Made by a program: the position numbers and the translations under genes
Virus record (IMG/VR): IMGVR_UViG_2579778919_000010
Direction: 5' to 3' (one strand)
DNA length: 36,679 nt
Origin: a virus
Taxonomy: Duplodnaviria > Heunggongvirae > Uroviricota > Caudoviricetes
The notes under the pieces: generated by a model
The model's database searches: none
Told to the model about the DNA's origin: nothing
Seen by the model: the letters and a program-made list of their open reading frames with translations, nothing else
Shown: one piece after another, positions 1 to 36,679 of the stretch
How positions within the stretch are numbered: the first letter of the stretch is position 1
How the letters are laid out: every line of letters begins with the position of its first letter

Positions 1-231
1 ATGAGTGAAGGACCAGGCGGGCCACAGGGAGCGACCGCAGGCGGTACGCTGGCAATGCGAATGCTGTCACAGCAGGCGATGGTCGCCAGCCAGATGAAAC
101 GGGCAGCCAACGACAAAGCCATTGCACAGATGTTGGCATCAAAAAAGTCTGGCCCCCCCGCCGCCAGGCTGGGTGCCGCGCGCCAATCAAAACGCGACAC
201 ATTGACAACTAACATTGGATCGCGTTTGTGA
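1..231 (+). pseudogene. 5' part of a gene split by the prophage insertion. Codons 1-57 are native; the last 19 codons (174..231) are read out of the prophage terminus until a stop
   Basis: ORF is open from the ATG at 1 (an upstream frame ends with TGA at 2-4, giving an ATGA overlap) and crosses the inferred junction at 173/174. Joined to 33070..33832 it reads ...SGPPAARLG/DEIQHKSFLGALAGAVLGAIV..., recreating AARxxDxxxH followed by hydrophobic helices. An internal ATG at 130 would put the motif at residues 11-20. Confidence 0.6.
169..173. repeat. Target-site duplication CTGGG, copy next to the prophage right (R) end
   Basis: CTGGG at 169-173 directly precedes TG at 174; the same pentamer is at 33065-33069 directly after CA at 33063-33064. 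Mu-type transposition makes 5-bp duplications. Confidence 0.6.
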
Positions 232-238
232 TCATGAT
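174..238. promoter_or_regulatory. Prophage right-end (attR-like) terminal region, probable transposase-binding sites
   Basis: TGCCGCGCGCCAATCAAAACGCGACACATTGACAAC... begins with TG and shares the AAAACGCGA core with the recalled Mu R1 site (about 11 of 16 matches over one 16-nt stretch); lies between the terminus and the gin stop. Confidence 0.45.
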
Positions 239-793
239 TTATATGTCAGATGCTGGGAATCGTTTGTACAGAGTTGAGATTCCGACGTCATAAATTAGGG
301 CCACCCTCTGACGAGTTTCGCCAGCCGCTAACAATCTTCCAGCCTGCGCCCACTGTTCAGGTGTTAACTTAGGTCTTCGACCTCCCACGCGCCCCTCAGC
401 TCGCGCAGCAGCCAGACCTGCACGTGTACGTTCAACAATCAGTTCACGTTCCATCTCGGCCAATGCCCCCATAACATGAAAAAAGAAGCGCCCCATTGGC
501 GATGAAGTATCTATGCTGTCAGTCAGACTTTTAAAGTTGATACCTCGCTCGCGTAGTTCTTCCACCAGTCCAACCAGATGACGCATGCTGCGTCCGAGGC
601 GATCAAGCTTCCAGACCACGAGGGTGTCACCTTCAGATAGCGTTCTGAGTACCCGTTTTAGTCCGGGTCTGTCTGAGGTTCTGCCGCTTATCTTGTCTTC
701 AAAAATCAGCTCACATCCTGCACATTCCAGCGCATTACGCTGTAATGCCGTGTTCTGGTCATTTGTTGATACACGTACATAGCCAATAAGCAT
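239..793 (-). CDS. gin: Serine DNA invertase, Gin/Pin/Hin/Cin family
   Basis: Translation from MLIGYVRVSTNDQNT... with catalytic-serine motif YVRVS, GDTLVVWKLDRLGRS and C-terminal HTH (ALIYDVGISTLYKR). ORF track begins 12 codons upstream at 829; the conserved N-terminus argues for 793. Confidence 0.93.
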   Translation of the reverse strand: MLIGYVRVSTNDQNTALQRNALECAGCELIFEDKISGRTSDRPGLKRVLRTLSEGDTLVVWKLDRLGRSMRHLVGLVEELRERGINFKSLTDSIDTSSPMGRFFFHVMGALAEMERELIVERTRAGLAAARAEGRVGGRRPKLTPEQWAQAGRLLAAGETRQRVALIYDVGISTLYKRFPASDI

Positions 794-847
794 GGTTAAA
801 CTCACTTTAAATGGCGGGAATAATGCCATTTGAGCGACTAACGATCA

Positions 848-873
848 TTATCGAAAACGTTGGTTTAATTGGT
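848..873. repeat. gix/hix-like invertase crossover site A, next to gin
   Basis: TTATCGAAAACG-TT-GGTTTAATTGGT: left half matches the hix/gix half-site TTATCAAAAACC in 10 of 12 positions; about 55 bp upstream of the gin start; inverted relative to site B. Confidence 0.6.
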
Positions 874-1446
874 AAATCAAATCGTCGTAATCGTAGACCG
901 GCATCTGATGAACTGGACATGCTCATTGAAGGTCTTCAACAACGATCTACACATAAATGCTCAAAAATTCCGTTCGTTGATATCCTCAAATTTTCTGTGT
1001 GGTCATGTATGCGAATCGGTGAAGTATGCCGATTACGATGGGAGGATCTCGATCAGGAACAAAAATCCATACTCGTAAGAGACAGGAAAGATCCACGTAA
1101 AAAGGAAGGCAACCATATGAAAGTAGCCTTGCTTGGGGAAGCCTGGGATATCGTCCAACGACAACCCAAAAAATCAGAATTCATTTTTCCATATAACAGC
1201 ACTTCTGTTACTGCGGGATTCCAGAGGGTAAGAAGCAAATTAGGTATTAAAGATCTGCGATACCATGATTTGCGTAGAGAAGGGGCAAGTCGCTTATTTG
1301 AGGCTGGTTTTAGTATTGAGGAAGTCGCCCAGGTTACAGGGCATCGTTCATTAAACGTGCTATGGCAGGTATATACCGAACTGTATCCGAAATCTTTACA
1401 TAATCGTTTTGAAGAGCTCCAAAGGAGCAGAAATAAGACCTCTTGA
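862..1446 (+). pseudogene. Tyrosine recombinase catalytic-domain remnant (no N-terminal domain, no own start) in the alternate arm of the invertible segment
   Basis: MRIGEVCRLRWEDLD (box I-like), DLRYHDLRREGASRLFEAGFSIEEVAQVTGHRS (box II-like) and a conserved Y in LWQVYTELY. The ORF-track N-terminus 811-861 lies outside the segment over the gin promoter/site A and is discounted. Confidence 0.55.
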
Positions 1447-1507
1447 CACTGTTTATCCATACAGTTAAAAATAATACTGTATACAACCACAGTATAGAGG
1501 GACTTTT
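1443..1507 (+). promoter_or_regulatory. LexA-regulated promoter: -35 TTGACA, -10-like TAAAAA(T), two SOS boxes
   Basis: TTGACA at 1443-1448; CTGT-N8-ACAG at 1449-1464 (cactgtttatccatacagtt) and at 1477-1492 (tactgtatacaaccacagta); AGAGGGA Shine-Dalgarno before the ATG at 1508. Confidence 0.7.
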
Positions 1508-2038
1508 ATGCGTATTGAAATCTGCATAGCCAAAGAAAAAATGACTAAAATGCCAACCGGTGCTGTGGATGCGTTAAAGGAAGAATTAACCCGACGCATC
1601 AGTAAACGTTATGACGATGTAGAGGTGATCGTAAAAGCCACCAGCAACGATGGCCTTTCTGTTACACGCACCGCAGATAAGGATTCTGCAAAAACTTTTG
1701 TTCAGGAGACTCTGAAAGATACCTGGGAATCTGCTGACGAGTGGTTTGTTCAGAGTCGGTTCTTACTGCATCCTTTTCACTGGGGATTGATGGGCCCAAG
1801 CGTGGATCACTCACGCGTCAGTGAGTGGAGCGCGTGTCTCAATAATGACCTGGAGCGTTTTGTCGATATTTTGGAGAGTCAGATTGAGCTCAGTAAGAGC
1901 CGCAATGAGTGGAAGGAGGTTATCTCCGCCGCCACCATAGCCAATGCCTCCACAGCTCTGGATTGGGGGATGGTTCACGAGGTTGCCGCCGCCACTTACC
2001 CGCAGGCACCCGGCACATACTGGTGGATTAACTGTTAA
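1508..2038 (+). CDS. DinI-like protein with an unusual ~95-residue C-terminal extension
   Basis: First ~81 residues [31 protein letters not shown]...[15 protein letters not shown] resemble E. coli DinI; ORF runs on to 176 aa with no stop where DinI normally ends. Confidence 0.7.
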
Positions 2039-2197
2039 CATAATTACCTCTCAAATTTAAATTGGGCAGAGATGCCAGCATCCAGGCTCGCGCCTGGACG
2101 ATTGTCTGATGATGAAAAGTGCAGTTTAATCTGTGGCTGGATTATCTGGATGCACTGGAGCTGGTTGATACCTCCAGTGCGCCAGATATTGAATGGC

Positions 2198-2590
2198 CTA
2201 CTCCTCCGGCAGTTCAGGCCAGATGACATCCGGTGCGGTGCTGGTATCTGTTGCCGTCACAGCGTCGATATAATCCAGCACAGCGTTAAGTCGGGTTGTT
2301 TCTGCCTGCGTCAACTTCCGTCCGGCCTGTAATTTCAGTTGAATCAGACTAATGGAAGCCATAGCTGCATCAATCAGCGACTGGCGCTGTGCTTCTGCCT
2401 CACGAAGTAATTCATCATGTGTTTTTGGCGGCTGCATAGGTGACGAAAGCTTTCCCTTATCATAGAACCAACCAATTCTTACATTATCGGATACAGGTAT
2501 AACTAACGCATTAGTTGGTTGCCAGGCACTCTCACCATCCCATACAGCAATATTGGTAACAACACCATTTTCTATAACGGCATAGTTCAT
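2198..2590 (-). CDS. U: Tail fibre assembly protein (U/Tfa-like)
   Basis: MNYAVIENGVVTNIAVWDG... N-terminus typical of Tfa chaperones; its start overlaps the fibre stop (TGATG); directly downstream of the fibre gene. Confidence 0.8.
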   Translation of the reverse strand: MNYAVIENGVVTNIAVWDGESAWQPTNALVIPVSDNVRIGWFYDKGKLSSPMQPPKTHDELLREAEAQRQSLIDAAMASISLIQLKLQAGRKLTQAETTRLNAVLDYIDAVTATDTSTAPDVIWPELPEE

Positions 2591-3558
2591 CACGCATACT
2601 CCCAAATGATTGCAATACCAGCCATTCCTCTACCTCCGGCACGCTGCTGCGTCGTTCCACCGTAGACACAGGCACCACTGCCTCCACCACCATGGCCATT
2701 AGCATTAATACCTTCGCCTACAATGGCTTGTGACCCAGCCCCCGCACCAAGGATTGAATCGCCGCCAGGCCCCCCCATCGCCAGACTGCCGGAATACCGA
2801 ACGCCTGGTGAGCTATAACCGCTTCCAGACACGATAATATTGGCACCTGTAAATCCCGGCTCAGTATATGCTCCATACGGACCAACAACCCCAGGAACAG
2901 TGCCTTCAGCAAGAACATTCCCACCAAGACCACCTTTGGCAATTATGGTATTGCCGAAAGAGGTTGCTCCCCCGGGAGCACCAACCGACGCACTTGCACC
3001 AGTGCCACCATATCCTATTGTCACAGTAGTTACGGTTGGATTATCCACGCGAGCTTTAACATACTCCCCGGACATCCCCCCGCCACCACAAGCAGCATTA
3101 TTGGGATAACCGACCTGACAACCACCACCGGCCCCACCACCACCAACAATTTCAACAATAATAAATCTTGTGCCTTTTGTCGGAGTGTATGTACCTGAGC
3201 TTTTAAACACCTGACACTGTATAAGCCTCCCGGAGCCATCTCCCAAACCAAGGTTTGTGAGAGCCGCCGCGATTGCTGCCGCACCATCTGCTTTAATGTC
3301 GCCAAATGGATTGGAACGACTCAGAAACAGTTTTTTGAGAGCGACCAGAATCTGCGTGTTGTCCATTTTGTCAGGATCAATCCCAGCGGCCTTGAGAATA
3401 TTGAGCAGCTCGCTTTGAATGACATTAAACCAGTCCGGTCCGGGATACGTCGGAGGAACGCCATTACCTCCTTCAGTAAAGAAAAGCTCGGTCTCACTGG
3501 TGACAGGAGACGGTTGTGGCATAACCGGAACACCGGTTGAATTATCTACGTGAAACAT
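2590..3558 (-). CDS. S: Tail fibre protein (S-like); residues ~1-103 constant, ~104-322 inside the invertible segment
   Basis: 322 aa with glycine-rich C-terminal region (GGGGAGGG, GYGGTGAS); follows the DUF2313-like gene; crossover site B is encoded at codons 100-105 (LTNLGL). Confidence 0.8.
   Translation of the reverse strand: MFHVDNSTGVPVMPQPSPVTSETELFFTEGGNGVPPTYPGPDWFNVIQSELLNILKAAGIDPDKMDNTQILVALKKLFLSRSNPFGDIKADGAAAIAAALTNLGLGDGSGRLIQCQVFKSSGTYTPTKGTRFIIVEIVGGGGAGGGCQVGYPNNAACGGGGMSGEYVKARVDNPTVTTVTIGYGGTGASASVGAPGGATSFGNTIIAKGGLGGNVLAEGTVPGVVGPYGAYTEPGFTGANIIVSGSGYSSPGVRYSGSLAMGGPGGDSILGAGAGSQAIVGEGINANGHGGGGSGACVYGGTTQQRAGGRGMAGIAIIWEYA
3238..3263. repeat. gix/hix-like crossover site B, inside the tail-fibre gene
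   Basis: ATCTCCCAAACC-AA-GGTTTGTGAGAG; core AAACCAAGGTTT matches hixL (AAAACCAAGGTTTTT); its reverse complement aligns with site A (AAAC[G/C]TTGGTTT). Confidence 0.6.
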
Positions 3559-4148
3559 CAGTTATCTCCTGAAGAATAAAAATATTCGTATGCTGTGCCG
3601 CCGAGACGGTATTTCGTCAGCACACACTCCAGTTCTCTTGCACGTTCGCTCAGAAGCGGTGTCATGACGTTATCGATACAGGTAAAACGTCCGCCGTTGA
3701 TACCGATCACATCAATCTGTAACGTCCAGCGATAACGAGCTGGATAAAGGGGATACACGCAGCTACGCATGCAGTGGTGAGGCAGAATGACAGTAACCCG
3801 GATAGTAAATCCAAGCGCGGCAGCCACAGCTTCAATCTGCCACGGGGAAAGGCCACCTTTGCGGTGATACTTCTCCACGACAGCACGACGTCGGTCTTCT
3901 ACAGTACCGCTTAACTGCCCACACTCCGGCAGTTCAAGGTATTCCTCCCATTCTTCCAGCAGCATAAATGTTGTTTCTGGCCGCATCTCCGGTAGCAGGT
4001 TTTCTGCATCAAATTCCGTCTGACTTAAACGCCTGGCTAACGCCCGTAAAAAACGGTTTAAATCACCATCCTCATCGCGTGACCACGCTTTGCCACGTGG
4101 CATGACCTGCCATAAAGCGCCCAGCCATTCATCTACACTGTGGGCCAT
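3558..4148 (-). CDS. Tail protein, Mu gp48 / YmfQ-like (DUF2313)
   Basis: Position between the J-like baseplate gene and the fibre gene; family assignment from recalled similarity. Confidence 0.7.
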   Translation of the reverse strand: MAHSVDEWLGALWQVMPRGKAWSRDEDGDLNRFLRALARRLSQTEFDAENLLPEMRPETTFMLLEEWEEYLELPECGQLSGTVEDRRRAVVEKYHRKGGLSPWQIEAVAAALGFTIRVTVILPHHCMRSCVYPLYPARYRWTLQIDVIGINGGRFTCIDNVMTPLLSERARELECVLTKYRLGGTAYEYFYSSGDN

Positions 4149-5209
4149 GTCAGCACTCCGATAGTGATAAGTTCATTCTGAGCACAGGGAATGTCAGCGG
4201 TCAGATTCAGCGTGTAATCCGTCACGCCAGATGCGGTGCCGATAGCAGTGCGAATCGCTGAAATGGGCAGCGTTTGTCCTGGTTGCAGCGTCTTCTGAAG
4301 CGTCAACAGGCGGGACTGGACAGCTTTACGCGTGGCCGGTGTATCCGGTGTTATGCCAATAATCATATTGACGGGACGGAGCACCAGTTCCACGGGCCAG
4401 ACTTCTATTCCTCCAGGTTTACCAACCCATACGCCAGTCGCCGGGTCGGTATGACGGAAAAGGTAATCTTCCATATTTTTCCGGTCCTGATATCCGGGGG
4501 TAATCACTGAACGATCGTCATAAACCCATGCCAGTCCGATTGTGCAGGGACCATGCCAGGCATCAAATGCCCACGCCCGACTGACACCAGCCATTTCTCG
4601 CGCCCAGATGACATAGTCATGCACAGCCCCACCAACGGGGGGATTGCGTTTACGGAATAAAAGCCGGTCAAGCAATTCAGAAACTGGCTCAATATCCGAA
4701 CCACCGATGATGCCTCCCGTACCCGTTAAACCAATACTTTCCACGCCGGGAACGGGGGACAGCAGGGTCAGGCTTTCACCTTCCGGAAGGTTTCCTGACG
4801 CGCCGGCATCGCTGGCCTGAATGGTTACAGTCATGACCCCATCTACAGGAACGCCGGAAGTCGTCACGGCATAAACAATACCGGTAGCGGTTTGCATCTC
4901 CATATCTTCCGGCAGCGGTGTATTCCCTTTAAATACCGCCGGCCCCGTAGCAAACGTGGCCTGTTTTCTGACGACGCCTTCGCTGGCCGCAGTCTCAATG
5001 ATGGTTTCATCATCAGATTTAACAGACGGAATAATCTGGTCTTTAATCCAGCTCTGATGGTCGTATAAATCACGAACCTGATTGCTGAATGAGGTATTTA
5101 GAGCTTTCTCAACGCCTACTGGCGGAAGTTTTTGCAGCCCCAGTTCAAAGGCAATATCTTTTTCGCCGTCAGTAATAAGCTTGCGCAGCGCGGGAACGTT
5201 ATAAGGCAT
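4133..5209 (-). CDS. Baseplate J-like protein (Mu gp47 / W)
   Basis: 358 aa, conserved position in the Mu tail module. Confidence 0.8.
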   Translation of the reverse strand: MPYNVPALRKLITDGEKDIAFELGLQKLPPVGVEKALNTSFSNQVRDLYDHQSWIKDQIIPSVKSDDETIIETAASEGVVRKQATFATGPAVFKGNTPLPEDMEMQTATGIVYAVTTSGVPVDGVMTVTIQASDAGASGNLPEGESLTLLSPVPGVESIGLTGTGGIIGGSDIEPVSELLDRLLFRKRNPPVGGAVHDYVIWAREMAGVSRAWAFDAWHGPCTIGLAWVYDDRSVITPGYQDRKNMEDYLFRHTDPATGVWVGKPGGIEVWPVELVLRPVNMIIGITPDTPATRKAVQSRLLTLQKTLQPGQTLPISAIRTAIGTASGVTDYTLNLTADIPCAQNELITIGVLTWPTV

Positions 5210-5651
5210 TAGCAGTGGACTCCCAGCGTTTACTTATTTCAATCCGGAGCGTCGTTTTATCCGGGCGGGTTAGAATGACAATAAAATTAATTCGGTCATT
5301 GCCGCTTATAGTGGCTGTGACTGCTGCATTACGCGCATAACCAGAACGTAAAAGCGGTTGCATAGAAAGCAGTGCATAATCTTCCACCCGCATTCTGACG
5401 GATTCCGTCAGCTTCTCGCGATCCAGCAACCAGAGTTTCGATCCCCACGGATAATCACTAAATGTGTCGCCGGGCCAGCCTCTCGGGTCCGATGAGTTAT
5501 CAGGAATAATGTCATCAGTATCAGCACGGACGTCGGTGAAAAGACAAATCAGAACCAAAGTGACCAGTCCTTCATCACGCGATAAACCATCATGGTTAAT
5601 TGTCAGTTCACCTCTGGAGAGTTGATTATTCCAGCTGATACCAATAGTCAT
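5199..5651 (-). CDS. Baseplate protein (Mu gp46 / V-like)
   Basis: 150 aa, synteny between the gp45-like and J-like genes. Confidence 0.7.
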   Translation of the reverse strand: MTIGISWNNQLSRGELTINHDGLSRDEGLVTLVLICLFTDVRADTDDIIPDNSSDPRGWPGDTFSDYPWGSKLWLLDREKLTESVRMRVEDYALLSMQPLLRSGYARNAAVTATISGNDRINFIVILTRPDKTTLRIEISKRWESTANAL

Positions 5652-6190
5652 TTCATCTCCGATGTTTTTTTGCCATCCCCGTCCATATGGAAATGCTCAA
5701 GAACAGATTTACCGGCGACCTGAATATCATTTGAAAATACAGATGGGCCGTTAACTTTTAATAATTTTGTATTTATCGCAAACAATTCGCCGGCATCGTA
5801 ATTAACCGATTTCCCTTTAACGTCGATAAGACCACCTTTTTTCAGGGTGATATAAGACTGACCATCGCCGTGATATAACCTGACCTCTCCATCCTCCAGA
5901 CCTTTTGGACGACAGCGCTTGTCTTCAACAGCGATTGCCACCAGACCTTCCCGGCGTCCCCCCACTGCCAGAATGAGTGCTTCTGAACCGACTGGCGGCA
6001 CAGACGTCAGGCCGTAGTTCTGGAAACGTTCAACATCATCATTGGTGGAATCCGCCAGAGACTGGATCTGGAGGTTCTGACGCCCGAGACTGTCTGTAAC
6101 GATACGAACAACGGCCCTGTCAACGAGCAATCGCAGCCGGCGTCCAATACCTTCAAGTGTGCGACCGATATTTGCCGGATTCAGTCCCAT
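5648..6190 (-). CDS. Baseplate assembly / spike protein (Mu gp45 / Q-like)
   Basis: 180 aa, synteny; coupled starts and stops with neighbours. Confidence 0.7.
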   Translation of the reverse strand: MGLNPANIGRTLEGIGRRLRLLVDRAVVRIVTDSLGRQNLQIQSLADSTNDDVERFQNYGLTSVPPVGSEALILAVGGRREGLVAIAVEDKRCRPKGLEDGEVRLYHGDGQSYITLKKGGLIDVKGKSVNYDAGELFAINTKLLKVNGPSVFSNDIQVAGKSVLEHFHMDGDGKKTSEMK

Positions 6191-7275
6191 GTTTCCTCCG
6201 TTTTTGCCTTTGATCTCTTGCCTTTCTTGCCTGCTTTTTTCGCACTGGTTTCAGGCATATCCATCGACTCAGGGGGAACCAGCGTCAGAACGCAGAGACG
6301 TCCGTTATCACCTTCAGTAAACGTGACGGTTTTAATCAGCCATGAGTCCTTCAGGTTCTGTACCGGGTCATCAATATCAACGCGCCTGTTTTTCTGCCAT
6401 AACGGGCCTTCATCGCCATTCTCTCGCCATCCTGCCAGTGTAATTTCGGTGCTGTTGGCTTCGCCCATCATCCGCGCTTTGTACCATTCACCGCGTGTAC
6501 TTGCGCCTCCGACGGTCAGGCTGTCTTCATTGACCAGAATTTTCGGGCGGTAACGGTTGATGTCACCATCATCAACGATGGTCTGACGTCCTCCAATCAC
6601 TTTGACTGGCTGATCGTCCCACGTGCTCCCACCCGCACTGGAGGTGCCTTTCACGATGTACTGGCTGTTTCTCTCACGCCAGCTGAACCGGCCGCGGGCT
6701 GCAAGAATATTGGTCCCGAAAATCAGAGGAACGCCGGCACGCTTTGTTGATGCACGGGTGATGATCAGATTACCCAGACCATCAGCAGTCAGCAGAACGC
6801 CGCGTTGTTTAGCCAGGCGGTCAAGAAGATCGAAGGCGGTCTCTCCCTGTTCAAGCACCACGCTACCGAAGGTTTCACCAGTGTCAGTTTCACTGATAAC
6901 ACTGATGCCATAGGGTTTGCAGATTTCCACTGCCAGTTGCTCCAGTCGAACACCTTTCCACTGGCCGGATTTATGCACCACTGAGCTGTCAACGAGATCG
7001 CCGGTTTTATCCCGCCCCATAACGCGAATACTCATGTTTTCTGCGTCATAGCTGGGAATGAAATCATCAATATACCCCGTCAGAACCGTATCTTTTCCCA
7101 GCCTGACGATGCAGGGCATGCCCTGCTTAATCACGCGTGGTGATGCTTCTGACCATTGTGTGGTGACAGTGAGATCAAATTCGCCGGCAACAGCCTCCAG
7201 TGAGGAAGTGATGGACATCTCTGTCCATCCGTCCCACTGCTGGCCGTCAACCTCAAGCACAACCATTTCCATCAA
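6181..7275 (-). CDS. Baseplate hub / tail protein (Mu gp44 / P-like)
   Basis: 364 aa; position after N; lysine-rich C-terminus. Confidence 0.75.
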   Translation of the reverse strand: MMEMVVLEVDGQQWDGWTEMSITSSLEAVAGEFDLTVTTQWSEASPRVIKQGMPCIVRLGKDTVLTGYIDDFIPSYDAENMSIRVMGRDKTGDLVDSSVVHKSGQWKGVRLEQLAVEICKPYGISVISETDTGETFGSVVLEQGETAFDLLDRLAKQRGVLLTADGLGNLIITRASTKRAGVPLIFGTNILAARGRFSWRERNSQYIVKGTSSAGGSTWDDQPVKVIGGRQTIVDDGDINRYRPKILVNEDSLTVGGASTRGEWYKARMMGEANSTEITLAGWRENGDEGPLWQKNRRVDIDDPVQNLKDSWLIKTVTFTEGDNGRLCVLTLVPPESMDMPETSAKKAGKKGKRSKAKTEETWD

Positions 7276-8603
7276 TCTGTTACCTCGACAGGTTTACCCG
7301 GAAGAACGAACGCCGGGTCTTTCAATCGGTTCCTTGACGCGATGGCGTCACGGTTCTCGGTATTACCGGTTTCACGCCATGCAATCAGAGATACCGGGGA
7401 CGTTGTGGTCAGAATGACCGTTCGTGTCTGTGGTAGCTGAGCGCTTCTGACCCGCACGTCATTGACGACGGCAAAGCGCAGCTCGCGCAGGGCATGCCAC
7501 AAATTCCGCTGACCGTTTTCTACGGCATACACAGCTTGTTCATTCAGTTGCTCAGCCAGCGTGTCACCCGCACTTATGGCTTCCTCACTACTTCTGAACT
7601 CGGTGCTGGCAACGGTCTCTGCCTGTCCAATTAGGCTGGCAACGACAATCAGCTGACGAAAATGAGTGATGTTGGCCTGCATGGCATCGGTCAGTTCAGG
7701 GACAACGTCCGGAAGGCTGCTGGCAAAACCATACTTTCCGTCAGTCACTGAACCTGGTGTGACTGACATGTATTTGGGCAACTGGTGAAGTGCAGCGGCT
7801 GTCGCCCGGTCACTTGTATTTGTTGGCGAAACCGGCGACGACCACGGCGAAGATGAAGAACCGGAAAACTGATCTCCCTGCCACCGGTTGCGGATCTGAT
7901 CATAAACCCGCATTGACCAAAGAGGTTCGGTCACGGTGTCGCGTACACCGCTGACAAGGTTCAGAACATCATTGATAAATCCGGCTGGTTTCGCGACGGC
8001 CAGCTCAATCAACCCACGAAAACGCCCTAAACGGTCAGTCCATTCAGTAATCGCGGAGGGCAGCGTCAGCACACCCACTACCAGATTTTCCATGTCGTCC
8101 ATCCACGTATCGGCCATCTCACCAAGACCATCAAGCAGGGCAAAGACATCGCCATTCGCCAGCGCAGCTTTGACCTTATCCGCTGCGCTGAGTACCGTCA
8201 GGCTGGTATTTTCTGCCGGCGCAGGAAACAGGCGCTCGCCCGCCTCAGATACCTCAAAAGAGATGTAGGCAATGCCGCCTTCCTCAGTGCTCAGACGGTG
8301 AGTCACCTTACCAATCTGAACCTTCTGAATGCCGAACCACGGATGGATAAGTTCACCGGGTCCAGGTGTGTTCAGAGCCCGGAGAAGTGCCTCCAGTTGG
8401 CTCTGGTAGTTCTTTCCAATCAGCTTGCCGTTGATTTGCTGTTGGGTCAGAACGGCACCGTTATCCTCGGTCCAGCCCACTTCTTTTTTGGGGTAGGCGC
8501 GGGGAATTGCCCGACGGCCGCTGGTGCCTTCGTTATCGACCAGATAAAACGAGACGCCCCGGAACGAAGCATCGCGCAGGTCTTCCCATCGGGTAGCAGC
8601 CAT
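7272..8603 (-). CDS. N: DNA circularisation protein N (Mu gp43-like)
   Basis: 443 aa directly downstream of the tape measure gene, as in Mu. Confidence 0.75.
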   Translation of the reverse strand: MAATRWEDLRDASFRGVSFYLVDNEGTSGRRAIPRAYPKKEVGWTEDNGAVLTQQQINGKLIGKNYQSQLEALLRALNTPGPGELIHPWFGIQKVQIGKVTHRLSTEEGGIAYISFEVSEAGERLFPAPAENTSLTVLSAADKVKAALANGDVFALLDGLGEMADTWMDDMENLVVGVLTLPSAITEWTDRLGRFRGLIELAVAKPAGFINDVLNLVSGVRDTVTEPLWSMRVYDQIRNRWQGDQFSGSSSSPWSSPVSPTNTSDRATAAALHQLPKYMSVTPGSVTDGKYGFASSLPDVVPELTDAMQANITHFRQLIVVASLIGQAETVASTEFRSSEEAISAGDTLAEQLNEQAVYAVENGQRNLWHALRELRFAVVNDVRVRSAQLPQTRTVILTTTSPVSLIAWRETGNTENRDAIASRNRLKDPAFVLPGKPVEVTD

Positions 8604-10522
8604 CAGCCTTGCTCCACGCTGGACACGCCAGCAGATGCACTAAGTTTGATATCCGGCTGGTTCATGGTGACGCTTTTAACACGGCCACCGCCACCCTCAA
8701 GGATCACGCGGATTTCACCCTGCATTTTCTGTAGGGTTGTGGGTAATGCAGGTGGCTGAACAGGCTTATCAAACGCGTTTTTGTTTTCAATTGCGGCGTT
8801 GGTGCCACGCAGAAAATCAACGATGACACCAAACAAAGAATGATCACTCGTTTCAGGGCGCGGTCTGTCTGCCGGGGGATTTTCAGCCGCAGGAATGAAC
8901 GGCGTCGCCGGGGTCAGTGATGCCCACGGGCGCGGGTCAATAACCGGTTTCTCATTTGCTTTGCGTTTGGCACGATCCTTTGCCCACTGAACCATGCCAG
9001 CTTTGTCATCACTGCTCAGTGATGGTTCTTCATAAAGGTATGGAATAGTTGACGCCAGCATGGTCAGGCCGACCATTTCCTGTGGGCTGCCAGGACGTCT
9101 GGGACTATTAGGTTTACGGGGATTTTTTCCATCAGGTCCATCGGGGATTAAATCACCCGGCCCCCCCATCCCACCTTTGCCCATGTTCACGACATAAACG
9201 GGCATAACACCGGAGCCAAAAACATCGGAGACGCCTTTAGGGATGCCTTTTCCGCCTTTTTCTGGCTGGAGAAACTCCCATGCACCTTTACCAATTTTAA
9301 ATGCTTTACGTGCCGCAATGACTCCAGCGGTCGCAATGGCTATTTTCTTGCCGACTTCCAGCCAGTTCTGAACCGTCTTTTGATCAACTGAATTGATAGC
9401 ATCAGCCAGGTCCTGTACCGGGCCGGCAAGATTGCTGTTAGAAAACTTCTTCCAGGTAACATTCAGGCTGGTCAGTGCCGAAGTAAAATCTTTCGCCGCA
9501 TATTCAGCATCTTTCATGATGCCTGTGCCGTCCCCGACAACTGACTGGTATCGCTTGAGGTTTTCTGCTCCTTTACCAGAGGTGGCACTGCTGATAAGTA
9601 AAATACTGTCCTGGTTAAAACCGGCTTCCAGGAGTCTTTTATTCTGTTTCTCAGAACCTTTACTCCCTGATTTTTTAGCGATTTCCTCCAGGAGTGTTGG
9701 AAGTGATCGCATCTTCCCATCTTTGTCATAAACGTTGACACCATTCTTTCGAAGGGTGCTAACAACCTTTGGCAACTGCAGATCACGAATAAGGTTTTCA
9801 GTCGCCGTGGCTGCTGTATCACGGTTGCCTGTGGCATCAATGGCTGATTCCAGTACAACGCCTACGTCTTTGACTCCCTTAACGCCACTCCCGCCAGCAG
9901 CGGAGTACATAGAGAAGGCTCTGACGCCTTTTTCTGCAATGTCTTTCAGCTCAAATGCGCCTTCTTTTCCCAGAAGGTTTAACGTGTCCATAGCTGCAAG
10001 CGTCTGCTTTTCAGTCTGAAGACCAAATTTGGGGAACTGAGAAAACAGTCCGCCAATCGAATCCCCCTGAGAGCCTGATGCAGCGATAGAGGCGGCTATC
10101 ATGCCCTTATTCTGAATACCGAAATCCAGATCACCGGTCGTTTTGTTGACATTCTCCAGTGCGGCCAACACCTCCGAGTCATCCACCCGGAATTTGATGG
10201 CGGTATCCTGAATACCATCAAAGATATTGCGCATCTCATCACGAGTTTTACCGGCGGCAATACCCAGCCCGGTTAATTGTCGATCTGTTTTAGCAAATTC
10301 TCTCAGCGCTGCGCCGCTGGCAAGGCCGGCAATCATCGTTGTATAGCGATTACTGAGCATGTCCAGACCACGTCCGGCAGATTCAGACGCGGCCTTAACA
10401 ACAGACATTGCTTTCTGGTTACGGCTGGCAAACTCGCTCATGTTAGCGCCGTACTGGCGGGCTTTAGCCGTCAGGTTCCCGGCAAGGTTAATCAGAATTT
10501 CAGTGCTTAGGCGGTTTGTCAT
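8603..10522 (-). CDS. Tail tape measure protein (Mu gp42-like)
   Basis: 639 aa, Gly/Ala-rich with a GKGGMGGPG stretch; lies between the chaperone and N. Confidence 0.85.
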   Translation of the reverse strand: MTNRLSTEILINLAGNLTAKARQYGANMSEFASRNQKAMSVVKAASESAGRGLDMLSNRYTTMIAGLASGAALREFAKTDRQLTGLGIAAGKTRDEMRNIFDGIQDTAIKFRVDDSEVLAALENVNKTTGDLDFGIQNKGMIAASIAASGSQGDSIGGLFSQFPKFGLQTEKQTLAAMDTLNLLGKEGAFELKDIAEKGVRAFSMYSAAGGSGVKGVKDVGVVLESAIDATGNRDTAATATENLIRDLQLPKVVSTLRKNGVNVYDKDGKMRSLPTLLEEIAKKSGSKGSEKQNKRLLEAGFNQDSILLISSATSGKGAENLKRYQSVVGDGTGIMKDAEYAAKDFTSALTSLNVTWKKFSNSNLAGPVQDLADAINSVDQKTVQNWLEVGKKIAIATAGVIAARKAFKIGKGAWEFLQPEKGGKGIPKGVSDVFGSGVMPVYVVNMGKGGMGGPGDLIPDGPDGKNPRKPNSPRRPGSPQEMVGLTMLASTIPYLYEEPSLSSDDKAGMVQWAKDRAKRKANEKPVIDPRPWASLTPATPFIPAAENPPADRPRPETSDHSLFGVIVDFLRGTNAAIENKNAFDKPVQPPALPTTLQKMQGEIRVILEGGGGRVKSVTMNQPDIKLSASAGVSSVEQG

Positions 10523-10608
10523 ATTGCTTCCTCAGTTGCCTGACCTGAATAAGCAACTGCCGTAGGGGCAGTTGCTCAAGCCGGTTAACATCGAAACGCT
10601 GAGAGAGG

Positions 10609-11004
10609 TTAATCAGCAGTAGATTGAGCGCCGCTGCCATCGGCATCATGTCGCCCCCGTTCGGCAGTCTCCCCCAGCATGTCATCCATCGCCTGACCCT
10701 TTTCTGTCAGCAACTTCAAATCTTCCGGATGCAGGGCATAAATTTGATTCATGTCCAGCGGGCCGGGGATTTCTCCAATCTTCTTAATCTGCCGGCGCAT
10801 CATCTCCAGACCCATCATGACCTCAGAGCAGTAGGCAACCGCCTTGCCGTTATCCCCAATCACAACGCGCTCGGAGGCCAGTTGTGATTCGATAACATCC
10901 CGTGATGTCAGCTCGCGTAGCGTCACATCCTTGTGAAGCATTTCGTCGGTAGTACCTTTGCCGGTGCGCAGACCGTGTACCAGAGGGAATGTCAGTTCAG
11001 CCAT
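10609..11004 (-). CDS. Tail assembly chaperone (Mu gp41-like)
   Basis: 131 aa between the tube and tape-measure genes; an overlapping alternate-frame ORF (10500..10685) suggests a frameshift extension. Confidence 0.65.
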   Translation of the reverse strand: MAELTFPLVHGLRTGKGTTDEMLHKDVTLRELTSRDVIESQLASERVVIGDNGKAVAYCSEVMMGLEMMRRQIKKIGEIPGPLDMNQIYALHPEDLKLLTEKGQAMDDMLGETAERGRHDADGSGAQSTAD

Positions 11005-11007
11005 GTC

Positions 11008-11364
11008 TTACACCTTCACACACTTGACGCCGATGAAGTTAGCCGAAACTGTCCCCGCGTCTTCGTCCAGTTCAGCCGGGTTATCGGTGGCCGCGCCGGT
11101 CATCATGTAGTTGAGGCCGTTGTCACCGTAGAACATGACGGTCACGTCCTCCCAGTTACTGATTTCAATCACATCAACGTCACGATCCGCTGCAATGGTC
11201 AGTTTGATGGAGGGGGCAGCCATCTTGCGGGAATTCCCCCAGACCTTACCGCCGCCCATGTGTTGCTGGCGGGCATAGCCACCCGGATTCAGGGTGGACT
11301 TGCCTTCAGTTTTGATTTCACGGCCATTAATACGAATCGCCGCCATACCCAGAATATTTGCCAT
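11008..11364 (-). CDS. M: Tail tube protein (Mu M / gp40-like)
   Basis: 118 aa immediately after the sheath gene. Confidence 0.8.
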   Translation of the reverse strand: MANILGMAAIRINGREIKTEGKSTLNPGGYARQQHMGGGKVWGNSRKMAAPSIKLTIAADRDVDVIEISNWEDVTVMFYGDNGLNYMMTGAATDNPAELDEDAGTVSANFIGVKCVKV

Positions 11365-11373
11365 GCTGGTTCC

Positions 11374-12855
11374 TTAAAGTTTGAACTGGATGAGACCGGC
11401 CAGAACGCGCAACTGATTCACCAGATTCGGGTGGCAGATAAAGTTCAGACGGTTTGGGTCTTTGCTGTCGATGGTGACATCAAGCGTGTCTTTATAATCT
11501 TCGAAATCCTCCACCAGACCTGCCGGGATAAGCTCAGTCAGCGCAATATCCAGTAACTCAGCCCGACAGATTTTTGGCGTCATGACTGGCTGACCGGCAT
11601 CGAGCAAATCAAGCACGTCATCACCCGCCAGCTTGTGGCGTGGGTAGCGACTGGTGAAACGGTTTTTGATGACATAACGGATACGGCCAAGCGTTGCTGG
11701 CGACTGCACATCGAGGTATGAAATGTCCGTATCGCCATAGCGGTTTACGCGGTACATGGTGATTTCGCGCTCAATACAGACGTTATCTCCGGCATCAACA
11801 AAGTGCGTGGCGATACCGTCATGCAACAGCAGGTTACGCTCTGGCATATCCCAGCGGATACCGCGAGCGGGGGGCTTGATGCCTGTCAGGATCAGAGTCT
11901 GGAGAGGACGGGCCGGATCTATGGCAAGCTGGTATGCCGCCGTTGCACCGTAGCTGGCGGCCCACATCCATGACGGTTCAGGTGCGATGTTGGTGCCGAT
12001 ACAGGAAATCAGCCAGTCATTGCGGGTATGTCCGAATGTTCCGCTCTGGGCATGTGTTCCGCGATAAGCAGACCACAACAGCGCCTCCATCATCTTGAGC
12101 GGCCCCCAGCGTTCCAGCAGTTCGTCACGAATGGTGTTCAGGCTCTGGGCATCGAGGTACGGGAAGATGATATCCGTGTACCAGTCATCTCCCAGCGCCG
12201 CGACAACAGACTGAATATCCGGCGTCCCCGTACCACCCGAAAATGCGGTCAGTGTTGCACTGATGCCGGCAGGTGTTTTTTCTCCGGCGTAATAGTTCAG
12301 GCGCACATCACTGTCATTTCCCGTGACGCCTTTCCACTTCACGGTCAGCACTACCGTTGCAGCAGCTTCAGCTTTTGCTGTGGCAGTAACCTGAGTGGCA
12401 GGCTTTGCGGTAATTGCAGCGATGATATTGCCGGCAATGGTTGCCGCTTCATCACCGATGCTGACCCCGACCTGGACAGATACGCCATTGATCATCAGTG
12501 CCAGCGTACCAGCCTGAGTGGCGGTGCCGAGCATCGTGACTGTGGCACTCGCCGCGGCACCCTGGGCAATATCTTCCAGTCCCATCGCATACATCTCGGT
12601 GTAACTGTTGGCCATACGGACCATCTTTGCCATTTCACCCAGCATGGAGCCACGGCCATAGAGTTCATCAGCCATGCTGTCGCCAGTAATACGGTTCAGC
12701 GTCAACGGTAAAGCAGTCGCGCTGGCGAGCTGCTGACCCACAACCAGAATTTTTCGGGACTGTGCCGGCGCGGCACTCATCGCCATAGAGTTATCGATAT
12801 CGATCCAGACCAGCGGGACACGAATATCATCAGGAATATTACCGATGGACATCAT
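11374..12855 (-). CDS. L: Contractile tail sheath protein (Mu L / gp39-like)
   Basis: 493 aa, position and size. Confidence 0.85.
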   Translation of the reverse strand: MMSIGNIPDDIRVPLVWIDIDNSMAMSAAPAQSRKILVVGQQLASATALPLTLNRITGDSMADELYGRGSMLGEMAKMVRMANSYTEMYAMGLEDIAQGAAASATVTMLGTATQAGTLALMINGVSVQVGVSIGDEAATIAGNIIAAITAKPATQVTATAKAEAAATVVLTVKWKGVTGNDSDVRLNYYAGEKTPAGISATLTAFSGGTGTPDIQSVVAALGDDWYTDIIFPYLDAQSLNTIRDELLERWGPLKMMEALLWSAYRGTHAQSGTFGHTRNDWLISCIGTNIAPEPSWMWAASYGATAAYQLAIDPARPLQTLILTGIKPPARGIRWDMPERNLLLHDGIATHFVDAGDNVCIEREITMYRVNRYGDTDISYLDVQSPATLGRIRYVIKNRFTSRYPRHKLAGDDVLDLLDAGQPVMTPKICRAELLDIALTELIPAGLVEDFEDYKDTLDVTIDSKDPNRLNFICHPNLVNQLRVLAGLIQFKL

Positions 12856-13040
12856 GCCTCCTTATCGGTTTTAGGTGTGCGGGACTTCGGTGGCTCAGTG
12901 ATATTCACATCGCCTTCTTTTTCACGGCGCAGCCAGTACGCATTGACCGGCAGCGTCTCGCCATCAGCGGCAAGGTGACTGCCATCAGCCTTACGAACGA
13001 GCAGGCCCGCCCGTGATGGCTTAATCATTTTCTTTGTCAT
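12852..13040 (-). CDS. Small virion protein (Mu gp38-like)
   Basis: 62 aa, coupled between the neck genes and sheath. Confidence 0.45.
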   Translation of the reverse strand: MTKKMIKPSRAGLLVRKADGSHLAADGETLPVNAYWLRREKEGDVNITEPPKSRTPKTDKEA

Positions 13041-13644
13041 CAGTCTGTCCTTCTCTTACGTTTATGATTTGCGGCTCATCGCTTACAGGCTGTCCGTTCA
13101 CCACAATGGTTGCCCCCAGTCGCAGGAATTCCGGCAGCGTGGACAGGTCTATCTCATCATCAAGACGGAATTCCTGTTCCCATGTAACGGCCCACATGGT
13201 GATCCCGAGATTGTCCAGGCCACCCGACCAGAGGTTTTCAGCGGCGATGTTCTCAGCCATACGCTCAGCCTTCATGCCCGCAGCCGCTTCACGACAACTG
13301 ATACGACGGGCAAGGCGTCCGGCAATAACCTCACAGCGGGCATCGCGCGGGTATCCCCAGAAATCAGCCATCATGATGTAGGCCGCCCAGGTCACAAGTC
13401 CGGTCATGCCGCGACGGTTCTGGATATTCCTGACCCGTAAGGCCGCAATACGGATACTGCCGCCGCGCCCGGACATATAGCTTTTGACCTGATCCGGGGT
13501 GTTAAACTGACCGATGTGACGCTCCACCTTTTCAACCCGGTCAGGTTGCTTTTCACCCTCCAGTTCAGCTTTCAGCCAGTTAACAATATTCTCGGCGGCA
13601 CTGACCGTACTGCCCAGGGTGACGAACGCCGGACGTTCATTCAT
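13021..13644 (-). CDS. Neck / tail completion protein (Mu gp37-like)
   Basis: 207 aa, synteny. Confidence 0.5.
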   Translation of the reverse strand: MNERPAFVTLGSTVSAAENIVNWLKAELEGEKQPDRVEKVERHIGQFNTPDQVKSYMSGRGGSIRIAALRVRNIQNRRGMTGLVTWAAYIMMADFWGYPRDARCEVIAGRLARRISCREAAAGMKAERMAENIAAENLWSGGLDNLGITMWAVTWEQEFRLDDEIDLSTLPEFLRLGATIVVNGQPVSDEPQIINVREGQTDDKEND

Positions 13645-14186
13645 TGCAGAACCTCATTCCAGAAATCCCCGATGACGTGCAGCAGTTCCTGACTGTTCCC
13701 GGAGGACAGGCCGAGGAACTCACGCTGCGGGATGTTCAACATACGTTTATGCGCCCCCACGGTTTGCCATACCCCGTGTTTAAGCGCCCGTCCAAATGCC
13801 TGTGAGATGAGTCGCTTATGGGCTGACACAGACACCGAGCCGGAAAACCCCTCGTTGTGCGTCCGGCCATAATCAAGCGGCGTACCCACACGAACGACAG
13901 AGCCGCTGACCACATACTGGATACTGTCGAGCAGATCGCCGTTGCCCTGTAACAGGCTCTGGTTGCTGTGTCTGGTTTTCGCGTAGCTGTCAGACCAGTC
14001 CTGCCATTTCTCGCCGGCAGGACTGGATTTTTCGCTGGAGATGCGCCGGCGGGTCTGTGACTCCACCACAGCGCCAATGCTCTCCAGTAGCTCCTGTTGC
14101 AGCGACTGGTCAGCCAGTCGCTCAATCGCACGGCGAATGTCCTGAAACTTCTGGTCTCCTCTGACCTCGACAGTAATTCCCATCAC
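13641..14186 (-). CDS. Virion morphogenesis / tail completion protein
   Basis: 181 aa, synteny between head and tail modules. Confidence 0.5.
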   Translation of the reverse strand: MMGITVEVRGDQKFQDIRRAIERLADQSLQQELLESIGAVVESQTRRRISSEKSSPAGEKWQDWSDSYAKTRHSNQSLLQGNGDLLDSIQYVVSGSVVRVGTPLDYGRTHNEGFSGSVSVSAHKRLISQAFGRALKHGVWQTVGAHKRMLNIPQREFLGLSSGNSQELLHVIGDFWNEVLQ

Positions 14187-14623
14187 AGCACCCCTTTCAG
14201 GTTGTTACGGGTGAACAGACGACGGTTTTCACTGACGATGATCAGCTTTCCGGTGTCGGTCTCAGGGACCGGGGTGTCAGACGGCACACCGAGGTCACGG
14301 GTGCCGTTGGCGATTTCACGCAGGGTGCGGAGGGCTTCGTCGTAACGCTTCTGGATTTCATCGGTGATCTGATGGTCCCGTTCAGACAGCCAGTAGAACG
14401 CGATGGAAACCGCCGCCCGGCGCAACGGACTCGGCAGGCTCGGAAGGTTCAGCGGCAACTGATAACGCTTTGCCAGAAAGGAATTAATTTCTGCATCAGT
14501 GTCATCAATCGCACGCTGGATCTTTTCTTCGTCGAGCTGCTGCGTCTCTTTGTTGATTGCCATGTTCCAGACGCGGTCACCATCGGTTGCCAGCAGGTCC
14601 TCACGCGTTACGTAGATGCCCAT
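14183..14623 (-). CDS. Head-tail connector protein (Mu gp36-like)
   Basis: 146 aa, synteny. Confidence 0.5.
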   Translation of the reverse strand: MGIYVTREDLLATDGDRVWNMAINKETQQLDEEKIQRAIDDTDAEINSFLAKRYQLPLNLPSLPSPLRRAAVSIAFYWLSERDHQITDEIQKRYDEALRTLREIANGTRDLGVPSDTPVPETDTGKLIIVSENRRLFTRNNLKGVL

Positions 14624-15216
14624 TATTTGCTCTCCACGTCGGCTTCAGTCCCGGCAACGGTCGCCAGTTCGGTCACAATCAGCATCTTTTCAGCCTTCAG
14701 ACGCAGGGCTGTGTCGGTACTGATCACACACCCCTGTAGCGGATTACCACCGGCATCTTCCAGAATCTGTTCATCCGGGTTATCGCTGACAAACACATGC
14801 ACCGTATCGTGCGGCCAGAATCGGCCAGCCCGGCGAAAACCGTTTTCCGGAATGGCGCGGACCTCCAGCACCACGACATTTTCAGCAATGCGAACAGCCT
14901 CTGAATGGTCATGTGCCAGCGTCTCCTGCCAGAGATGTTTTCTCAGGTCATCACCCGTGTTCTCACCCGGTATGGTGACAAGACTGACTGTGGCCGGGAT
15001 AACCGTTATTCCATTGTCACCGGGTACAGGTTCCGGGTCAGATGCGACATCTGAAGCTGCAACCGCCGGTTGTGATGCCTGACTGTCATCAGTAATAACT
15101 GGTGCCACCGGTGCCGGTTTCGCCGGGACAGGCGTATCCTTCGTTGCTTTGTCGTCTTTCTTTTCCGAAGTGGTTCCGGTCTTACCAGCGGCTGACTTAT
15201 TAACTTTTCCACTCAC
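14623..15216 (-). CDS. Putative head-associated protein with low-complexity Pro/Ala/Thr-rich N-terminus (gp35 position)
   Basis: 197 aa; GTG start at 15216 with GAGG ~9 nt upstream; directly after the capsid gene. Confidence 0.5.
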   Translation of the reverse strand: MSGKVNKSAAGKTGTTSEKKDDKATKDTPVPAKPAPVAPVITDDSQASQPAVAASDVASDPEPVPGDNGITVIPATVSLVTIPGENTGDDLRKHLWQETLAHDHSEAVRIAENVVVLEVRAIPENGFRRAGRFWPHDTVHVFVSDNPDEQILEDAGGNPLQGCVISTDTALRLKAEKMLIVTELATVAGTEADVESK

Positions 15217-15299
15217 TTTTTAAACCTCATTCAGGTTGGGTTTAAAGGAGGGTTAACCCCTCCTTAATCCGGCATTACGTGATTTTTTACGTAATGACG

Positions 15300-16193
15300 T
15301 CATGCTTTGACGTAAGGTGAGACCAGCAGGTCAACATCCTTGTAATAGATGTTTGAACCACCACCATCAGCCGTAACCGCTTCAATCAGCGCCTTGGCCG
15401 CACCACGGTTGTTCTTACCGACGACCAGCAATGTCGGATTCATGCCCAGAGGTTCGCCGTTAGAGTCCGTGATACCCATCATTGCGGAGACAGCGGCTTC
15501 ATAGTTCGCTTTGTTCAGTGCTGCTTTTGACCCCACACAGGTCTGCCAGAAACCAAAGCCAACGTTGCTGCGGCCATCGGTCCCGTAGGCGAATTCGTTC
15601 TGAAGGAACACACGCTCACTGGTGAGATCATCAAGGGCGATGAAGTTAAACGGACGGCGCTCCTGGTAAATGATGGGCAGCAGCGCATGCGTTGCATCAA
15701 TCAGGAACCACGGCTCACCCGTATCGGTCGCCGGGTCGCCCACAACGTTCGATTTGGTGGATGTACCAACAGGGTGATCAGTATCGAAGAAATACTGACC
15801 GTCCCAGCACAGCGTATCGAAGCCTTTGCACAGCAACTCAAACGACAGCTTGTCCGGGAAAATCGTGGTATCGCGGCCAAGCTGCTCAGCAATCACGGAA
15901 TACTGACCAATCTGATCGTCCTCGATTTTTTCGCGCTTGACCTTGACCGAGTTTTCCCAGGTCTTGTTGGTAATGACATACCCGGCCTGAGCCAGTTCTT
16001 TCAGCTGACGCGCCCCGATCCATTCTTTGATGGTCGGGAAGTCTTCAACCCAGCCATAAGTGTTAGACGCGCCGGAACTGGGGATGACCGTGGCGATGGA
16101 TCGATACTGCGGATTGACCCGACCAACACCTTTGGTAAAGGCGGCGCTCAGTGCGGTGGTCAGGGCATGCAACACTTCTGCGGATACCTGCAT
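15300..16193 (-). CDS. T: Major head (capsid) protein T
   Basis: 297 aa; Mu gpT-like; follows protease/scaffold gene I. Confidence 0.85.
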   Translation of the reverse strand: MQVSAEVLHALTTALSAAFTKGVGRVNPQYRSIATVIPSSGASNTYGWVEDFPTIKEWIGARQLKELAQAGYVITNKTWENSVKVKREKIEDDQIGQYSVIAEQLGRDTTIFPDKLSFELLCKGFDTLCWDGQYFFDTDHPVGTSTKSNVVGDPATDTGEPWFLIDATHALLPIIYQERRPFNFIALDDLTSERVFLQNEFAYGTDGRSNVGFGFWQTCVGSKAALNKANYEAAVSAMMGITDSNGEPLGMNPTLLVVGKNNRGAAKALIEAVTADGGGSNIYYKDVDLLVSPYVKA

Positions 16194-16196
16194 GAA

Positions 16197-17153
16197 TTAT
16201 TTCTCCTGCTTACGAACGGAAAGGAATTCTTCTTCGCTGATGCCCATATGGCGGCACATCGCGAGGTCTTCGTCAGAAAGCGAGGCATGACCTTCGGTGC
16301 CTTCTTTTTTGGTCGTCGTGGTCTTGCTGACAATGACCGGTGCCGCTTTCACGAATTCAGCAAACCGCTTTCGGCCCTCTTCAGAGCGGCAGGTGGCGAG
16401 ATACATTTCTCGGTTGGCCGGTGCGACTTTCCCCGACTCAATGGCGCTGTCCACCAGTGCTTCTGATTCTTTGATGGCAATCTCATTGAGTTTGTTTTCA
16501 GCGCTTTCCGCACGGTTAAGTGCTAACTGGTGGGTCTCTACCGGAATGAACTTCGTCAGGTCAGGATTCTCAGCGCGGTTAAGCGCCACCTGCTCGGCGG
16601 TCTTAATCTGCTGAATGGCTTTTACTGCGTCGTCTGCTGTGGCAGTGGCCGCGAGGCCAAGCACTGTCACAATCTGGACAGGTACGGTCATCGTGTTTTC
16701 CTCAGAGTTGAGTGCGGGTAAATCAAGGTTGGGTTTGTTGGTCAGCGCGGCGCTGGACAGGCGGGTGACCTGACCGTCCGCAGTGAACCGAAAGGCCGGA
16801 CTGTAATAGAGGTACTTCTTGCCGCGCAGCTGCGCCATGCCGTCATCAGTCCATTCAACGTGCGCCTCCACCACGCCATCACTGACGCGATAGCCGTCAA
16901 TCCAGCCATAAGCCGGGGCTTCATCGCCTTTCGGGCCTTTCAGTTCGGTAGAGTGCTCGATATCAAACGGGAGCTTTGGATAAGCCATCGAGGCACGAAT
17001 GATGGCTTCCGGATTGTTGTTCACCCACGAACGGCCATCACGCCCTGTAAAGGTTCCCGCCGGTATCATCGGCAGCCATTCCGGCAATGCATCATCGGTA
17101 AGGTCAGGAAGCTGAAAGCAGAGCGCCAGCAGTTCCGTATTGTTCGGGTTCAT
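16197..17153 (-). CDS. I: Head protease / scaffold protein I (with probable internal Z-like C-terminal part)
   Basis: 318 aa Mu I-like; acidic coiled-coil C-terminal half typical of scaffold. Confidence 0.8.
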   Translation of the reverse strand: MNPNNTELLALCFQLPDLTDDALPEWLPMIPAGTFTGRDGRSWVNNNPEAIIRASMAYPKLPFDIEHSTELKGPKGDEAPAYGWIDGYRVSDGVVEAHVEWTDDGMAQLRGKKYLYYSPAFRFTADGQVTRLSSAALTNKPNLDLPALNSEENTMTVPVQIVTVLGLAATATADDAVKAIQQIKTAEQVALNRAENPDLTKFIPVETHQLALNRAESAENKLNEIAIKESEALVDSAIESGKVAPANREMYLATCRSEEGRKRFAEFVKAAPVIVSKTTTTKKEGTEGHASLSDEDLAMCRHMGISEEEFLSVRKQEK

Positions 17154-17356
17154 GGTGTTGTCCGGTCACGTTGTTTACTTCCGGACAGTGTGGGGGGGAA
17201 CGGGGATGCAGGTGGATTAACCGGCTTCACTGTAAACGCGGCATGAAACCGCGTTTAAAACACGTTTAAAAACGCTGTGGCGCGTTTAACGATTTTTTCA
17301 CGTGCCGTCATGACGTAATAATCGTTAATGCCGCCACGCGCGTTGTGGGATGGTTT
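17154..17356. promoter_or_regulatory. Near-central intergenic region with CGCGTTTAA-type repeats: candidate late promoter and/or strong gyrase site analogue
   Basis: Three direct copies (accgcgtttaaaac, acacgtttaaaaac, ggcgcgtttaacg) plus an inverted copy (taaacgcgg); a 7-bp inverted repeat TGTCCGG/CCGGACA just upstream of the I start; ~600 bp from the prophage midpoint. Confidence 0.4.
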
Positions 17357-18151
17357 TTATCTTTGTGGCGAATGACTGTCAAACGCGTCCTGTTTTCTGC
17401 GTAGCTGTTCATCCAGCTCGCGACTGCGGGAGATTCCGGGGTTGTACGCCCAGCCGGGATCAATCCCCTCCGGAATGGTCTCTTCTTCGCCGGTGCGTTT
17501 GTTAACCCATCTGACCGTACGCACTTCAGGGGCTTCCGTGTTGATAGTGCCGTTGGCCTTCATCTGCTCATACTCATACCGGCTGATTTGCCGTGTACCG
17601 CATTTGCATCCCCAGCCGTTCGGCCCCATGTGTGTTCGCCAGAACGGATGATCCACCGGCAGGCAGACATCCTTCCAGCGCAGATGCTCCGCACGGTGCT
17701 CACGTGAGGGGCCGACGGTGTAGACAAGATAAGGCATTGCCCGTTGGGTCCGTTCAATACGCTGCCATTGTCCCGCCGCGCGGGCTGTCCGCATGTTGGT
17801 GTCGTAGATAACGCGCATCCGGCGGTCACTGCCGAGCTGGACAGTACGGGTTTCACCGGTCAGTGGATCATCCATCAGTTGCTGTCCCCACCATCCACGT
17901 TTGACCAGCATAGGTTTAAGAACCTCGCGAAATTGCTCAAAGGTCTGGCCGCTCTCCAGTGCGTCCTCCACGAGCTGGCGAACGTCCGCCAGCAAATCAA
18001 GCTGCGTCATCTTTGCCACAGTAAAGCCGATGCTGTGTTCTTCCATCCAGACATCGCGGTAATCAAATCCCGGCTTCAGCTTTTTCGCCTTCAGCCAGGC
18101 CAGTGCTTCCTGGGGAATAATGCTGTATTTATCGCTGACCGGCTTAGCCAT
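17357..18151 (-). CDS. F: Head morphogenesis protein F (Mu gp30-like)
   Basis: 264 aa immediately downstream of the portal gene. Confidence 0.75.
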   Translation of the reverse strand: MAKPVSDKYSIIPQEALAWLKAKKLKPGFDYRDVWMEEHSIGFTVAKMTQLDLLADVRQLVEDALESGQTFEQFREVLKPMLVKRGWWGQQLMDDPLTGETRTVQLGSDRRMRVIYDTNMRTARAAGQWQRIERTQRAMPYLVYTVGPSREHRAEHLRWKDVCLPVDHPFWRTHMGPNGWGCKCGTRQISRYEYEQMKANGTINTEAPEVRTVRWVNKRTGEEETIPEGIDPGWAYNPGISRSRELDEQLRRKQDAFDSHSPQR

Positions 18152-19712
18152 CGTTTACATCTCCCAGCGACCGGGCTTTAAAACAGAGCATCGCCAGCTG
18201 CGTCGCAAACTCATCCGCATCAAGTTCTTTCTGAAGCGCCGGCAGGCCAGCAAGAAAAGATTCAAAGCTGTCAGATTTCTTTGCCAGCTCAAGCACCGGA
18301 CTGGTGAACGCATCGCCGGTACGCTGCCAGTCATTCATCGCTTCATCCACCATCATATCAAGAACGTCAGGCTGGCTGCGGTTAAGCGCAGTCTGCTCAC
18401 GGTTCATGGCCGGTAGTGGGTTAGTCATTTGCGCCGTTGGTGTCAGAATTTTTGCGCCTTTCTCCGGTTCAGACAGCCCGAATTTGTCACGGATCTCTGA
18501 CATCTGAACTTCCATCCCCCGGTCAATCAGCGGCGACAGTGCATCCACCAGAACCTTAAGATCTTCCGGTTTGCTGATGCGCAGAACGACGCGGGGGTAA
18601 TGCTCCTGTGGTCCGTAATTCATATCCACATAGGGACGAACAAGGAATTCAGACAGCGTGTTGGATAACTGCCAGGCATCCCATTTGGCGATGTCCATAC
18701 GCACACCATTGTGGACTTCCGCCTGAGCACGTGAACTGCCGTCATCCGTGGTCATGGTCTGCCCCAGTACGGCCTTACTAATCTGCGCGTCACACCATTC
18801 GGCCATCTCTTTAAAGAGAGTGCCACCGCTGTTACGGCTCGCCGCTTCCTGCATCTCCAGTTTCATCGAGTCGGGGATTGCGCAGCCGGCATCTGATGCC
18901 AGTGATGCAATCGCATCCAGCAATGTCTGGATTTGTTCCGGGCTGGCGTTGTTGCCGTATTTACCCACCACAATCGGGATGCCAAATTTTTCAGCAAACG
19001 CCCACCAGTCCCGGACTGTGTAGGACTTGAGCATATACATGACGGCCACCAGACGCGCCAGACCGTTACGCAAGGGCAGACCGGATTTCAGGCGGGGCTT
19101 ATGGACGATAAATTTCCCCGGTGACAATGGCTCACCATCGATGGGGTTCCTGTCCGTCAGTAGTCTGAAATCACGCAGCGTTTCCCGGTCAGGTTTCAGA
19201 AAACGTGGATCTACCCATTCATAATCGCGGGGTTTCCAGAGTGTGGTGCTGGTATTCCAGAGGATTTCGCAGACACCAACGCCTTTACCAAGCCCGTCCA
19301 GCAAATCGAACAGCAGTTCGGGAACCTGCGGTTGCGCCATGAGGTTACGGATATCATCTGCGATTTCCACATCCCGCGGGGAATCGCTCCCGGCCTCCAC
19401 TGAAGGTTCAATCCCGGAAACCGTCAGCTTGCGTGTACGTAAAACGCTGGCGTAGTGGAGGTCACGTTCCTCCAGTTCCTCCGCCATAATGAAGAAATCA
19501 CGGGCATGACCATCGGCTGCATTACGTAAGATCCCCGCAAGCCTGCCGGGACTCAGCGTACTGGCAACGCTGATACCTGCCGAGGGGGAACGTACACTCA
19601 TTACCGCCGCTGCGGATTGCGTCTGCTTCAGCTCATCCTTGTTCACGGTGACAACTTCTCCCGTGGCAGGACTGAGCAGCCGGCGAACGGCTCCGGTTAG
19701 TTGTTTAAACAT
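18144..19712 (-). CDS. Portal protein (Mu gp29 / H-like)
   Basis: 522 aa following the large terminase. Confidence 0.85.
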   Translation of the reverse strand: MFKQLTGAVRRLLSPATGEVVTVNKDELKQTQSAAAVMSVRSPSAGISVASTLSPGRLAGILRNAADGHARDFFIMAEELEERDLHYASVLRTRKLTVSGIEPSVEAGSDSPRDVEIADDIRNLMAQPQVPELLFDLLDGLGKGVGVCEILWNTSTTLWKPRDYEWVDPRFLKPDRETLRDFRLLTDRNPIDGEPLSPGKFIVHKPRLKSGLPLRNGLARLVAVMYMLKSYTVRDWWAFAEKFGIPIVVGKYGNNASPEQIQTLLDAIASLASDAGCAIPDSMKLEMQEAASRNSGGTLFKEMAEWCDAQISKAVLGQTMTTDDGSSRAQAEVHNGVRMDIAKWDAWQLSNTLSEFLVRPYVDMNYGPQEHYPRVVLRISKPEDLKVLVDALSPLIDRGMEVQMSEIRDKFGLSEPEKGAKILTPTAQMTNPLPAMNREQTALNRSQPDVLDMMVDEAMNDWQRTGDAFTSPVLELAKKSDSFESFLAGLPALQKELDADEFATQLAMLCFKARSLGDVNDG

Positions 19713-21295
19713 CAGAGTAATCCCCGCTGATTTTTAAGACCCCGTGTGATGCGGACCTGACGGTGTTCATTACGCTCATCGGGGCGGGAAGGTTTCTTTA
19801 ACTTGTGGACTTCATAACGGCGGCAGTCCTCGCGACTGGCGAGGAAACCGAGAAAAATAGCGATAGCAGAGTCACCGTGACGCTTGCGGCCATCGGTGCC
19901 GGTAGTTCGTGCATCATCAATGCCCGGTACGCCGCGATAAAGCTGAATTGCGCCGAGGTCTGTGATCACATCTTCATGCTTTGGCAGTACCAGCTCATTG
20001 TCTTCGAATGCCGCACGGAACCGTGGCATGTTCTCCCGGTAGTATTTGACGGAAAGCTGCACCTGCTCAACTTCATCACCGTATTTTTCCGCCGCCTGTT
20101 CTGCCAGATACTGACCGTTACCCCGCGCATCGAGCTTGATGCCGTCACGGCGGGGAAGCCTGTCACAGATATAAAACAGCGCCTGCTCCTGCTGTTTAAA
20201 TGGCACATTGCTGAGTTCCACCAGGAACGGGACGTTGCGCGTCGTGTCATCGTTGACTGTCACCGGTGCAAACACGGTCAGGTCACCATTACGCGCAAAG
20301 TCCTCCCCCAGACAGTGGCGCAGGTTCTGCGGCAGCTTCTCCAGTTCGGGTAGTACGACCGTCTCCAGCCATTCCTGCATTTCCACACGGCGCAGTCCGT
20401 CCGGCATCGCGTTAAAATCAGCCGTACCGGTGAAGCGCAGGACAACGGTCGGACCTCTGGCCGCACGTTCGCGCAGGGAACGTGCGATATAGACGCCACC
20501 GCCGTTCTTCGGCTCGCAGTAGTATTCCTCGCGGGCATCTTCCTCTGTGGCCGTGTCGCTCAGCAGGTTAGCCAGCCATTCCGCTTCGGCCTCCACAGAC
20601 CAGACTTTTTTTGTAACCTGACAGATGCGCTGATACAGCCCCTCTGCAATGGCCGTTTCAATATCGACGTGATGGACAGAGTAGCGTTTTTTCCCGGCCC
20701 GGCTGTCGGTGATGATGGTGTTAAACAGGTTATCAATACCGTTGTGAGTGGAAATAAGGCGAACATTATTCCCCCACATTGTCAGCGCCAGCGCCGCCTT
20801 GAGTACCGCTGCAAGGTCAGCCTGGAATGCGGCCTCATCAATGATGACGTTACCCTGCATACCACGCAGGTTCGACGGGTTAGACGACAGCGCCTTGATT
20901 TTGTAGCCACTGGCGAACTGGATGACATAGACCAGGATGTCTTTGTCTTCATCCTTCAGCACTTCTTCACCAATGCCAGACGCGGCGCGGTCATAGGCTT
21001 TCGCCCACATGGCACAGGCATCAATAAACTCACGGGCCATGTCTTTCGTTGTGCCGACGTAGAATGTGTCGCACCCACCGGCCTCCACCGACATTGAGCC
21101 GTTGAGGGCCGCGTCAGCGGCTTCCGCCCAGGTCAGACCGGTACGACGCGACTTCTCGGCAATCTTCAGTTGAGAGGAGTCGGCAATCCACCGCTTCTGG
21201 TAGGGAAGCAGTAGCTGGCTTTTGTCGAACTCGCCCGACAGGATAGCCGCAGCGGACTGACTGGTGAGTGTTCTGTCCGGCGTCATCGTCGTCAT
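19712..21295 (-). CDS. Terminase large subunit (Mu gp28-like)
   Basis: 527 aa; size and position. Confidence 0.85.
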   Translation of the reverse strand: MTTMTPDRTLTSQSAAAILSGEFDKSQLLLPYQKRWIADSSQLKIAEKSRRTGLTWAEAADAALNGSMSVEAGGCDTFYVGTTKDMAREFIDACAMWAKAYDRAASGIGEEVLKDEDKDILVYVIQFASGYKIKALSSNPSNLRGMQGNVIIDEAAFQADLAAVLKAALALTMWGNNVRLISTHNGIDNLFNTIITDSRAGKKRYSVHHVDIETAIAEGLYQRICQVTKKVWSVEAEAEWLANLLSDTATEEDAREEYYCEPKNGGGVYIARSLRERAARGPTVVLRFTGTADFNAMPDGLRRVEMQEWLETVVLPELEKLPQNLRHCLGEDFARNGDLTVFAPVTVNDDTTRNVPFLVELSNVPFKQQEQALFYICDRLPRRDGIKLDARGNGQYLAEQAAEKYGDEVEQVQLSVKYYRENMPRFRAAFEDNELVLPKHEDVITDLGAIQLYRGVPGIDDARTTGTDGRKRHGDSAIAIFLGFLASREDCRRYEVHKLKKPSRPDERNEHRQVRITRGLKNQRGLL

Positions 21296-21870
21296 TCTGC
21301 AATCCCCAGAATCTGACGTTTGATATCAGCCGCCGTCTCAGCAGACAGACCAGCAGAACGGGTTATGGTCTCTGCGGCCGCAGCGGCTTTTTTCGCAAAC
21401 TCCTGCTGGATTTCTTTCTCGCGTTTGTGGCTTGCCATCGCTGCGGCTTCCAGTCGCTGGGCGACAAGCGCAAGCTGGCCCAGCGCTTTTGGTTCGACAG
21501 TTTTATCGCTGTCAGCCATTTCCATTGAGGTTTCAAAGGCCAGTGTTTTGACAAACTCCAGCAGTAATTTTCCGACGTCAGACGTCGGCGCTGAGCCAAG
21601 TTTTGATGCCCATATTTCAGCCATCTCGCGTGAAGCGCGAATCTTTGACCCCATCGTTTCCATGCGGCTTGCGTAGCGGTTCAGACCGGTACGGCTGATT
21701 TGCATGTCCTCCGGAAGGTTATATTCGTTGATCAGCTCGTTAATCGCTTCGCGGATTTCTTCCTGGGTATGTCGTTTGTCGCGCAGCATCTGATGAAGTT
21801 GCTCCCGGACCGCATCCGGGAGCAAATCAATCTTTGAGGGTCGTCCGCGCGTCTGGCGTTCACTTGCCAT
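21292..21870 (-). CDS. Putative terminase small subunit / DNA-binding packaging protein (Mu gp27-like)
   Basis: 192 aa, N-terminal RGRPSKIDLLPDAVREQL HTH-like segment; directly upstream of the large terminase. Confidence 0.65.
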   Translation of the reverse strand: MASERQTRGRPSKIDLLPDAVREQLHQMLRDKRHTQEEIREAINELINEYNLPEDMQISRTGLNRYASRMETMGSKIRASREMAEIWASKLGSAPTSDVGKLLLEFVKTLAFETSMEMADSDKTVEPKALGQLALVAQRLEAAAMASHKREKEIQQEFAKKAAAAAETITRSAGLSAETAADIKRQILGIAE

Positions 21871-22159
21871 TCTCCCTCCTCATACGTTCAAGGAAGTCAC
21901 GTTCAACGCTGGATTTGTCTTTCAGCAGCAACTTCCAGACGCGTTTGTATTCCGGGTTGCTGTTGAGGAATGTGTTCAGATACGAATCAGCGGATTCGGA
22001 GTTGTATTTTTTACCCGTCGATTTTTCAAACTGCGGTGCAATGGCTCTGACTTCAATTTCCGCACAGACGAGAATGGCGGCCATTTTCCGGATGATGTCG
22101 CGCTGGCTGCTGCTCAGTGGCTTAAGGGCTTTAGTCATGGCAGATGTTCTCCAGTTCAA
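21860..22159 (-). CDS. Hypothetical protein (Mu late-region small protein)
   Basis: ORF with coupled overlap to neighbours; probable start at MTKALKPL. Confidence 0.45.
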   Translation of the reverse strand: MNWRTSAMTKALKPLSSSQRDIIRKMAAILVCAEIEVRAIAPQFEKSTGKKYNSESADSYLNTFLNSNPEYKRVWKLLLKDKSSVERDFLERMRRENGK

Positions 22160-22511
22160 AAATACGCTCTGTCACATCGTTAATCGCATCCGTAAAACCA
22201 AATGCGCTGCTCCACTCAGGGGGCGCACCGGTTACAGCCTCATACATGCTGTCCAGTACGGCGATAACCTGATCGCGCTCTCCTATAAGCTGGGTTTCAG
22301 AGCGGTCCAACCGGGCAATGCCTTCCAGTGCTTTTTCATTTGCACTGATAAGGGAATCAATGATCACAGCGGCCTGAAAAAGCGCATTCGCTGACATGCC
22401 GATTTCACCGGACTCCCGACGCTCCGCCAGACCTGACAGGCGGCGCAACTGTTCCGCCTGCTGGCGGCAGGTCATTAACATTTGAAGTATTCTGGCCCGT
22501 TCCATCGTCAC
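22131..22511 (-). CDS. Hypothetical protein
   Basis: 126-aa ORF in the conserved strand block. Confidence 0.45.
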   Translation of the reverse strand: MTMERARILQMLMTCRQQAEQLRRLSGLAERRESGEIGMSANALFQAAVIIDSLISANEKALEGIARLDRSETQLIGERDQVIAVLDSMYEAVTGAPPEWSSAFGFTDAINDVTERIFELENICHD

Positions 22512-22801
22512 TCCCGCGCACGTGGTTTTTTGACGCCGGGGACCGTCGCCAGCCCAAAGGCCACATCTTCACCGCGTCCTGTGATGCCGGCGACGTAACA
22601 CCCGGAGACATCTGACAGGGTGACGAGTCCCTGTTCACGTAGCCACGCAAGGAGGGTGCGGACGGTGTCACGGGAAACCCGGTGGCCGTAGGTCTGGAGG
22701 CAGGTCTGTAGAATGGATTCGTTTGCACTGTCTCCGCACTCCACCAGTGAGCGCAGAATGACCAGACGCTGGTCGCTGTTGAGGATTTCTTGCATGCTCA
22801 T
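22508..22801 (-). CDS. Hypothetical winged-helix-like small protein
   Basis: 97 aa; not Mor/C-like by motif. Confidence 0.45.
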   Translation of the reverse strand: MSMQEILNSDQRLVILRSLVECGDSANESILQTCLQTYGHRVSRDTVRTLLAWLREQGLVTLSDVSGCYVAGITGRGEDVAFGLATVPGVKKPRARE

Positions 22802-22807
22802 AGCCTC

Positions 22808-23113
22808 TTAATTTTTTTCCTTCAGTTCGTTTTCCAGCAACAGATCGCTGATACGTGTGGCCTGCCGGAGCATTCCGGAGAACTCCCGTATTTCGCCGCG
22901 CAGGTTGCTCATATCCAGTTGCAACTGGTGGAGTTCCTGCCGTGACGGCATCCCGTCGATGGCCTTTTCAAGTGCACTCATCCGGCTGTTAACTTTCTCC
23001 ATCTCTTCCCGGCGGGCATAGGTTTTCACCAGCAGCAGGTGGATAATATTGATACCGGACATCAGTCCGGCCCAGATGACAGCCCAGTTACTTCTTACGG
23101 TTTCCCATTCCAT
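22808..23113 (-). CDS. Membrane-anchored coiled-coil protein (spanin or Mu gp25-like candidate)
   Basis: N-terminal hydrophobic helix (WAVIWAGLMSGINIIHLLLV) followed by a charged coiled coil. Confidence 0.45.
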   Translation of the reverse strand: MEWETVRSNWAVIWAGLMSGINIIHLLLVKTYARREEMEKVNSRMSALEKAIDGMPSRQELHQLQLDMSNLRGEIREFSGMLRQATRISDLLLENELKEKN

Positions 23114-23320
23114 TTATGCCGTCTCCCTGAGTGTCTGGCAGTCAATGCAGGTCACGGCATCCGGCATGGCCGCCAGTCGTTTCGGGTCAATTTCGTCACC
23201 ACAGTCGTTGCAGTGGTCTGGCGTGTCAGGAGATTCTTTAACCCTGTTTAACTGAGCATTTAATGCCCGTTCACGGTCTGCCATCTCAAGGCCGCTGGCC
23301 TTGTCCAGTTCATCCGTCAT
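23114..23320 (-). CDS. TraR/DksA-family C4 zinc-finger protein
   Basis: CNDCGDEI...CIDCQ, four Cys in a CxxC-N17-CxxC arrangement. Confidence 0.7.
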   Translation of the reverse strand: MTDELDKASGLEMADRERALNAQLNRVKESPDTPDHCNDCGDEIDPKRLAAMPDAVTCIDCQTLRETA

Positions 23321-23925
23321 CTACCCGCCGCCATCGTTTTGTGTTTGCTGGATTTGCTGTACCGGGCGAACCCGTCAAGGGTACGAAAACCAAGATACCC
23401 AAGCGCCGGTGTCGCCAGCATGAGTGCGATATCCCAGTCCGGTGATGGCATGGAGAAGGCATGACCAAAAGCACCGGATACCGCGCCAGCCTGCTGACCC
23501 ACAGACATCAGCATCACATACGCAATGCTGCTGTATAGCGACAGCCGGGCCATCAGCGGTCTGGTCTGACGGACATATTCATCCGTGGCGTTGTCCCCGT
23601 TACGGATGGTTTCCTGCTGTTCATGGTGGGCAGCCTGACGGTCAGCCAGTACGGCTTTGTCCCGCTCAAGCTGGAATTGTTCAATCTGGACCTTCAGGGA
23701 CTGGAGCTGGACGAACTGTTCTGGCGGCAGCGCCGCCAGTTTTTGCTCAAGCACCCGCTGCTGGTCCTGCGGGTTGATGACGCTGTTGACGTTCTCAACG
23801 ATCCCCGCCACAGAATCTGCCGTTCTGGCGGTGTCGCCACCGAACCAGCCGCCCACGGTACGCAGTAACGACGGTCCTGCCTTCATCAGAACGCTGGCAA
23901 CGGTAGAGATGGTTACTGGATCCAT
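23317..23925 (-). CDS. Lysis-region membrane protein (holin-like candidate)
   Basis: 202 aa with C-terminal hydrophobic segments. Confidence 0.4.
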   Translation of the reverse strand: MDPVTISTVASVLMKAGPSLLRTVGGWFGGDTARTADSVAGIVENVNSVINPQDQQRVLEQKLAALPPEQFVQLQSLKVQIEQFQLERDKAVLADRQAAHHEQQETIRNGDNATDEYVRQTRPLMARLSLYSSIAYVMLMSVGQQAGAVSGAFGHAFSMPSPDWDIALMLATPALGYLGFRTLDGFARYSKSSKHKTMAAGR

Positions 23926-24320
23926 GCAAGAAGCCCCTTACGTTCAACCCACATACAGAAAAGAACGCCGATTGCAGCACCCACTGGTGTAAGAAGAATC
24001 AGGTATAACGGGGTGGCATATAGCTGGCTCAGAATGAGAAGAAAACCGCCTACAACCCAGATGACCCACGCCCAGAAACGGGCATGCCGGCTGATATGCA
24101 TTTCAGGTTTAAGAAGCCTGTACGGAAGATTGCCAAGAAAGATACTGAATCCGATCAGAACCACGCCGGAGAGTGCCAGCCACCAGACCATAAATGCCTG
24201 GCGGCCTGAGAAACTACAGATGAACAGCGACAGGCCGACGAGAATGACAATGCTCCATCCGGAGCGCAAAACCTGTACCAGTGCCAGCCTTAACCAGTCG
24301 CAGCTAAACGATTTAAACAT
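23913..24320 (-). CDS. Multi-pass membrane protein (lysis region)
   Basis: Probable start MFKSFSCDW; 3-4 predicted hydrophobic helices; ORF track extends it to 24452. Confidence 0.45.
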   Translation of the reverse strand: MFKSFSCDWLRLALVQVLRSGWSIVILVGLSLFICSFSGRQAFMVWWLALSGVVLIGFSIFLGNLPYRLLKPEMHISRHARFWAWVIWVVGGFLLILSQLYATPLYLILLTPVGAAIGVLFCMWVERKGLLAWIQ

Positions 24321-24531
24321 TGTGTTTTTCCTTGTATCGCTGGCATTGCCAGACGATGTCTCTGATATCGACGGATGACCAGCCGCGCATGTAGTAACTG
24401 GCGTGTGTACCGTCATGACCTGCATAACTTGTCGGAACGGGGACGGGGCCACCTGCTATTCGGTGAAGAACTTCCTGCCTCAGCCGGTCACGTCGTCCCT
24501 GTTTCAGCGAAGCGTCCCATCCCTTGCCCAT
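24313..24531 (-). CDS. Hypothetical small protein downstream of the endolysin
   Basis: 72-aa ORF coupled to the endolysin stop. Confidence 0.35.
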   Translation of the reverse strand: MGKGWDASLKQGRRDRLRQEVLHRIAGGPVPVPTSYAGHDGTHASYYMRGWSSVDIRDIVWQCQRYKEKHNV

Positions 24532-24532
24532 A

Positions 24533-25123
24533 TCAGCTCCGGGCTACCGAATAGCGGACACCGGAAATCTCACGACAGGCGTCAGCGAGGTTGTCAAGGC
24601 GGTTAAACCAGCCGTTGAGGAACTTGCCCTGCGAAGAGTTTGCTTTGATGATGTCGGCGTAATAGCGGGAACGTTGCAGAAACAAACGGTTCAGCAGCCA
24701 GTCAGGGTCAGCACGCTCAACGGCTGCACGGGTGTTTTTACCGGCGATACCGTCAACGCTTTTGCCAGTGAAACCCACAGCTTCCTGAAGCAACTGGACA
24801 GCCTTTTTGACGCCATGCTGGACGGCAGAATCAAAGACAAACAGGGCGATATCATCCGGCCATAACTGGCAATACGCCGGATACCAGTAGTCACGGAAGT
24901 AAATCTGTCCGGCCTGTTCAACCGTTAAATCACGAATACGAGTATCAGGCTTGCCATCGCCATTAACGTCGGTCATGCCATCGGCAACACCGTCGCGTTT
25001 ATCTGATATACCGAAGTTAGTTTCACCGCCACGGTCAGTGGGGTCATTGACATATCCGCGTTCTGCGCTGAGCACGAAAGCAAGAGCATTGCGAAATGCG
25101 GGAGAATCGGGGGTGTTGTTCAT
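24533..25123 (-). CDS. lys: Endolysin, GH108 lysozyme domain with C-terminal peptidoglycan-binding domain
   Basis: ERGYVNDPTDRGGETNFGI signature of GH108 and a C-terminal GWFNRL-type PG-binding region. Confidence 0.8.
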   Translation of the reverse strand: MNNTPDSPAFRNALAFVLSAERGYVNDPTDRGGETNFGISDKRDGVADGMTDVNGDGKPDTRIRDLTVEQAGQIYFRDYWYPAYCQLWPDDIALFVFDSAVQHGVKKAVQLLQEAVGFTGKSVDGIAGKNTRAAVERADPDWLLNRLFLQRSRYYADIIKANSSQGKFLNGWFNRLDNLADACREISGVRYSVARS

Positions 25124-25176
25124 AAAACGGCACCTTTGGAAGTGGGTTAGATTTCCCTTCCATCATGTGCCGGACG

Positions 25177-25201
25177 AAAAAAAAGCCGGATTAACCGGCT
25201 T
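25177..25201 (-). terminator. Intrinsic terminator downstream of the AT-rich moron
   Basis: On the minus strand: stem AAGCCGG / loop TTAAT / CCGGCTT followed by an 8-U run (plus strand: aaaaaaaa-gccggattaaccggctt). Confidence 0.65.
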
Positions 25202-25219
25202 CATTGTATTGGCTATAAC

Positions 25220-25543
25220 TTAATAGAATAAATAATCTTTGTAGCGATAGAGCAACCATCCTGATACCAACAAAAGTAGAATAATAAAACTTACGCTTTT
25301 ATCAGTCTTTACTGGATATTCTTCCGCAGCGATCAATAAAGATTTCCTGTTGATCAGATACCAAATAAAAGGAAGTATAAATATACTCAGCGCAGCCCAA
25401 ACCACAGGGTGTATGCCTCTGCGACATCCTTTTCGCACACCGTCTCTAACAACATAACTTCCTATGTTGTTAGAAGTAGCATCAAAGAAAACCCAAAAAA
25501 CACATATAATACAAACTATGTTAATAACAATCACACCAACCAT
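25220..25543 (-). CDS. Small hydrophobic membrane protein encoded in a markedly AT-rich block (moron / cargo)
   Basis: 107 aa with ~3 hydrophobic helices; composition clearly lower in GC than flanking phage genes; own terminator; occupies the mor-lys interval. Confidence 0.6.
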   Translation of the reverse strand: MVGVIVINIVCIICVFWVFFDATSNNIGSYVVRDGVRKGCRRGIHPVVWAALSIFILPFIWYLINRKSLLIAAEEYPVKTDKSVSFIILLLLVSGWLLYRYKDYLFY

Positions 25544-25547
25544 ATTA

Positions 25548-25955
25548 TCACTCCATATTAAATGAGAGCTGCCTCTTACCTTGCTCTAACTTTCGCATTC
25601 TCCGGATTGCTTTATACACCGTTTTATAGGTAACACGGTAACGCTCAACCAACTCTGTGATGTTTCTGCCATTGAAATCACGCCAGATTTTCATATCACG
25701 AATCAATGACTCAAGAGTCTGGCCGCGTGGAAAATAAATCTGCATTCCACCAATCTGACAGCTAATCGCATAGACCAGCTCCAGAGAGATTCGTGGGTCA
25801 ACACCATGCTTTGTCAGTTCGCCACGCAACAGCGTATTCAGTTCTGTCAGCAGTGCAGGGAAACGCACAGTTTCCGCCGAACTGTCATCGTCCAGGTGCT
25901 CCAGAATGCTGTCATCCTGGATATCACCAAACAGGTCATTCTGCTTTTCGCTCAT
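25548..25955 (-). CDS. mor: Middle operon regulator Mor
   Basis: DLFGDIQDDSILEHL...RFPALLTELNTLLRGEL...IRDMKIWRDFNGRNITELVERYRVTYKTVYKAIRRMR closely matches Mu Mor as recalled. Confidence 0.9.
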   Translation of the reverse strand: MSEKQNDLFGDIQDDSILEHLDDDSSAETVRFPALLTELNTLLRGELTKHGVDPRISLELVYAISCQIGGMQIYFPRGQTLESLIRDMKIWRDFNGRNITELVERYRVTYKTVYKAIRRMRKLEQGKRQLSFNME

Positions 25956-26479
25956 GTGCGCACCTTTCTTACTTTACTGGAATACAGGCTGTTGATGGCG
26001 TCATAACCCCGATTATCCTGAAATGCCAGGTCTCGCGGACTCAGCGCCTCTGTCATTTCTCTCAGGTGCCATTGCTTGAGGCTTTCCAGCACCATCAGAA
26101 GATTATCGCCACGGCACCATGCCAGGCTGGCGATACCTTTACCTTTGTTGGTTCTGACAGTCATCTTCGCGACGAACGAATCGAGTGAGGTATCGCTGCC
26201 ATCACGGATAAACCCATCAAGATGCATCTGCCGCCAGATGCTGCGGACCTTTGCGGTGATATCTGTCTCACGATGACGGCGAGCCGGAGAACGGGGACGG
26301 GTACGAATGAAACCCTTATCCTCCAGTACCTTCAGCACATCCTCCAGTTGGCCGACTCTCAGGTCACGACAGCTTTGCTTTCCCGTCACTCGCATCAGTA
26401 CAGAGCGGTAGGTGTCATCGTCCAGTTGTAGATTGCGACGGGCAACATGGATTAACTTAATCAGGGATGCGCGGCTCAT
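25952..26479 (-). CDS. gemA: GemA-like regulatory protein (Mu gp16 family)
   Basis: MSRASLIKLIHVARR... N-terminus; position just upstream of mor. ORF track extends to 26524. Confidence 0.7.
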   Translation of the reverse strand: MSRASLIKLIHVARRNLQLDDDTYRSVLMRVTGKQSCRDLRVGQLEDVLKVLEDKGFIRTRPRSPARRHRETDITAKVRSIWRQMHLDGFIRDGSDTSLDSFVAKMTVRTNKGKGIASLAWCRGDNLLMVLESLKQWHLREMTEALSPRDLAFQDNRGYDAINSLYSSKVRKVRT

Positions 26480-27128
26480 CGTTATTTCCCTCCGACTGGC
26501 GGTCAATACGCTCAATTTCTGCAATCAAAAGCGCACATGCTTTCACTAAATTTCGACGATAGTCTGACGGTTTGAAACTGTCATCATGCCAGTCAGCAGG
26601 CCAGTATTCTTCAGCCGCCAAAGGCTCTATGTAACTTATAGCCGCTGCGGCCAGCTCACCTTCAATATATGTGTCGTCCTGCTGTGTAGTGTACCCCTTA
26701 ACCGATATCTGCCGCTGGCGCTCGGCCAGAACATCAGATGCTGCTGGTGACAGTGAAAACGATGGAAGTGCGGCCCTAATAGCTTTGCCCAGATCGTCGT
26801 TTTTCTTTTCCAGGCATTCGATACGGTCTGCCTGCTGATTGATGTGATCGTCCTGGGCGGTGTTAGTGCGTTCCTGCTCAGCTATGCGTTTTTGGGCCTT
26901 GACCAGTTCATCCGCCAGTGTCCATTCTGATTTTGACAGGACGTCTATTTCACCCAGCAACAATTCCACGACTTCAAGAGTGAAACTGCGCTGGGTCTCA
27001 TTGATAGTTTTAAGACGATTAATACTGGTATCGGGGCCAAATGGCGGCATTGCTTTACGTTTGCAGATATCGTCACGTATCTGCTGGATATTGATAATCG
27101 TATGCCTGGTCATTCGCTTAAACTCCAT
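26457..27128 (-). CDS. Hypothetical early protein
   Basis: ORF in the semi-essential region; start uncertain (27167, 27128 or 27113). Confidence 0.4.
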   Translation of the reverse strand: MEFKRMTRHTIINIQQIRDDICKRKAMPPFGPDTSINRLKTINETQRSFTLEVVELLLGEIDVLSKSEWTLADELVKAQKRIAEQERTNTAQDDHINQQADRIECLEKKNDDLGKAIRAALPSFSLSPAASDVLAERQRQISVKGYTTQQDDTYIEGELAAAAISYIEPLAAEEYWPADWHDDSFKPSDYRRNLVKACALLIAEIERIDRQSEGNNDEPRIPD

Positions 27129-27202
27129 ATTTAGTTGCCTGCGGGTGCACGAAGCCCCGGCAGGCATACCGTATTAAAATTCTGAGAATCAAAGAAAGTT
27201 AA

Positions 27203-27730
27203 TTAATCAGTTACAGTTTGTTCAAATGGGATTATTTCAAAATCCTCAACATCTGATTTAATGGATATCCCTGCAATTCCCTTAACTTCATTCGGTGATG
27301 CAAGAATTGCCTCTTTATTAATTTCCTCTTTATTGCGAAGAAATTTACCCAGGCTGAATTTCTTGAGTAACGCAATAACATCTTCAACTTTGCGAATGGT
27401 GACGCTGGGCGGGCGCTTACGCCAGCGAACTTCGCCCGTTGTCAGGTTGGCCGTCTTGGTCTTACCGTCTTTCGTAAGCTCTGCACGGTTGGCTTCACAC
27501 CACGTCTGGACGCCAGTTTGTAAGCGGCCCAGCTCTTTCTTGAGCGCTTCAATTCCGGGAGCGGCGTCGTTAGTCAGCTCGGCCAGTTTGTCATTCAGTT
27601 CTGTTTCACGGCGCAAAATGACACGGGTGATGTCGCCAATTTTTCGGATATCGTTAATCACGTCTTCACGTGACTGCGGAACGGCCACTGCCGCAGCAGA
27701 CTTGGCTCGTGGTTTTTTAGGTGCTTTCAT
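27203..27730 (-). CDS. gam: Host-nuclease inhibitor Gam (Mu Gam / Ku-like DNA end-binding protein)
   Basis: KSAAAVAVPQSREDVINDIRKIGD...GVQTWCEANRAELT...TANLTTGEVRWRKRPPSV...FIPFEQ matches Mu Gam as recalled. Confidence 0.9.
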   Translation of the reverse strand: MKAPKKPRAKSAAAVAVPQSREDVINDIRKIGDITRVILRRETELNDKLAELTNDAAPGIEALKKELGRLQTGVQTWCEANRAELTKDGKTKTANLTTGEVRWRKRPPSVTIRKVEDVIALLKKFSLGKFLRNKEEINKEAILASPNEVKGIAGISIKSDVEDFEIIPFEQTVTD

Positions 27731-27737
27731 ATCAACC

Positions 27738-27989
27738 TCAGTGTTTGATTATTTTACGGTTATCCTGCTCCACCCTTGCTTTCACAAACGTGGTGACCTG
27801 CTGGATCGCCATCGGGAAAATAGCTGACAGACCTTCAGCAACCAGAAACGAAAATGAACCATCATCATTTGTGTTATTAAGATGAAACTGAATATTGAGT
27901 TTCCCTTCAGGTAGTTCGTTATTAATTGATTTGTCACTTTTCTGAACGATGCCATCCTCAATGACAATGGTGATAACCTGTTTAGCCAT
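27738..27989 (-). CDS. Hypothetical early protein
   Basis: 83-aa ORF in operon context. Confidence 0.4.
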   Translation of the reverse strand: MAKQVITIVIEDGIVQKSDKSINNELPEGKLNIQFHLNNTNDDGSFSFLVAEGLSAIFPMAIQQVTTFVKARVEQDNRKIIKH

Positions 27990-27993
27990 TGTT

Positions 27994-28269
27994 TTAATCC
28001 TTATTCAGTAATGCGCGTTCAACATAAAAACAGAACTTTGTCAGAGCCACTCCGGCTTCGTTCTGGGTGGCTGCTTCAGGAATCCCCGGAACCAGTAGCT
28101 GCCCAGGGGCATATCCGTGGCGTGCGTAAACATTTATGACCTCCCGGAGCCGCTTGTGATGACGGGCGCTCGCGATAGGTAAAGCGCCTTCCGGGAGTGT
28201 CTGACCAAATTCAATCAGCCCGCTGGCCCACGCATAAGCGATTAATATTGATTGCTGTTTCTCAGTCAT
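27994..28269 (-). CDS. Hypothetical early protein
   Basis: 91-aa ORF in operon context. Confidence 0.4.
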   Translation of the reverse strand: MTEKQQSILIAYAWASGLIEFGQTLPEGALPIASARHHKRLREVINVYARHGYAPGQLLVPGIPEAATQNEAGVALTKFCFYVERALLNKD

Positions 28270-28283
28270 AAAAAACCTTTAAG

Positions 28284-28574
28284 TTAGCTGTCGCGATAAA
28301 CGATGTTAAAAACCTGACGACGGGACATTTCCATTTTTTCTGCGATGATCGCAACGGTCAGCCCCTCCTTATAAAGCTCACGGCATAAATACGCATCATG
28401 CTCGTCCTCTGTACGAATACGCAGTGACAGTCCAAGACGAAGAGCGCAATTCTGAACGGACTGTTTTGTACGTCCCAGTTGCTGAGCCAGCCCGATAACA
28501 CTGACTTTCCCTGCACTCTGCTCAAGAATGCGAAGCTCTTCGGGGGACCATGTTTTACCCGTTCTCCACCCCAT
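28284..28574 (-). CDS. Small HTH-containing early protein
   Basis: Start at MGWRTGKTW preceded by GGAGGT; HTH-like segments LAQQLGRTKQSVQNCALRLG and LTVAIIAEKMEMSRRQVFNIV. Confidence 0.5.
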   Translation of the reverse strand: MGWRTGKTWSPEELRILEQSAGKVSVIGLAQQLGRTKQSVQNCALRLGLSLRIRTEDEHDAYLCRELYKEGLTVAIIAEKMEMSRRQVFNIVYRDS

Positions 28575-28576
28575 GC

Positions 28577-28816
28577 TTACCTCCAGATAATCCGGCAACC
28601 TTCCAGACTGGCGACCCAGACGGAGCGGGTGCCACCGTTGTGTGATTCAGCAATGCGCTCTGCGCTGTTAAGCAGCTCAACCGGCGGGCAGGCAATCTCC
28701 AGCAGCGGGCGACGCATAAACACCCGAACGTCAGTCACGCGACTGCCACGCGCACGCAGCCAGTTCTGCGCCGCTTCTGCCATGCTGATGTGCTCTGCAA
28801 TACGTTCGGCGATCAT
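28577..28816 (-). CDS. Small early protein in the position of Mu kil
   Basis: ATG 4 nt after the B stop with GGAGAGGAG upstream; 79 aa; function not recognised. Confidence 0.4.
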   Translation of the reverse strand: MIAERIAEHISMAEAAQNWLRARGSRVTDVRVFMRRPLLEIACPPVELLNSAERIAESHNGGTRSVWVASLEGCRIIWR

Positions 28817-28820
28817 GATG

Positions 28821-29759
28821 TCACTCCTCTCCGATACCGCTGTGGCCCAGCTCCAGCATGGCGGACTGGATGTGCGCCGTGCCAATGGTCTCACCCTTGC
28901 CCTGAGCGTAAATTCCGGCCAGCGGCAGGATGTGCGACAGAGAACGCAGCGCCCCCGGACGTCGGGCGATAGCCTTCAGCAGCTTGCGTTCGTCAGCGCC
29001 GGTGACCTGCCAGGCATCGCAGAAGCTGTCCACGTCACCAGCGGAAACGGTATTGATGACGTACTTCTTGGACACGCGGGAGAACAGGCGGGCAAAATCC
29101 ACGCTGCGCTGGCCGCCGGTAAGACGGTCATAGACCTTGTGGTTACCCACCAGTGCCAGCCCCACGCCACATTCCTCCTGGAGAATACGCAGCTCTTCCA
29201 CCGCATCCAGACTCAGCCAGTCGGCTTCATCCACCACTATCAGGCCGCGCGTGTCCGGCAGACGCTGGCGCAGCAGGCGAGAGAGTGCACCACGGCGGTA
29301 TGGCGCATCGCTGATGCCCATTTTCAGGGCCAGTTCATACAGGGTCTCCAGCTCATTGCTGCGGGATTTGCTGGCGGTGATGTGCCAGACGTTATTACCG
29401 CCTGCGGCATACTGCCGGATAGCCTTTGTCTTACCCACGCCCGGATTGCCGTAAACCAGCACAATCGTCCCGGCCAGCTGCGCCCACGTCAGGGTGGCGA
29501 GGATTTTCTGAGAGGTCGGTGTCTCAACGAAATCAGGGGCCACCGGAAGCGTGGTTTTCGCGGCGTTGTGACTTTCAAGCCAGGTATTCAGGCTGGCAGC
29601 TACGGTGTCATTGTCACCTTTGTATTTCCCGTTCAGGAACTGTGAAACCGTCGCGGTTGATGTACCGGTCTCACGCGCCAGCGCTGCACCGGAAATCGTC
29701 TTGCTGTCGATAAGTTCACGAATGGCACTGCGCACAACATCATGGTTAATTTGCGTCAT
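28821..29759 (-). CDS. B: Transposition protein B (AAA+ ATPase, target DNA activator)
   Basis: 312 aa with Walker A GNPGVGKT and Walker B LIVVDEAD; N-terminal HTH; directly downstream of A. Confidence 0.93.
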   Translation of the reverse strand: MTQINHDVVRSAIRELIDSKTISGAALARETGTSTATVSQFLNGKYKGDNDTVAASLNTWLESHNAAKTTLPVAPDFVETPTSQKILATLTWAQLAGTIVLVYGNPGVGKTKAIRQYAAGGNNVWHITASKSRSNELETLYELALKMGISDAPYRRGALSRLLRQRLPDTRGLIVVDEADWLSLDAVEELRILQEECGVGLALVGNHKVYDRLTGGQRSVDFARLFSRVSKKYVINTVSAGDVDSFCDAWQVTGADERKLLKAIARRPGALRSLSHILPLAGIYAQGKGETIGTAHIQSAMLELGHSGIGEE

Positions 29760-29854
29760 GATTATTAATCCTGTATTTTTTAAATGGCCTGTAATTATTC
29801 AGGTGTTAAAACTGATTCACTTAATTCAGAAGCGGCGCTCACTACGTCGCTTTT

Positions 29855-31837
29855 TTATTTCCGTGCCTGTTTAGCCTTATTAACAAACTGCTGGAAAATA
29901 ACGTCGTTTTCGCTCTGCGTTTCCTGTATGTCCTCCACGCGCTTGACGGTGTTGCCCAGGGTAAATACACGCTCCACCACATGCCGCTCCGGCAGTTCTG
30001 CATGCTCAGTCTTCGGCAGCAGGTCATTCACCTCAATCGCCGTCATACGGTTCAGAGCCTTAGTCGCTTTCTTCGTACTCTTGATCATCTCGCGGCGTGC
30101 ACGGTTGTGTTCACGTCCAGCCTCGGTATCGCCAAAGGCCACGGCGGCACGACACTCAGCCATGCAAAGGAAACGGCCGTCGAGGTCATAACAGGCGACT
30201 TCTCCGTGCAGGTTCCTTGGATCAAACCGGACGGTGATTTTGCGCGAGCGGTGGCTGACGAGCTGTTCACTCCAGTAAGTATTCTTACGGCCAAATAACG
30301 AGCCCCCGCACTCCATCGTAAATTCGCCTGTAGTCTTCACGCGTACAGCTTCCGCAGGCAGCATCAGTTGACGAATTTGCTCTTCGGTCATACGGGTGAT
30401 GACTGACTGGCTGTAGCTGCGCTCAAACGCCTGGTCGAAGGACAGTTCCCCCCGGCACATCTCGGTCTCGCGCCCGGCCTTCGCGTTGAACATGGCGACA
30501 CCTTCGCTGATGGTTTCCAGGAATGTATCCACATCCACCGCCCGGCTGCCGTAGTTCTCTGGCTTGGAGCTGACGTTTTCACCGGCAAATGCTCCAGCCA
30601 GCGCAGGATGTTTGTCGATATATTCGCCCAGACCGCCCACGCCGAAGGCACGTTCAACGGGCTTTGCCTGTCCCCAGCCCTTACCGCCAATCACCCCCGT
30701 CCAGTGCAGCTTCATTCCCAGCAGAGGGATGATCCCCATCGGGTCATCAGGTTTGACTTTGAAGCGGTAACGGTTAGGAACGCCACCGGACAGCCATTTA
30801 TTTGCAGCAGCGCGGGTGTTATCGATGGTCACATGTTTAGGCTTACCGTAAGCGCGGATGGTATCCATCAGGGATAAACGGATGCTGTCACTGTTCTCCG
30901 ACAAATCAGCACGCCAGCCAATAATTTTGCGACTGTGGACATCCTGCCAGAACCACGTTTTAGGACGGATGATGTCGCCGTTAAACCAACGGACAAACAC
31001 GTTGTGCTGGTAACCGTCGCCATTGATCCACTCCATCGCATGAAGATATGCCACGGTGCGCTGCTGCGACGGATACATCTGCGCCAGCGCGTTCTCGCCC
31101 TCACGGGTGGCAACGACGATACGCGGATCAACTTCACGTTCTAGCTTGCGGCGCAGAGTGCGCTCAGCGGGAATAATCCAGCCATGAGCATCTGCCGCCT
31201 TTTCAAGGCGCTCATAGCTTTTGGAGAAGAACGGCGCTTCGTTTCGCAGATAATCGCCCAGGAAGAACTGCCAGGCATCTTCAGAGATATCGGCAGTCCG
31301 GCCAGTCTGACGTTTTTCACGCACACGGCGGTCAAGCAGTACCGGACCCCAGAGGTCAGGACTATGGTCTTTGACTTTGTAGTAAAGATTGCGCAGCGTA
31401 CCTTCACTGATTTGCAGCTGTTTTGCTGCCAGCGTGATCGCCTTACGATTGCCGATGCCGGAAGCCATCAGTTCCGCCACCAGCGCGGCAGCTTTAGTCC
31501 GGCGTTCTGCATGCAGACGCTGCTCGCCGGTAGCTTTCTCCCATGCAGACCACAGTCGCTGGCGTTCCAGATCGTCAGCCGCCACGCGCTCAGGCTCCTG
31601 TGGCAATGTAATCAGCCCGGATGATGTTTCAATCAGGCCACGTGCGGCCAGCAGTTCAGCGCGGACTTCAGGTGGCAACACCGATATGTGGTATTCGAAT
31701 GCTTTGGTGCCAGCACGTTTACGGCGTAGTTCACTACGTCCACTGACAAAAGACTCCAAATGTTTTCTGACGTTCTTTTCTGCATTAGGAAAAGAACAAA
31801 TTCCTACGCATTCTTTTGCGGTAACCCAGAAATCCAT
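29855..31837 (-). CDS. A: Mu-type DDE transposase A
   Basis: 660 aa; long collinear similarity to MuA as recalled ([36 protein letters not shown]..., [19 protein letters not shown]..., LLPAEAV...). Confidence 0.95.
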   Translation of the reverse strand: [660 protein letters not shown]

Positions 31838-32073
31838 TATGCAACCTCTTTGACTGATACAGCTTCATAACGTGAGGGCCAAATATCTCTGGGGGTAAGC
31901 CCCAGAAACTCAGCAATAATTTTTTCCCCTTTCGGCCAGTGGTGGCGGAATACATTTCGTAATGTTGATTCCGCTAATCCGTTGCTTCTGGAGAGCTGAC
32001 TGGTAGTCATCCCACGTTTCCTAATCGCTGCTTTGATGTCTTCCGGGTGCCAGTCTTGGCTTTTGGTCATCAT
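31837..32073 (-). CDS. ner: Ner-like DNA-binding early regulator
   Basis: 78 aa; DWHPEDIKAAIRKRGMT...HHWPKGEKIIAEFLGLTPRDIWPSRY matches Mu Ner as recalled; stop overlaps the A start. Confidence 0.9.
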   Translation of the reverse strand: MMTKSQDWHPEDIKAAIRKRGMTTSQLSRSNGLAESTLRNVFRHHWPKGEKIIAEFLGLTPRDIWPSRYEAVSVKEVA

Positions 32074-32302
32074 TCTGCGATCCTTAAATGTTTACACGTT
32101 CAGGTCAGCAATATCGCTAACCACTACGAGTAAAGATTAGAACACAAAAGAACGAAAGTAAATACTTTTGCGTACTTTTATGGTTGATGAGGTTAACCAT
32201 GATATTTTATTTAAAATCAAATCGTTACTTGATTTTCCGTGGTTAATCACAAAAAAGTACCAGATGTATTTTTCAATAACACAGAAAAGTACGGTGAATG
32301 AT
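32074..32302. promoter_or_regulatory. Early operator / divergent promoter region between ner and c
   Basis: AT-rich; repeated TACTTTT / AAAGTA elements (cgaaagtaaatacttttgcgtacttttatgg, aaaagtaccag, gaaaagtacgg) resembling Mu repressor-binding repeats. Confidence 0.55.
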
Positions 32303-32767
32303 ATGGTTGATTTTAGTGAATGGGTGTCAGTTCAGGATTGTATTGGTCTACCAGGTTTCCCCAGTGGAGCGCCGAATGTCCGGCGGAAACTGGAACAACT
32401 TGTGAGTAATAATCCTAAGTTGAAACGTAAGAAGGCTAAATCGAAAGCATATGAATATCATGTATCGGTCTTGCCAGAAGAAACAAAGAAATTCTTGGGG
32501 GTAGAAGAGCGCTCAGTTATACCTGACTCAGCCTTATCGTCACCAAGCTCAACAGCTCGGGACCTATGGATAATGCTTTTCGACAACTTAACAGAGCGTC
32601 AAAAACAGTATGTTATTAAGGTTTTCATGCAAGGTGGGCTGAACGCTTTAATGCCGATGGTAGCTGATTTGGAAGCCAGTGCAGATAGAGAGATTTTTGA
32701 ACAACGTGATCCCAATGAACAGATTCAAGCCGCGCCGAAGCTGAGCACGCGAAATAAAGCTGGCTGA
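32303..32767 (+). CDS. c: Repressor c (Repc-like), with N-terminal DNA-binding domain paralogous to the transposase N-terminus
   Basis: DFSEWVSVQDCIGLPGFPSGAPNVRRKLEQL...AKSKAYEYHVSVLPEE parallels the A N-terminus [29 protein letters not shown]...[14 protein letters not shown]. Start uncertain: 32168, 32264 and 32303 are all in frame; upstream candidates overlap operator-like repeats. Confidence 0.65.
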   Translation: MVDFSEWVSVQDCIGLPGFPSGAPNVRRKLEQLVSNNPKLKRKKAKSKAYEYHVSVLPEETKKFLGVEERSVIPDSALSSPSSTARDLWIMLFDNLTERQKQYVIKVFMQGGLNALMPMVADLEASADREIFEQRDPNEQIQAAPKLSTRNKAG

Positions 32768-33064
32768 TTGCAAAAGTGCTCAATTGGCTGGCTTTACCTT
32801 CGCACCTCCTGTGGGCATTTTAAGCTGAGTTTAAATCCCGTTAAACGCTTTGAAATTAACTGCTATACGATCCAAATCTATGTGACACTTAACTGGCTTC
32901 GCTATCGAATGATCCAAAATTGACGATATGCCAGATTTTCCACAAGTCGAGTAGCTTAACGTTGTGCGAAGCCTCACAACTCAAGCCTTCCTCCCGTTAA
33001 TTCCCATGAATTCCCGGTTATTCCCGGGTTCTCTGTTTGATCCATACATCACTGTCACTAGTCA
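32768..33064. promoter_or_regulatory. Prophage left-end (attL-like) terminal region
   Basis: Non-coding stretch between the c stop and the inferred CA terminus; contains three exactly 10-bp-phased ATTCCC repeats (33000, 33010, 33020) and GATCCAAA(T/A) repeats. Confidence 0.45.
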
Positions 33065-33069
33065 CTGGG
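33065..33069. repeat. Target-site duplication CTGGG, copy next to the prophage left (L) end
   Basis: Identical to 169-173; follows CA at 33063-33064. Confidence 0.6.
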
Positions 33070-33832
33070 CGATGAAATTCAGCACAAGAGTTTTTTGGGG
33101 GCGCTGGCAGGGGCCGTACTGGGGGCGATAGTGACCATCGCAGAAGGTTGCCTGATTATGGCCGCCTGTGCCACCGGCCCTTATGCGCTGGTTCTGGTGC
33201 CTGCGCTGATGTATGCCAGCTATAAGGCGAGTGATTATGTGGAGGAGAAACAGAACCAGCTTGAATCATGGATAAACAGCTTTTGTGACACGGACGGCGC
33301 CATCAATACCGGTTCTGAAAACGTAAAAATTAACGGCGAGCTGGCCGCACGTGCAGCGGTCACCCTTCCCCCTCCTCCCCCACCTGGAGCAATACCTGAA
33401 GTCCCACAGGGGGAACCCTCATGGGGTGATATTGCCACTGACCTGCTTGAATCGGCAGCGGAAAAAGCAGTACCACTGGCGAAGGCCTGGGGGAACGCTG
33501 TTATCACCCTGACGGACAGCAATGCCGGTTTTATGGATCGCGTCAGCGCCGGCGCATCGCTTCTGTTTCCCGCCGGTCCGGTATTAATGGAGTTTGCCAC
33601 CATGGTGGGCGGGCGTGGCGAAATCAAAAAAGAGGTGGATTTCCCGGAAGCCGGTGAGGACACGGCGCTCTGCGACAAGGAGAACAAACCACCGAGGATA
33701 GGCGCGATCACTTTCATCTACTCCGTTACAAAGCGAGGCTGGGTATTTCCCGGCCTTTCTGTTATCAGAAATCCACTGAAAGCACAGCGGCTGGCTGAGG
33801 CGATAAATAATAAACGGGGGCTGTATGACTGA
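33070..33832 (+). pseudogene. 3' part of the split gene: hydrophobic helices, a PAAR-like motif and a C-terminal domain of unknown function
   Basis: Frame open from the junction (DEIQHKSFLGALAGAVLGAIVTIAEGCLIMAACATGPYALVLVPALMY...NVKINGELAARAAV...PPPPPPG...); the ORF track shows only the TTG-initiated part from 33095; stop overlaps the dam-like start by 8 nt. Confidence 0.6.
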
Positions 33833-34382
33833 TTTCACCGGAAGCAATACTCCTGCCGAACATCGCGACAGCTGGCGCACACCACCAGAGATTTTTGCTG
33901 CGCTTAATGCAGAGTTCGTTTTTCAACTTGATGCTGCCGCCAGCGAAAAAAACCGACTATGTCGGCTTTTTATCTCACAGGAGCAGAACACATTAACCAC
34001 TTCATGGCCTGAAGCAATGGGATATGCCTCTGGTTATGTCTGGTTGAATCCACCATACAGCAATATTTCCCCTTTTGTGAAAAAGGCAGCCACTGAAAAC
34101 AAATTCAGTAGTGTGGGATGTGTAATGTTATTGCCTGCTGACACATCTGTCGGATGGTTTCATGAAGCGATACAAACCGCCAGTGAGGTCAGATTCATCA
34201 CGGCAGGACGACTGGCATTTATTAACCCACTCACTGAGAAACCCGTCAGTGGAAATAATAAAGGCTCGATGCTCATTATCTGGCACCCATACCCCCGTAC
34301 ACACTGCCACTTTACGACCGTTGATCGTGGAGAGTTGATGGCGTTCGGCTCAAGGATTCTTGCCCGTCGGGAGGCTGCATGA
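33825..34382 (+). CDS. Phage-type DNA N6-adenine methyltransferase (Dam family)
   Basis: WRTPPEIF...LDAAAS...VWLNPPYS (NPPY motif IV)...LLPADTSVGWF; 185 aa. Confidence 0.8.
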   Translation: MTDFTGSNTPAEHRDSWRTPPEIFAALNAEFVFQLDAAASEKNRLCRLFISQEQNTLTTSWPEAMGYASGYVWLNPPYSNISPFVKKAATENKFSSVGCVMLLPADTSVGWFHEAIQTASEVRFITAGRLAFINPLTEKPVSGNNKGSMLIIWHPYPRTHCHFTTVDRGELMAFGSRILARREAA

Positions 34383-34462
34383 CAACCACGGAATGCATTT
34401 TTCTGGCAGCGGGCTTCATATTCTGTGTGCTTATGCTTGCCGACATGGGACTTGTTCAATGA
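34379..34462 (+). CDS. Putative 27-aa hydrophobic peptide, translationally coupled on both sides
   Basis: ATGACAACCACGGAATGCATTTTTCTGGCAGCGGGCTTCATATTCTGTGTGCTTATGCTTGCCGACATGGGACTTGTTCAATGA encodes MTTTECIFLAAGFIFCVLMLADMGLVQ; ATGA overlaps with the dam stop and with the next start. Confidence 0.4.
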   Translation: MTTTECIFLAAGFIFCVLMLADMGLVQ

Positions 34463-34674
34463 CACCTCAGCAGGAAAACGCCCTTCGCAGCATTGCCCGT
34501 CAGGCTAATTCTGAAATCAAAAAAGCCAGACAGCAGTTTCCGGATAAAAACGTCGATGACATTTGCCGTAGCGTACTTAAGAAGCACCGCGAAACGGTAA
34601 CGCTGATGGGATTCACACCGACTCATTTAAGCCTGGCGATCGGCATGTTAAACGGCGTCTTTAAGGAACGGTGA
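34459..34674 (+). CDS. Hypothetical small protein
   Basis: Start MTPQQENALRSIARQ... coupled to the upstream peptide; ORF track extends it 5' to 34360. Confidence 0.5.
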   Translation: MTPQQENALRSIARQANSEIKKARQQFPDKNVDDICRSVLKKHRETVTLMGFTPTHLSLAIGMLNGVFKER

Positions 34675-34772
34675 ACATGAAAAGCAAAATCATCAGGGAG
34701 CTACAGGCTCCTTTTTTATTGTTCGCATTCATCCTCAAGCGTATTAACCAACAATTCAGGGATTAATGGAAG

Positions 34773-34991
34773 ATGGCAGACATCATTGATTCAGCATCAG
34801 AAATCGAAGAATTACAGCGCAATACAGCAATAAAAATGCGTCGTCAGAACTACCAGACTGTATCCGCAACTCATTGTTGTGAGTGTGGCGATCCGATAGA
34901 TGAGCGAAGACGCCTGGCTGTTCAGGGTTGTCGGACTTGTGCAAGTTGCCAGGAGGAGATCGAACTTAAGAACAAACAATGGGGACTGTGA
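34773..34991 (+). CDS. TraR/DksA-family C4 zinc-finger protein
   Basis: CCECGDPIDERRR...CRTCASCQ, a four-cysteine zinc-finger arrangement. Confidence 0.75.
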   Translation: MADIIDSASEIEELQRNTAIKMRRQNYQTVSATHCCECGDPIDERRRLAVQGCRTCASCQEEIELKNKQWGL

Positions 34992-35038
34992 TGGCCTCAA
35001 AGCAGCAAATTTCAACATCGTCCAACTGAGGTGTAAAA

Positions 35039-35317
35039 ATGTTCAGAATCATTTTTCCTAACACCTGGTACGTCGACCACCACGGCACTCCCTGCAAAAT
35101 CCTGCGTTCTACCCACAACAAAGTTCACTACATCCGAAAAGGCAGAACATGTATCGCCAGCATGTTCCGCTTTAATCATGACTTTGAACCTGTGAATAAA
35201 GCTGATGCAGATCGGATAGCAGAAGAGATCGAAACGGCAGAACACATTAAGAAGTTACGTGACATGCGTTCAAAAAGCAGAGGTAACCATGGAATCATAC
35301 AGCCTCACACTCGATGA
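35039..35317 (+). CDS. Hypothetical protein
   Basis: 92-aa ORF upstream of xis. Confidence 0.45.
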   Translation: MFRIIFPNTWYVDHHGTPCKILRSTHNKVHYIRKGRTCIASMFRFNHDFEPVNKADADRIAEEIETAEHIKKLRDMRSKSRGNHGIIQPHTR

Positions 35318-35660
35318 GGCCTGTCAGTTTCTTAAGATATCCAGACCAACCGCCACCAACTGGATACGAACAGGCCGCCTACAGGCAACACGTAAAGATC
35401 CAACCAAGCCAAAATCTCCTTACCTCACAACACGGCAAGCCTGCATTGCGGCGCTTCAGTCTCCGCTGCATACTGTCCAGGTGAGCGCGGGTGATGGCAT
35501 AACAGAGGAAAGAAAATGTCACTCTTCCGCAGAAATGAAATATGGTATGCCTCGTATTCGCTCCCGGGCGGGAAACGAATTAAGGAATCTCTTGGCACAA
35601 AGGACAAGCGGCAAGCTCAGGAGTTGCACGACAAGCGAAAAGCAGAACTCTGGCGAGTAG
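35289..35660 (+). CDS. xis: Excisionase-like DNA-binding protein
   Basis: [37 protein letters not shown]... HTH; directly upstream of and overlapping int. The 3' end is uncertain because the frame runs 145 nt into int. Confidence 0.6.
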
Positions 35661-36679
35661 AAAAGCTAGGGGATTTACCTGATGTCACTTTTGAAGAGGC
35701 CTGCCTAAGATGGCTTGAGGAAAAAGCTGATAAAAAATCTCTCGATTCAGATAAAAGCCGGATTGAGTTCTGGCTTGAACATTTTGAGGGTATAAGGCTT
35801 AAAGATATCTCGGAGGCAAAGATTTACTCTGCTGTAAGCAGAATGCATAACAGAAAGACGAAAGAAATATGGAAACAGAAAGTTCAGGCCGCCATCAGGA
35901 AAGGTAAAGAACTGCCTGTTTATGAACCAAAGCCAGTATCAACTCAGACAAAGGCAAAGCATCTTGCCATGATAAAGGCCATTCTCCGTGCTGCAGAACG
36001 CGACTGGAAGTGGCTGGAAAAAGCGCCTGTCATCAAGATACCAGCGGTCAGAAACAAGCGAGTCAGATGGCTGGAAAAGGAGGAAGCAAAACGCCTTATT
36101 GATGAGTGCCCCGAACCACTGAAATCTGTCGTCAAGTTTGCGCTGGCAACTGGTCTGAGAAAGTCGAACATCATAAATCTGGAATGGCAACAAATCGACA
36201 TGCAGCGACGAGTTGCCTGGGTGAATCCAGAAGAGAGCAAATCAAACCGCGCCATTGGTGTGGCGCTGAACGATACCGCCTGTAAAGTGTTGCGTGATCA
36301 AATAGGCAAGCATCACAAATGGGTGTTTGTACATACCAAGGCGGCTAAGCGAGCAGATGGAACATCAACGCCTGCGGTCAGGAAGATGCGCATCGACAGC
36401 AAGACATCATGGCTATCAGCTTGTCGTCGTGCAGGAATTGAAGATTTCCGTTTCCATGACCTCAGACACACCTGGGCAAGCTGGCTGATTCAGTCAGGCG
36501 TCCCATTATCAGTGCTTCAGGAAATGGGCGGATGGGAGTCCATAGAAATGGTTCGTAGGTATGCTCACCTTGCGCCTAATCATTTGACAGAGCATGCGAG
36601 GAAAATAGACGACATTTTTGGTGATAATGTCCCAAATATGTCCCACTCTGGAATTATGGAGGATATAAAGAAGGCGTAA
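35516..36679 (+). CDS. int: Tyrosine integrase (phage lambda-family; resembles the DLP12 IntD lineage as recalled)
   Basis: 387 aa; catalytic motifs ...[41 protein letters not shown]...; window ends at its stop codon. Confidence 0.9.

Follow-up and report, generated by a model that had tools for sequence, protein, structure and literature searches.

The stretch of DNA analysed here, 36,679 nucleotides from a tailed virus (hereafter the window), is an E. coli Mu-like transposable prophage with a Gin-type invertible tail-fibre segment, one arm of which has been overwritten by DNA of a dusA-integrating prophage. The reading that we prefer, and to which we give a probability of roughly 70%, is that the arm was overwritten via a joint at a quasi-site and a homologous crossover, leaving a decayed host-range switch in which inversion would still be possible. 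The join to the foreign DNA lies where the invertase itself cuts, and therefore looks like a natural trace of off-target invertase activity. Judged from the sequence, the captured arm looks like a product of such activity and not like a new kind of system. No new mechanism is revealed, and only one draft genome is known to have exactly this arrangement.

A Mu-like prophage with a Gin-type invertible segment

MuA, MuB and the c repressor were identified in the window, and the constant part of the fibre gene lies downstream of the Mu-type baseplate genes gp48, gp47, gp46 and gp45 (the genes neighbouring the fibre match Pfam Phage_Mu_Gp48 and Baseplate_J). The fibre ORF (2590-3558, minus strand) consists of a constant 5' part, Sc (residues 1-103, 3250..3558), which is outside the segment, and a variable, invertible 3' part, Sv (residues 104-322, 2590..3249), which is glycine-rich (Pfam Gly_rich_2, 1.5e-9). 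Residues 1-109 share 42% identity with the N-terminus of Mu S. Many other E. coli prophages have the Sv cassette at 98-99% identity, with homology stopping at crossover site B. The start ATG of tfa (2198..2590, minus strand; Pfam Caudo_TAP, 8.5e-22; 96.8% identical to the related prophage L001) at position 2590 overlaps the fibre stop codon. An earlier note on this DNA had held that the present orientation encodes the fibre C-terminus and Tfa; both were found, and we infer that the fibre gene is currently ON (Sc-Sv plus Tfa).

The segment is 2.39 kb in size and is bounded by two 26-bp sites. Site A (848-873, plus strand) is proximal to gin and reads TTATCGAAAACG-TT-GGTTTAATTGGT, with its TT centre at 860-861, TTATCGAAAACG as its outer half and GGTTTAATTGGT as its inner half. 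Site B (3238-3263, minus strand; reverse complement CTCTCACAAACC-TT-GGTTTGGGAGAT) lies within the fibre gene at the constant/variable boundary and spans about codons 99-107, where the cassette homology of other prophages ends. These had been proposed as an inverted gix-like pair, and alignment supports this: 16 of 26 positions are identical, both have a central TT in inverted orientation, and they share the core AAAC(G/C)TTGGTTT. Sites A and B are also homologues of gixL and gixR in the related prophages L001, L012 and L013, in agreement with an invertible segment of Gin/gix type. Site B is a canonical gixR, homologous to the fibre-side sites of L001, L013 and L014, and scores 27.1 bits with a position weight matrix (PWM). 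The two halves of site A score 14.9 and 1.2 bits; aligned to Mu gix (TTATCCAAAACC-TC-GGTTTACAGGAA), as the earlier note had suggested, its left half is identical at 10 of 12 positions. The only matches to the core AAACSTTGGTTT in the window are sites A and B, and allowing up to one mismatch the 12-nt core still occurs at these two places only in 36.7 kb (0.36 expected by chance; at least two matches in 5 of 100 shuffles). The pair falls outside the 25 longest repeats of a generic inverted-repeat finder because the sites are short. The junctions in the present state read ...TTATCGAAAACGTTGGTTTAATTGGT... and ...ATCTCCCAAACCAAGGTTTGTGAGAG....

The second arm is replaced by integrase and dinI sequences

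At the corresponding positions L001 has the order gin, gp53-like, tfa', tfa, glycine-rich fibre, and thus a normal second arm (a gp53-like Sv' and Tfa'). The window instead carries a truncated integrase gene (int'), a dinI::'clpP fusion and a 31-codon tfa' stub, consistent with the previous claim that the alternate arm is not a second fibre. Because L001 carries the normal arm at that place and the tfa' stub survives, we regard the arm as replaced, one of two options raised earlier, and not as an original design. The mosaic of similarities shows that the ancestral arm (Sv' plus Tfa') was overwritten by DNA of an L003-type dusA-integrating prophage; this DNA brought in int codons 172-365, dinI, a piece of a ClpP-family cargo gene and the end of tfa'. 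Positions 171-866 match L001 (98%), 855-1752 match the int-dinI region of L002-L004 (96.5-97.6%), 1753-2383 match L003 6782-7412 (94.5%) and 2121-6500 again match L001 (96.8%). An origin in cis from a single dusA/pin-type prophage was rejected, as gin and its flank are 98% L001-like and 75% identical to the dusA-type pin.

The product of int' (862..1446, plus strand; the 3' 53% of a dusA-type tyrosine integrase gene) matches the Phage_integrase catalytic domain (Pfam 2.6e-21, profile positions 7-169 of 172), as had been anticipated. This domain is complete and the N-terminal domains are missing; only residues 172-365 of 365 are present, the full-length relatives being 365 aa long. The ORF (811-1446) opens at a fortuitous ATG at 811 and reads through. 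At the DNA level int' is 96.5-97.6% identical to int of L002-L004, 97.7% to that of phage mEp460 and 99.8% to that of L008. A consensus search of the dinI promoter region revealed two LexA (SOS) boxes on the plus strand, one perfect (1475-1494) and one with two mismatches (1447-1466), where 0.3 would be expected by chance. The dinI gene reported earlier in this arm does encode a DinI domain (1508-1752; Pfam DinI, 6e-19, residues 16-80), but the ORF is a fusion of 176 aa (1508..2038, plus strand), whereas a typical DinI stands alone at about 80 aa: at 1752/1753 DinI has lost its own stop codon and continues in frame into the final 95 codons of a cargo gene of the ClpP family. The ClpP-like ORF of L003 matches Pfam CLP_protease at 7e-13. 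Absent at 1752/1753 are 884 bp of L003 that hold the dinI stop, a pin remnant and the clpP-like 5' part, and the junction displays no microhomology. Deletion of these 884 bp after the replacement fused dinI to the clpP-like remnant. We considered this joint as a second quasi-site event and rejected it, since it has no gix-like centre and no homology.

The tfa' remnant (about 2131-2226, plus strand) represents the last 31 codons of a second tail-fibre assembly gene and is preceded by stop codons; its translation, WLDYLDALELVDTSSAPDIEWPTPPAVQAR*, matches the C-terminus of L001 Tfa'. The right crossover lies within about 2135-2233, where the SNP pattern passes from L003-like to L001-like. The right joint is a homologous crossover in the conserved final ~100 bp of tfa'.

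The left joint maps to the centre of a gix site

The left crossover is confined to the 7 nt TTGGTTT (860-866), which include the central TT. Homology to L001 stops at 866 and homology to int starts at 855-860; the G at position 859 is of gixL type, and from 867 on the sequence is of int type. At this place intact int reads ATCTACTTAAAC-TT-GGTTTRATTGGT, coding LLKLGLIG, with a quasi-gix core AAAC-TT-GGTTT that codes KLGL. Compared as ATCTACTTAAAC-TT-GGTTTGATTGGT, it has the central TT of gix and partial half-site similarity. These alignments put the joint on the TT centre that gixL has in common with a weak look-alike in int. A crossover between gixL and the int quasi-site at the gix centre makes site A a hybrid with one non-canonical half: its outer half is the prophage's own gixL and its inner half the quasi-gix within dusA-type int. 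The 7 nt of common sequence would also allow microhomology-mediated joining.

Gin is intact and inversion is expected to be possible

The gin gene (239..793, minus strand) encodes a serine DNA invertase of 184 aa (MLIGYVRVSTNDQ...; Pfam Resolvase 7e-51, HTH_7 7e-12) that is 79.6% identical to Mu Gin and shares 100% identity with the L012 and L013 invertase. Between identical outer half-sites, these two prophages carry their segments in opposite orientations. Given a Gin identical to that of relatives found in both orientations, flipping of the segment to a fibre-OFF state is plausible. The DNA at 171-861 differs from L013 by 2 nt, and the 5' part of gin is expected, by analogy with Mu, Hin and Cin, to hold a Fis-dependent enhancer. 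Since Gin, the flanks, the outer half of A and all of B are intact, inversion between A and B should still be possible, though probably less frequent. One poor half need not stop a site from flipping: inversion at Phi2_3prime of strain EC958 (GAGAGATAAACG-TT-GGTTTGGGGGAA), whose halves score -1.3 and 13.5 bits, was shown by PacBio reads (PMC4134206). Other prophages can also be targets of an invertase acting in trans (PMC12529663).

Simulated inversion at the central dinucleotides reproduced the in-frame fusion of fibre residues 1-103 to the int ORF that had been predicted. The simulated product is a protein of 297 aa, fibre residues 1-103 followed by GLIGKSNRR...KTS, and is in frame because the peptide LGL is coded in one and the same phase at both sites. 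The predicted Sc::Int-C chimera lacks the N-terminal 171 integrase residues and all receptor-binding parts of the fibre, and the predicted junctions of the flipped state read ...TTATCGAAAACGTTGGTTTGGGAGAT... and ...ACCAATTAAACCAAGGTTTGTGAGAG... (also given as the pair TTATCGAAAACGTTGGTTTGGGAGAT and CTCTCACAAACCTTGGTTTAATTGGT). Inversion would give a dead-end OFF state with neither fibre tip nor Tfa expressed, and the host-range switch would have decayed to an ON/OFF switch at best. The flipped-state chimera of the element had no match in a set of 5.8 billion protein clusters, and the junction pattern AAACSTTGGTTTRATTGGTAAATCAAAYCG had none in genome, viral and metagenome contig collections. 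The element was found in neither orientation in any complete E. coli genome, where a constructed flipped left junction likewise returned nothing. Exact look-up of the dinI fusion returned one contig, GCA_000482045.1 ATJZ01000037.1, in the ON orientation.

ON is thus the sole orientation seen for the element, which is also what would be expected if the segment had the same origin but were frozen fibre-ON, the int-derived inner half of A no longer binding Gin productively. The alternate arm would then be inert cargo save for the SOS-controlled dinI fusion. The inner half of A keeps GGTTT and only one of the seven other positions of the family's inner half, and it scores 1.2 bits, where natural inner halves score 13-16. 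E. coli prophages commonly carry decayed, locked segments, examples being L003 and L006/L007 with their pin remnants and cargo genes, and an OFF state with fibre-less virions should be counter-selected. However, naturally flipping sites can have a very poor half, as Phi2_3prime does, Gin has no signs of decay and is the Gin of relatives that flip, and the hybrid site has itself apparently recombined at least once. We consider a frozen segment a real possibility, if one that we would not bet on.

Origin of the left joint and a second gix/int junction

In the reading that we prefer, the left joint would have been made by an invertase of the Gin/Pin family acting at the quasi-site, as Cin does at cixQ in the laboratory, and a second, homologous crossover would have turned this joint into a patch replacement. 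The int quasi-site totals 0.5 bits by PWM. We reject it as exceptional on this measure, since about 30 distinct other central-TT 26-mers score as well in the 194 kb scanned (53 matches less known gix sites and duplicated loci). The case for invertase involvement therefore rests on the positions of the joints and not on the quality of the site.

This weakness by PWM would suit an invertase-independent origin, in which microhomology-mediated recombination through TTGGTTT made the left joint and the likeness to a quasi-site is coincidental. The arm's other novel joint, at 1752/1753, is indeed a plain illegitimate deletion without homology. Against this, the left joint coincides with the exchange point (2 bp) within a 26-bp site beside an intact invertase, and its partner has a central TT too. 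By a rough estimate that was not computed, a random joint within the ~700 replaceable bp would meet the 7-nt stretch in about 1% of cases. Moreover, a different prophage uses exactly the same int position with a different bona fide gix. In P0001 and the contigs L008-L010, from three independent assemblies made with two pipelines, the fibre-side gix of an E. coli prophage unrelated to that of the window (normal form, L014) is joined at this position to give CTCTCACAAACC-TT-GGTTTAATTGGT. The encoded protein, ...TNLGL|IGKSNRR, is a fibre-N::Int-C chimera that resembles the one predicted in the earlier note. Taken together, these points make a coincidental joint improbable. The two junctions may share an origin, as a captured arm could have moved between prophages via the hybrid site. 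Two further candidates were discarded: P0125/L011 as a third quasi-site event, where the break is 10-11 nt off centre and joined to unrelated DNA, and the arm of L015, which is merely a different fibre cassette. Searches for the reciprocal product (int5'-gix-Sv') with Int residues 1-173 gave only truncated or frameshifted integrases, in 5,426 E. coli genomes no place covered at least 80% of its constructed DNA junction, and its pattern CTACTTAAACTTGGTTTGGGAGA had 0 matches in genome contigs.

The in-frame chimeras at both known junctions and the two LexA boxes retained by dinI could also point to a programmed function. The int quasi-site would then be a genuine third site, or else the dinI fusion or the Sc::Int-C chimera would have a selected role, for instance in linking fibre phase with control of integrase or SOS, or in protecting the host as the chimera StfE2 does; a chimeric fibre protein with a host function, made by inversion in the e14/PinQ system, has been reported (PMC12529663). 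We believe this to be highly improbable. About 960 of 5,426 complete E. coli genomes carry dusA-type int and the gix joint occurs in none of these, while one contig carries the window arrangement. The chimera is without the integrase DNA-binding domains and without any fibre tip, the common LGL coding explains the shared frame, and the arm holds obvious debris (the tfa' stub, the clpP' fragment and the deletion). Still less credible is a chimeric assembly of a normal Mu-like and a dusA-type prophage from one genome. In its favour, the contig comes from a draft (WGS) assembly and is the only one with the arrangement, and the right joint lies inside a ~100-bp repeat. Against it, the left joint shares only 7 nt and 1752/1753 none, far under any assembler's overlap, and a like gix/int junction recurs in the three assemblies described above.

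Comparison with known invertible segments

Iida and Hiestand-Nauer are said to have found, in 1986 and 1987, that Cin acting at cixQ exchanges strands at the central dinucleotide and leaves hybrid sites. Reportedly a true site recombined with one of limited homology that had the same central dinucleotide, and the events are said to have come from laboratory selections on plasmids and the chromosome. The left joint in the window has exactly that anatomy. Unlike those events, it is a natural product fixed in a prophage; a second, homologous crossover apparently turned it into a patch replacement, and it brought foreign genes into the invertible segment. PMC4134206 cites Cin quasi-site recombination (its references 50-51, Iida & Hiestand-Nauer 1986, 1987).

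As in Mu G/Gin (and in P1 C/Cin, e14 P/Pin and p15B Min), the serine invertase gene of the window adjoins the segment, and as in Mu G there are two inverted 26-bp sites, one in the fibre gene at the constant/variable boundary. Mu S codes QNLGLQE at its site and the fibre here likewise ..NLGL.., and the baseplate and MuA/MuB backbone are of Mu type. In contrast to Mu G, the second arm has no fibre end or Tfa and holds a truncated integrase gene, the dinI fusion and the tfa' stub, one site is a hybrid with a non-canonical inner half, and the central dinucleotide is TT and not TC. Segments of the Gin/Cin/Pin/Hin type are marked by two alternative fibre C-termini in opposite orientation, each with a Tfa; the second such pair is missing from the window.

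The EC958 prophages Phi1, Phi2 and Phi4 have invertible fibre segments, with inversion documented by long reads and one active site with a degenerate half (PMC4134206). Their sites belong to the same 26-bp family as those here (..AAACG-TT-GGTTTGGG..), whereas their segments hold two complete fibre plus Tfa arms. The captured DNA is 96.5-99.8% identical to the int 3' part plus dinI of the int-dinI module of dusA prophages (L002-L004) and mEp460. In dusA prophages the intact int-dinI adjoins dusA; here only codons 172-365 are present, without an att site or N-terminal domains and not at dusA. PinQ inverts the e14 P segment and thereby creates StfE2, whose phenotype was measured (PMC12529663). 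That system is alike in having a prophage invertase that acts on another prophage and a chimeric, fibre-derived protein that results from inversion. There both partners are fibre sequences, whereas here one is an integrase fragment.

Prophage invertases and gene capture

Quasi-site recombination by Gin and Cin is reportedly known from laboratory selections of the 1980s, and to our knowledge its natural products have rarely been documented. The present analysis maps a joint to the exchange point, identifies donor and recipient, and finds a second natural junction at the same int position. The case shows an invertible host-range switch losing one arm and gaining foreign genes, and it suggests that unrelated prophages within one chromosome can be made to recombine by prophage invertases. 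A broader and rather doubtful proposition is that E. coli prophage invertases recurrently use the KLGL-coding quasi-site of the widespread dusA-type int, making fibre segments capture platforms. If true, such platforms would move non-fibre genes, here SOS-controlled dinI, between prophages, and the flipped state would put captured genes under late fibre transcription, on a transcript that fuses fibre-N to Int-C. Off-target action of invertases would in that case be more than a one-off accident: it would be a real route, open to selection, by which genes pass between prophages and chromosomes are rearranged. In the output of annotation pipelines, arms of this kind will appear as 'integrase' and 'DinI', and the invertible segment that surrounds them will go unnoticed.

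Crossover sites of the invertible segment

An E. coli Mu-like transposable prophage spans ~170-33064 of the window. It encodes MuA (29855-31837), MuB (28821-29759), a c-type repressor (32168-32767), sheath, tape measure and Mu-type baseplate proteins gp45-gp48. Its left edge carries the fibre, Tfa and an invertase of Gin type, which shares 79.6% identity with Mu Gin. The earlier note had read an inverted pair of gix-like sites here, and comparison of the two confirmed the pair. Site A (848-873, TTATCGAAAACG-TT-GGTTTAATTGGT) and site B (3238-3263, reverse complement CTCTCACAAACC-TT-GGTTTGGGAGAT) lie in inverted orientation, are equal at 16 of 26 positions including the central TT, and occupy the positions of gixL and gixR in related prophages. 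With at most one mismatch, the core AAACSTTGGTTT occurs at these sites and nowhere else in the window (0.36 matches expected by chance; at least two matches in 5 of 100 shuffles). The proposed alignment to gix also held, the left half of site A matching Mu gix at 10 of 12 positions. A position weight matrix (PWM) derived from 13 natural sites gives 27 bits for site B, which is canonical, and 14.9 and 1.2 bits for the half-sites of site A.

The second fibre arm has been replaced

A BLAST comparison with loci taken from complete E. coli genomes resolved the region into four blocks. Positions 171-866 are 98% identical to a sister Mu-like prophage (L001), whose segment is normal, with gin, a gp53-like fibre end, tfa', tfa and a glycine-rich fibre in order. 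Block 2 (855-1752) is 96.5-97.6% identical to the int 3' part and dinI of dusA-integrated prophages (L002-L004), and 97.7% to phage mEp460. Block 3 (1753-2383) is 94.5% identical to one of these, L003, and comprises the 3' part of a cargo gene (ClpP family by Pfam, 7e-13 in L003) followed by a tfa' stub, of which the last 31 codons alone survive. Block 4 (2121-6500) is again L001-like, at 96.8%. Since L001 has two normal arms and the window is a mosaic, the segment was not originally built this way: as the earlier note suspected, the alternate arm is not a second fibre, the int 3' part and dinI standing where L001 has the gp53-like end and tfa'.

Relative to L003, 884 bp are absent at a junction without homology, comprising the dinI stop, a pin remnant and the clpP-like 5' part. 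Through this deletion dinI lost its stop and now forms a fusion ORF (1508-2038), in frame across 1752/1753 with the last 95 codons of the ClpP-family gene. Upstream lie two LexA (SOS) boxes, one perfect (TACTGTATACAACCACAGTA, 1475-1494) and one with 2 mismatches (1447-1466), so the captured arm brings a DNA-damage-inducible promoter of its own to the invertible segment.

Left and right joints

The left joint corresponds to TTATCGGAAACG-TT-GGTTTGGGAGAA in L001 and to ATCTACTTAAAC-TT-GGTTTGATTGGT, coding LLKLGLIG, in intact int. In the window, position 859 is the gixL-type G and the sequence is int-type from 867 onward, which places the exchange within TTGGTTT (860-866), central dinucleotide included. 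Serine invertases cut at the central dinucleotide. By analogy with Cin, for which Iida and Hiestand-Nauer reportedly described quasi-site recombination in 1986 and 1987 (cited in PMC4134206), the anatomy of this joint is that of invertase recombination at a quasi-site. Microhomology-mediated joining is a possible alternative: the partners share 7 nt here, and the quasi-site is a weak one, with ~30 further distinct 26-mers across 194 kb doing as well by PWM. However, it leaves unexplained why two junctions, in different prophages, both coincide with the point of exchange in true gix sites.

The second junction emerged when the predicted flipped-state chimera was used to query the protein collection. 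The top match, P0001 (289 aa, 514 bits), is not an integrase; another fibre N-terminus is joined at ...TNLGL/IGKSNRR... to the identical Int C-terminal part, and dinI follows. Three assemblies contain it, two from Logan runs and one from an ENA metagenome, with the DNA junction CTCTCACAAACC-TT-GGTTTAATTGGT (L008 8001-8870; also L009 and L010). Its int'-dinI is 99.8% identical to that of the window, and its backbone, a prophage adjoining yciI-tonB, is unrelated at the DNA level; the normal form (L014 9802-12577) possesses a pin gene of its own and a segment with both arms complete. All three contigs end just after dinI; the arrangement points to a large tonB-dusA rearrangement of the chromosome or, alternatively, to a patch with a second pin copy.

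Two distinct true gix sites have thus been linked to one and the same int position. This would reflect repeated use of the quasi-site or transfer of the captured arm from one prophage to another via its hybrid site; the invertase is implicated in either case. Such events are rare: among 5,426 complete E. coli genomes, ~960 contain this int and none has the gix joint. The reciprocal product, an int 5' part with a fibre arm, was not found by protein search, by DNA search of the 5,426 genomes or in genome contigs. Mis-assembly is very unlikely given overlaps of 7 nt and 0 nt at the joints and the same junction type in independent assemblies, and nothing supports a programmed three-site system or functional chimera.

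At the right joint, SNPs change from L003-like to L001-like between ~2135 and 2233, marking an ordinary homologous crossover. One site-specific and one homologous crossover would together replace a patch, with no need for a lasting chromosomal inversion.

A break in a dusA-type int at L011 6494-6807 was rejected as an invertase-type joint: it lies 10-11 nt upstream of the quasi-gix centre, and the unrelated DNA there, starting TGCTTTTCCGTAAAC, may mark the terminus of some other mobile element. A further dusA-type integrase variant, P0002 (392 aa), carries a 27-residue internal tandem duplication (ELLMDSDISAIKLSELTENDVIEHCRL twice).

Potential for inversion

Favouring continued inversion, Gin is intact, and EC09 (L013) and ECONIH4 (L012) encode the same protein (100% identity); DNA 171-861 differs from L013 by 2 nt. 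Between these two prophages the internal segment is inverted within collinear flanks, and their outer half-sites are those of the window. They carry the same G segment in opposite orientations, each beside an identical gin (L012 4229-9368; L013 4229-6866). The ECONIH4 segment also holds an IS66 element, and its gin adjoins a lambdoid gpJ gene, which indicates transfer of the module into a different prophage context. Inversion of EC958 Phi2_3prime was demonstrated by long reads (PMC4134206); its half-sites score -1.3 and 13.5 bits, versus 14.9 and 1.2 for site A. Weighing against continued flipping, the collections searched, including complete E. coli genomes and the protein set, contained the window element in the ON orientation alone. 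We put residual flipping between A and B at roughly even odds.

Simulated exchange at the central dinucleotides yielded the in-frame chimera that had been predicted, a 297-aa product whose shared frame arises because both sites code LGL in the same phase. Flipping would produce Sc(1-103)::Int(172-365) and leave Sv and tfa promoterless beside gin, switching the fibre OFF. A function for the chimera is unlikely because it lacks the N-terminal 171 integrase residues and any fibre tip.

Relation to known segments and genomic setting

The element is in large part a Mu G/Gin-type invertible fibre segment and works as one does, but only one of the two defining fibre/Tfa arms is present, and one site is hybrid. 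The making of its arm matches Cin/Gin quasi-site recombination. Invertases acting across prophages are established (PMC12529663), and E. coli prophages commonly contain decayed segments with cargo genes. A non-exhaustive literature search returned no earlier account of non-fibre DNA captured naturally by an invertible segment through a quasi-site and resolved to its breakpoints. The arm probably represents a well-resolved trace of off-target invertase activity, known from one draft genome.

The exact dinI-fusion protein is recorded on one contig only (NCBI GCA_000482045.1 ATJZ01000037.1), which has cusRS upstream and from which the window evidently derives. CAGGC and CTGGG border the prophage termini (TG... 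at 170, ...CA at 33064) and do not form a 5-bp target duplication (165-171, 33060-33069). The left flank is the cusS side, and the right an Rhs fragment and DLP12-like xis/intD region. The prophage thus lies at a rearranged or deleted junction rather than a simple insertion.

In related E. coli prophages the pin-tfa interval is a cargo hot spot, holding a ClpP-like gene and pin remnant (L003 6005-7255), DUF4145 (L004 6250-6945), or an acyltransferase and pin HTH remnant (L006/L007 1235-2260); B-lineage strains (E. coli B/BL21/C) have an 'anti-CBASS Acb1 family protein' beside tfa. The glycine-rich fibre gene (L001 5826-6794) is labelled 'carbohydrate kinase' in several RefSeq genomes, very likely a mis-annotated tail-fibre protein.

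Follow-up and report, generated by a model that had tools for sequence, protein, structure and literature searches.

An open reading frame of 176 aa (1508..2038) in an E. coli prophage begins with a complete DinI domain and runs on for about 94 residues past the normal DinI end (after V81), out of keeping with a family of single-domain proteins of about 80 aa. A preliminary description of the locus had noted both the extension and an SOS-type promoter upstream, raising the question of whether the protein is a long DinI variant, a new architecture, or an accident of rearrangement. The window analyzed here is the whole 36,679-nucleotide stretch of IMG/VR record IMGVR_UViG_2579778919_000010, in which a Mu-like prophage occupies 174-33064. 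Very probably, a known LexA-repressed dinI-like phage gene has been fused, by a strain-specific rearrangement, to a fragment of another gene.

A dinI-like phage gene with a LexA-type promoter

The fusion ORF and its upstream region comprise the following features:

855..1446, + strand: 3′ fragment of a tyrosine integrase gene (codons ~170-365), without the native start codon
1443..1472, + strand: sigma-70-type promoter, with −35 TTGACA at 1443-1448, an 18-nt spacer and −10 AAAAAT at 1467-1472
1447..1466, between −35 and −10: predicted LexA box 1, CACTGTTTATCCATACAGTT
1475..1494, just 3′ of −10: predicted LexA box 2, TACTGTATACAACCACAGTA
1496-1502, + strand: ribosome-binding site AGAGGGA, 5′ of the fusion ORF
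1508..1752, + strand: DinI-like portion of the fusion ORF, from codon 1 to the second base of codon 82
1753..2038, + strand: 3′ half of a ClpP-like prophage gene, fused in frame and running from the last base of codon 89 through codon 183 to the stop

The identity of the N-terminal part is supported by several profile and structure comparisons. Pfam DinI (PF06183) matches residues 16-80 over its entire length (profile positions 1-63 of 63) with 68.6 bits, against a cut-off of 24.2, and PHROG 189, “RecA filament binding protein DinI”, matches residues 1-82 (3e-30). The same 82 residues align end to end with residues 1-80 of E. coli DinI (PDB 1GHH). Judged from its sequence, this part is a phage-borne paralogue of the chromosomal gene, because it scores 71 bits against the NCBIfam equivalog for chromosomal E. 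coli dinI (NF007893), below the cut-off of 111.

The promoter agrees with the consensus at 10 of 12 positions, and the site is also annotated as a promoter in phage mEp460. The two LexA boxes that had been described as overlapping it are present: the window contains just two matches to CTGT-N8-ACAG, at 1449-1464 and 1477-1492, compared with an average of 0.45 in shuffled sequence. Scoring against a LexA matrix, a check that the preliminary description had called for, bears them out. With a 20-mer matrix made from 28 known E. coli SOS boxes, boxes 1 and 2 reach 21.8 and 19.9 bits, against a leave-one-out median of 19.7 bits for the 28 themselves; the best of 50 window shuffles reaches 16.3 bits. 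On this measure, both predicted LexA boxes are as strong as real SOS boxes of E. coli. Box 1 fills the spacer between −35 and −10 and is identical in H10407, CX04 and mEp460; box 2 begins 3 nt past the −10, and its native copies (TACTGTATACAAACACAGTA) score 22.8 bits. Chromosomal E. coli dinI has one LexA box. A third LexA-like site (34091-34110, 15 bits), inside a methyltransferase coding sequence of a neighboring prophage, was judged a chance match. Together with the Pfam match, the promoter and boxes uphold the earlier view of a dinI-like gene under a putative LexA-type operator and promoter. The dinI unit has a predicted promoter of its own; the only predicted terminator lies at 2230-2244, with none between 2038 and the stop of the tail-fibre assembly gene U.

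All of these elements are inherited from a known phage module. The upstream ORF (811..1446), previously described as a recombinase remnant, retains the 3′-terminal 57% of a tyrosine integrase gene (Pfam Phage_integrase, 2.6e-21) from a dusA-integrating/mEp460-type phage, and its TGA stop (1444-1446) does sit within the −35 hexamer. The integrase fragment is 99.8% identical to H10407 (L001:3457-4047), and the same identity to the int-dinI module of these phages extends over 855-1752. In the native module, the unit lies directly 3′ of the integrase gene: the −35 overlies the int stop, two SOS boxes span the promoter spacer and the region of the transcription start, and a ribosome-binding site and an 82-aa ORF follow, such that the same promoter and boxes precede an 82-aa DinI-like protein. 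The module is present in ~1,800 complete E. coli genomes, where the 82-aa genes have 99.7% DNA identity to 1508..1752. Every homologue with this promoter stops at 82 aa (in EWFVH), which contradicts the suggestion that the extension is a conserved feature of a DinI subfamily.

The extension is the 3′ half of a ClpP-like gene

A three-way DNA comparison places the end of the dinI sequence at 1752/1753, beyond which the ORF continues as codons 90-183 of a ClpP-like prophage gene that encodes 183 aa. The junction reads TTCA/GAGT; the two parents have zero bases in common there, with no microhomology. The reading frames of both parents are kept, with dinI codon 81/82 joined to clp codon 90. The clp segment matches the WP_016244976.1 genes of 25 E. 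coli genomes at 99.8% identity, the encoded tail has 99% identity to residues 90-183 of that family, and the window is ~100% identical to ClpP-like loci from 1753 to ~2290.

The tail retains His95 and has lost Ser72, which aligns with the ClpP nucleophile in the parent and lies upstream of the junction, so the fusion has no Ser-His pair. While the 183-aa parent scores 49.6 bits against Pfam CLP_protease (PF00574), a search with the extension alone gives no match to that model at E<=1. PHROG 94 matches residues 83-166 of the fusion protein (5e-5), and the tail aligns with residues 89-170 of PpClpP1 (PDB 9UXT), an enzyme whose serine nucleophile is indispensable (PMC12900304). Structure prediction for the chimera (mean pLDDT 52, pTM 0.36) used a shallow, partly misaligned alignment and is too poor to judge the tail; in this model the DinI part has the expected topology at pLDDT ~60-70 and the tail is mostly below 50. 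A role in defense was considered and rejected, since a PADLOC search with the ClpP-like parent is empty and one with the chimera gives a match at noise level only (E 0.018).

A hybrid crossover site at the edge of the foreign DNA

The fusion lies inside the pix-bounded invertible segment of the Mu-like prophage (862-3249). The segment and its surroundings contain the following elements:

239..793, − strand: pin-type serine DNA invertase gene, encoding 184 aa when started at the ATG at 793 (ORF extendable to an ATG at 829)
848..873, + strand: hybrid crossover site pixR, TTATCGAAAACG TT GGTTTAATTGGT, with core TT
2090..2226, + strand: U′ remnant (alternative tail-fibre assembly gene), a pseudogene in the collinear loci L002, L015 and L016
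2198..2590, − strand: tail-fibre assembly gene U
2590..3558, − strand: tail-fibre gene S, 322 aa, glycine-rich, with a variable part at 2590-3249 and a constant part at 3250-3558
3238..3263, + strand: intact crossover site pixL, ATCTCCCAAACC AA GGTTTGTGAGAG, with its core inverted relative to pixR

The placement of the module within an invertase-bounded segment, as first described, is confirmed by the two sites that flank it: a degenerate pix pattern matches the whole window only at 848-873 and 3238-3263, as inverted 26-bp sites with the same central dinucleotide (TT/AA). The pin gene (Pfam Resolvase, 7e-51, plus HTH_7) is intact and adjoins the segment. U matches Pfam Caudo_TAP (8.5e-22) and is 99-100% identical to its counterpart in locus L006; S matches Gly_rich_2, and its closest relative changes at pixL. 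In place of two alternative fibre C-termini with their assembly genes, only Sv and U are left. The other side of the segment holds int′, dinI::clp′ and the 137-bp U′ remnant, whose ORF (2119..2226) ends ...LDYLDALELVDTSSAPDIEWP.

ClpP-like genes recurrently take the place of the alternative fibre allele within invertible segments, a replacement that may merit more attention than the fusion itself.

The segment and its flanks are a mosaic. Positions 174-866 are 100% identical to the region of invertase WP_016239587.1 in Mu-like prophages of E. coli ECONIH4 and CAVP776, a type that carries canonical G segments, and the same two genomes are 100% and 99.9% identical to the window from 3239 and 3233 onward, respectively. 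Between them, 2200-3250 has 99-100% identity to VREC0864. The pin-proximal site combines the pin-side half and core of a normal pix site (TTATCGAAAACG TT GGTTTGGGAGAA) with an inner half from the integrase gene: GGTTTAATTGGT stands where related prophages have GGTTTGGGAGAA, departing from the half-site consensus. It had been proposed that inversion would change the orientation of the module relative to outside transcription; this is doubtful because the pin-proximal site lacks the conserved outer part of the inner half-site.

The left crossover falls within TTGGTTT (860-866), since the pin parent (L003) matches the window to 866 and the int parent (L001) matches it from 855; the corresponding quasi-site in the H10407 int gene is ...CTACTTAAACTTGGTTTAATTGGT.... 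A hybrid pin-proximal site with an integrase-derived inner half suggests, at the level of sequence, that Pin recombined at a quasi-site. Consistent with this, the breakpoint interval holds the 2-bp core that Din-family invertases cut, with TT in both parents, and the other edge of the foreign DNA falls exactly at pixL. Quasi-site recombination that depends on the central dinucleotide has been documented for Cin (Iida and Hiestand-Nauer 1987, as cited in PMC4134206). A genuine possibility, somewhat short of probable, is that the left junction arose by microhomology-mediated illegitimate recombination that fell within pix by chance. The int site resembles pix only in TTGGTTT (the core plus GGTTT), its outer positions being off consensus, and the parents share 7 nt; moreover, the right junction is clearly not site-specific. 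For that right junction, at 1752/1753, a Pin origin was rejected, since there is no shared dinucleotide and neither parent has a pix-like sequence centered there.

The most economical history compatible with these breakpoints would have two steps. A deletion of ~1.2 kb in a donor with the order int-dinI-pin-pixR-clp-U′-U-Sv would have taken out pin and pixR along with the 5′ half of clp, with the dinI stop codon lost at the blunt, non-homologous junction. The donor segment would then have been exchanged into the Mu-like prophage, with crossovers at pixL and at the quasi-site TTGGTTT in int, a step probably catalyzed by Pin. Donor-type arrangements exist: in locus L010, dinI converges on pin, followed by pixR and clp, while L011 and L013 have the order pin, pixR, clp, U, Sv, pixL, and the pin-pixR sequence is identical between H10407 and L013. 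The clp partner is a recurrent cargo of invertible segments of this kind. The exact donor, with an H10407-type dinI beside the 99.8% clp allele, was not found among complete E. coli genomes and phage records; in the complete genomes that carry this allele, only a truncated pin adjoins clp.

The fusion is confined to one assembly

The exact 176-aa protein occurs in a single assembly, GCA_000482045.1 (E. coli SCD1), a draft from 2013. Among 5.8 billion proteins, none covers both halves or more than 53% of the chimera, and 30-mers of both junctions have no matches in the genome, metagenome and viral collections. With no match spanning both halves, a conserved long DinI subfamily was rejected; other long DinI-like entries are unrelated singletons, among them duplications, frameshifts and contig ends.

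Confinement to one 2013 draft, in a region composed of prophage modules that recur within E. coli genomes, would fit a contig that is itself chimeric, assembled from reads of a dusA-type, a ClpP-carrying and a Mu-like prophage of the same strain. This is very unlikely: assemblers join sequences at repeats of k-mer length, whereas the parents share just 7 nt and 0 nt at the two junctions, and the breakpoints are biologically meaningful, one in the core of a crossover site and the other at an in-frame codon boundary.

Predicted behavior of the fusion gene

If the promoter behaves as its sequence predicts, LexA would keep it shut, and DNA damage would release transcription through RecA-stimulated cleavage of LexA. 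In the Gifsy phages, experiments have established that LexA controls the prophage dinI homologues, which mitomycin C induces through a LexA box (PMC3121763). The product would be a 176-aa protein whose N-terminal 81 residues form an intact DinI domain, presumably a RecA-filament binder. The 94-residue tail, half a ClpP fold without its nucleophile, most likely has no activity of its own and may destabilize the fusion protein.

Could the 176-aa protein nevertheless be a new, functional architecture favored by selection, in which the ClpP-derived module anchors DinI to rings of the ClpP family or changes how it acts on RecA? The joined frame stays open through 94 codons, nothing in the promoter, operator, ribosome-binding site or DinI domain has been disturbed, and natural DinI-domain fusions exist, as in Tum of phage 186, whose second half is DinI-like (PMC3121763). 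We nonetheless consider selection very unlikely. The protein is a singleton in each collection searched, and an in-frame outcome is expected by chance in one of three events. The tail lacks Ser72 and half of the ClpP fold, and alone it fails the Pfam model. Moreover, its 99.8% identity to the parent gene indicates a very recent event, with no divergence on which selection could be tested.

A stronger version of this idea, to which we attach hardly any probability, is that the fusion is damage-induced and bifunctional, with the DinI domain on RecA filaments and the ClpP handle and C-terminal half on a host ClpP or prophage ClpP-like ring, and that the hybrid pix site may still recombine. Were it true, filament modulation would be coupled to proteolysis, or the ClpP ring poisoned; a flipped SOS promoter would read toward pin, the fibre gene would become an Sc-Int′ fusion, and fibre production and invertase expression would depend on orientation and DNA damage.

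Loss of the dinI stop by point mutation or frameshift, the alternative raised in the preliminary description and the kind of event that accounts for several longer DinI-like database singletons, has a negligible probability, being rejected by the three-way DNA alignment: the native flank (...GTTCAC TAA TTAACACG) is absent, and the DNA from 1753 onward is the interior of a ClpP-like gene. That description had also held that homologues all ending at about 81 aa, together with a single-base change here, would overturn its reading. The homologues do end early, at 82 aa, but a recombination junction stands in place of the base change, so the objection applies in spirit.

The 176-aa ORF is a scar left by a one-off rearrangement and does not represent a novel type of protein. 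In annotation, the “hypothetical protein” ESA27718.1 should be labeled a DinI-like::ClpP′ fusion instead of being given a family of its own. Its main value is as a clean, datable example of prophage mosaic formation, in which an invertase appears to have used a quasi-site in the integrase gene of another phage and a blunt deletion gave an in-frame chimeric ORF. For SOS biology, nothing is gained over the phage dinI homologues already known to be under LexA control.

Comparison with known systems

The closest relative is the dinI-like gene of mEp460 and dusA-integrating prophages (WP_001217553.1 in ETEC H10407), with 97-99.8% DNA identity from the 3′ end of int through codon 81 and with the −35 overlap with the int stop, both LexA boxes and the ribosome-binding site in common. 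The native gene encodes 82 aa, lies outside the invertible segment and is convergent with pin, whereas the SCD1 fusion lies inside the segment, without the dinI stop and with 94 foreign residues. E. coli DinI (81 aa, PDB 1GHH/7YWA), an SOS-induced RecA-filament binder, shares the aligned acidic C-terminal helix and an upstream LexA box; the fusion differs in its two LexA boxes and its C-terminal ClpP-like tail.

There are parallels with the dinI-antirepressor operons of the Gifsy phages, where prophage dinI homologues are directly repressed by LexA, and with Tum of coliphage 186, a precedent for DinI fusions that joins an antirepressor to a DinI-like half (PMC3121763). One difference is that the partner in Gifsy and 186 is an antirepressor needed for induction, in a conserved arrangement, while the partner in SCD1 is a truncated ClpP-like fragment in a unique arrangement within a Mu-like prophage. 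The stand-alone 183-aa ClpP paralogues of the WP_016244976.1 family, for which PpClpP1 (PDB 9UXT) is the nearest solved structure, differ from the tail in retaining residues 1-89, including the serine nucleophile.

The segment itself resembles the G/Gin segment of Mu, the C/Cin segment of P1 and the P/Pin segment of e14 in having an intact serine invertase beside inverted 26-bp sites with AA/TT cores in a fibre gene. In contrast to these Din-family segments, the SCD1 segment has lost the alternative fibre allele, with int′, dinI::clp′ and the U′ remnant in its place; the conserved GGGAGAA is missing from the inner half of pixR; and a flip would yield an Sc-Int′ fusion instead of a fibre. The hybrid structure of pixR is as expected after quasi-site exchange of the kind described for Cin (PMC4134206).

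An SOS-type promoter and a dinI-like gene shared with intact phages

The preliminary description placed two LexA boxes over a TTGACA/−10 promoter ahead of a DinI-like ORF with a long extension, and the −35 element over the stop codon of a recombinase remnant. All of these features are present:

811-1446, + strand: 636-nt ORF with a tyrosine-integrase catalytic domain (Pfam Phage_integrase, 2.6e-21), stop codon TGA at 1444-1446
1443-1448: perfect −35 element TTGACA, containing that stop codon
1449-1464: LexA box 1, 21.8 bits
1467-1472: −10 element AAAAAT, 18-nt spacer from the −35 element
1477-1492: LexA box 2, 19.9 bits
1496-1502, + strand: ribosome-binding site AGAGGGA
1508-2038, + strand: ORF of 176 aa, starting at ATG 1508

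The promoter matches the consensus at 10 of 12 positions, and the two boxes are the only CTGT-N8-ACAG matches in the 36,679-bp window (shuffle mean, 0.45). Boxes were scored with a symmetric weight matrix made from 28 E. coli SOS boxes known from published compilations, which gives approximate values. Both exceed the leave-one-out median of the known boxes (19.7 bits; range 7.8-27.2; n = 28) and the top score in shuffled windows (16.3 bits; n = 50). A third LexA-like 20-mer, CACTGAAAACAAATTCAGTA at 34091-34110, scores 15.0 bits, slightly under the shuffle maximum; it sits in a phage N-6-adenine-methyltransferase gene of the neighbouring prophage and is probably a chance match.

Pfam DinI matches residues 16-80 of the 176-aa product (68.6 bits; cut-off, 24.2), while E. 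coli DinI (PDB 1GHH) aligns over its full length, acidic C-terminal helix included, to residues 1-82, the same span as PHROG 189, “RecA filament binding protein DinI”. The NCBIfam model for the chromosomal dinI equivalog gives 71 bits, below the 111 required. The unit is assigned by sequence to the DinI-like family, as a phage paralogue distinct from the chromosomal equivalog. Because of the fusion described below, the protein departs from the size and single-domain character of that family.

Of 5,426 complete E. coli genomes searched by megablast with 1400-2100, 1,819 gave matches, confined to 1400-1752 and at most 99.7% identical; none of the 5,426 reached 80% coverage of the query. In ETEC H10407, the counterpart of 1400-1752 belongs to a prophage that has dusA as its insertion site: it takes in the 3′ end of the integrase gene and, after it, the gene for an 82-aa “DinI-like family protein” with the C-terminus ...ADEWFVH-stop. 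The same int-dinI module is found in phage mEp460, whose annotation includes the promoter, and in strain CX04, where a copy of the dusA phage forms a 37.7-kb circle. Both LexA boxes are conserved in all three copies; native box 2 (...CAAACACAG..., 22.8 bits) differs from the window copy at one base. The window shares its promoter, both operators, ribosome-binding site, start codon and 81 of the 82 DinI codons with a phage gene that is widespread and intact.

Fusion to the 3′ half of a ClpP-like gene

The preliminary description left two options for the extension, conservation or a lost stop codon. Neither holds: homologues with this promoter stop at 82 aa, and the DNA after 1752 is the in-frame interior of a ClpP-like gene. 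Positions 1753-2240 match a separate set of 25 genomes at 99.8%. There the stretch covers the 3′ part of a 183-aa gene labelled “ATP-dependent Clp protease proteolytic subunit” (WP_016244976.1) and then a tail-fibre-assembly pseudogene. Three-way alignment of the window (GTTTGTTCA/GAGTCGGTTC), the dinI parent (GTTTGTTCA/CTAATTAAC) and the clp parent (ACCCTGG/GAGTCGGTTC) puts the junction, marked by the slash, between 1752 and 1753, with no bases shared there between the two parents. Base 1753 stands third both in codon 82 of the window ORF and in clp codon 89, so both frames are kept, and the product consists of DinI residues 1-81, Gln82 and ClpP-like residues 90-183.

The parent of the tail matches Pfam CLP_protease (49.6 bits), and its nearest solved structure is PpClpP1 (PDB 9UXT, E 1e-37), an N-terminally truncated ClpP paralogue in which Ser and His are indispensable (PMC12900304). 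The ClpP nucleophile aligns with parent Ser72, upstream of the junction; the tail retains only His95, and by itself loses the match to the CLP_protease model.

Among 5.8 billion clustered proteins, DinI-like and ClpP-like matches came back as separate proteins; none spanned both halves, and coverage of the fusion never exceeded 53%. Other DinI-like entries longer than 82 aa were singletons of unrelated origin, reflecting internal duplications, frameshifts and contig ends. The exact 176-aa sequence occurs on one contig only (ATJZ01000037.1, GCA_000482045.1), annotated as “hypothetical protein L912_2014 [Escherichia coli SCD1]” and clustered with 82-aa proteins.

Position within the invertible segment of a Mu-like prophage

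The dinI-like unit lies, as the preliminary description had it, inside an invertible segment, between two crossover sites and within 862-3249:

174-33064: complete transposable Mu-like prophage, 32,891 bp, ends TG...CA
848-873: crossover site pixR, TTATCGAAAACG TT GGTTTAATTGGT
3238-3263: crossover site pixL, ATCTCCCAAACC AA GGTTTGTGAGAG, core inverted relative to pixR

These two sites are the only matches to a degenerate crossover-site pattern in the window. The prophage is flanked by the 5-bp target-site duplication CTGGG (169-173 and 33065-33069) and carries a 660-aa transposase ORF and Mu-type baseplate and tail genes. Its left flank adjoins cusS in E. coli SCD1; on the right-hand side, the flanking DNA has matches in an Rhs-annotated region and an intD lambdoid prophage.

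E. coli ECONIH4, CAVP776 and VREC0864 carry closely related prophages with the canonical order pin(−), pixR, S′v(+), U′(+), U(−), Sv(−), pixL, Sc, where pin encodes the invertase, Sc and Sv/S′v are the constant and variable parts of the tail-fibre gene, and U and U′ are assembly genes. All of 862-3249 differs from ECONIH4, and the flanks (174-866 and 3239 onward) are 100% identical to it. The interior is a three-source patchwork of an H10407-like integrase fragment (int′) and dinI (855-1752), a partial clp and U′ remnant resembling two collinear ClpP-like loci, L002 and L015 (1753-~2290), and VREC0864-like U-Sv (~2200-3250). The dinI unit occupies the usual place of the alternative fibre allele. 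At pixL (3233-3263) the mosaic boundary is sharp: the inner side is 99-100% identical to VREC0864, and outward this identity falls to 83-93% over the next 300 bp as that to ECONIH4 and CAVP776 rises to 100% and 99.9%. This pattern fits the exchange of a whole invertible cassette between prophages.

At the left joint, the pin parent matches to 866 and the int parent from 855 in a three-way comparison, and only TTGGTTT (860-866), which includes the central TT, is common to both. Din-family invertases exchange strands at the central TT. The inner half-site of pixR, GGTTTAATTGGT, is integrase-gene sequence; related prophages carry GGTTTGGGAGAA there. This hybrid has the structure expected from exchange between a pix site and a quasi-site with the same central dinucleotide, as described for Cin (Iida and Hiestand-Nauer 1987, as cited in PMC4134206, where the 26-bp crossover-site consensus can also be found). 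The architecture of the site suggests that Pin was probably involved. The seven shared bases could also have served for microhomology joining not involving Pin, a less likely origin. The right junction (1752/1753) is not site-specific. 30-mers over either junction had no match in collections of genomes, metagenomes and viral contigs.

Two further observations concern this site. The ORF at 811-1446 takes its ATG and first 17 codons from the pin-pix intergenic/S′v leader (811-866) and continues in frame into the integrase fragment, which makes it a second chimeric ORF in the present orientation, divergent from pin. Positions 4720-4741, inside the baseplate J gene, are 77% complementary to the hybrid pixR region (TACCCGTTAAACCAATACTTTC vs GAAAACGTTGGTTTAATTGGTA) and could be a further quasi-site or a chance match.

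Donor-type relatives and a proposed history

The ClpP-like gene is found in the invertible segments of three relatives with a donor-type arrangement, and its 3′ half in the window:

L010, 4715-6400
L011, 4310-5990
L013, 670-2355
window, 1753-2038

In L010 the order is dinI and pin, convergent, then pixR and clp. In L011 and L013 it is pin, pixR (ATATTTGAAAGG TT GGTTTGGGAGAG), clp, U′ remnant, U, glycine-rich Sv and pixL; L013 and the H10407 dusA phage share an identical pin-pixR sequence. In such a phage, loss of ~1.2 kb between the dinI stop codon and clp codon 89 would make the fusion and remove pin and pixR, and the leftover int′...Sv block could have entered the Mu-like prophage via exchange at pixL and the int quasi-site. 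This history is plausible as a whole, and deletion and exchange may have come in either order. The exact donor was not found; complete genomes with the 99.8% clp allele carry only a truncated pin beside clp.

The 183-aa gene (PF00574; nearest structure 9UXT) recurs in pix-bounded invertible segments of several enterobacterial prophages. Because it stands in for the alternative tail-fibre allele, the relatives' switches would toggle the fibre on and off, not change host range. PADLOC returned no match for it.

Predicted behaviour of the gene, protein and segment

From established SOS biology and by analogy with Gifsy phages, where mitomycin-C induction depends on a LexA box ahead of a dinI homologue (PMC3121763), LexA dimers on both boxes would occlude the promoter, and DNA damage would relieve this. 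By analogy with DinI, the N-terminal domain should act as a RecA-filament binder. The tail, 94 residues forming half an alpha/beta ClpP subunit that lacks the nucleophile, is expected either to be inert or to destabilise the protein. The alignment behind an AlphaFold model was shallow and in part misaligned; the model has a mean pLDDT of 52, recovering the DinI topology at ~60-70 with the tail mostly below 50, and gives no guidance on the tail.

Inversion is predicted to join 103 constant S codons in frame to 194 Int′ codons, yielding a 297-aa Sc-Int′ chimera (862-1446 joined to 3250-3558, − strand). If the segment still inverts, the fibre would lack its receptor-binding part, and the SOS promoter would be turned to the same direction as late transcription. 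Inversion has probably become rare or been lost, since the hybrid pixR lacks conserved outer half-site bases.

Comparison with known systems

The locus is real and ordinary in function, very probably an SOS-regulated phage gene of known type that was rearranged recently and in one strain only. More likely to be of use elsewhere are the quasi-site hybrid pix and the ClpP-like cargo that recurs in invertible fibre segments. The unit resembles the LexA-controlled dinI homologues of Gifsy prophages. Its likeness to Tum of phage 186, a natural DinI fusion (PMC3121763), is superficial: here the partner is a bystander gene cut short, and only one strain has the arrangement.

Follow-up and report, generated by a model that had tools for sequence, protein, structure and literature searches.

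A predicted Mu-type central gyrase site and a predicted Mor-type promoter lie side by side upstream of the protease gene in a Mu-like prophage of Escherichia coli

The intergenic gap upstream of the protease gene I (17154-17356) in the window, the whole 36,679-nt stretch of DNA analysed here, is probably the counterpart of the G-I intergenic region of phage Mu. From its sequence it appears to combine two adjacent DNA elements with one RNA element, namely a predicted central gyrase site of the Mu strong-gyrase-site type (17337-17238, minus strand), a predicted promoter of the Mu Pm type (17237-17179, minus strand) and a hairpin at the start of I. An earlier note on this DNA had proposed a gyrase site or a late promoter for the gap; our comparisons point to both, as neighboring elements, and to a promoter of the Mor/Pm type, so that a C-dependent promoter like the one that the note mentioned before I in Mu is not borne out.

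The window carries a Mu-like E. coli prophage whose minus-strand genes include those for transposases A (29855-31837) and B (28821-29759), a Mor-family activator (25548-25955) that is orthologous to Mu Mor, the lysis gene lys (24533-25123), an F-like head protein of 264 aa (17357-18151; Pfam Phage_Mu_F) and protease I of 318 aa (16197-17153, ATG at 17153-17151; Pfam Mu-like_Pro), as well as terminase, portal and contractile-tail genes. A repressor gene is on the plus strand (32168-32767); the major head protein T (15300-16193), a G-family gene away from the gap (13641-14186) and an invertase (239-829) are also encoded. Comparison with the different insertion site in strain ECONIH4 places the prophage ends at 174 and 33064, with TG at the start of both ends, a length of 32,891 bp and a midpoint at 16619. 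The same prophage (97-100% identity) is present in just 5 of 5426 complete E. coli genomes, and its nearest deposited phage is Klebsiella phage Kp4866-3 (~70% DNA identity). Mu is too distant for blastn to pick up over the flanking genes, the flanking 2 kb giving no match to it, and the I proteins of the prophage and Mu are 26% identical.

The gap separates the Phage_Mu_F gene from the Mu-like_Pro gene and, at 203 bp, exceeds all other gaps of the minus-strand gene chain, of which the longest measure 96, 95, 89, 86 and 83 bp. It lies 535-737 bp from the prophage midpoint (~2% of genome length), which agrees with the distance of about 600 bp and the sizeable central gap between F and I described in the earlier note. 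The equivalence to the central site of Mu that the note had drawn also holds for position, with the central element at 47.9% from the prophage left end and the Mu cut at 48.7%. The I start has a median folded position of 0.47 in a set of 40 related contigs, each 30-40 kb long. ORFs in the gap encode merely 21-32 aa from non-ATG starts, none with supporting evidence, and a search of the gap against Rfam gave no match at E-values up to 1.

The repeats that first drew attention to the gap are concentrated there. Exact copies of TTAAACGCG occur twice in the 36.7-kb window, both in the gap (17250-17258 and 17281-17289, minus strand) and 31 bp apart. Allowing up to one mismatch, there are 17 matches in the window, four of them inside 58 bp of the gap; these are the three direct copies (17289, 17269 and 17258, minus strand) and one inverted copy (17232-17240) that had been reported, and a fifth near match is found at 17379-17387. 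Shuffled windows contain 7.8 ± 3.0 such matches and 0 of 100 reach 17; by our own arithmetic, such a density corresponds to ~0.03 matches expected in 58 bp. The inverted copy forms the 3' arm of an inverted repeat, TAAACGCGG-N7-CCGCGTTTA (17257-17233, minus strand). The G-run of the earlier note is present as a C7 run on the coding strand (17198-17192), reaching one base into the predicted -10 hexamer discussed below. The note had also connected the AAACGCG core of the repeats with the inferred right terminus. The 7-mer does occur there (190-196, plus strand; 221-227, minus strand), but Mu has AAAACGCGA at a matching offset (15-24 nt) from its own right end, and the terminal copy is thus a feature of the end region with no relation to the prophage center; the proposed link is ruled out.

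In the Mu record (AF083977), the G-I gap is 196 bp long and contains the gyrase cut (17879/80), followed by a predicted terminator and then the late promoter PI. [quoted passage not shown] They align at one place alone, a 24-nt block of the form AAACGCGCCAC-AGCG-TTTTTAAAC (17287-17264, minus strand) that is identical to Mu 17898-17921 at 21 of 24 positions with equal spacing; the Mu counterpart, AAACGCGCCAC-GGGA-TTTTTAAAC, begins 18 nt past the Mu cut. One helical turn after the block there is a third TTTAAC-type unit, in the prophage and Mu alike. The local alignment score of the prophage gap against that of Mu is 24, compared with 9.65 ± 1.42 (maximum 18) for 2000 dinucleotide shuffles. The complete right-arm homologue (17299-17253, minus strand) consists of an A6 tract (17298-17293), R1 (TTAAAC, 17289-17284), R2 (TTTTTAAAC, 17272-17264) and R3 (TTTTAAAC, 17260-17253), with TpA steps 20 and 11 bp apart. 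For A/T periodicity at 10-11 bp, positions 17226-17278 rank among the top 0.07% of 53-bp windows and the Mu right arm among the top 0.37% of windows in Mu, neither arm being the single best window.

What is known of the Mu site gives this match its meaning. The 133-bp “Mu SGS” fragment of Sutormin et al. maps to Mu 17812-17944, centered at 17878, and includes the Mu 24-nt block; with the position matrix of that study, Mu scores 14.3. In the gyrase complex a 35-bp G-segment adjoins a 49-bp wrap around the GyrA beta-pinwheel (PMC13284261), and the Mu block starts where the G-segment ends and this wrap begins. The right arm, and not the left, is required for the preferential action of gyrase; it forms the T-segment, with its A/T repeats facing the protein and its G/C stretches facing outward (PMC10052514; PMC11626157; PMC13284261). 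Taken together, the alignment and the published role of the right arm suggest that the direct repeats are the counterpart of the phased bending signals of Mu, and they support placing the three direct repeats in the arm of a gyrase site, not in a promoter.

The prophage locus and the Mu strong gyrase site have further features in common: both are near-central and slightly left of center, both have the I gene on the promoter side, with the gyrase site preceding the promoter, and both show comparable 10-11-bp A/T phasing through the right-arm block and the third phased TTTAAC-type signal. They differ in the upstream gene (G in Mu, F in the prophage), in the core and left arm, which cannot be aligned, in the T6 that Mu has where the prophage has its A6 tract, in the 9-bp perfect palindrome that flanks the presumed core of the prophage, and in the Mu-type terminator, which does not follow the site in the prophage.

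The predicted gyrase core, or G-segment region (17337-17277, minus strand), is an interrupted inverted repeat. It comprises two pairs of arms, GTGGCG (17337-17332) with CGCCAC (17282-17277) and TTAACGATT (17328-17320) with AATCGTTAA (17294-17286), the latter being the 9-bp perfect arms given by a dyad search. Both dyads are centered on 17307, 18 nt before R1; dyads of differing sequence occur at -18/-19 from R1 in several other lineages. The center of the Mu cut is 14.5 nt before Mu R1, and the Mu-equivalent cut position in the prophage would be ~17306/17305. The core and the left part do not align with Mu, which leaves the cut position uncertain; given a dyad axis at -18 and a Mu cut center at -14.5, the cut likely falls within 17310-17300, a range that the two values narrow no further. 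Match counts to the published 133-bp gyrase consensus (exact, or by strong/weak class) did not rank the Mu site highly within Mu, and the center of the consensus alone (15-37 bp) failed the same Mu control; because these proxies missed the known site of Mu they are invalid, and lend no support either way. Central sites of Mu-like prophages were reportedly cut by gyrase in the work of Oram and Pato (2004), although some of the sites that were cut are said to have given no support to Mu replication, and good replacement of the Mu site was reportedly achieved by the closest Mu relative only. Homology is thus no guarantee of strong-site function. To our knowledge, the present prophage lineage is apparently not among the sites in that study.

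The right-arm signature extends well beyond this prophage. The exact 24-nt pattern is found on 36 viral contigs from at least 6 highly divergent sequence families, some apparently from G+C-rich genomes (judged by the flanks), and lies between F or G and I wherever flanking genes were examined. In an unbiased sample of loci collected through the I protein (41-98% identity to that of the window), the R2-R3 pair is present in 67 of 80 distinct I-upstream regions (≤600 nt from I, coding strand) and the full R1-R2-R3 series in 58 of 80; the remainder of those loci, 256 kb on the same strand, contains 5 matches. Named hosts include Brenneria, Raoultella, Klebsiella, Trabulsiella, Pluralibacter and Kluyvera, and the Grimontia and Enterovibrio loci encode I proteins with ~47% identity. 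A scan of genome contigs yielded 13 loci. Spacing is invariant, with 20 bp from R1 to R2 and 11 bp from R2 to R3, and variation in the hexamers is confined to TT[A/G]AA[C/G], so that a pyrimidine-purine step (TpA or TpG) is always kept at the center. TTGAAG is the form of all three repeats in one lineage and TTGAAC that of R2 and R3 in another; the A-to-G change also occurs in single repeats (loci L051 and L061). Close relatives differ freely from one another in the R1-R2 spacer. The hexamer pattern of a T-tract, a pyrimidine-purine step and an A-tract would fit a mechanical signal for bending or kinking, as opposed to a code for protein recognition.

Adaptation of the TTGAAC variants to the gyrase of the host is unlikely, since TTAAAC and TTGAAC forms both occur in Enterobacteriaceae. 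A separate observation concerns exact GCGCCAC, which is kept between very distant phages and seems more than pure mechanical bending would need.

It is a real possibility, a little short of an even chance, that R1-N14-R2-N4-R3 (TTAAAC...TTTTTAAAC...TTTAAAC, in many cases with exactly GCGCCACGGCG as spacer) represents a gyrase-site arm defined by its sequence and common to most Enterobacterales Mu-like phages, some phages of Vibrionaceae and some from apparently G+C-rich genomes. It is established that the strong gyrase site of Mu is central and that some Mu-like prophages have gyrase sites at their centers (PMC3820752; PMC10052514). The strong conservation of a defined right-arm signature across Mu-like phages may be less appreciated.

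Three other explanations for the repeats were considered. Chance is excluded: short A/T-rich motifs do turn up readily, and across the whole window the 7-mer AAACGCG shows no strong enrichment (11 copies versus 6.4 ± 2.3), but a functionless cluster in an A/T-rich spacer does not account for both exact 9-mers lying 31 bp apart, for a Mu alignment score reached by 0 of 2000 shuffles, or for an architecture shared by 67 of 80 distinct loci. A more substantial proposal, which we nevertheless consider unlikely, is that the repeats form an array bound by a sequence-specific phage or host protein other than gyrase (serving transposition, packaging or regulation), with only an incidental or secondary overlap with the Mu arm. 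Retention of exact AAACGCGCCAC...TTTTTAAAC between phages with just 26% identity in their I proteins, some of them with apparently G+C-rich genomes, would suit such an array, as would the set spacing of 20 and 11 bp and the seemingly concerted TTGAAG and TTGAAC versions. The single-repeat changes in L051 and L061 indicate that the repeats do not change in a strictly concerted manner, the allowed substitutions all retain the features expected of a mechanical signal, and the R1-R2 spacer is free to vary among close relatives. Moreover, purified gyrase acts preferentially on Mu DNA with no other protein present, an activity ascribed to the right arm (PMC10052514; PMC11626157; PMC13284261), and no candidate protein is known.

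Still less probable, in our judgment, is that the repeats and palindromes act chiefly as RNA, in a terminator or processing structure that ends the lysis-to-F transcript. The 209-nt sense RNA does fold stably (-64.6 kcal/mol; z = -4.2 versus shuffles), R1 can pair with R2 and R3 with the inverted copy (R4), and the terminator predicted in the Mu record overlaps Mu R2-R3. However, terminator-like sites are absent from the sense strand, both hits being on the opposite strand; neither stem is followed by a U run; and there is no Rfam match. The R1/R2 helix has 0 compensatory changes and fails to pair in up to 6 of 18 sequences, the R3/R4 helix (helix 3, TAAACGCGG-N7-CCGCGTTTA) is 80% paired with one pair changed on both sides, and the overall signal for conserved structure is no better than that of shuffles. 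An intrinsic terminator of the upstream operon was consequently rejected, there being no hairpin with a T run on the sense strand and no covariation in the candidate helices. The arm of a Mu-type gyrase site is the reading that we retain for the direct repeats.

The predicted promoter adjoins the predicted gyrase site on its downstream side. Its central feature is a putative Mor-binding element, AGTGAAGCCGGTTAAT (AGTGA-AGCCGG-TTAAT, 17231-17216, minus strand), in which two 5-bp inverted repeats enclose a G/C-rich hexamer. The Mor site of Mu Pm has this same organization and is centered at -43.5, and bases -57 to -53 of Pm are GTAAA (Ma and Howe, PMC4390567). The published bases give a Mu element of AGTAA-AGCCGG-TTAAT, a -10 of TATCCT (-13 to -8) and a spacer of 22 nt; the prophage element matches that of Mu at 15 of 16 bases, and at 20 of 21 with flanks. 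A different assignment of the Mor site, AAGCCGG-TTAAT-CCGGCTT, was discarded as its geometry disagreed with the published center at -43.5, a conflict that the bases in PMC4390567 resolved. Directly upstream of the element is the A/T-rich GTTTAC (17237-17232, minus strand; GTAAAC in Mu), which from its position would be the site of the Pm proximal UP subsite (-57 to -52; numbering and subsite from PMC4390567). The comparison supports a placement in which the inverted repeat copy lies immediately next to the Mor element, where Pm has this subsite.

Downstream of the Mor element, a pyrimidine-rich spacer of 23 nt (17215-17193, minus strand; 22 nt in Mu Pm) leads to the predicted -10, CACACT (17192-17187, minus strand), which is CATACT or GACACT in relatives. 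No -35 hexamer is evident before CACACT in the gap sequence; CACACT itself has just 3 of the 6 bases of the TATAAT consensus, and Pm has a spacer 1 nt shorter. With geometry copied from Mu Pm, transcription would start near 17179. The overall plan of Mor box, 22-23-nt pyrimidine-rich spacer, (C/G)A(C/T)ACT, hairpin and ATG is kept in 42 distinct relatives, and in 42 of 42 the spacer is 22-23 nt long and free in sequence.

A second site of this kind is found in the same prophage. The 15-mer GAAGCCGGTTAATCC occurs exactly twice in the window, at 17228-17214 and at 25202-25188, the latter overlapping a putative Mor element (AATGA-AGCCGG-TTAAT, 25205-25190, minus strand) in the 96-bp gap upstream of lys. 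This element is followed after 22 nt by a -10, CATGAT (25167-25162). As at Mu Pm, a terminator-like hairpin, with T8 after it, overlaps the element.

The likely activator of these promoters is the product of the gene at 25548-25955, which is 63% identical to Mu Mor over the whole protein, C-terminal DNA-binding region included, and 35% identical to Mu C. It corresponds to the sole Mor/C-family gene annotated in the same prophage of ECONIH4, and the 107-aa ORF next to it has no similarity to C. The C box is TTAT-N5-6-ATAA (PMC12867686), and reading through the gap sequence upstream of the -10 revealed no such box. A Mor box, a single Mor-like activator and the lack of a C gene together argue for a promoter of the Mor/Pm type over one of the C/PI type, and the dependence of the promoter on Mor is what we would expect from these features.

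The resemblance to Mu Pm (AF083977 9163-9233) thus comprises the 16-bp Mor element, the A/T-rich hexamer upstream of it, the missing -35, the 22-23-nt spacer to a weak -10 with A at position 2 and T at position 6, and the cognate activator. Unlike Pm, which drives a C gene, the prophage promoter would drive the head operon (I, T); its spacer is C-rich and not T-rich; it is without the overlapping terminator hairpin, which is kept by the copy upstream of lys (25205-25162); and it has a conserved hairpin over the -10 and start region. With the C-dependent Mu promoter PI (AF083977 17977-18043) the prophage promoter shares its genomic place and operon, a -10 of the same form (CAAACT in Mu, CACACT in the prophage) and a 7-bp inverted repeat between the -10 and the I start (CTGCTCA-N10-TGAGCAG in Mu). 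It differs from PI in that the activator site is a Mor box, not a C box, and in that the prophage has no C gene.

The 7-bp inverted repeat that the earlier note had seen just before I is the hairpin TGTCCGG-N15-CCGGACA (17187-17159, minus strand), with arms at 17187-17181 and 17165-17159, which ends 5 nt before the ATG. Its 5' arm overlaps the -10 and discriminator, and its 3' arm holds the GGA of the likely I ribosome-binding site. A hairpin is predicted in most of 27 distinct sequences, the L078-L087 group having it in a shifted or weak form. Its arms vary with lineage, with TGTCCGG/CCGGACA in the prophage and CTGTCCGTC/GACGGACAG, GTCTGCAT../..ATGCGGAT or GTCCATAC../..GTGTGGAT in others. Members of the last two groups (L071, L073, L077, L089 and L101) have stems with 3-4 G-U pairs that are stable in the sense strand only (-10.8 to -12.3 versus -3.3 to -7.1 kcal/mol), which points to a hairpin that acts as RNA rather than DNA. 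Pair counts based on a MAFFT alignment revealed modest covariation, as most columns are conserved and the loops are misaligned. Since the 5' arm is upstream of the predicted transcription start, the hairpin can form only in read-through RNA; in such RNA from the F operon it would pair with the I ribosome-binding site. We tentatively suggest, well short of considering it likely, that the hairpin restricts translation of I to transcripts initiated through Mor.

These elements can be assembled into a provisional model. Host gyrase would bind and cut the roughly two-fold symmetric core near 17307, and the next ~50 bp, with phased TTTAAAC signals (T-tract, flexible TpA step, A-tract) every ~10-11 bp, would wrap one GyrA C-terminal domain and present the T-segment, as does the right arm of Mu. 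Processive supercoiling from the middle of the prophage would then help to bring its two ends together for replicative transposition. Both the cleavage by gyrase and this role in transposition are what we infer from likeness to Mu. At the adjoining promoter, the Mor-family activator would bind AGTGAAGCCGGTTAAT in place of a -35 and recruit sigma-70 RNA polymerase to CACACT, with transcription of the I-T head operon starting near 17179 and the lysis operon served by the twin promoter. With predicted Mor promoters at both the head and the lysis operons, the phage is apparently without the separate C-dependent late step of Mu, and its late genes seem to run directly from Mor.

The locus thus appears to be a further example of two established kinds of element, a Mu-type central gyrase site and a Mor-dependent promoter. 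This would account for the only large intergenic gap of the prophage and predicts where host gyrase engages; one Mor-type activator probably controls the lysis operon as well as the head operon. The comparison also provides a simple signature, at the sequence level, of the working arm of the Mu gyrase site, present upstream of I in about five-sixths of the distinct loci sampled, and the TTGAAG and TTGAAC versions of the repeat would give structural biology natural variants of the best-studied gyrase substrate. The generality of central gyrase sites in transposable phages was called unclear in a 2021 paper (PMC8705779), and it becomes testable by sequence and a few cleavage assays. If the proposed arm is indeed common to these phages, transposable phages would carry central gyrase sites as a conserved feature that can be predicted, and the unusually exact conservation of the arm would imply either that the GyrA C-terminal domain makes strong demands on sequence or that a second factor reads the same DNA.

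A further element resembling the 16-bp Mor-binding box of Mu Pm, GTTAACCGGCTTGAGC, lies on the minus strand at 10574-10589, in the 86 bp of intergenic DNA that precede the tape-measure gene (8603-10522). It is in inverted orientation, with the plus strand reading AAGCCGGTTAAC (one mismatch), and a 22-nt spacer separates it from a following TATTCA. The element may represent a third Mor-dependent promoter of the prophage, and this candidate would be analogous to PP, the promoter for the tail genes of Mu. The predicted promoter of the lysis gene (25124-25219, minus strand) contains an inverted repeat, GGAAGGG ... CCCaCTTCC, that starts directly 3' of the -10 and resembles the hairpin preceding the protease gene I; a stem over the start region is therefore common to both Mor promoters.

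Past the end of the major head gene T, an 83-bp gap (15217-15299, minus strand) contains two strong hairpins, CATTACGT-N8-ACGTAATG and AAGGAGGG-N5-CCCTCCTT, the second followed by TTAAAC, and is the top-ranking window for 10-11-bp A/T periodicity. It is probably the terminator after T; the Mu annotation has one at the same place.

The ends of the prophage (174-260 and 33064-32975 regions) were set by comparing the window with a second insertion site. AAAACGCGA occurs at the right ends of both the prophage and Mu with the same 15-24 nt offset, and the right-end region has a second AAACGCG, inverted, at 221-227. The left end aligns weakly with that of Mu, starting at offset 13. In E. coli ECONIH4 (NZ_CP026399.1 563010-603510), the same prophage is inserted among the tail genes of a lambdoid prophage, and the tail-fibre region of this copy itself contains an IS66 element.

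In most enterobacterial relatives (loci L046-L090), a conserved motif, GGTACGATG(A/G), occurs where the gyrase core is presumed to lie. It precedes by ~20-30 nt R1, the first of three direct TTAAAC-type repeats (R1-R3) in the right arm of the predicted gyrase site; the window lineage has TTACGTCATGAC in place of the motif. The presumed-core motif is loosely like the centre of the published gyrase consensus (GGTAT-GGGG-ATACC), in a comparison that did not recover the site of Mu itself.

Klebsiella/Raoultella-type relatives have a ~330-bp insert exactly between R3 and the Mor-box promoter of I (L055:1049-1384; L054:1068-1397; L059:1068-1397; L066:1060-1374, each locus a relative compared with the window). 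The insert comprises a single ORF of 104-111 aa, present as four diverged alleles, none of which has a match in Pfam or PHROG. In D3112-like Pseudomonas phages, anti-CRISPR genes occupy the equivalent slot, at the expected position of the strong gyrase site (PMC8705779). The insertion site between R3 and the I promoter in the Klebsiella/Raoultella-type relatives is a candidate moron or anti-defence slot.

Follow-up and report, generated by a model that had tools for sequence, protein, structure and literature searches.

A whole Mu-like E. coli prophage (from roughly 130-240 to 33064) lies inside the window, meaning the full 36,679-nt stretch of DNA that was analysed, and in it a small AT-rich gene, followed by a hairpin and a run of U residues, separates the activator gene mor from the endolysin gene. 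An initial annotation, made from the sequence alone, described this gene as an acquired membrane-protein moron with its own terminator, placed it where Mu carries the late activator gene C, and held that late transcription must either depend on Mor alone or be defective. The locus raises the questions of whether the terminator belongs to the insert, what activates the late genes, and what role the membrane protein may play. The anatomy set out below, in which we have high confidence, corrects a tempting misreading: what looks like a terminator closing an AT-rich gene is a regulatory hub of the phage itself (Table 1).

Table 1. Positions of the genes and regulatory elements discussed, numbered from the first letter of the window.
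Feature	Position	Strand	Remarks
mor, 135 aa	25548..25955	-	PF08765; sole Mor/C-family activator gene of the prophage
GGAG Shine-Dalgarno sequence of the slot gene	25551..25554	-	within the final mor codons; read from the sequence atGGAGtgataatATG
Slot gene ("family A"), 107-aa three-helix inner-membrane protein	25220..25543	-	ORF, ATG start
Predicted Mor-binding site AATGA-AGCCGG-TTAAT	25190..25205	-	equivalent to -51..-36 of Mu Pm
Hairpin and U8, intrinsic-terminator-like end of the early operon	25177..25202	-	overlaps the Mor box; backbone element
Predicted -10 hexamer CATGAT at -13..-8	25162..25167	-	Mu spacing from the Mor box (Mu: TATCCT)
Endolysin, GH108 and PG_binding_3	24533..25123	-	PF05838 8.9e-22, PF09374 7.9e-16; first gene after the Pm-like promoter
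Mu gp18 homologue	24313..24531	-	N-terminus MGKGWDAS; Mu gp18 MGKGWNAS
Second predicted Mor box AGTGA-AGCCGG-TTAAT	17216..17231	-	~65 nt upstream of the head protease gene
Mu-like I protease/scaffold gene	16197..17153	-	Pfam PF10123 Mu-like_Pro, E = 3.3e-47

The slot gene and its product

The upstream neighbour of the slot gene encodes a Mor-family protein (Pfam PF08765, E = 1.8e-30), and the two genes nearly touch, the slot-gene ATG lying 4 nt beyond the mor stop codon with a GGAG-to-ATG spacing of 7 nt. A consensus scan of the minus strand between 25543 and 25955 returned zero sigma-70-like sites, although a weak or atypical promoter could escape such a scan. The AT-richness that drew attention to the gene was borne out: sliding-window GC is 0.33-0.40 across 25100-25700 versus 0.50-0.56 on either side, and the GC3 of the slot gene is 0.315 against 0.51-0.66 in neighbouring genes (mor 0.515, lysin 0.553, gemA 0.574, and an adjacent 135-aa membrane protein 0.574). 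Because GC3 deviates too, this bias is more than an effect of amino-acid composition. The slot gene falls in the early class because it lies upstream of both the terminator and the Mor-dependent promoter described below, and it is the last cistron of the early operon, AT-rich and without a detectable promoter of its own.

The ORF is real, and an AlphaFold2 model of its 107-aa product (pLDDT 91.3, pTM 0.79) supports the three hydrophobic helices noted from the sequence, placing them at residues 2-24, 46-64 (with a kink at P58), and 82-100; loop 1 contains a small beta-hairpin, and residues 66-75 form an amphipathic helix. An N-in/C-out topology is predicted from the K+R bias across the family and from the architectures of fusion proteins. 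Comparison with homologues gave pN of 0.18-0.45 and pS of 0.68-0.80, which were used in place of dN/dS ratios that were mostly not computable, synonymous sites being saturated; because pN is far below pS, the gene is under purifying selection. The protein matches phrog_36430 at 1e-71, a PHROG family annotated without function. Searches of Pfam (chance-level matches only, up to E 10) and NCBIfam yielded nothing usable, PADLOC gave zero matches up to E 1, and Foldseek comparison of the model with the PDB and BFVD returned none with E below 1. The sole match in a profile search of PDB sequences, FlhB (E = 0.016), was treated as an artefact of membrane composition.

Homologues of this protein (family A) occupy the same slot in Citrobacter, Enterobacter, Klebsiella, Raoultella, Kluyvera, Serratia, and Brenneria prophages, and they keep this position through 40-60% protein divergence. 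Distant homologues adjoin mor, on either side, in more divergent Mu-like prophages, lying upstream of mor in loci L030 and L033. The three-transmembrane (3-TM) family has long accompanied mor in divergent Mu-like prophages. A profile of the 3-TM module recovered 63 cluster representatives at E 1e-3 or better among 1.84 billion proteins, and the wider profile was matched by 97 proteins. The module is recognized by the motif W-x3-D-A-x4-I-G ... W ... P-x2-Y-L-x2-R-x2-L-x3-A-x3-P, to which the 107-aa protein is a full-length profile match with the invariant W17, D21, G28, Y62, R66, A73, and P77. In some longer proteins the module makes up the N-terminus and is followed by C-terminal domains that vary, and it also occurs in tandem duplicates and in non-mobile chromosomal contexts; one tandem homologue (P0142) is located within an integrase and restriction-modification island. 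These fusions, tandem duplicates, and chromosomal contexts suggest a generic membrane module. Among the proteins scanned, no Pfam or NCBIfam model covered the module, and the longer remote homologues gave only chance-level matches to these databases or matches to their unrelated parts.

The hairpin and promoter downstream of the slot

The clean hairpin and U-run are real. The stem has 8 bp, 5 of them G-C, and encloses a loop of 5 nt; T8 follows, and the 51-nt context of the hairpin folds at -16.4 kcal/mol (z = -3.67), with 0 of 200 shuffles folding as well. At the sequence level, the predicted element has the G+C-rich stem-loop and the U-run on the transcribed strand that are the criterion for an intrinsic terminator. 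The claim that this terminator is the insert's own was not upheld. The hairpin AGCCGGTTAATCCGGCT and its T-run are the same element as in Mu, where it sits 7 nt past the mor stop codon; the hairpin is present and invariant in 23 of 23 related loci from 10 genera irrespective of slot content, and exact matches occur in more than 120 stretches of IMG/VR viral contigs. Because the same element is kept in Mu and whatever fills the slot, the terminator belongs to the phage backbone and not to the insert. We take the Mu hairpin (9178-9201) to be the early terminator t9.2, a name that its coordinates fit; the term t9.2 for this hairpin was not found in our literature search.

In Mu the hairpin falls within the promoter Pm, and the Mor-binding site mapped there overlaps the 5' arm and loop of the hairpin. 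The element bound by a Mor dimer is 16 bp long and has its centre at -43.5 of Mu Pm (PMC4390567). We fixed the Mu Pm coordinates by primer JM1 and Table 3, in which -57..-52 is GTAAAC (PMC4390567); the primer "Mu Pm nt9163 F" reads ttctgtaaacagtaaagccggttaatccggc (PMC9239132). As in Mu Pm, a 16-bp imperfect dyad with 5-bp arms and a G/C-rich 6-bp spacer is present here at -51..-36. Compared with AGTAA-AGCCGG-TTAAT in Mu, the dyad has the same spacer and right arm and shares 3 of the 5 left-arm positions, the upstream half-site reading AATGA or AGTGA in this prophage and AGTAA in Mu. The recognition-helix segment of the prophage's Mor, TVYKAIRRMR, is identical to that of Mu Mor. The block cAATGAAGCCGGT[T/A]AAT is conserved across the 23 loci, and the non-stem bases AATGA 5' of the hairpin are conserved across slot families, which points beyond a plain terminator, since such a terminator would not need those bases.

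The remainder of the element resembles a Pm-type promoter. A cAnaAT-like hexamer occupies the -10 position in all aligned loci, with its spacing conserved in the 23 loci, and the promoter has no -35 hexamer, the -35 region consisting of CCGGC and then the T-run. By extrapolation from Mu, Mor is predicted to bind here, early transcription to end at the hairpin, and Mor-dependent transcription to start near 25154, 31 nt 5' of the lysin ATG. In one relative (L006), the stretch of ~100 nt that runs from the Mor box to the lysin ATG contains 1 difference, and the genes on its flanks have a DNA identity of 82-93%.

The contents of the slot vary around this constant element. The gap between mor and the hairpin is 7 nt in Mu, and among the 23 loci it is 336-351 nt where family A is present, and in the other loci, whose slot genes encode 162-172 aa, it is 511-546 nt; in relatives the slot ORF starts -4 to +9 nt from the mor stop codon. 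ECONIH5 and VREC0864 have flanks 95-96% identical to those of our prophage and the same hairpin, with an unrelated 169-aa gene in the slot. Among the IMG/VR matches listed, 32 of 90 evaluable relatives had an empty slot, 20 carried family A, 28 the secreted family B, and 10 a third family, also secreted. Sec-type signal peptides and paired cysteines are present in several slot proteins outside family A, and the alternatives to the 107-aa protein are 169 aa and 165-178 aa long. The slot between the mor stop codon and the conserved element is polymorphic, being empty or filled with a 3-TM protein or a member of either secreted family. Because relatives have the slot empty or filled with unrelated secreted proteins, the slot gene is dispensable. 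The slot protein in L006 is 68% identical and its neighbours 88-96%; in several relatives the slot protein is 64-66% identical versus 63-73% for mor and lysin. No partner gene co-varied with the slot gene in the loci examined. A tblastn search of 50,697 phage records found family A in 1 record (Kp4866-3) and family B in 0, and thus no isolated, characterised phage serves as a guide to families A and B.

The placement of the gene where Mu carries C was not upheld. The mor-to-lys interval of Mu does contain gp18, gp19, gp20, and C, but Mu C is downstream of the hairpin element and belongs to the middle operon, whereas the insert described here is upstream.

Mor and late transcription in the absence of C

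No second Mor/C gene was found by phmmer and hmmsearch among 845 six-frame stop-to-stop segments of at least 25 aa, in agreement with the initial annotation. With Mu Mor, Mu C, and the prophage's own Mor as queries, only 25548..25955 matched (E = 4e-51 with Mu Mor and 3e-19 with Mu C), the next best E value being at least 0.2. Exact copies of the 16-mer TGAAGCCGGTTAATCC are confined to 25188-25203 and 17214-17229, and 0.34 matches to it with up to 3 mismatches are expected by chance. The predicted Mor box at the second of these positions is without the 3' stem arm and the U-run. Looser patterns produced further candidate boxes at chance level only, including one at 12942 inside a small ORF and one at 10579 on the other strand. 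A site homologous to the second Mor box is found in Kp4866-3, which has a single Mor/C gene in 33 kb, and among the IMG/VR matches listed, 16 full 24-mer copies precede a Mu-like I protease gene (13 without Mor upstream and 3 with a truncated upstream flank). In the same set of listed matches, C is absent from 39 of 39 evaluable contigs with an occupied slot. The isolated Mu-like phage SuMu likewise has Mor and no C in its published list of homologues (PMC3447690).

These observations bear on whether the prophage is a transcriptionally defective remnant, in which C was lost, the late genes were left without an activator, and the insert marks decay. The missing C would fit such a history, as would an IS66 element within a tail-fibre assembly gene of the ECONIH4 copy of the prophage; CAVP776 and EC09 are examples of strains with an uninterrupted copy. 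Yet all major prophage genes are intact ORFs, copies that are 100% identical interrupt 4 different host loci in different strains, Kp4866-3 and dozens of viral contigs likewise lack C and have conserved Mor boxes, and the promoter region is more conserved than its coding flanks. We therefore regard decay as very unlikely. Of the two outcomes offered by the initial annotation, dependence on Mor alone is the one favoured: because of the second Mor box, the common C-less relatives, and the four insertion sites, it is likely that Mor runs the late genes without C.

In such a scheme, Mor would be the sole middle and late activator. The Pm-type promoter would read into the endolysin, the gp18 homologue, and genes beyond, and the second box would serve the head protease operon. 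With only two Mor boxes, the tail genes would need read-through from the second box. In Mu, gp18 is the first gene of the middle operon, and the gp18 homologues of relatives are annotated as PF26867 Phage_Mu_gp18.

Possible functions of the slot protein and comparison with known systems

We propose that the slot gene rides on early transcription and leaves the Mor-dependent promoter undisturbed, with the hairpin and U-run acting as the early-operon terminator and its 5' half doubling as the Mor-binding site. The 107-aa protein would be an accessory envelope factor produced early following induction or infection, and its most likely role would be to block the entry of superinfecting phage DNA or to modify the envelope in some other way. 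An envelope factor is suggested because the alternatives in the slot are secreted or absent, the gene is dispensable, and it has diverged faster than its neighbours. Taken as a whole, the combination of this anatomy, Mor-only control, and an envelope factor is the best explanation of the locus, and we hold it with modest confidence.

An exclusion-type function for the 107-aa protein, which the initial annotation suggested alongside abortive infection, is more tentative. No homology to exclusion or defence proteins was detected in PADLOC, Pfam, NCBIfam, PDB sequences, or Foldseek searches of the PDB and BFVD, and prophage exclusion genes are not usually silent in the repressed lysogen, as an early-operon gene is expected to be. 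Some distant family members reside in ordinary chromosomal neighbourhoods, so that the module may have a generic membrane role, and the relatives in which the slot protein diverges in step with mor and lysin give no arms-race signature. A bolder and still more speculative idea is that the mor-Pm junction is a dedicated plug-in socket of Mu-like phages whose three interchangeable occupants, the 3-TM protein and the two secreted families, are early superinfection-exclusion or anti-defence envelope factors. If so, a gene placed there would automatically be expressed early and insulated by the backbone terminator/operator, and the 3-TM module would define a previously undescribed type of phage conflict protein acting at the membrane, one that is also widespread beyond phages.

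The protein could instead be an accessory membrane protein, made early, that serves some purpose other than exclusion, such as host takeover (division, transport, or membrane-potential control), action against membrane-based defences, or anchoring or partnering another phage protein. This is a possibility that we take seriously without favouring it. The presence of the module in longer proteins, tandem duplicates, and non-mobile contexts is in keeping with it, and so are the purifying selection on the slot gene and the position of the module on either side of mor in divergent prophages, like that of a long-term resident. A core takeover step sits poorly with a gene that is dispensable (the slot being empty in 32 of the 90 evaluable relatives among the matches listed, or refilled), which fits a conflict or accessory function better, and a protein partner would have to be reconciled with the lack of any co-varying gene in the loci examined. 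The gene also has features of a classical moron or lysogenic-conversion gene, which would be an autonomous unit, equipped with promoter and terminator and expressed from the repressed prophage to the host's benefit: it is AT-rich with a GC3 well below that of its neighbours, it is present, absent, or replaced between close relatives, and its product is a membrane protein. To this extent the moron of the initial annotation stands, as a compositional outlier at a variable position. Nevertheless, it is improbable that the gene works as one, given that the coding strand has no sigma-70-like promoter in 25543-25955, that the ATG abuts the mor stop codon here and in relatives, that the terminator is the backbone Pm element found in Mu without an insert and in relatives with other inserts, and that homologues remain in the same slot despite their divergence. 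The opposing picture named by the initial annotation, a conserved core gene of ordinary composition, is also only half realized; related phages do keep the gene, but the odd composition persists.

A holin or lysis-timing protein for the cytoplasmic GH108 endolysin is suggested by the three transmembrane domains, the length of ~100 aa, and the adjacent endolysin gene, which together agree with class I holins. Because the endolysin has no signal or SAR domain, it needs some route across the inner membrane. Mu itself is without a holin and uses a DUF2730 releasin instead (PMC9239132). The arrangement of genes makes this function highly unlikely for the slot protein: both the terminator and the Mor-dependent promoter come after its gene, siblings with the same lysin cassette have the secreted 169-aa protein in the slot, the homologue is upstream of mor in L030 and L033, and the slot is empty in 9 C-less contigs with GH108 first downstream, among the IMG/VR matches listed. 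Better candidates are present in the late cassette, namely the membrane proteins encoded at 23913..24320 and 23317..23925, the latter with a weak PHROG holin match (E = 0.084).

Phages commonly carry accessory genes of this sort. The locus offers a compact model for C-less Mu-like phages, with identical Mor boxes before the lysis and head operons, and a defined, often exchanged slot holding three unannotated families of envelope proteins, where exclusion or anti-defence functions may be sought. It also provides a first genomic foothold for a widespread three-helix module that is absent from curated databases.

The closest known counterpart of the element is Mu Pm, with which it shares an identical core AGCCGGTTAATCCGGC and T-run, the Mor recognition helix, the spacing from the Mor box to the -10 hexamer, and a gp18 homologue downstream. 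The Mu element lies 7 nt past mor and directs the expression of gp18-gp19-gp20-C, whereas in this prophage a gene is interposed between mor and the element, the endolysin is driven directly, C is absent, and a second Mor box is found where Mu has the C-dependent PI. Haemophilus parasuis SuMu appears similar in having one Mor-family gene followed by lysin and no separate C in its homologue list (PMC3447690). Our literature search found no report of Mor boxes at both operons, nor of a post-mor slot.

Lambdoid morons, as defined by Hendrix and colleagues, have their own promoter and terminator and are expressed from the prophage. The slot gene resembles them as an extra AT-rich gene that is patchy among relatives and encodes, as morons often do, an envelope protein, but it differs in having no detected promoter, in being joined to mor, and in using the backbone terminator. 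Mu gp19 and gp20 are also small, non-essential membrane proteins encoded between mor and lys, although they lie on the other side of Pm; homology to them was rejected (hhalign probability 0.5%; BLASTP E = 0.016 over a hydrophobic stretch). Entry of superinfecting phage DNA is blocked by early or prophage-encoded envelope proteins such as T4 Imm and Sp and HK97 gp15. These proteins are small, lie in the inner membrane or in the periplasm with a membrane anchor, and are not needed for growth; the T4 proteins are made early. No sequence or fold similarity to them was detected, and the resemblance is one of logic only: like the T4 Imm/Sp pair, the alternative occupants of the slot are a polytopic membrane protein or a secreted periplasmic protein.

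The prophage and the gene behind mor

The window contains the whole of a Mu-like transposable prophage (about 32.9 kb), since both prophage ends fall inside it. GemA, Mor, GH108 plus PG_binding_3, TraR and DUF2730 were all confirmed by Pfam, and the minus-strand order in RefSeq is Gam, hypothetical, gp16/GemA, Mor, hypothetical, GH108 lysin, then others including DUF2730. The 2.2 kb around the slot (the interval between the mor stop codon and the hairpin that follows) was found in 5 of 5,426 genomes: at 100% identity, as prophage DNA, in three complete E. coli chromosomes (ECONIH4, CAVP776 and EC09), and at 95–96% identity, with a gap, in two more E. coli genomes. Identical copies (100% over the parts tested) interrupt four different loci, namely a lambdoid tail assembly gene in ECONIH4, a DUF932 gene in CAVP776, a site near yiiE/fabY in EC09 and, in the window, a Rhs/DUF1317/Dam/integrase region that looks like another prophage, which points to recent Mu-style transposition. 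The right end is mosaic, and no com/mom was found there beyond the Gin-like recombinase. The ECONIH4 copy lacks the integrase-family and DinI-like ORFs, carrying instead an IS66 element inside a tail-fibre assembly gene.

Features of the prophage discussed in the text
Feature	Position	Strand	Remarks
Gin-like recombinase gene	239..829		right end; prophage end ~100 bp beyond
Integrase-family ORF	811..1446		between recombinase and tail-fibre assembly gene
DinI-like ORF	1508..2038		between recombinase and tail-fibre assembly gene
Second copy of the 16-mer	17214-17229	-	~65 nt ahead of Mu-like I protease gene
Strong hairpin	~17233-17256	-	9-bp stem
DUF2730 releasin homologue	22808..23113		
Late lysis cassette	23317-24452	-	135-aa multi-helix membrane protein, 202-aa protein, with cytoplasmic-type GH108 lysin
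Predicted start	near 25154	-	31 nt ahead of lysin ATG
Predicted -10	25167..25162	-	CATGAT at -13..-8; Mu equivalent TATCCT
Hairpin plus U8	25202..25177		8-bp stem
Predicted Mor box	25205..25190	-	AATGA-AGCCGG-TTAAT; equivalent of Mu site
Slot gene	25220..25543	-	107 aa
mor	25548..25955		135 aa
DLF motif of Mor	25930-25945	-	...NDLFGD...
Repressor end of prophage	~33064		
Flank at insertion site	33065-36679		Rhs/DUF1317/Dam/integrase region

Every element described by the initial annotation is present. GC is 0.33–0.40 over the slot ORF versus 0.50–0.56 on both sides, and because GC3 deviates as well (0.315 versus 0.51–0.66 in the neighbours, another membrane protein among them), the AT-richness is not a by-product of hydrophobic residues. 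A confident AlphaFold2 model (52 homologues; pLDDT 91.3, pTM 0.79) reproduces the three membrane-length helices; loop 1 forms a short beta-hairpin, and loop 2 contains an amphipathic helix. Comparison with homologues indicates purifying selection on the gene, with pN of 0.18–0.45 and pS saturated at 0.68–0.80. Its composition had suggested an autonomous, acquired moron. However, the ORF starts 4 nt past the mor stop codon, its GGAG lies within the last codons of mor, and a scan for a sigma-70-like promoter found none. The gene is therefore best read as the early operon's last cistron, and a classical moron is unlikely.

Close homologues are few: 5.8 billion proteins yielded nine clusters, every one enterobacterial and 107–112 aa in length, and those looked up occupy the same slot. 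Searching 1.84 billion cluster representatives with a profile recovered 63 relatives at E ≤1e-3 (97 with a wider profile), which share a module of ~95 aa with invariant W17, D21, G28, Y62, R66, A73 and P77. Some proteins consist of this module only, while others repeat it in tandem or carry it at the N-terminus of a longer chain. The module has no Pfam, NCBIfam or PADLOC model, the matching PHROG family is annotated without function, and the slot-protein model resembled nothing among solved structures or predicted viral ones. Mu gp19, considered as a relative, is unrelated. Three distant subfamilies adjoin mor in Mu-like prophages (Mor, 99 aa, GH108 in one; HI_1489_N, ~101 aa, Mor, lysin in two), with a composition nearer their neighbours' and ordinary in one locus (L033). 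Outside phages (P0019, P0020, P0142, P0034, P0043), the module forms tandem duplicates of 187–189 aa and 416 aa, or stands behind an N-terminal zinc ribbon (one homologue) or before variable C-terminal domains (one weak DUF4352 match). The tandem copy of Oleiagrimonas soli (P0142, L039) lies in an integrase island, with an Eco29kI-type restriction-modification system on one side and an HTH gene on the other, and another member has an ordinary chromosomal neighbourhood. The charge bias of the window's own protein is ambiguous; the family-wide K+R counts (2.8 in loop 1, 5.2 in loop 2), together with the zinc-ribbon and C-terminal-domain architectures, favour an N-in/C-out topology for the family.

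An exchangeable slot before a conserved hairpin

The hairpin and U-run (51-nt context, -16.4 kcal/mol, z = -3.67) had been read as the slot gene's own terminator. In Mu, however, AGCCGGTTAATCCGGCTTTTTTT, identical to the window hairpin, lies 7 nt past the mor stop codon, making it a predicted early-terminator/Pm element of the backbone. Nor does the insert lie where Mu carries C: it is upstream of this element, whereas in Mu (mor end 9170, gp18 start 9248) C and lys are further downstream. We compared Mu with 23 loci encoding a Mor relative, from E. coli, Citrobacter, Enterobacter, Klebsiella, Raoultella, Kluyvera, Pluralibacter, Serratia, Brenneria and Trabulsiella. Every one has AGCCGG[T/A]TAATCCGGCT downstream of mor, and the gap from stop codon to hairpin, 7 nt in Mu, is 336–351 nt in 14 loci with a family A gene (the slot gene and its homologues, here 103–111 aa) and 511–546 nt in nine loci with 162–172-aa genes, named family B. 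One of the latter, L023, resembles the third family of the census below. The block cAATGAAGCCGGT[T/A]AATCCGGCTTTTTTT..g.C.g..acA..aTG is kept in the aligned loci regardless of the upstream gene, and takes in a non-stem AATGA for which a plain terminator has no need. In a Citrobacter-type locus (L006), backbone genes share 82–93% DNA identity with the window and the slot gene 72% (68% in protein), with a single difference over the ~100 nt from Mor box to lysin ATG. This conservation shows that the hairpin belongs to the phage backbone and is not part of the slot gene.

The published location of Mu Pm coincides with the hairpin after mor, and the 16 bp bound by a Mor dimer form an imperfect dyad centred at -43.5, in which 5-bp arms flank a G/C-rich hexanucleotide spacer (PMC4390567). 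Since Mu Pm reads GTAAAC at -57..-52 (PMC4390567, primer JM1 and Table 3), the Mu Mor site is AGTAA-AGCCGG-TTAAT and the -10 TATCCT at -13..-8. These coordinates and an independent primer, 'Mu Pm nt9163 F' (ttctgtaaacagtaaagccggttaatccggc; PMC9239132), place the Mor box so that it overlaps the hairpin in its 5' arm and loop. The window's Mor and Mu Mor share one and the same recognition helix, TVYKAIRRMR.

Exact matches to the 24-mer AAGCCGGTWAATCCGGCTTTTTTT were found in at least 120 stretches of viral contigs in IMG/VR. Among the matches listed, 90 sites had an evaluable upstream Mor gene, and the slot was empty (Mu type) at 32, held family A at 20, family B at 28 and a third family at 10. 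Genes have thus been exchanged repeatedly at this slot, and the slot gene is dispensable. All alternative occupants are envelope-directed: family B proteins (162–172 aa; L002 2335-2844 on the minus strand, L003, L016-L018, L021-L024) carry conserved cysteines and either a signal anchor or a signal peptide, and the third family (165–178 aa) combines a clear Sec signal peptide with a C-terminal region conserved as ...T[ST]C[ST]A..K. Further examples from these two families are IMG/VR loci such as L071 and L135. For the one family B protein scanned (L002, 169 aa), neither Pfam, PHROG, PADLOC nor NCBIfam gave an assignment, and tblastn found no match among 50,697 phage records.

Probable late transcription without C

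A six-frame check with Mu Mor, Mu C and a small profile found only the 135-aa Mor, in agreement with the initial annotation, which had concluded that late transcription must depend on Mor alone or be defective. The window has two exact copies of a 16-mer, TGAAGCCGGTTAATCC, one at the predicted lysin promoter and the other ahead of the I protease gene. The second copy has no 3' stem arm or U-run, and so represents a predicted Mor box lacking a terminator. In Klebsiella phage Kp4866-3, only one Mor/C gene is present in 33 kb, and a homologue of the second site lies at the matching distance. Among the matches listed, 16 further copies of the 24-mer lie directly before an I protease gene, and C is absent within 3.5 kb downstream in all 39 evaluable contigs with an occupied slot; where the slot is empty and GH108 comes first downstream, nine contigs lack C and eight have it, and Mu-type contigs (gp18 first) have C. 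The homologue list for SuMu, an isolated Mu-like phage, has Mor and no C (PMC3447690). The second Mor box and the C-less relatives favour the first alternative, in which Mor alone very probably activates both the lysis and the head operon; a defective prophage, the other reading of the missing C, is unlikely given copies at four loci.

We propose that the early transcript, with the slot gene as its last cistron, would end at the hairpin, that Mor would bind the overlapping box to start the lysin operon, and that Mor at the second box would switch on the I protease (head) operon. Directly upstream of the second box is a strong hairpin, AAACGCGGU-UUCAU-GCCGCGUUU, with a weaker one further up. 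Both together may end the lysis-operon transcript just ahead of the head-operon promoter; if so, the second site mirrors the terminator-then-promoter logic of the first. The window Mor also keeps an N-terminal DLF motif, which in Mu Mor and MuC has been proposed to bind the beta-clamp (PMC12867686, PNAS 2026), and if Mor is the sole late activator here, it might depend on the clamp. An intermediate layout is seen in the isolated Muvirus vB_YpM_5 of Yersinia (L028, MT374853.1). There, Mor and the same hairpin are followed by a GH108-like gene, a 76-aa gene where gp18 would be, C and rrrD, a lysozyme of the Mu type, so that this phage has both lysin types and both activators.

Possible roles of the slot protein

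The slot protein would be made early. Its dispensability and alternation with secreted periplasmic proteins suggest, tentatively, an accessory factor of the envelope that acts in superinfection exclusion. Its timing with the early operon would resemble that of T4 Imm and Sp; the slot protein can also outpace its neighbours in divergence (68% versus 88–96% identity in L006). However, it co-diverges with the backbone in several relatives, no known exclusion protein is homologous to it, expression in a repressed lysogen is not expected, and some family members lie outside mobile elements. An early membrane role other than exclusion is about equally likely. A small three-helix protein beside a lysin could also be a holin, which we consider unlikely; the late lysis cassette has its own multi-helix membrane protein and a 202-aa protein with C-terminal hydrophobic segments and a weak PHROG holin match (E = 0.084). 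The cassette also includes the DUF2730 releasin homologue, and no spanin pair was recognised in it.

The slot gene adds to the uncharacterised accessory genes that phages carry in variable slots, and single-activator Mu-like phages are already known. Within a limited literature search, the mor-Pm socket, its three interchangeable occupants and the unannotated three-helix module appear undescribed, and are useful leads rather than surprises. The regulatory element itself is a close variant of Mu Pm, predicted to be used twice in the window and without C.

Follow-up and report, generated by a model that had tools for sequence, protein, structure and literature searches.

A Mu-like prophage in the analysed DNA (36,679 nucleotides, hereafter the window) carried four direct hexamer boxes with GGA cores in 10-bp phase shortly inside its left end, and comparison with related sequences led us to propose that these boxes are probably the site (pac) by which the phage DNA is recognized for packaging. 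The array was non-random, specific in both orientation and position, and conserved from Mu to phages of Haemophilus, Vibrio and Burkholderia. From these comparisons we infer that the array would be bound by gp27, the small terminase, and that packaging would require it. The window array would then probably represent a further Mu-type pac site, a known kind of element, whereas its conserved four-box architecture and the link to the gp27 family are apparently undescribed in the literature, as far as could be checked.

The prophage and its left end

The prophage occupied positions 174-33064 of the window on the minus strand (32.9 kb). Its junctions with the host, between 33064 and 33065 and between 173 and 174, were placed by megablast against complete E. 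coli genomes: host Rhs sequence stops at 173 and restarts at 33065, and prophage copies elsewhere begin exactly at 174 and 33064. The prophage starts with 5'-TG at either end and is flanked by a short target-site duplication (Table 1). Its insertion has split an Rhs-family toxin gene, with host flanks at 1-173 and 33065-36679, and intact versions of these flanks are common in E. coli. Besides the genes in Table 1 a B-like ATPase gene was present, and the small terminase gene lay directly upstream of that of the large terminase. A structure model of the small terminase showed an N-terminal three-helix domain followed by long helices. At the right end a Gin-like serine recombinase and adjoining, oppositely oriented short ORFs (239-829, minus strand, and 811-2038, plus strand) had a layout resembling the invertible tail-fibre (G) segment of Mu. 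The right end had no mom-like region, and the prophage was about 4 kb shorter than Mu.

Table 1. Features of the prophage and of its left end (window positions; phage positions count from the left terminus)
Feature	Position	Strand	Remarks
Four-box array, proposed pac recognition element	32990-33025	-	phage 40-75; GGGAAT-N4-GGGAAT-N4-GGGAAT-N4-GGGAGG on phage strand
Box 1, GGGAAT	33020-33025	-	phage 40-45
Box 2, GGGAAT	33010-33015	-	phage 50-55
Box 3, GGGAAT	33000-33005	-	phage 60-65
Box 4, GGGAGG	32990-32995	-	phage 70-75; CCTCCC on + strand; same phase; absent from preliminary description
Putative terminal transposase-binding site L1, GTGACAGTGATGTATGGATCAAACAGAGAAC	33028-33057	-	abuts box 1; assigned by analogy with L1 of Mu/D108
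Putative L2 site	32897-32925	-	TGGATC core at 32911-32916, kept as (T/A)GATC in relatives; putative assignment
Putative L3 site, GTCACATAGATTTGGATC...	32857-32886	-	one mismatch to end motif; putative assignment
Short hairpin, GTTGTG-N8-CACAAC	32961-32980		directly inboard of box 4
Left terminus of prophage	33063-33064	-	5'-TG on phage strand; megablast junction
5-bp target-site duplication, CTGGG	169-173	+	second copy at 33065-33069; flanks prophage
Right end with putative R1/R2 sites	174-221	+	junction between 173 and 174; end-motif match at 204-221
MuA-family transposase, 660 aa	29855-31837	-	Pfam DDE_2, HTH_Tnp_Mu_1/2, Mu-transpos_C; 51% identity to MuA
Mu c-type repressor	32168-32767	+	Pfam HTH_Tnp_Mu_1; position relative to Mu; transcription toward left end
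gp27-family small terminase, 192 aa	21292-21870	-	Pfam PF11985, E = 5.7e-57; PHROG 426 'terminase small subunit', E = 1e-68
Large terminase, 527 aa	19712-21295	-	Pfam Terminase_6N; 80% identity to Kp4866-3 homologue

The array sits at the left, repressor-proximal end of the phage, inboard of the putative terminal transposase site. A preliminary description of this DNA had drawn attention to three ATTCCC repeats on the plus strand (taATTCCCatgaATTCCCggttATTCCCggg), starting at 33000, 33010 and 33020, one helical turn apart, and had placed them 40-65 bp inside the left terminus, where they would read GGGAAT three times on the phage strand. Each of these statements was borne out: the 26-nt pattern ATTCCC-N4-ATTCCC-N4-ATTCCC occurred once in the window and in none of 100 dinucleotide-preserving shuffles, and the megablast junction puts the three repeats at the phage positions of boxes 1 to 3. 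The fourth box extends the array in the same phase. Taken as a single hexamer, GGGAWT showed no enrichment, with 46 matches in the window where 39 were expected, and the signal therefore lies in phasing and clustering. Scored with a weight matrix built from other loci only, the array was the best match in the whole window on either strand (31.5 bits).

Putative transposase sites flank the array. The end motif GACA-N8-TGGATC occurred at 33039-33056, 32869-32886 and 204-221, and was identical at the left terminal site and the right end. The boxes fall between the putative L1 core (phage 21-26) and the putative L2 core (149-154), with another internal core at 191, an arrangement that mirrors the L1...L2-L3 layout of Mu. 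No GGA box array was found at the right end of the prophage by a relaxed phased-GGA scan or by the weight-matrix scan.

A terminator scan reported a hairpin (CCCGG-N6-CCGGG with a T-rich tail) at 33013-33028 on the plus strand, raising the question of whether the repeats might belong to an intrinsic terminator that ends outward transcription from the repressor gene, or to a chance palindrome. However, this was one weak candidate where 0.7 were expected in shuffles, it covers just two of the four boxes, and its stem relies on CCGGG flanks that are peculiar to the window phage and are missing in Mu and most relatives despite their phased boxes. A terminator at boxes 1 and 2, neither significant nor conserved, was set aside as a highly improbable explanation of the array.

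From the spacing of the repeats the preliminary description had concluded that a protein binds them on one face of the helix, and had proposed the transposase, IHF or HU. An IHF binding site had nothing in its favour except the part that IHF plays in the biology of Mu generally, and with no match to the WATCAANNNNTTR consensus anywhere in the left end (32768-33064) we give IHF next to no chance of being the binder. The only match to the IHF consensus in the window (AATCAAATCGTTA, 32215-32227, plus strand) fell within the 5' portion of the repressor gene, close to the location of the operator/enhancer region in Mu.

Conservation of the array among Mu-like phages

The left-end DNA had no blastn match in the phage collection, Mu included, and because homology at the DNA level was too low relatives were gathered via the transposase and the terminase. 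Eighty loci were fetched via the transposase, with one genome per species; these transposase-anchored loci stop short of the terminase genes, and all scanned sequence together came to 708 kb. Four GGA cores at exact 10-bp phase occurred 22 times in the 708 kb (0.05 in shuffles), each time in a run of four and no more. The inward-reading strand held all 22 runs, with a TG-initial, terminus-like sequence some 33-45 bp before each. When one imperfect box was allowed, the inward-reading strand had 45 matches and the opposite strand none. With the weight matrix the array was recovered in 57 of the 80 transposase-anchored loci, scoring above every opposite-strand match, and several of the remaining 23 were short contigs that lack the end. 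The taxa that bear it span many Gammaproteobacteria and include Kluyvera, Phytobacter, Citrobacter, Sodalis, Erwinia and Vibrio, as well as Aeromonas, Rheinheimera, Shewanella, Haemophilus, Avibacterium and Mannheimia.

Columns that played no part in the selection were conserved too. Among 20 distinct perfect arrays, G preceded box 1 in 18, while the box-4 core was preceded by T in 18 and by G in all 20 (TGGGA in 18); the window array is one of the two with C in place of that T. Bases between the boxes vary freely while the GGA cores and the flanking G and T are nearly invariant. In Mu itself the boxes read GGGAGG, TGGATT, GGGATC and GGGATT and start at positions 33, 43, 53 and 63 (span 33-68), in exact 10-bp phase and outside the transposase sites annotated for D108 (11-27 and 156-172).

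At closer range, two E. coli prophages with left ends 72% identical to that of the window kept sGGAr in all four boxes with no indel in the array, and box 4 was invariant in both. One of these, in ECONIH5, has a gp27 98% identical to that of the window and a left end 72.7% identical, with the phase and the sGGAr cores kept and no indels. Since its terminase is nearly the same yet its boxes are altered, the same terminase would seem to accept GGGAAT, CGGAAA, GGGAGT and AGGAAA. The conservation among close relatives on which the preliminary description had made its case depend thus took another form than the one foreseen: the exact ATTCCC hexamer is lost even at 72% identity, whereas the phased GGA core is retained. 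Both prophages (ECONIH5 and LR536431) are mosaic with respect to the window, their right ends and gp27 being 98-98.5% identical and their left end and repressor region 72% identical, which implies recombination between early and late modules.

More divergent boxes were found by the weight-matrix scan in loci from Pusillimonas, Bordetella and Billgrantia, where four GGGTT boxes keep the phase. In these three loci, some 40 bp in from the predicted left end, GGGTT or GGGTC stands in place of GGGAW (for example, CCGGGTCTATGTGGGTTGGCGTGGGTTGATGCGGGCTGA), which suggests an altered recognition specificity; the cognate terminase genes lie outside the fetched loci.

Other features were observed around the left ends. 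Where the window has a short hairpin inboard of box 4, six relatives (L077, L035, L076, L021, L020 and L040) have a GC-rich stem-loop at the same place, and in many relatives the hairpin is longer and precedes a T run on the strand that reads inward, as does GGGGCTTGAGAGAATCTAGCCCCTTTTTT in a Haemophilus prophage. The corresponding sequence of Mu is the palindrome GGCTTGCAAGCC at 80-91. This hairpin may be a terminator, either insulating the prophage from outside transcription or ending the repressor transcript. In the Apirhabdus apintestini locus (L034) some six tandem copies of the heptamer GCAGTTA lie at 1590-1630, in the host flank a few bases outside the prophage left end.

Association of the array with transposase and terminase families

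Phages in which the transposition and packaging modules have been combined differently allowed the array to be compared with each. The Klebsiella phage Kp4866-3 has four perfect boxes at 32-65 and a gp27 and a TerL that are 86% and 80% identical, respectively, to those of the window, whereas its transposase matches that of the window only piecewise, at 25-36% identity, and its end sites differ (TTTGATAY). The transposases of BcepMu and B3 are of the Tn552/rve type and show no detectable similarity to the A protein of the window, and their terminases belong to the PF11985 family; in both phages, the best matrix match in the entire genome was at the left end (position 47 in BcepMu and 46 in B3), directly after the terminal transposase sites. 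The boxes of BcepMu (CGGTAT, CGGGAC, CGGGAT and CGGAAC) have CGG cores in exact 10-bp phase, and those of the Rhodovulum phage vB_RhkS_P1 are also exactly 10-bp phased. Array and PF11985 thus occurred together in Mu, the window, Kp4866-3, HS6, vB_RhkS_P1, BcepMu and B3, across three transposase types, the terminase family of vB_RhkS_P1 being taken from the record annotation and that of HS6 from a tblastn match rather than from a Pfam scan.

In contrast, none of four transposable phages with DUF1804 terminases (D3112, RcapMu, Mannheimia 3927AP2 and Klebsiella Kp4852-3) had an array at the left end, although all four have well-defined TG... left termini. PF11985 was the sole tested family that separated array-positive from array-negative genomes. 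Taken together, the sequences suggest that the array follows the family of the small terminase and not the transposase across three transposase classes, an association that is phylogenetically confounded, since the four DUF1804 phages share a distinct transposase and end type and independent contrasts are few. Four genomes were not informative for this comparison: Shewanella MuM16-2 begins inside the repressor gene, Chromohalobacter YPCBV-1 is partial, the terminus of RS1 is unclear and the Ralstonia YO107_2 record does not end at termini.

These combinations bear directly on the leading candidate of the preliminary description, accessory sites for the MuA-family transposase. The boxes do adjoin the terminal transposase site and lie inside attL, but they are unlike the GACA-N8-TGGATC motif that both ends have in common, do not occur at the right end and lie outside the annotated transposase sites of Mu and D108. 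They also persist where the transposase is only 25-36% identical (Kp4866-3) or of the rve type, and are absent from four phages with MuA-family transposases. Transposase binding is therefore very unlikely to account for the array.

HU binding is structural and without sequence specificity. A second role for the spacer as a bend-promoting element, in which phased G-rich boxes, with A/T-rich segments between them, curve the L1-L2 spacer to one side and so help HU to fold the left end for joint binding of L1, L2 and L3 by the transposase, would be compatible with a role as pac. It would suit the location of the boxes between the putative L1 and L2/L3 sites and the alternation of GGG with AAT/AATT at half-turn intervals in the window array, and the same L1-L2 spacer in Mu, equivalent to the attL stretch that holds the window boxes, is the HU-binding region of the left end in the transpososome (PMC3820752). 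That part of the preliminary description which named HU has this much in its favour. Against it, an HU site would be recognized independently of sequence, whereas arrays of the window type conserve specific bases and follow the terminase family; nearly invariant GGA cores between variable spacers argue for base-specific contacts and not for bendability. Furthermore, the boxes are kept in BcepMu and B3, whose unrelated transposases have a pair of neighbouring terminal sites in place of a Mu-type L1-L2 spacer, and no array is present in the four MuA-family phages whose terminases belong to DUF1804. As the explanation of the boxes, an HU-assisting spacer is thus unlikely, while a dual role of the spacer, in HU-assisted bending during transposition and in terminase recognition late in infection, is plausible.

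Since co-occurrence ties the array to the whole late/packaging module and does not single out gp27, the boxes might alternatively be sites for another protein of the head or packaging module, such as a small protein encoded beside gp27, or a late regulator. We think this rather improbable: D3112 and RcapMu, which have no array, likewise have annotated proteins of the Mor/C and GemA types; PF11985 alone among the tested families separated the genomes with and without it; and what is described for small terminases (PMC4737164) agrees with both the one-turn spacing and the location at the end where packaging starts.

Some phages departed from the common pattern. A Mu-like insert in the Stx phage LC727881 has 10-bp-phased GAGGGT/GTGAAA/GTGAAA and no GGA boxes; its PF11985-like gp27 is 40% identical to that of the window, and its transposase is of the Kp4866-3 type (56% identical to that of Kp4866-3). 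In this Stx2c phage (LC727881.1, 60000-78000) the left end is at 75644 and the spacer reads GAGGGTTTTA GTGAAAGGAG GTGAAATCAC, with a 10-bp period. Both ends of Kp4866-3, with at least three copies per end, and the left end of the Stx phage insert carry transposase-binding repeats AWTTGATAY, a different type that sets a transposase/end subfamily apart within the enterobacterial Mu-like phages. Phasing was imperfect in Vibrio phage martha and in StopSmel. The latter had been considered as a gp27-negative control and was dropped because its protein 27 belongs to PF11985 (Pfam). In Vibrio phage martha 12B12 two separate clusters of GGGAT-type boxes lay on the reverse strand, some 200-290 from the end of the record (GGGAGA/GGGATC/GCGGAC..., then GGGATATAATGGGATT), and an extra small ORF was situated between the left end and a LexA-type repressor.

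Proposed recognition of pac by gp27

The preliminary description appears to have been right in kind that the left end holds a functional element bound on one face of the helix, as both phase and GGA core are kept in very distant relatives, but mostly not in the proteins it put forward; the most likely one is the small terminase. A conspicuous repeat of the window is thereby given a proposed function, and its likely binder shifts from the transposase, IHF or HU to gp27.

The array would lie in the spacer between L1 and L2/L3, at the end where Mu-type headful packaging starts. The gp27-family small terminase would form an oligomer in which the N-terminal helical DNA-binding domains are spaced about one turn of B-DNA apart, so that each of four neighbouring subunits could contact its own GGA box, all from one side of the helix. 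For a cyclic oligomer, direct repeats spaced 10 bp apart are a better match than inverted ones. Binding of gp27 may bend the DNA around the oligomer and thereby position the large terminase to cut the flanking host DNA outside the left end, after which packaging would proceed rightward by headful.

Whether the array might be a general recognition code of the gp27/PF11985 family, kept for the initiation of packaging in transposable phages from Enterobacterales to Burkholderia and alpha-proteobacteria and with any transposase, seems to us an evenly balanced question; lineage-specific changes in the boxes (GGGAT, GGGAA, CGGA, GGGTT and GTGAAA) would in that case reflect co-evolution with the DNA-binding domain of the terminase. 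If such a code is true, four adjacent subunits of the ring would read four successive helical turns base-specifically, and would offer a simple model, open to mutation, of the way in which pac is found by a small terminase, which is still unsettled for SPP1, P22 and T4. About 36 bp of DNA and a protein of 192 aa would make a compact system for studying DNA recognition by an oligomeric small terminase. The comparison shows in the left-end spacer of Mu-like phages four oriented boxes that are strongly conserved and that go with the terminase family even where the transposition modules are unrelated. As a sequence signature, the array could be used to find, in the genome of a host, the end of a Mu-like prophage from which packaging starts and its exact left terminus, and could predict which mini-elements or satellites might be packaged by which helper.

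Comparison with known packaging sites

The closest known counterpart is the pac site of Mu. Groenen and van de Putte (1985, Virology 144:520) reportedly mapped it by deletion to about nucleotides 35-58, and Harel et al. are said to have mapped it to about nucleotides 32-54 in 1990; this interval (about 32-58) would cover Mu boxes 1-3. A pac feature was not annotated in the records of Mu, D108 or M64097, and we know of no description of the internal box structure of Mu pac. Both elements adjoin the terminal transposase site on its inner side, at the end with the c repressor, both consist of four direct GGA-core boxes in 10-bp phase (33-68 in Mu, 40-75 in the window), and both occur with a terminase of the gp27/PF11985 family, that of Mu being 44% identical to that of the window. 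They differ in the sequences of the boxes (GGGAGG/TGGATT/GGGATC/GGGATT in Mu, three times GGGAAT and GGGAGG in the window) and in position, the window array beginning 7 bp further in.

Short direct repeats read by a small terminase near the initial cut are also known from P1 pac, with its clustered hexanucleotide repeats, and from lambda cosB, where gpNu1 binds the R sites. In P1 the repeats need to be methylated and lambda uses IHF, and neither site is located inside a transposon end. The motifs, numbers and spacings of their repeats differ from those of the window array.

Small terminases form rings with a circumference of about 300 Å in which adjacent helix-turn-helix motifs are about one turn of B-DNA apart, compatible with wrapping of DNA (Greive et al. 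2016, PMC4737164). The isolated DNA-binding domain of the SF6/SPP1 small terminase showed little sequence specificity for the pac repeats, and conformational selection was proposed instead (PMC4737164). Base-specific reading of boxes is therefore no general rule among small terminases. The 'wrap' model of SPP1/SF6 pac shares with the array proposed here the direct repeats, an oligomeric ring with motifs one turn apart, and regularly spaced protection (PMC4737164). The small terminases of SPP1/SF6 are unrelated in protein family to gp27, and while repeats there add little to binding by the isolated domain, in Mu-like phages the base-specific cores are conserved over large distances.

Follow-up and report, generated by a model that had tools for sequence, protein, structure and literature searches.

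Bacteriophage λ serves as the reference among temperate phages, and the exo-xis block belongs to its last poorly understood regions. This pL-distal, delayed-early operon of λ-like phages is also carried by Shiga-toxin (Stx) phages, where it influences prophage induction. One of its genes, orf61, is annotated as encoding 61 amino acids in λ (NP_040613) and 93 in 933W and Φ24B (vb_24B_7c). Transcription of λ orf61 and ribosome footprints on it have been reported, over-expressed orf61 constructs gave insoluble aggregates, and phages without orf61 grow lytically as normal (PMC6213356). The phenotypes published for deletion of the interval are more lysogens, delayed induction and reduced adsorption of Φ24B, and orf61-frameshift mutants have been published as well. 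Downstream, Orf73 of λ is described as a TraR homologue that binds RNA polymerase (PMC9239242). Ribosome profiling is credited with adding a 31-residue peptide, orf2313, to the region (PMC8614690, citing Liu et al. 2013). The annotated orf61 also overlies a second, shorter open reading frame (ORF) in another frame, spanning all of it in λ and its nucleotides 15-84 in the Stx phages.

This second frame, 27 codons long, is the subject of the present analysis, which departs from a 36,679-nucleotide stretch of viral DNA (the window). Its positions 34379-34462 probably form a genuine, unannotated coding gene of the exo-xis operon, whose coupled product would most likely be a single-pass inner-membrane microprotein. 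KdpF (29 residues), AcrZ (49), CydX (37) and MgtS (31) are accessory single-pass membrane microproteins, and the predicted peptide resembles them in length, in a single hydrophobic helix, in having few or no basic residues (as KdpF) and in its position within an operon. It differs from them in having no sequence similarity, in being phage-borne and in being flanked by genes for soluble proteins rather than for a membrane complex; they are membrane proteins, whereas its membrane location is predicted and comes without a named partner. Type I toxins (Hok, Ibs, TisB, Ldr, ShoB) are likewise hydrophobic peptides of fewer than 50 residues on mobile elements. Unlike theirs, however, this ORF has no antisense RNA, no promoter or leader of its own and no fold for translational repression, and it starts within the upstream stop codon, apparently coupled inside a polycistron.

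Closer at hand, the ORF shares its DNA, operon and early expression with orf61 of λ and the Stx phages, but lies in a different frame, and it is this frame that is selected while the orf61 extension is unconstrained. With λ orf2313 it has in common that both are unannotated small ORFs of the same operon, coupled by overlaps to their neighbors; orf2313 is reported from Ribo-seq (PMC8614690) yet weakly selected, whereas the 27-codon ORF is clearly selected. The 4-nt start/stop overlaps on both of its sides correspond to the ATGA/TGATG overlaps at which termination-reinitiation is an established coupling mechanism (Huber et al. 2019, Nat Commun).

The exo-xis remnant in the window

Around the 27-codon ORF, a decayed DLP12/λ-like prophage at tRNA-Arg has kept its int-proximal exo-xis block, with the gene order orf60a′ – phage Dam – 27-residue ORF – orf61 core – 31-residue ORF with terminator t2 – orf73 (TraR) – DUF4222 – xis′ – intD (Table 1). 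The dam gene occupies here the slot of λ orf63/DUF1382. The host element is a remnant of about 3 kb without pL, and no promoter-like site was found on the plus strand between 32000 and 35600; in this remnant, the 27-codon gene is probably silent cargo.

Table 1. Positions and identification of the features in the window.
Feature	Position	Strand	Remarks
T6SS prePAAR/Rhs-family effector, first 57 codons	1..173	+	runs through the left CTGGG copy (169-173)
Mu-like transposable prophage, 32.9 kb, in effector gene	174..33064	-	ends 5′-TG...CA-3′
Effector gene continuation, TM-rich N-terminal region	33065..33701	+	truncated at 33699-33701
Phage orf60a (DUF1317) 3′ part, about 44 codons	33699..33832	+	in-frame fusion to effector fragment
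Predicted phage N6-adenine DNA methyltransferase (Dam, T1/VT2-Dam type), 185 aa	33825..34382	+	PF05869, TIGR01712, phrog_111
Shine-Dalgarno GGAGG of 27-codon ORF	34370..34374	+	4 nt before ATG, inside dam 3′ end
27-codon ORF, putative hydrophobic microprotein	34379..34462	+	ATGA overlaps with both neighboring genes
orf61 core, 71 aa, helical	34459..34674	+	phrog_303 E = 4.7e-36, profile positions 23-93
31-residue ORF (29 aa if from ATG 34677)	34671..34766	+	GTG 34671, GTGA overlap with orf61 stop
Intrinsic terminator-like hairpin and T-run (t2)	34695..34722	+	inside 31-residue ORF, between orf61 and orf73
orf73, TraR/DksA-type zinc-finger protein	34773..34991	+	PF01258, phrog_54, TIGR02419
DUF4222 protein	35039..35317	+	PF13973 E = 1.9e-19
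Excisionase-like HTH remnant	35289..35354	+	PF12728 HTH_17; incomplete pseudogene per RefSeq
intD-type tyrosine integrase adjoining tRNA-Arg (argU)	35516..36679	+	ORF; intD then tRNA-Arg in NZ_LR536431 and others

The preliminary description of this DNA had set the ORF in a tight operon headed by a split effector-like gene. A co-directional, tightly coupled block is indeed present, but its first gene is a chimera, an effector fragment joined to the 3′ end of orf60a, and is not a member of the operon. The description had recognized neither the well-studied λ exo-xis region nor the orf61 annotation of λ and the Stx phages, whose 5′ part overlies the ORF. The three joints given there were all recovered. 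At 33825-33832 lies an 8-nt overlap, ATGACTGA, in which the ORF at 33095-33832 ends with TGA (33830-33832) and the 185-residue ORF begins with ATG (33825). The ATGA at 34379-34382 combines the stop of the latter (34380-34382) with the start of the 27-codon ORF (34379), and the ATGA at 34459-34462 combines the stop of the 27-codon ORF (34460-34462) with the start of the 71-residue ORF (34459). Every link in the chain orf63 or dam – 27 residues – orf61 – 31 residues reads (A/G)TGA, and from this anatomy we infer coupling.

The 185-residue ORF, earlier called dam-like, appears to encode phage Dam. It scores 190.5 bits against PF05869 (cut-off 28.1; E = 2.3e-56; profile positions 1-168 of 169), 165.6 bits against the TIGR01712 equivalog (cut-off 97.05) and E = 1.5e-77 against phrog_111, and its translation contains the catalytic (D/N)PP(Y/F) motif as LNPPYS. 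On the other side of orf61, the 31-residue ORF is probably the counterpart of λ orf2313, in which the first codon is ATG and the overlap becomes ATGA. Selection on it is weak (dN/dS 0.40-0.59, not significant). The terminator t2 within it was predicted at the same place in λ and Φ24B (PMC4195576).

Anatomy, conservation and selection of the 27-codon frame

The translation of the ORF is MTTTECIFLAAGFIFCVLMLADMGLVQ, the same hydrophobic peptide that the preliminary description had given. Among the 154 small ORFs with an ATG start in the window, its GRAVY of 1.62 ranks in the top 1.3%. A 16-residue hydrophobic core, CIFLAAGFIFCVLMLA, has a Kyte-Doolittle mean of 2.81 with Glu5 and Asp22 on its flanks, and a 21-residue segment that includes Asp22 has a mean of 2.42. 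Sixteen residues are short for a membrane span, but plausible; since the peptide has no basic residue, its topology is unpredictable. It matched no family in Pfam, PHROGs or NCBIfam. Paired with the 3′ end of 16S rRNA, the Shine-Dalgarno sequence has a duplex energy of -10.3 kcal/mol in the dam type, on a scale where about 1% of plus-strand ATGs in the window reach -9 or better, and of -5.6 kcal/mol in the orf63 type.

An identical copy lies in λ (NC_001416, complement of 30925-31008), and in BL21 and NEBExpress the dam-type copy resides in DLP12. Of 5426 complete E. coli genomes, 3142 (58%) have the ORF, with up to five copies each and about 4,255 copies in total; it also occurs in 175 phage records including λ, 434, 21, 933W and VT2-Sakai. 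The ATGA-to-ATGA fit is retained in all 288 loci of the tally of upstream stop overlaps (with the stop codon of the ORF taken from the haplotype list); two loci added afterwards bring the set to 290 loci and 28 haplotypes. The anatomy of the coupling is the same behind two unrelated upstream genes, orf63 or dam, and homology between phages of the two types starts exactly at the ATGA. No indels occur in the 290 loci, while Q27stop shortens the peptide by one residue in three loci and the stop codon is lost in one. Frameshifted copies were seen only in low-coverage or error-prone contigs (L221, L007, L008).

In its own frame, the ORF has accumulated 13 synonymous and 13 non-synonymous changes over 18.3 and 59.7 sites, respectively (dN/dS 0.31, binomial p = 0.003-0.004), a test that rests on just 26 variable changes because all copies share 90% identity or more and come only from Escherichia-type lambdoid phages. 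When variants present in at least two loci are considered, 10 are synonymous and 5 non-synonymous (dN/dS 0.15, p = 0.0005), and a permutation preserving mutation types gives p = 0.005-0.02. The synonymous polymorphic sites fall at third codon positions of this one frame in 10 of 10 cases, and all seven common variants are synonymous third-position changes. Synonymous variants occur in 9-144 loci; non-synonymous ones are rare or singletons. The same nucleotides give dN/dS values of 0.97-1.29 in the frame of the orf61 extension and 0.7-1.3 across the two other frames of the stretch, and the neighbors range from 0.22-0.30 (orf61 core) to 0.25-0.34 (orf73). Conservation across related prophages had been proposed beforehand as a check on the ORF; across the 290 homologous loci its frame is kept, and purifying selection acts on it to the same degree as on orf61 and orf73. 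An open frame of 27 codons arises by chance about once in four and is unremarkable alone, but the ATGA-to-ATGA arrangement exceeds chance in its hydropathy, exact fit and third-position bias. An explanation by RNA structure is unsupported, as the fold of 34350-34500 has no extra stability over shuffles (z = +0.81).

Losses of the ORF are also on record. A 14-nt deletion in Escherichia sp. E1V33 (L092) destroys it and brings the coupled ATG in frame with orf61, and the ORF is absent from orf61 variants that lie behind a DpdA-like gene. Because of these latter variants, it is to be regarded as dispensable and not obligatorily paired with orf61. Distant homologues were sought with Orf61 among 5.8 billion proteins, in GTDB genomes, and with the peptide by tblastn against phages and plasmids, and only near-identical Escherichia-type copies were returned. 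Two proteins listed as 51-52% identical (P0104 and P0110) turned out to be this same gene read with frameshifts and many errors, and matches from Shewanella, Bradyrhizobium, Paenibacillus and others lie on λ-sized contigs and are probably contamination.

The orf61 interval and its possible readings

In every record inspected, RefSeq/PGAP leaves a 76-nt unannotated gap at the 27-codon ORF, and the λ reference as well as the hand-curated records of phages 434 and 21 skip it. The expectation that standard annotation would miss the peptide holds for these records, but a few GenBank assemblies and UniRef A0A0A2SGE8 do carry it as a hypothetical protein. It is missing from standard annotation because λ orf61 was placed on top of it in a frame that is probably wrong. 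Most likely, the annotated 5′ extension of orf61 is this same DNA misread, and the real orf61 would be the 71-residue core. PGAP picks 34459 as the start, and an ATG stands at the same codon in an orf61 variant beginning MTIEHNN, whose upstream DNA is unrelated. The Shine-Dalgarno sequence of the core amounts to -3.9 and -4.7 kcal/mol in the dam and orf63 types. In λ, the core is broken by one additional A in an A-run, and the 27-residue peptide may thus be the sole intact product of the orf61 interval. The peptide string was found neither in the full texts searched nor in the searched supplements of 'The Cryptic Bacterial Microproteome' (Enterobacteriaceae). The ORF is also not on the published list of small exo-xis ORFs, which does include the 31-residue orf2313, presumably because the annotated orf61 hid it. 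The transcription and footprints reported for orf61 are compatible with its translation, and the published deletion and frameshift mutants of orf61 affect its stretch too.

For the 71-residue protein itself, the RefSeq label 'ZapA' was not upheld, with PF05164 scoring 16.1 bits against a cut-off of 23.8. A Foldseek search of its single-sequence AlphaFold model (pLDDT 73) against the PDB found no match with E < 1, and neither the ZapA name nor a published homeodomain suggestion gained confirmation from the model or the search.

The annotation as it stands makes the stretch an N-terminal extension of Orf61 (93 residues, MHFSGSGLHILCAYACRHGTCS-MTPQQ...) and the 27-codon frame an untranslated by-product. 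NP_040613 of λ and the 93-residue Orf61 of Φ24B and 933W are annotated so, the exo-xis literature uses that form, protein databases contain many 93-residue versions, and the extension forms part of the phrog_303 profile; in Escherichia sp. E1V33, the ATGA-coupled ATG reads the extension frame straight into orf61. This is nevertheless very unlikely to be the native protein. The extension frame is unconstrained, with radical replacements recurring in it (His to Tyr three times, Cys to Tyr, Gly to Arg, Ser to Cys), while its ATG, equivalent to 34393 in the window, is nearly devoid of a Shine-Dalgarno sequence (-1.5 and -3.8 kcal/mol in the dam and orf63 types). Residues 1-20 reach a pLDDT of 40-52 in an AlphaFold model of the 93-residue protein, against 73-91 for the core, and published models left out residues 1-23 as inconsistent (PMC8614690); the variant with unrelated upstream DNA, moreover, retains its ATG at the 71-residue start. 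Harder still to credit is a conserved linker or mosaic-boundary sequence that lies between modules without coding and is open by chance. The stretch does sit exactly at the recombination boundary between alternative upstream cargo genes, and chance alone would often leave such a frame open, but the confinement of synonymous polymorphism to the third positions of one frame, the strong and correctly placed Shine-Dalgarno sequence, the exact overlaps at both ends and the extreme hydropathy all speak for coding.

Two further readings accept translation and are each improbable. The ORF may act solely as a relay, through which ribosomes leaving the upstream gene reach orf61 by termination-reinitiation, the peptide itself being functionless. 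The invariant ATGA overlaps, the established nature of the mechanism (Huber et al. 2019) and the dispensability of the ORF in some lineages fit this well, as does the Shine-Dalgarno sequence of orf61, which is weak where the ORF is present and stronger (GAGG, -5.6 kcal/mol) where it is absent. For a relay, however, an open frame would suffice and extreme hydrophobicity is unnecessary, yet the amino-acid constraint matches that of orf61 and orf73 and non-synonymous variants stay rare beside widespread synonymous ones. The preliminary description had leaned towards a toxin or host-takeover factor, and a membrane-damaging type I-like toxin or a dedicated host-killing peptide is about as doubtful as the relay. 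Its size and hydrophobicity recall peptides of the Ibs/Hok/TisB class, the early accessory region holds Kil, CIII, Ral and Gam in λ, and the aggregation of over-expressed orf61 constructs would be in keeping with it. Against it, the ORF has neither a promoter of its own nor a long leader, an antisense RNA is unsupported (three minus-strand promoter-like sites against 4.8 expected from shuffles, the single nearby one within chance), its mRNA lacks a stable fold and the peptide lacks a cationic end. The gene is also intact in thousands of cryptic remnants with no cognate antitoxin evident, and the phages whose normal lytic growth is reported after deletion of orf61 lack the 27-codon ORF as well (PMC6213356).

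Under the preferred reading of a coupled membrane microprotein, ribosomes finishing the upstream gene (orf63 in λ and the Stx phages, Dam here) would restart at the overlapping ATGA and make the 27-residue peptide with its hydrophobic core between Glu5 and Asp22. At the second ATGA they would terminate and restart on orf61, whose own Shine-Dalgarno sequence is weak. The product may then insert into the inner membrane as a single-pass microprotein and bind a larger host or phage membrane protein. The anatomy, conservation, frame-specific selection and prevalence of the ORF are direct observations, whereas its translation, coupling, membrane insertion and function are inferred. A more specific proposal, that the peptide tunes lysis-lysogeny or prophage induction via a host membrane factor and that some or all orf61 phenotypes belong to it, is tentative and rather unlikely overall, but is especially plausible in λ because the orf61 core is frameshifted there. 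The FtsH/HflKC membrane protease system controls the stability of CII and CIII and would be one concrete candidate for such a factor.

If the gene is real, the orf61 annotation of λ and the Stx phages is wrong at its 5′ end and should read 27 plus 71 residues instead of 61 or 93. Structural models and two-hybrid constructs made from the 93- or 61-residue forms would then have a non-native N-terminus, and every published phenotype of an orf61 deletion or frameshift would confound two genes. The peptide would also rank among the most widespread unannotated microproteins of E. coli, considering its presence in over half of the complete genomes, often in several copies. These consequences are local and of a practical, not a conceptual, nature: the gene would be new and small but its type familiar, and no new kind of system would be involved.

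The effector fragment and the Mu-like prophage

Upstream of the exo-xis remnant, the preliminary 'split effector-like gene' turns out to be a fragment of a T6SS Rhs-type effector that was interrupted by a Mu-like prophage and then fused to the 3′ end of orf60a by a deletion. Positions 1-173 of the window are identical to the start of an Rhs pseudogene in NZ_LR536431 and to an intact effector of strain STS73-1-E with a 'zincin-like metallopeptidase toxin domain', directly upstream of which lie VgrG and a DcrB-related (Eag-type) gene. The continuation is 99.8% identical to the effector of NZ_CP162160, and both parts together (1-173 and 33065-33701) have 99.8% identity to the 5′ 800 nt of WP_113396764.1. 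The remnant holds about 270 N-terminal codons; the PAAR, Rhs core and toxin domain are not intact, and a Pfam search of the fragment gave no Rhs or PAAR match.

By alignment, the switch from effector to phage sequence occurs at a shared TAG. Residues 201-242 of the chimeric ORF match PF07026 DUF1317 (E = 1.6e-22) as well as phrog_1998, and from the junction onward the chimera is identical to orf60a of the intact phage PhiR30_1. The 8-nt overlap of orf60a and dam is identical in that phage, and it alone is native to the operon.

The Mu-like prophage is flanked by 5-bp direct repeats CTGGG at 169-173 and 33065-33069, a target-site duplication, and NZ_LR536431 is without the element. Its MuA transposase lies on the minus strand at 29855-31837 (PF02914, 372.7 bits, and Mu DNA-binding domains), and it also encodes a Ner-like gene and a repressor-like gene with a Mu DNA-binding domain.

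Gene order and the chimeric first ORF

BLAST searches of complete E. coli genomes and of phage records identify the 33.7-36.7 kb segment as the exo-xis block, on the integrase side, of a lambda/DLP12-type prophage at tRNA-Arg, and the same dam-type arrangement is found directly after exo in the intact phage PhiR30_1. A preliminary description had read part of it as a tight operon of a split effector-like gene, a dam-like methyltransferase, a 27-aa hydrophobic peptide and a small protein. As an observation this stands, its interpretation does so in part, and the operon membership of the effector-like ORF falls. The sequence and ORF list bear out the 8-nt overlap and both shared ATGA joints, and the peptide, MTTTECIFLAAGFIFCVLMLADMGLVQ, is as originally given. 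The methyltransferase call is likewise upheld by PF05869 (190.5 bits), TIGR01712 (165.6 bits vs a 97-bit cut-off) and an NPPY motif; as a sequence-based prediction, the Dam assignment of the 185-aa ORF is solid.

Features of the block and of related loci (window positions unless another record is named)
Feature	Order	Coordinates	Strand	Remark
T6SS effector gene, start		1-173
Mu-like prophage		174-33064		32.9 kb, TG...CA ends
Target duplication		169-173; 33065-33069		CTGGG
Chimeric ORF		33095-33832		245 aa
Effector/orf60a switch		33699-33701		TAG microhomology
orf60a (DUF1317)	1
Chimeric/185-aa ORF overlap		33825-33832		ATGACTGA
Phage Dam methyltransferase	2			185 aa
orf60a-orf61 slot, window		33825-34382
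orf60a-orf61 slot, locus L003		2633-2824
orf60a-orf61 slot, locus L121		741-1493
orf60a-orf61 slot, locus L092		371-1438
orf60a-orf61 slot, locus L340		733-1797
27-codon ORF	3	34379-34462	+
ATGA, 185-aa/27-codon ORFs		34379-34382
ATGA, 27-codon/71-codon ORFs		34459-34462
orf61 (core)	4	34459-34674		71 aa
Second small ORF, spanning intrinsic terminator	5	34671-34766	+	31 aa from GTG 34671, or 29 aa from ATG 34677
Predicted terminator t2 (hairpin)		34695-34722
orf73 (TraR/DksA zinc finger)	6
DUF4222	7
Excisionase remnant	8
intD	9
27-codon ORF, lambda		NC_001416 30925-31008	complement
Extra A, lambda		NC_001416 ~30870-30880
Deletion locus, E1V33		L092 1435-1500
IS1 locus, FORC_082		L336 689-1386

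The effector-like ORF is a chimera of an effector fragment and the orf60a 3' end, and only the 8-nt orf60a/dam overlap at its joint is native. The window opens with the start of a T6SS prePAAR/Rhs-type effector gene; at an intact locus elsewhere, the effector comes after vgrG and a DcrB-related chaperone gene. Inserted 57 codons into this gene is a Mu-like transposable prophage, which looks complete, is flanked by a 5-bp target duplication and has MuA, Ner-like and repressor-like genes adjoining its right-hand junction. Effector sequence resumes at 33065 and then switches, at a deletion junction, to codon ~11 of phage orf60a, of which the last ~44 codons follow in frame, giving the ORF originally noticed. 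What the deletion took away is therefore the remaining effector sequence and almost the entire lambdoid prophage, pL included, or about 90% of the DLP12-like prophage. NZ_LR536431 is the only complete E. coli genome with the identical effector/prophage-remnant junction, and it is without the Mu-like insertion. The effector-like ORF is a junction artefact of Mu-like insertion and prophage deletion. No + strand sigma-70-like promoter was found within 32000-35600, and the block of the present strain is probably either silent or reached solely by run-through transcription.

Coding frame of the 27-codon ORF

Lambda-like phages very probably have a genuine gene in the 27-codon ORF that annotation has passed over, and the 5' extension given to orf61 is in turn very probably an annotation error. 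In lambda orf61 (61 aa) and in the 93-aa Orf61 of the Stx-phage literature, the same DNA is read in another frame, giving MHFSGSGLHILCAYACRHGTCS fused to MTPQQ.... Loci from IMG/VR, metagenomes, GTDB and annotated records were pooled (n=340), and every substitution across the 81 nt was tabulated, with own-frame counts taken over 18.3 synonymous and 59.7 non-synonymous sites.

Substitutions by reading frame
Frame	dN/dS	Synonymous	Non-synonymous	Significance
27-aa ORF, all variants	0.31	13	13	binomial p=0.003
27-aa ORF, variants in >=2 loci	0.15	10	5	p=0.0005
Same nucleotides, orf61-extension frame	0.97-1.29			not significant
Same nucleotides, third frame	0.70-0.99			not significant
orf61 core (accepted neighbour)	0.22-0.30
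orf73 (accepted neighbour)	0.25-0.34

A permutation preserving mutation type gave p=0.005-0.02 for the own frame; copies are never less than 90% identical and are confined to Escherichia-type phages, so that few events underlie the selection test and no case is made for deep conservation. All seven common variants (7/7) are third-position synonymous in the 27-aa ORF, and recurrent changes in the extension frame are radical, for example His to Tyr or Cys to Tyr. Ahead of the small-ORF ATG lies a strong Shine-Dalgarno in the dam type (GGAGG at -10.3 kcal/mol) and a moderate one in the orf63 type (-5.6); that of the extension-frame ATG is almost nil (-1.5 and -3.8 kcal/mol). PGAP places the orf61 start at the 71-aa form; at this same position the MTIEHNN... 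variant of orf61, preceded by unrelated DNA, also has its ATG. AlphaFold modelling of the 93-aa form gave the extension a pLDDT of 40-52 vs 73-91 for the core.

Distribution and the upstream cargo slot

The ORF is identical in lambda. Phage records with it number 175, and of 5426 complete E. coli genomes 3142 carry it, some in as many as five copies; carriers among the genomes include BL21/NEBExpress, ATCC 8739 and ATCC 25922. The stop of the upstream gene overlaps its ATG in 288 of 288 loci scored, and between dam-type and orf63-type phages homology starts precisely at the ATGA. Most relatives, including lambda, 434, 21, 933W and VT2-Sakai, carry orf63 (DUF1382) in place of Dam. The orf60a-orf61 slot is a cargo hot spot, which in other loci holds a 250-aa DpdA-like (queuine tRNA-ribosyltransferase-like) gene or a DGQHR-domain gene. 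Because the Dam, DpdA-like and DGQHR genes are DNA-modification-associated, an anti-restriction or self-protection locus is suggested.

In Escherichia sp. E1V33, downstream of a DGQHR-domain gene, the loss of 14 nt from the standard sequence shifts the ATGA-coupled start into the orf61 frame, giving a 93-aa fusion, MTISSGGLHILCAYACRHGACS-MTHQ..., and destroying the 27-aa ORF; this configuration occurs in none of the complete E. coli genomes. Phages with the DpdA-like gene have orf61 with its own GAGG Shine-Dalgarno and without the small ORF, and strain JS316 carries a DGQHR gene in place of orf63 together with the small ORF and orf61. The small ORF is therefore dispensable and exchangeable.

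The region also appears in lambda-sized contigs (~48.4-48.5 kb; L093-L106) of Shewanella, Bradyrhizobium, Pseudomonas, Oceanobacillus, Kitasatospora and other species-representative assemblies, in 48,499-bp 'plasmids' of Stenotrophomonas and Paenibacillus, and in 'Campylobacter phage CJLB-4' (matches H238, H239, H97); contamination by lambda control DNA, or mislabelling, is likeliest. Two 428-aa glycosyltransferase-like proteins (P0006, P0007) share a 90%-identity cluster with the peptide, which looks like a clustering artefact of the protein collection.

Possible roles and published orf61 genetics

In intact phages, the small ORF would be transcribed from pL within the delayed-early transcript and translated through reinitiation at the upstream ATGA, with ribosomes passed to orf61 at the downstream one. 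The predicted peptide is hydrophobic (GRAVY 1.62, top 1.3% among small ORFs of the window) and may enter the inner membrane as one short helix, bounded by Glu5 and Asp22, and there act on a larger protein of the membrane. Constraint on the amino-acid sequence lowers the probability of a role as a translational relay only, and no RNA structure competing with the coding explanation was found at the ORF. As to the toxin or host-takeover idea of the preliminary description, a type I-toxin-like role for the putative peptide is not supported by gene architecture, as read from sequence, the ORF being without its own promoter, leader or regulatory fold and nearby antisense promoters being not above chance. 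The small ORF is a probable new, unnamed gene in the familiar class of overlap-coupled small hydrophobic proteins.

The exo-xis field lists orf60a, orf63, orf61, orf73, ea22, ea8.5 and Ribo-seq-derived peptides of 7 and 31 aa (PMC8614690). The 27-aa ORF is absent from this literature, and its peptide sequence occurs in no full text searched. The second small ORF matches the 31-aa 'orf2313' from ribosome profiling; it overlaps the orf61 stop (GTGA here; ATGA in lambda, where the first codon is ATG), contains t2, the terminator predicted between orf61 and orf73, and gives a weak signal of selection (dN/dS 0.40-0.59, not significant). Delta-orf61 mutants were built by replacing annotated orf61 (PMC6213356), and the 27-aa ORF was therefore removed too. 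Their authors state that they were unable to prove a diffusible Orf61 product as the cause of the phenotypes, and they note insoluble aggregates upon over-expression (PMC6213356). The interest of the small ORF is moderate, and lies mainly in its presence in lambda and Shiga-toxin phages and in its confounding of published genetics.

By alignment with all wild lambdoid phages, an A-run of the lambda reference is longer by one A; this puts the orf61 core out of frame after 22 codons and explains the odd 61-aa annotation and the 'truncated' look of lambda Orf61 in the literature. Many copies of the 71-aa core are named 'cell division protein ZapA' in RefSeq; the name is probably wrong, the Pfam hit being sub-threshold (16.1 bits vs a 23.8-bit cut-off) and a Foldseek search of an AlphaFold model against the PDB giving no match with E<1. 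In E. coli FORC_082, IS1 splits orf63 just 5' of the small ORF, the orf61 ATG is changed to GTG, and PGAP took an in-frame upstream ATG (83 aa), which indicates that automated start calls are unstable at this locus.

Follow-up and report, generated by a model that had tools for sequence, protein, structure and literature searches.

A Mu-like prophage within an rhs pseudogene, next to a lambdoid prophage stump at argU

The window analysed here is the whole 36,679-nucleotide stretch of the IMG/VR record IMGVR_UViG_2579778919_000010. Its source is a draft contig, ATJZ01000037.1; the complete Escherichia coli genome NZ_LR536431.1 is identical to it on both flanks and provides the corresponding empty site, devoid of the central prophage. 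The window starts at the ATG of an rhs pseudogene (position 1) and its last base is the last base of the int TAA stop codon. Between the Mu-like prophage and the window end, all ORFs lie on the + strand and head toward xis and int, in agreement with the sequence-only reading of this DNA. The features are as follows (argU lies outside the window and is given would-be window coordinates):

1-173, + strand: 5′ part of the rhs pseudogene, 100% identical to 19833-20005 of the NZ_LR536431.1 locus excerpt, annotated there as an Rhs pseudogene
169-173: left copy of the target-site duplication CTGGG; the two flank matches share these 5 bp in the empty site (20001-20005 of the NZ_LR536431.1 locus excerpt)
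174-33064, − strand: Mu-like transposable prophage, 32,891 bp long and lacking at the empty site, with MuA, Ner and repressor domains
33065-33069: right copy of CTGGG, read in the sequence and by comparison with the empty site
33065-33701, + strand: continuation of the rhs pseudogene to codon 268, 98-99.8% identical to vgrG-linked rhs 5′ ends
33095-33832, + strand: ORF called ‘effector-like’ in the sequence-only reading, the tail of an rhs′::′DUF1317 fusion
33699-33701: rhs/DUF1317 deletion junction, from a three-way alignment; the match to phage PhiR30_1 begins at 33699
33699-33832, + strand: 3′ part of DUF1317 (orf60a-like; PF07026, E 1.6e-22)
33825-34382, + strand: Dam, phage DNA N6-adenine methyltransferase (PF05869, E 2.3e-56)
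34459-34674, + strand: orf61-like small gene, hypothetical protein of 71 aa, from annotation in relatives, with no Pfam match
34773-34991, + strand: TraR/DksA-type zinc-finger protein (PF01258, E 2.7e-9)
35039-35317, + strand: DUF4222 protein (PF13973, E 1.9e-19)
35289-35660, + strand: xis (excisionase), full length (HTH_17; similarity to P22 Xis)
35516-36679, + strand: P22/DLP12-type tyrosine integrase (IntD), 387 aa, intact (PF00589, E 5e-47; annotated intD, WP_001299447.1)
36695-36771: argU, from a tRNA search of ATJZ01000037.1

The limits of the Mu-like prophage were read from the empty site. NZ_LR536431.1 is 100% identical to window positions 1-173 and 33065-36679, and the two matches share 5 bp: CTGGG is single and clean there, compared to the two copies which flank the prophage. 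The start of the arm to the right, previously set at 33070, is the first base past the right copy. Read directly, the prophage has TG...CA termini, and CTGGG conforms to CYSRG, the consensus of Mu target sites (PMC7350765). No long terminal inverted repeats linking the two ends were found among the 25 longest repeat pairs. Mu-type ends are expected to lack them, and it is the empty site that defines the boundaries, with the insertion in codon 58 of the rhs pseudogene.

The gene content is that of a Mu-like phage. At the right end lie genes for a c repressor, Ner, MuA and MuB, and at the left end a Gin-like invertase. MuA is a 660-aa ORF (29855-31837) with PF02914 (E 9e-112), PF09039, PF09299 and PF02316; MuB is a 312-aa gene (PF09077/AAA_22), Ner matches PF13693 (HTH_35) and the c-type repressor has a Mu DNA-binding domain (HTH_Tnp_Mu_1). 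Other called genes encode Gam, Mor, GemA and the Mu gp45-48 baseplate proteins. The element thus combines a MuA-family DDE transposase, MuB together with Ner and c, a 5-bp duplication with TG...CA termini and, as described below, scattered insertion sites. It shares with Mu the MuA, MuB, Ner and c genes at one end, a Gin-type invertase at the other, and Mor, GemA, Gam and the baseplate. Mu is longer (~37 kb versus 32.9 kb), and no com/mom-like gene was found beyond the invertase among the called genes (a gene-call listing rather than a dedicated search). The closest deposited phage, Klebsiella phage Kp4866-3, is not close (74.6% over 27% of the query). We also observed a small tyrosine recombinase and DinI-like cassette where relatives carry alternative tail-fibre genes.

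Both immediate flanks of this prophage belong to a single rhs gene. The left piece comprises codons 1-57 and two bases of codon 58, so that the insertion cuts through the prePAAR motif at aa 54-63 (AARLGDEIQH). Once reconstituted, the rhs′ protein matches prePAAR_I with 26.1 bits (cut-off 25), and the fragment is 98-99.8% identical to vgrG-linked rhs 5′ ends found in thousands of E. coli genomes. The intact O157 rhs gene encodes 1616 aa with prePAAR, PAAR, DUF6531 and RHS repeats. In the window the gene is cut at codon 268 and split at codon 58; the prePAAR motif is the sole survivor of the features of an Rhs/prePAAR T6SS effector, PAAR, DUF6531 and the RHS repeats being deleted. Compared to the vgrG-linked Rhs island which lies downstream of cusS in O157:H7, what persists at this locus is the dcrB-like fragment upstream of rhs′ and the prePAAR motif, whereas vgrG and the immunity gene have been lost, as have the PAAR domain, the RHS repeats and the toxin. 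The rhs′ fragment is a truncated chromosomal pseudogene of a T6SS effector and contains no prophage DNA.

Deletion junctions lie on both sides of the Mu-like prophage. To the right, three-way alignment of the window with the intact rhs gene and an intact exo-DUF1317 region placed the junction to the base: rhs codon 268 is joined in frame to about codon 9 of DUF1317, with a TAG microhomology (5 of 6 bases in GGRTAG). This junction lies 634 bp from the Mu end and is present in only one of 5,426 complete genomes. The left junction lies about 364 bp from the other Mu end. Left of position 1, ATJZ01000037.1 carries a 171-bp dcrB-like fragment and a 690-bp AT-rich spacer, then cusS; the genes cusB, cusF, cusC, cusR and cusS end 880 bp ahead of position 1. 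In 28 complete genomes the vgrG deletion is found combined with the rhs 5′ end. For comparison, the O157:H7 layout is cusS-vgrG-dcrB-rhs...nfrBA-ybcH-envY-argU, with no prophage at argU. K-12 has in addition ompT and appY between the rhs position and its prophage.

Beyond the right junction everything up to the window end is lambdoid. Positions 33699-36679 (2,981 bp) share 99.9% identity with the int arm of PhiR30_1, an isolated phage, so the layout of this arm is not a chance arrangement. The order is ′DUF1317, dam, orf61, TraR, DUF4222, xis, int; in PhiR30_1 and in full prophages it is exo, DUF1317, dam, orf61, TraR, DUF4222, (xis), int, and strain 2014C-3061 has a full lambdoid prophage ordered ...N-cIII-kil-gam-bet-exo-DUF1317-dam-...-intD-argU. 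These matches bear out the identification of the segment as the end of a lambda-type left operon. The xis gene overlaps the start of int, as in P22. Across 122 of 123 aa its product shares 76% identity with P22 Xis, and the ORF is 100% identical to one in phages ev243 and PhiR68_2 (tblastn against phages); no match was found among PDB sequences. RefSeq labels it a truncated HTH pseudogene, but the ORF is full length compared to P22 Xis and we rejected the idea that it is broken.

The attachment tRNA had been predicted to lie just beyond the window. The tRNA search found none inside it, and in ATJZ01000037.1 argU, encoding tRNA-Arg(UCU) (TCT in the DNA), starts 15 bp past the int stop and is followed by fimZ/sfm. 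Occupied and empty argU sites diverge exactly at the 3′ end of the tRNA. With int and xis beside a tRNA attachment site, the segment qualifies as DLP12-type. It shares with DLP12 and its live relatives (PhiR30_1, ev243) the site at the argU 3′ end, int directed toward the tRNA, the 15-bp gap, the same integrase protein (annotated intD) and the order DUF1317-dam-orf61-TraR-DUF4222-xis-int. DLP12 is about 20.5 kb long and its distal att repeats 47 bp of the argU 3′ end (PMC6379469). The segment at hand is far more reduced: only the last 3 kb are left, without replication, lysis or structural genes or a distal att, and, unlike in DLP12, a deletion has joined its inner edge to an rhs gene. A second att core was found neither in the window nor in the fetched loci, and the argU 3′ segment is single-copy on the 52-kb contig ATJZ01000037.1; because the contig holds no second att copy, the stump is unable to excise. 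Left of 33699, where rhs′, the dcrB-like fragment and cusS lie, nothing lambdoid was found that could represent the immunity, replication, lysis or morphogenesis modules. The segment is therefore a 3-kb remnant and no longer a prophage.

Taken together, we are confident that the cusS-argU interval is a decayed variable region shaped by three stacked events. A lambdoid prophage with a DLP12/P22-type integrase would have entered the 3′ end of argU, and a chromosomal vgrG/dcrB-like/rhs T6SS effector island, downstream of cusS, would have adjoined it. This ancestral layout is reconstructed from other strains, and a different set of genes may have been lost between rhs and the prophage. Two deletions followed, in an order which we infer from how widely each is shared. 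One took vgrG together with the 5′ portion of the dcrB-like gene. The second, by illegitimate recombination at the TAG microhomology, joined rhs codon 268 to DUF1317 near its codon 9. Gone with it are what remained of rhs, the intervening genes (in the O157 reference, nfrBA-ybcH-envY) and the prophage down to its last 2,981 bp; left behind are the in-frame rhs′::′DUF1317 fusion and a stump with one att junction. A Mu-like phage came last: it lysogenised by DDE transposition at CTGGG in codon 58 of rhs′ and duplicated these 5 bp. Both deletions are older than the Mu-like insertion, because the empty site in NZ_LR536431.1 already has both junctions. The limits of the elements, the junctions and this precedence of the deletions are demonstrated by the comparisons. 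It follows that the Mu-like prophage and the lambdoid stump are neighbours, 634 bp apart, and not nested.

The sequence-only reading had placed the Mu-like prophage inside the int-proximal arm of a larger prophage or island, with the remainder of the host element left of position 1. It is true that the genes to the right are the last ones of a lambdoid leftward operon, with int beside argU, and that such nesting occurs in ECONIH4, where the same Mu-like prophage has a lambdoid gpJ gene on one side and a tail assembly gene on the other. Against this, the first 634 bp right of the prophage are rhs and not phage, so that the insertion splits a chromosomal pseudogene outside the first prophage-derived base. 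On the left, instead of host-element DNA, come the start of rhs′, 880 bp of dcrB-like fragment and spacer, then the core genes cusS, cusR and cusCFB; nor does the contig hold a second att. The ‘effector-like gene’, read as a member of the operon, is instead the 5′ 268 codons of a vgrG-linked rhs fused by deletion to the stump. That reading was thus half right: of the two things to look for in the flanks, the tRNA beside int is present in its favour and the core genes upstream of position 1 are present to its detriment. The flanking sequence, as assembled in ATJZ01000037.1, refutes this model, and we consider nesting at this locus very unlikely.

Nesting could be saved formally if rhs′ were cargo (a moron) of the lambdoid element, and its in-frame fusion to DUF1317, in the same direction as the prophage operon, would fit. 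Yet in PhiR30_1 and in full prophages DUF1317 is preceded by exo and not by rhs, rhs′ still has the dcrB-like gene and the cusS spacer as neighbours, ordered as in O157:H7, whose argU carries no prophage, and the fusion is confined to the single genome noted above; the cargo hypothesis is extremely improbable. We give just as little credence to a history in which the Mu-like phage inserted first and caused an adjacent deletion, the empty site arising by later precise excision. Mu-type elements can generate adjacent deletions. However, Mu-promoted deletions start at the Mu end, whereas both junctions here lie away from the ends, and the empty site has a single clean CTGGG between flanks that are 100% identical. 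Precise excision of Mu, which this history needs, is extremely rare. The preferred reading remains that of deletions first and Mu-like insertion last.

The same Mu-like lineage was found elsewhere. The prophage and its relatives occupy six different sites in six genomes (five chromosomal sites besides the window). In ECONIH4 (E. coli) the element, 99.9-100% identical at both ends, is truly nested, its flanks being the lambdoid gpJ and tail assembly genes, whereas in the window no prophage DNA adjoins it directly on either side. Among the six independent insertions, two interrupt rhs genes, a different one each: the gene linked to cusS (the window) and the gene linked to ybbP (in NZ_LR536431.1); rhs genes make up ~1% of the genome, as a rough estimate. 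This rare lineage may prefer rhs genes as targets, a suggestion that we regard as unlikely. A search with the left end of the element matched only four genomes, too few for a test of such bias. A bias could come from G+C-rich rhs cores full of CYSRG/GGG pentamers, or from persistence of neutral insertions in rhs. Weaker still is the idea that the in-frame prePAAR-Rhs(1-268)::DUF1317 fusion might have been a functional chimera before the Mu-like insertion split it.

The window thus contains a Mu-like prophage that appears complete, an immobile DLP12-type stump of 3 kb at argU and, between them, a dead rhs fragment. Prophage predictors and readers of such loci should keep the int/xis arm separate from the Mu-like element and expect no second prophage to the left. 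The locus illustrates cleanly how an empty-site relative resolves element limits and the succession of events with single-base precision. What is corrected is an inference at the level of annotation, and the biology is little changed: mobile elements side by side in a decayed region are a known kind of situation, the outcome of ordinary genome decay.

The boundaries of the Mu-like prophage were obtained by comparison with a genome lacking it at this position. With 32900-36679 as a megablast query against 5,426 complete E. coli genomes, NZ_LR536431.1 was the sole genome matching 33065-36679 (100%); in other genomes, the match mostly began only at about 33692. Direct comparison then showed that the corresponding locus of NZ_LR536431.1 (L001) is 100% identical to window 1-173 (L001 19833-20005) and to window 33065-36679 (L001 20001-23615). 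These two flank matches share 5 bp, and this locus therefore represents the empty site. The Mu-like insert covers 174-33064 (32,891 bp), ending where the sequence-only reading had placed its boundary. It starts with TG, finishes with CA and is bordered on each side by one copy of a duplicated CTGGG, in agreement with the Mu target consensus 5′-CYSRG (PMC7350765). Its genes include those for MuA, Ner and a Mu-type repressor, together with MuB, Gam, Mor, GemA, a Mu-type baseplate and a Gin-like invertase.

The left part of the element carries a cassette of low G+C content (43-45%):

811-2038: small tyrosine recombinase of 211 aa (PF00589) and DinI-like protein of 176 aa

It lies between the Gin-like invertase and a tail-fibre assembly gene, the position of the alternative (invertible) tail-fibre genes in relatives of the phage, which diverge past window 866. 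Other E. coli prophages commonly carry this cassette.

The target, as annotated in the empty-site genome, is an Rhs pseudogene whose ATG is window position 1. The reconstituted rhs ORF carries the prePAAR motif AARLGDEIQH (prePAAR_I) at residues 54-63, and the Mu-like phage inserted at codon 58, within this motif. Thousands of E. coli genomes have vgrG-linked rhs genes whose 5′ end shares 98-99.8% identity with this truncated gene (rhs′). Where the locus is intact, as in O157:H7, the order is cusS, vgrG, dcrB-like, rhs, immunity and orphan toxin genes, ISAs1, nfrBA, ybcH, envY and argU, without a prophage at argU; the rhs there encodes 1616 aa with prePAAR, PAAR, DUF6531 and RHS repeats. The gene hit by the Mu-like phage is a dead, chromosomal rhs. 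The insertion also generated a chimeric 76-aa ORF (1-231), where 57 rhs codons run into the right end of the element. This ORF, predicted as a protein by gene callers, exists only at this insertion.

Credible ORFs between 33070 and the end of the window all lie on the + strand:

33095-33832, + strand: ORF of 245 aa, the final 45 residues being DUF1317
33825-34382, + strand: Dam (PF05869)
34459-34674, + strand: orf61-like gene, 71 aa
34773-34991, + strand: TraR/DksA zinc finger
35039-35317, + strand: DUF4222
35289-35660, + strand: HTH_17 ORF (xis)
35516-36679, + strand: tyrosine integrase, 387 aa

All run toward xis and int, as initially described, and the int TAA is the last codon of the window. 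Their proposed origin as the end of a lambda-type leftward operon is borne out by the isolated phage PhiR30_1, positions 41-3021 of which match 33699-36679 with 99.9% identity and the same gene order. PhiR30_1 reads cI ... kil-gam-bet-exo-orf60a(DUF1317)-dam-orf61-TraR-DUF4222-int, an order shared by the full prophage at argU in strain 2014C-3061. The ORF at 35289-35660 shows 76% identity to P22 Xis over 122/123 residues and, as in P22, overlaps int; xis is therefore intact. In many E. coli genomes, RefSeq (PGAP) labels it a 66-bp truncated ‘helix-turn-helix’ pseudogene. At 123 aa, the ORF is not truncated when compared with P22 Xis, and it is identical in isolated phages; the pseudogene label is probably artefactual, caused by the 145-nt overlap with int.

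Three-way alignment places the junction between rhs and prophage at 33699-33701, with TAG as microhomology (5/6 bases in GGRTAG). The deletion joined rhs codon 268 in frame to about codon 9 of DUF1317. The junction lies inside ORF 33095-33832, and the ‘effector-like gene’ previously assigned to the prophage operon is therefore the right-hand remainder of this rhs′::′DUF1317 fusion. Accordingly, the Mu-like prophage is not nested in the integrase arm, as had been suggested, but sits in rhs′, 634 bp outside prophage-derived DNA.

Nor does the rest of a host element lie left of position 1. On the source contig (GCA_000482045.1, ATJZ01000037.1; 52,008 bp), where window position 1 is contig position 8650, the upstream genes are those of the core cus operon (cusB, cusF, cusC, cusR, cusS). 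The 880 bp between the cusS stop and position 1 (7770-8649 of the contig locus, L004) consist of an AT-rich spacer and a 171-bp dcrB-like 3′ fragment, and are identical in the empty-site genome. Relative to O157, a separate deletion has taken out vgrG and some 290 nt at the start of the dcrB-like gene; the remaining 171 bp lie 20 bp upstream of the rhs′ ATG.

On the other side, the expectation of a tRNA and att site just past the window proved correct. No tRNA was found within the window; tRNA-Arg(TCT) argU begins 15 bp past the int stop, with fimZ and sfm genes beyond it. Occupied and unoccupied argU sites are the same throughout the tRNA and diverge directly beyond its 3′ end. A complete DLP12-type prophage is bounded at its far end by a 47-bp duplicate of the argU 3′ end (PMC6379469). 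On the whole 52,008-bp source contig, the argU 3′ segment occurs only once. What is left of the lambdoid element measures 3 kb; its int and xis are intact but, with a single att, it is immobile.

Both deletion junctions are present in the empty-site genome together with a single CTGGG, so the deletions predate the Mu-like insertion. Of the complete E. coli genomes in the collection, at least 28 share the vgrG deletion junction together with the rhs 5′ end, only one has the rhs::DUF1317 junction and none has the Mu-like insertion at this CTGGG. This distribution suggests that the vgrG deletion came first, followed by the rhs-to-prophage deletion and finally by Mu-like lysogeny.

The Mu-like prophage is rare (about 5/5,426 complete E. 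coli genomes). Relatives 98-100% identical occupy five other chromosomal sites in five genomes, as a transposable phage would. No close relative of 174-33064 was found among 50,697 deposited phage genomes, the best match being Klebsiella phage Kp4866-3 (74.6% identity, 27% of query). True nesting of the same phage in a lambdoid prophage does occur in E. coli ECONIH4 (NZ_CP026399.1), where the element, 99.9-100% identical at both ends, has a lambdoid gpJ gene on one side and a tail assembly gene on the other. The ECONIH4 copy carries an IS66 element within its tail-fibre region.

NZ_LR536431.1, the empty site here, has its own 98.4%-identical Mu-like prophage elsewhere, in another rhs gene (L007, 3800427-3813119, around locus 4859-6052), a DUF6531 protein gene adjoining ybbP. 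With the present insertion, 2/6 known insertions are thus in rhs genes. This is mildly curious, the sample being too small for interpretation, and could reflect chance, G+C or CYSRG richness, or the neutrality of rhs insertions.

All components of this region, the Mu-like prophage, the DLP12-type remnant at argU and the rhs pseudogene, belong to known types. That they lie side by side is ordinary decay of a hypervariable interval.
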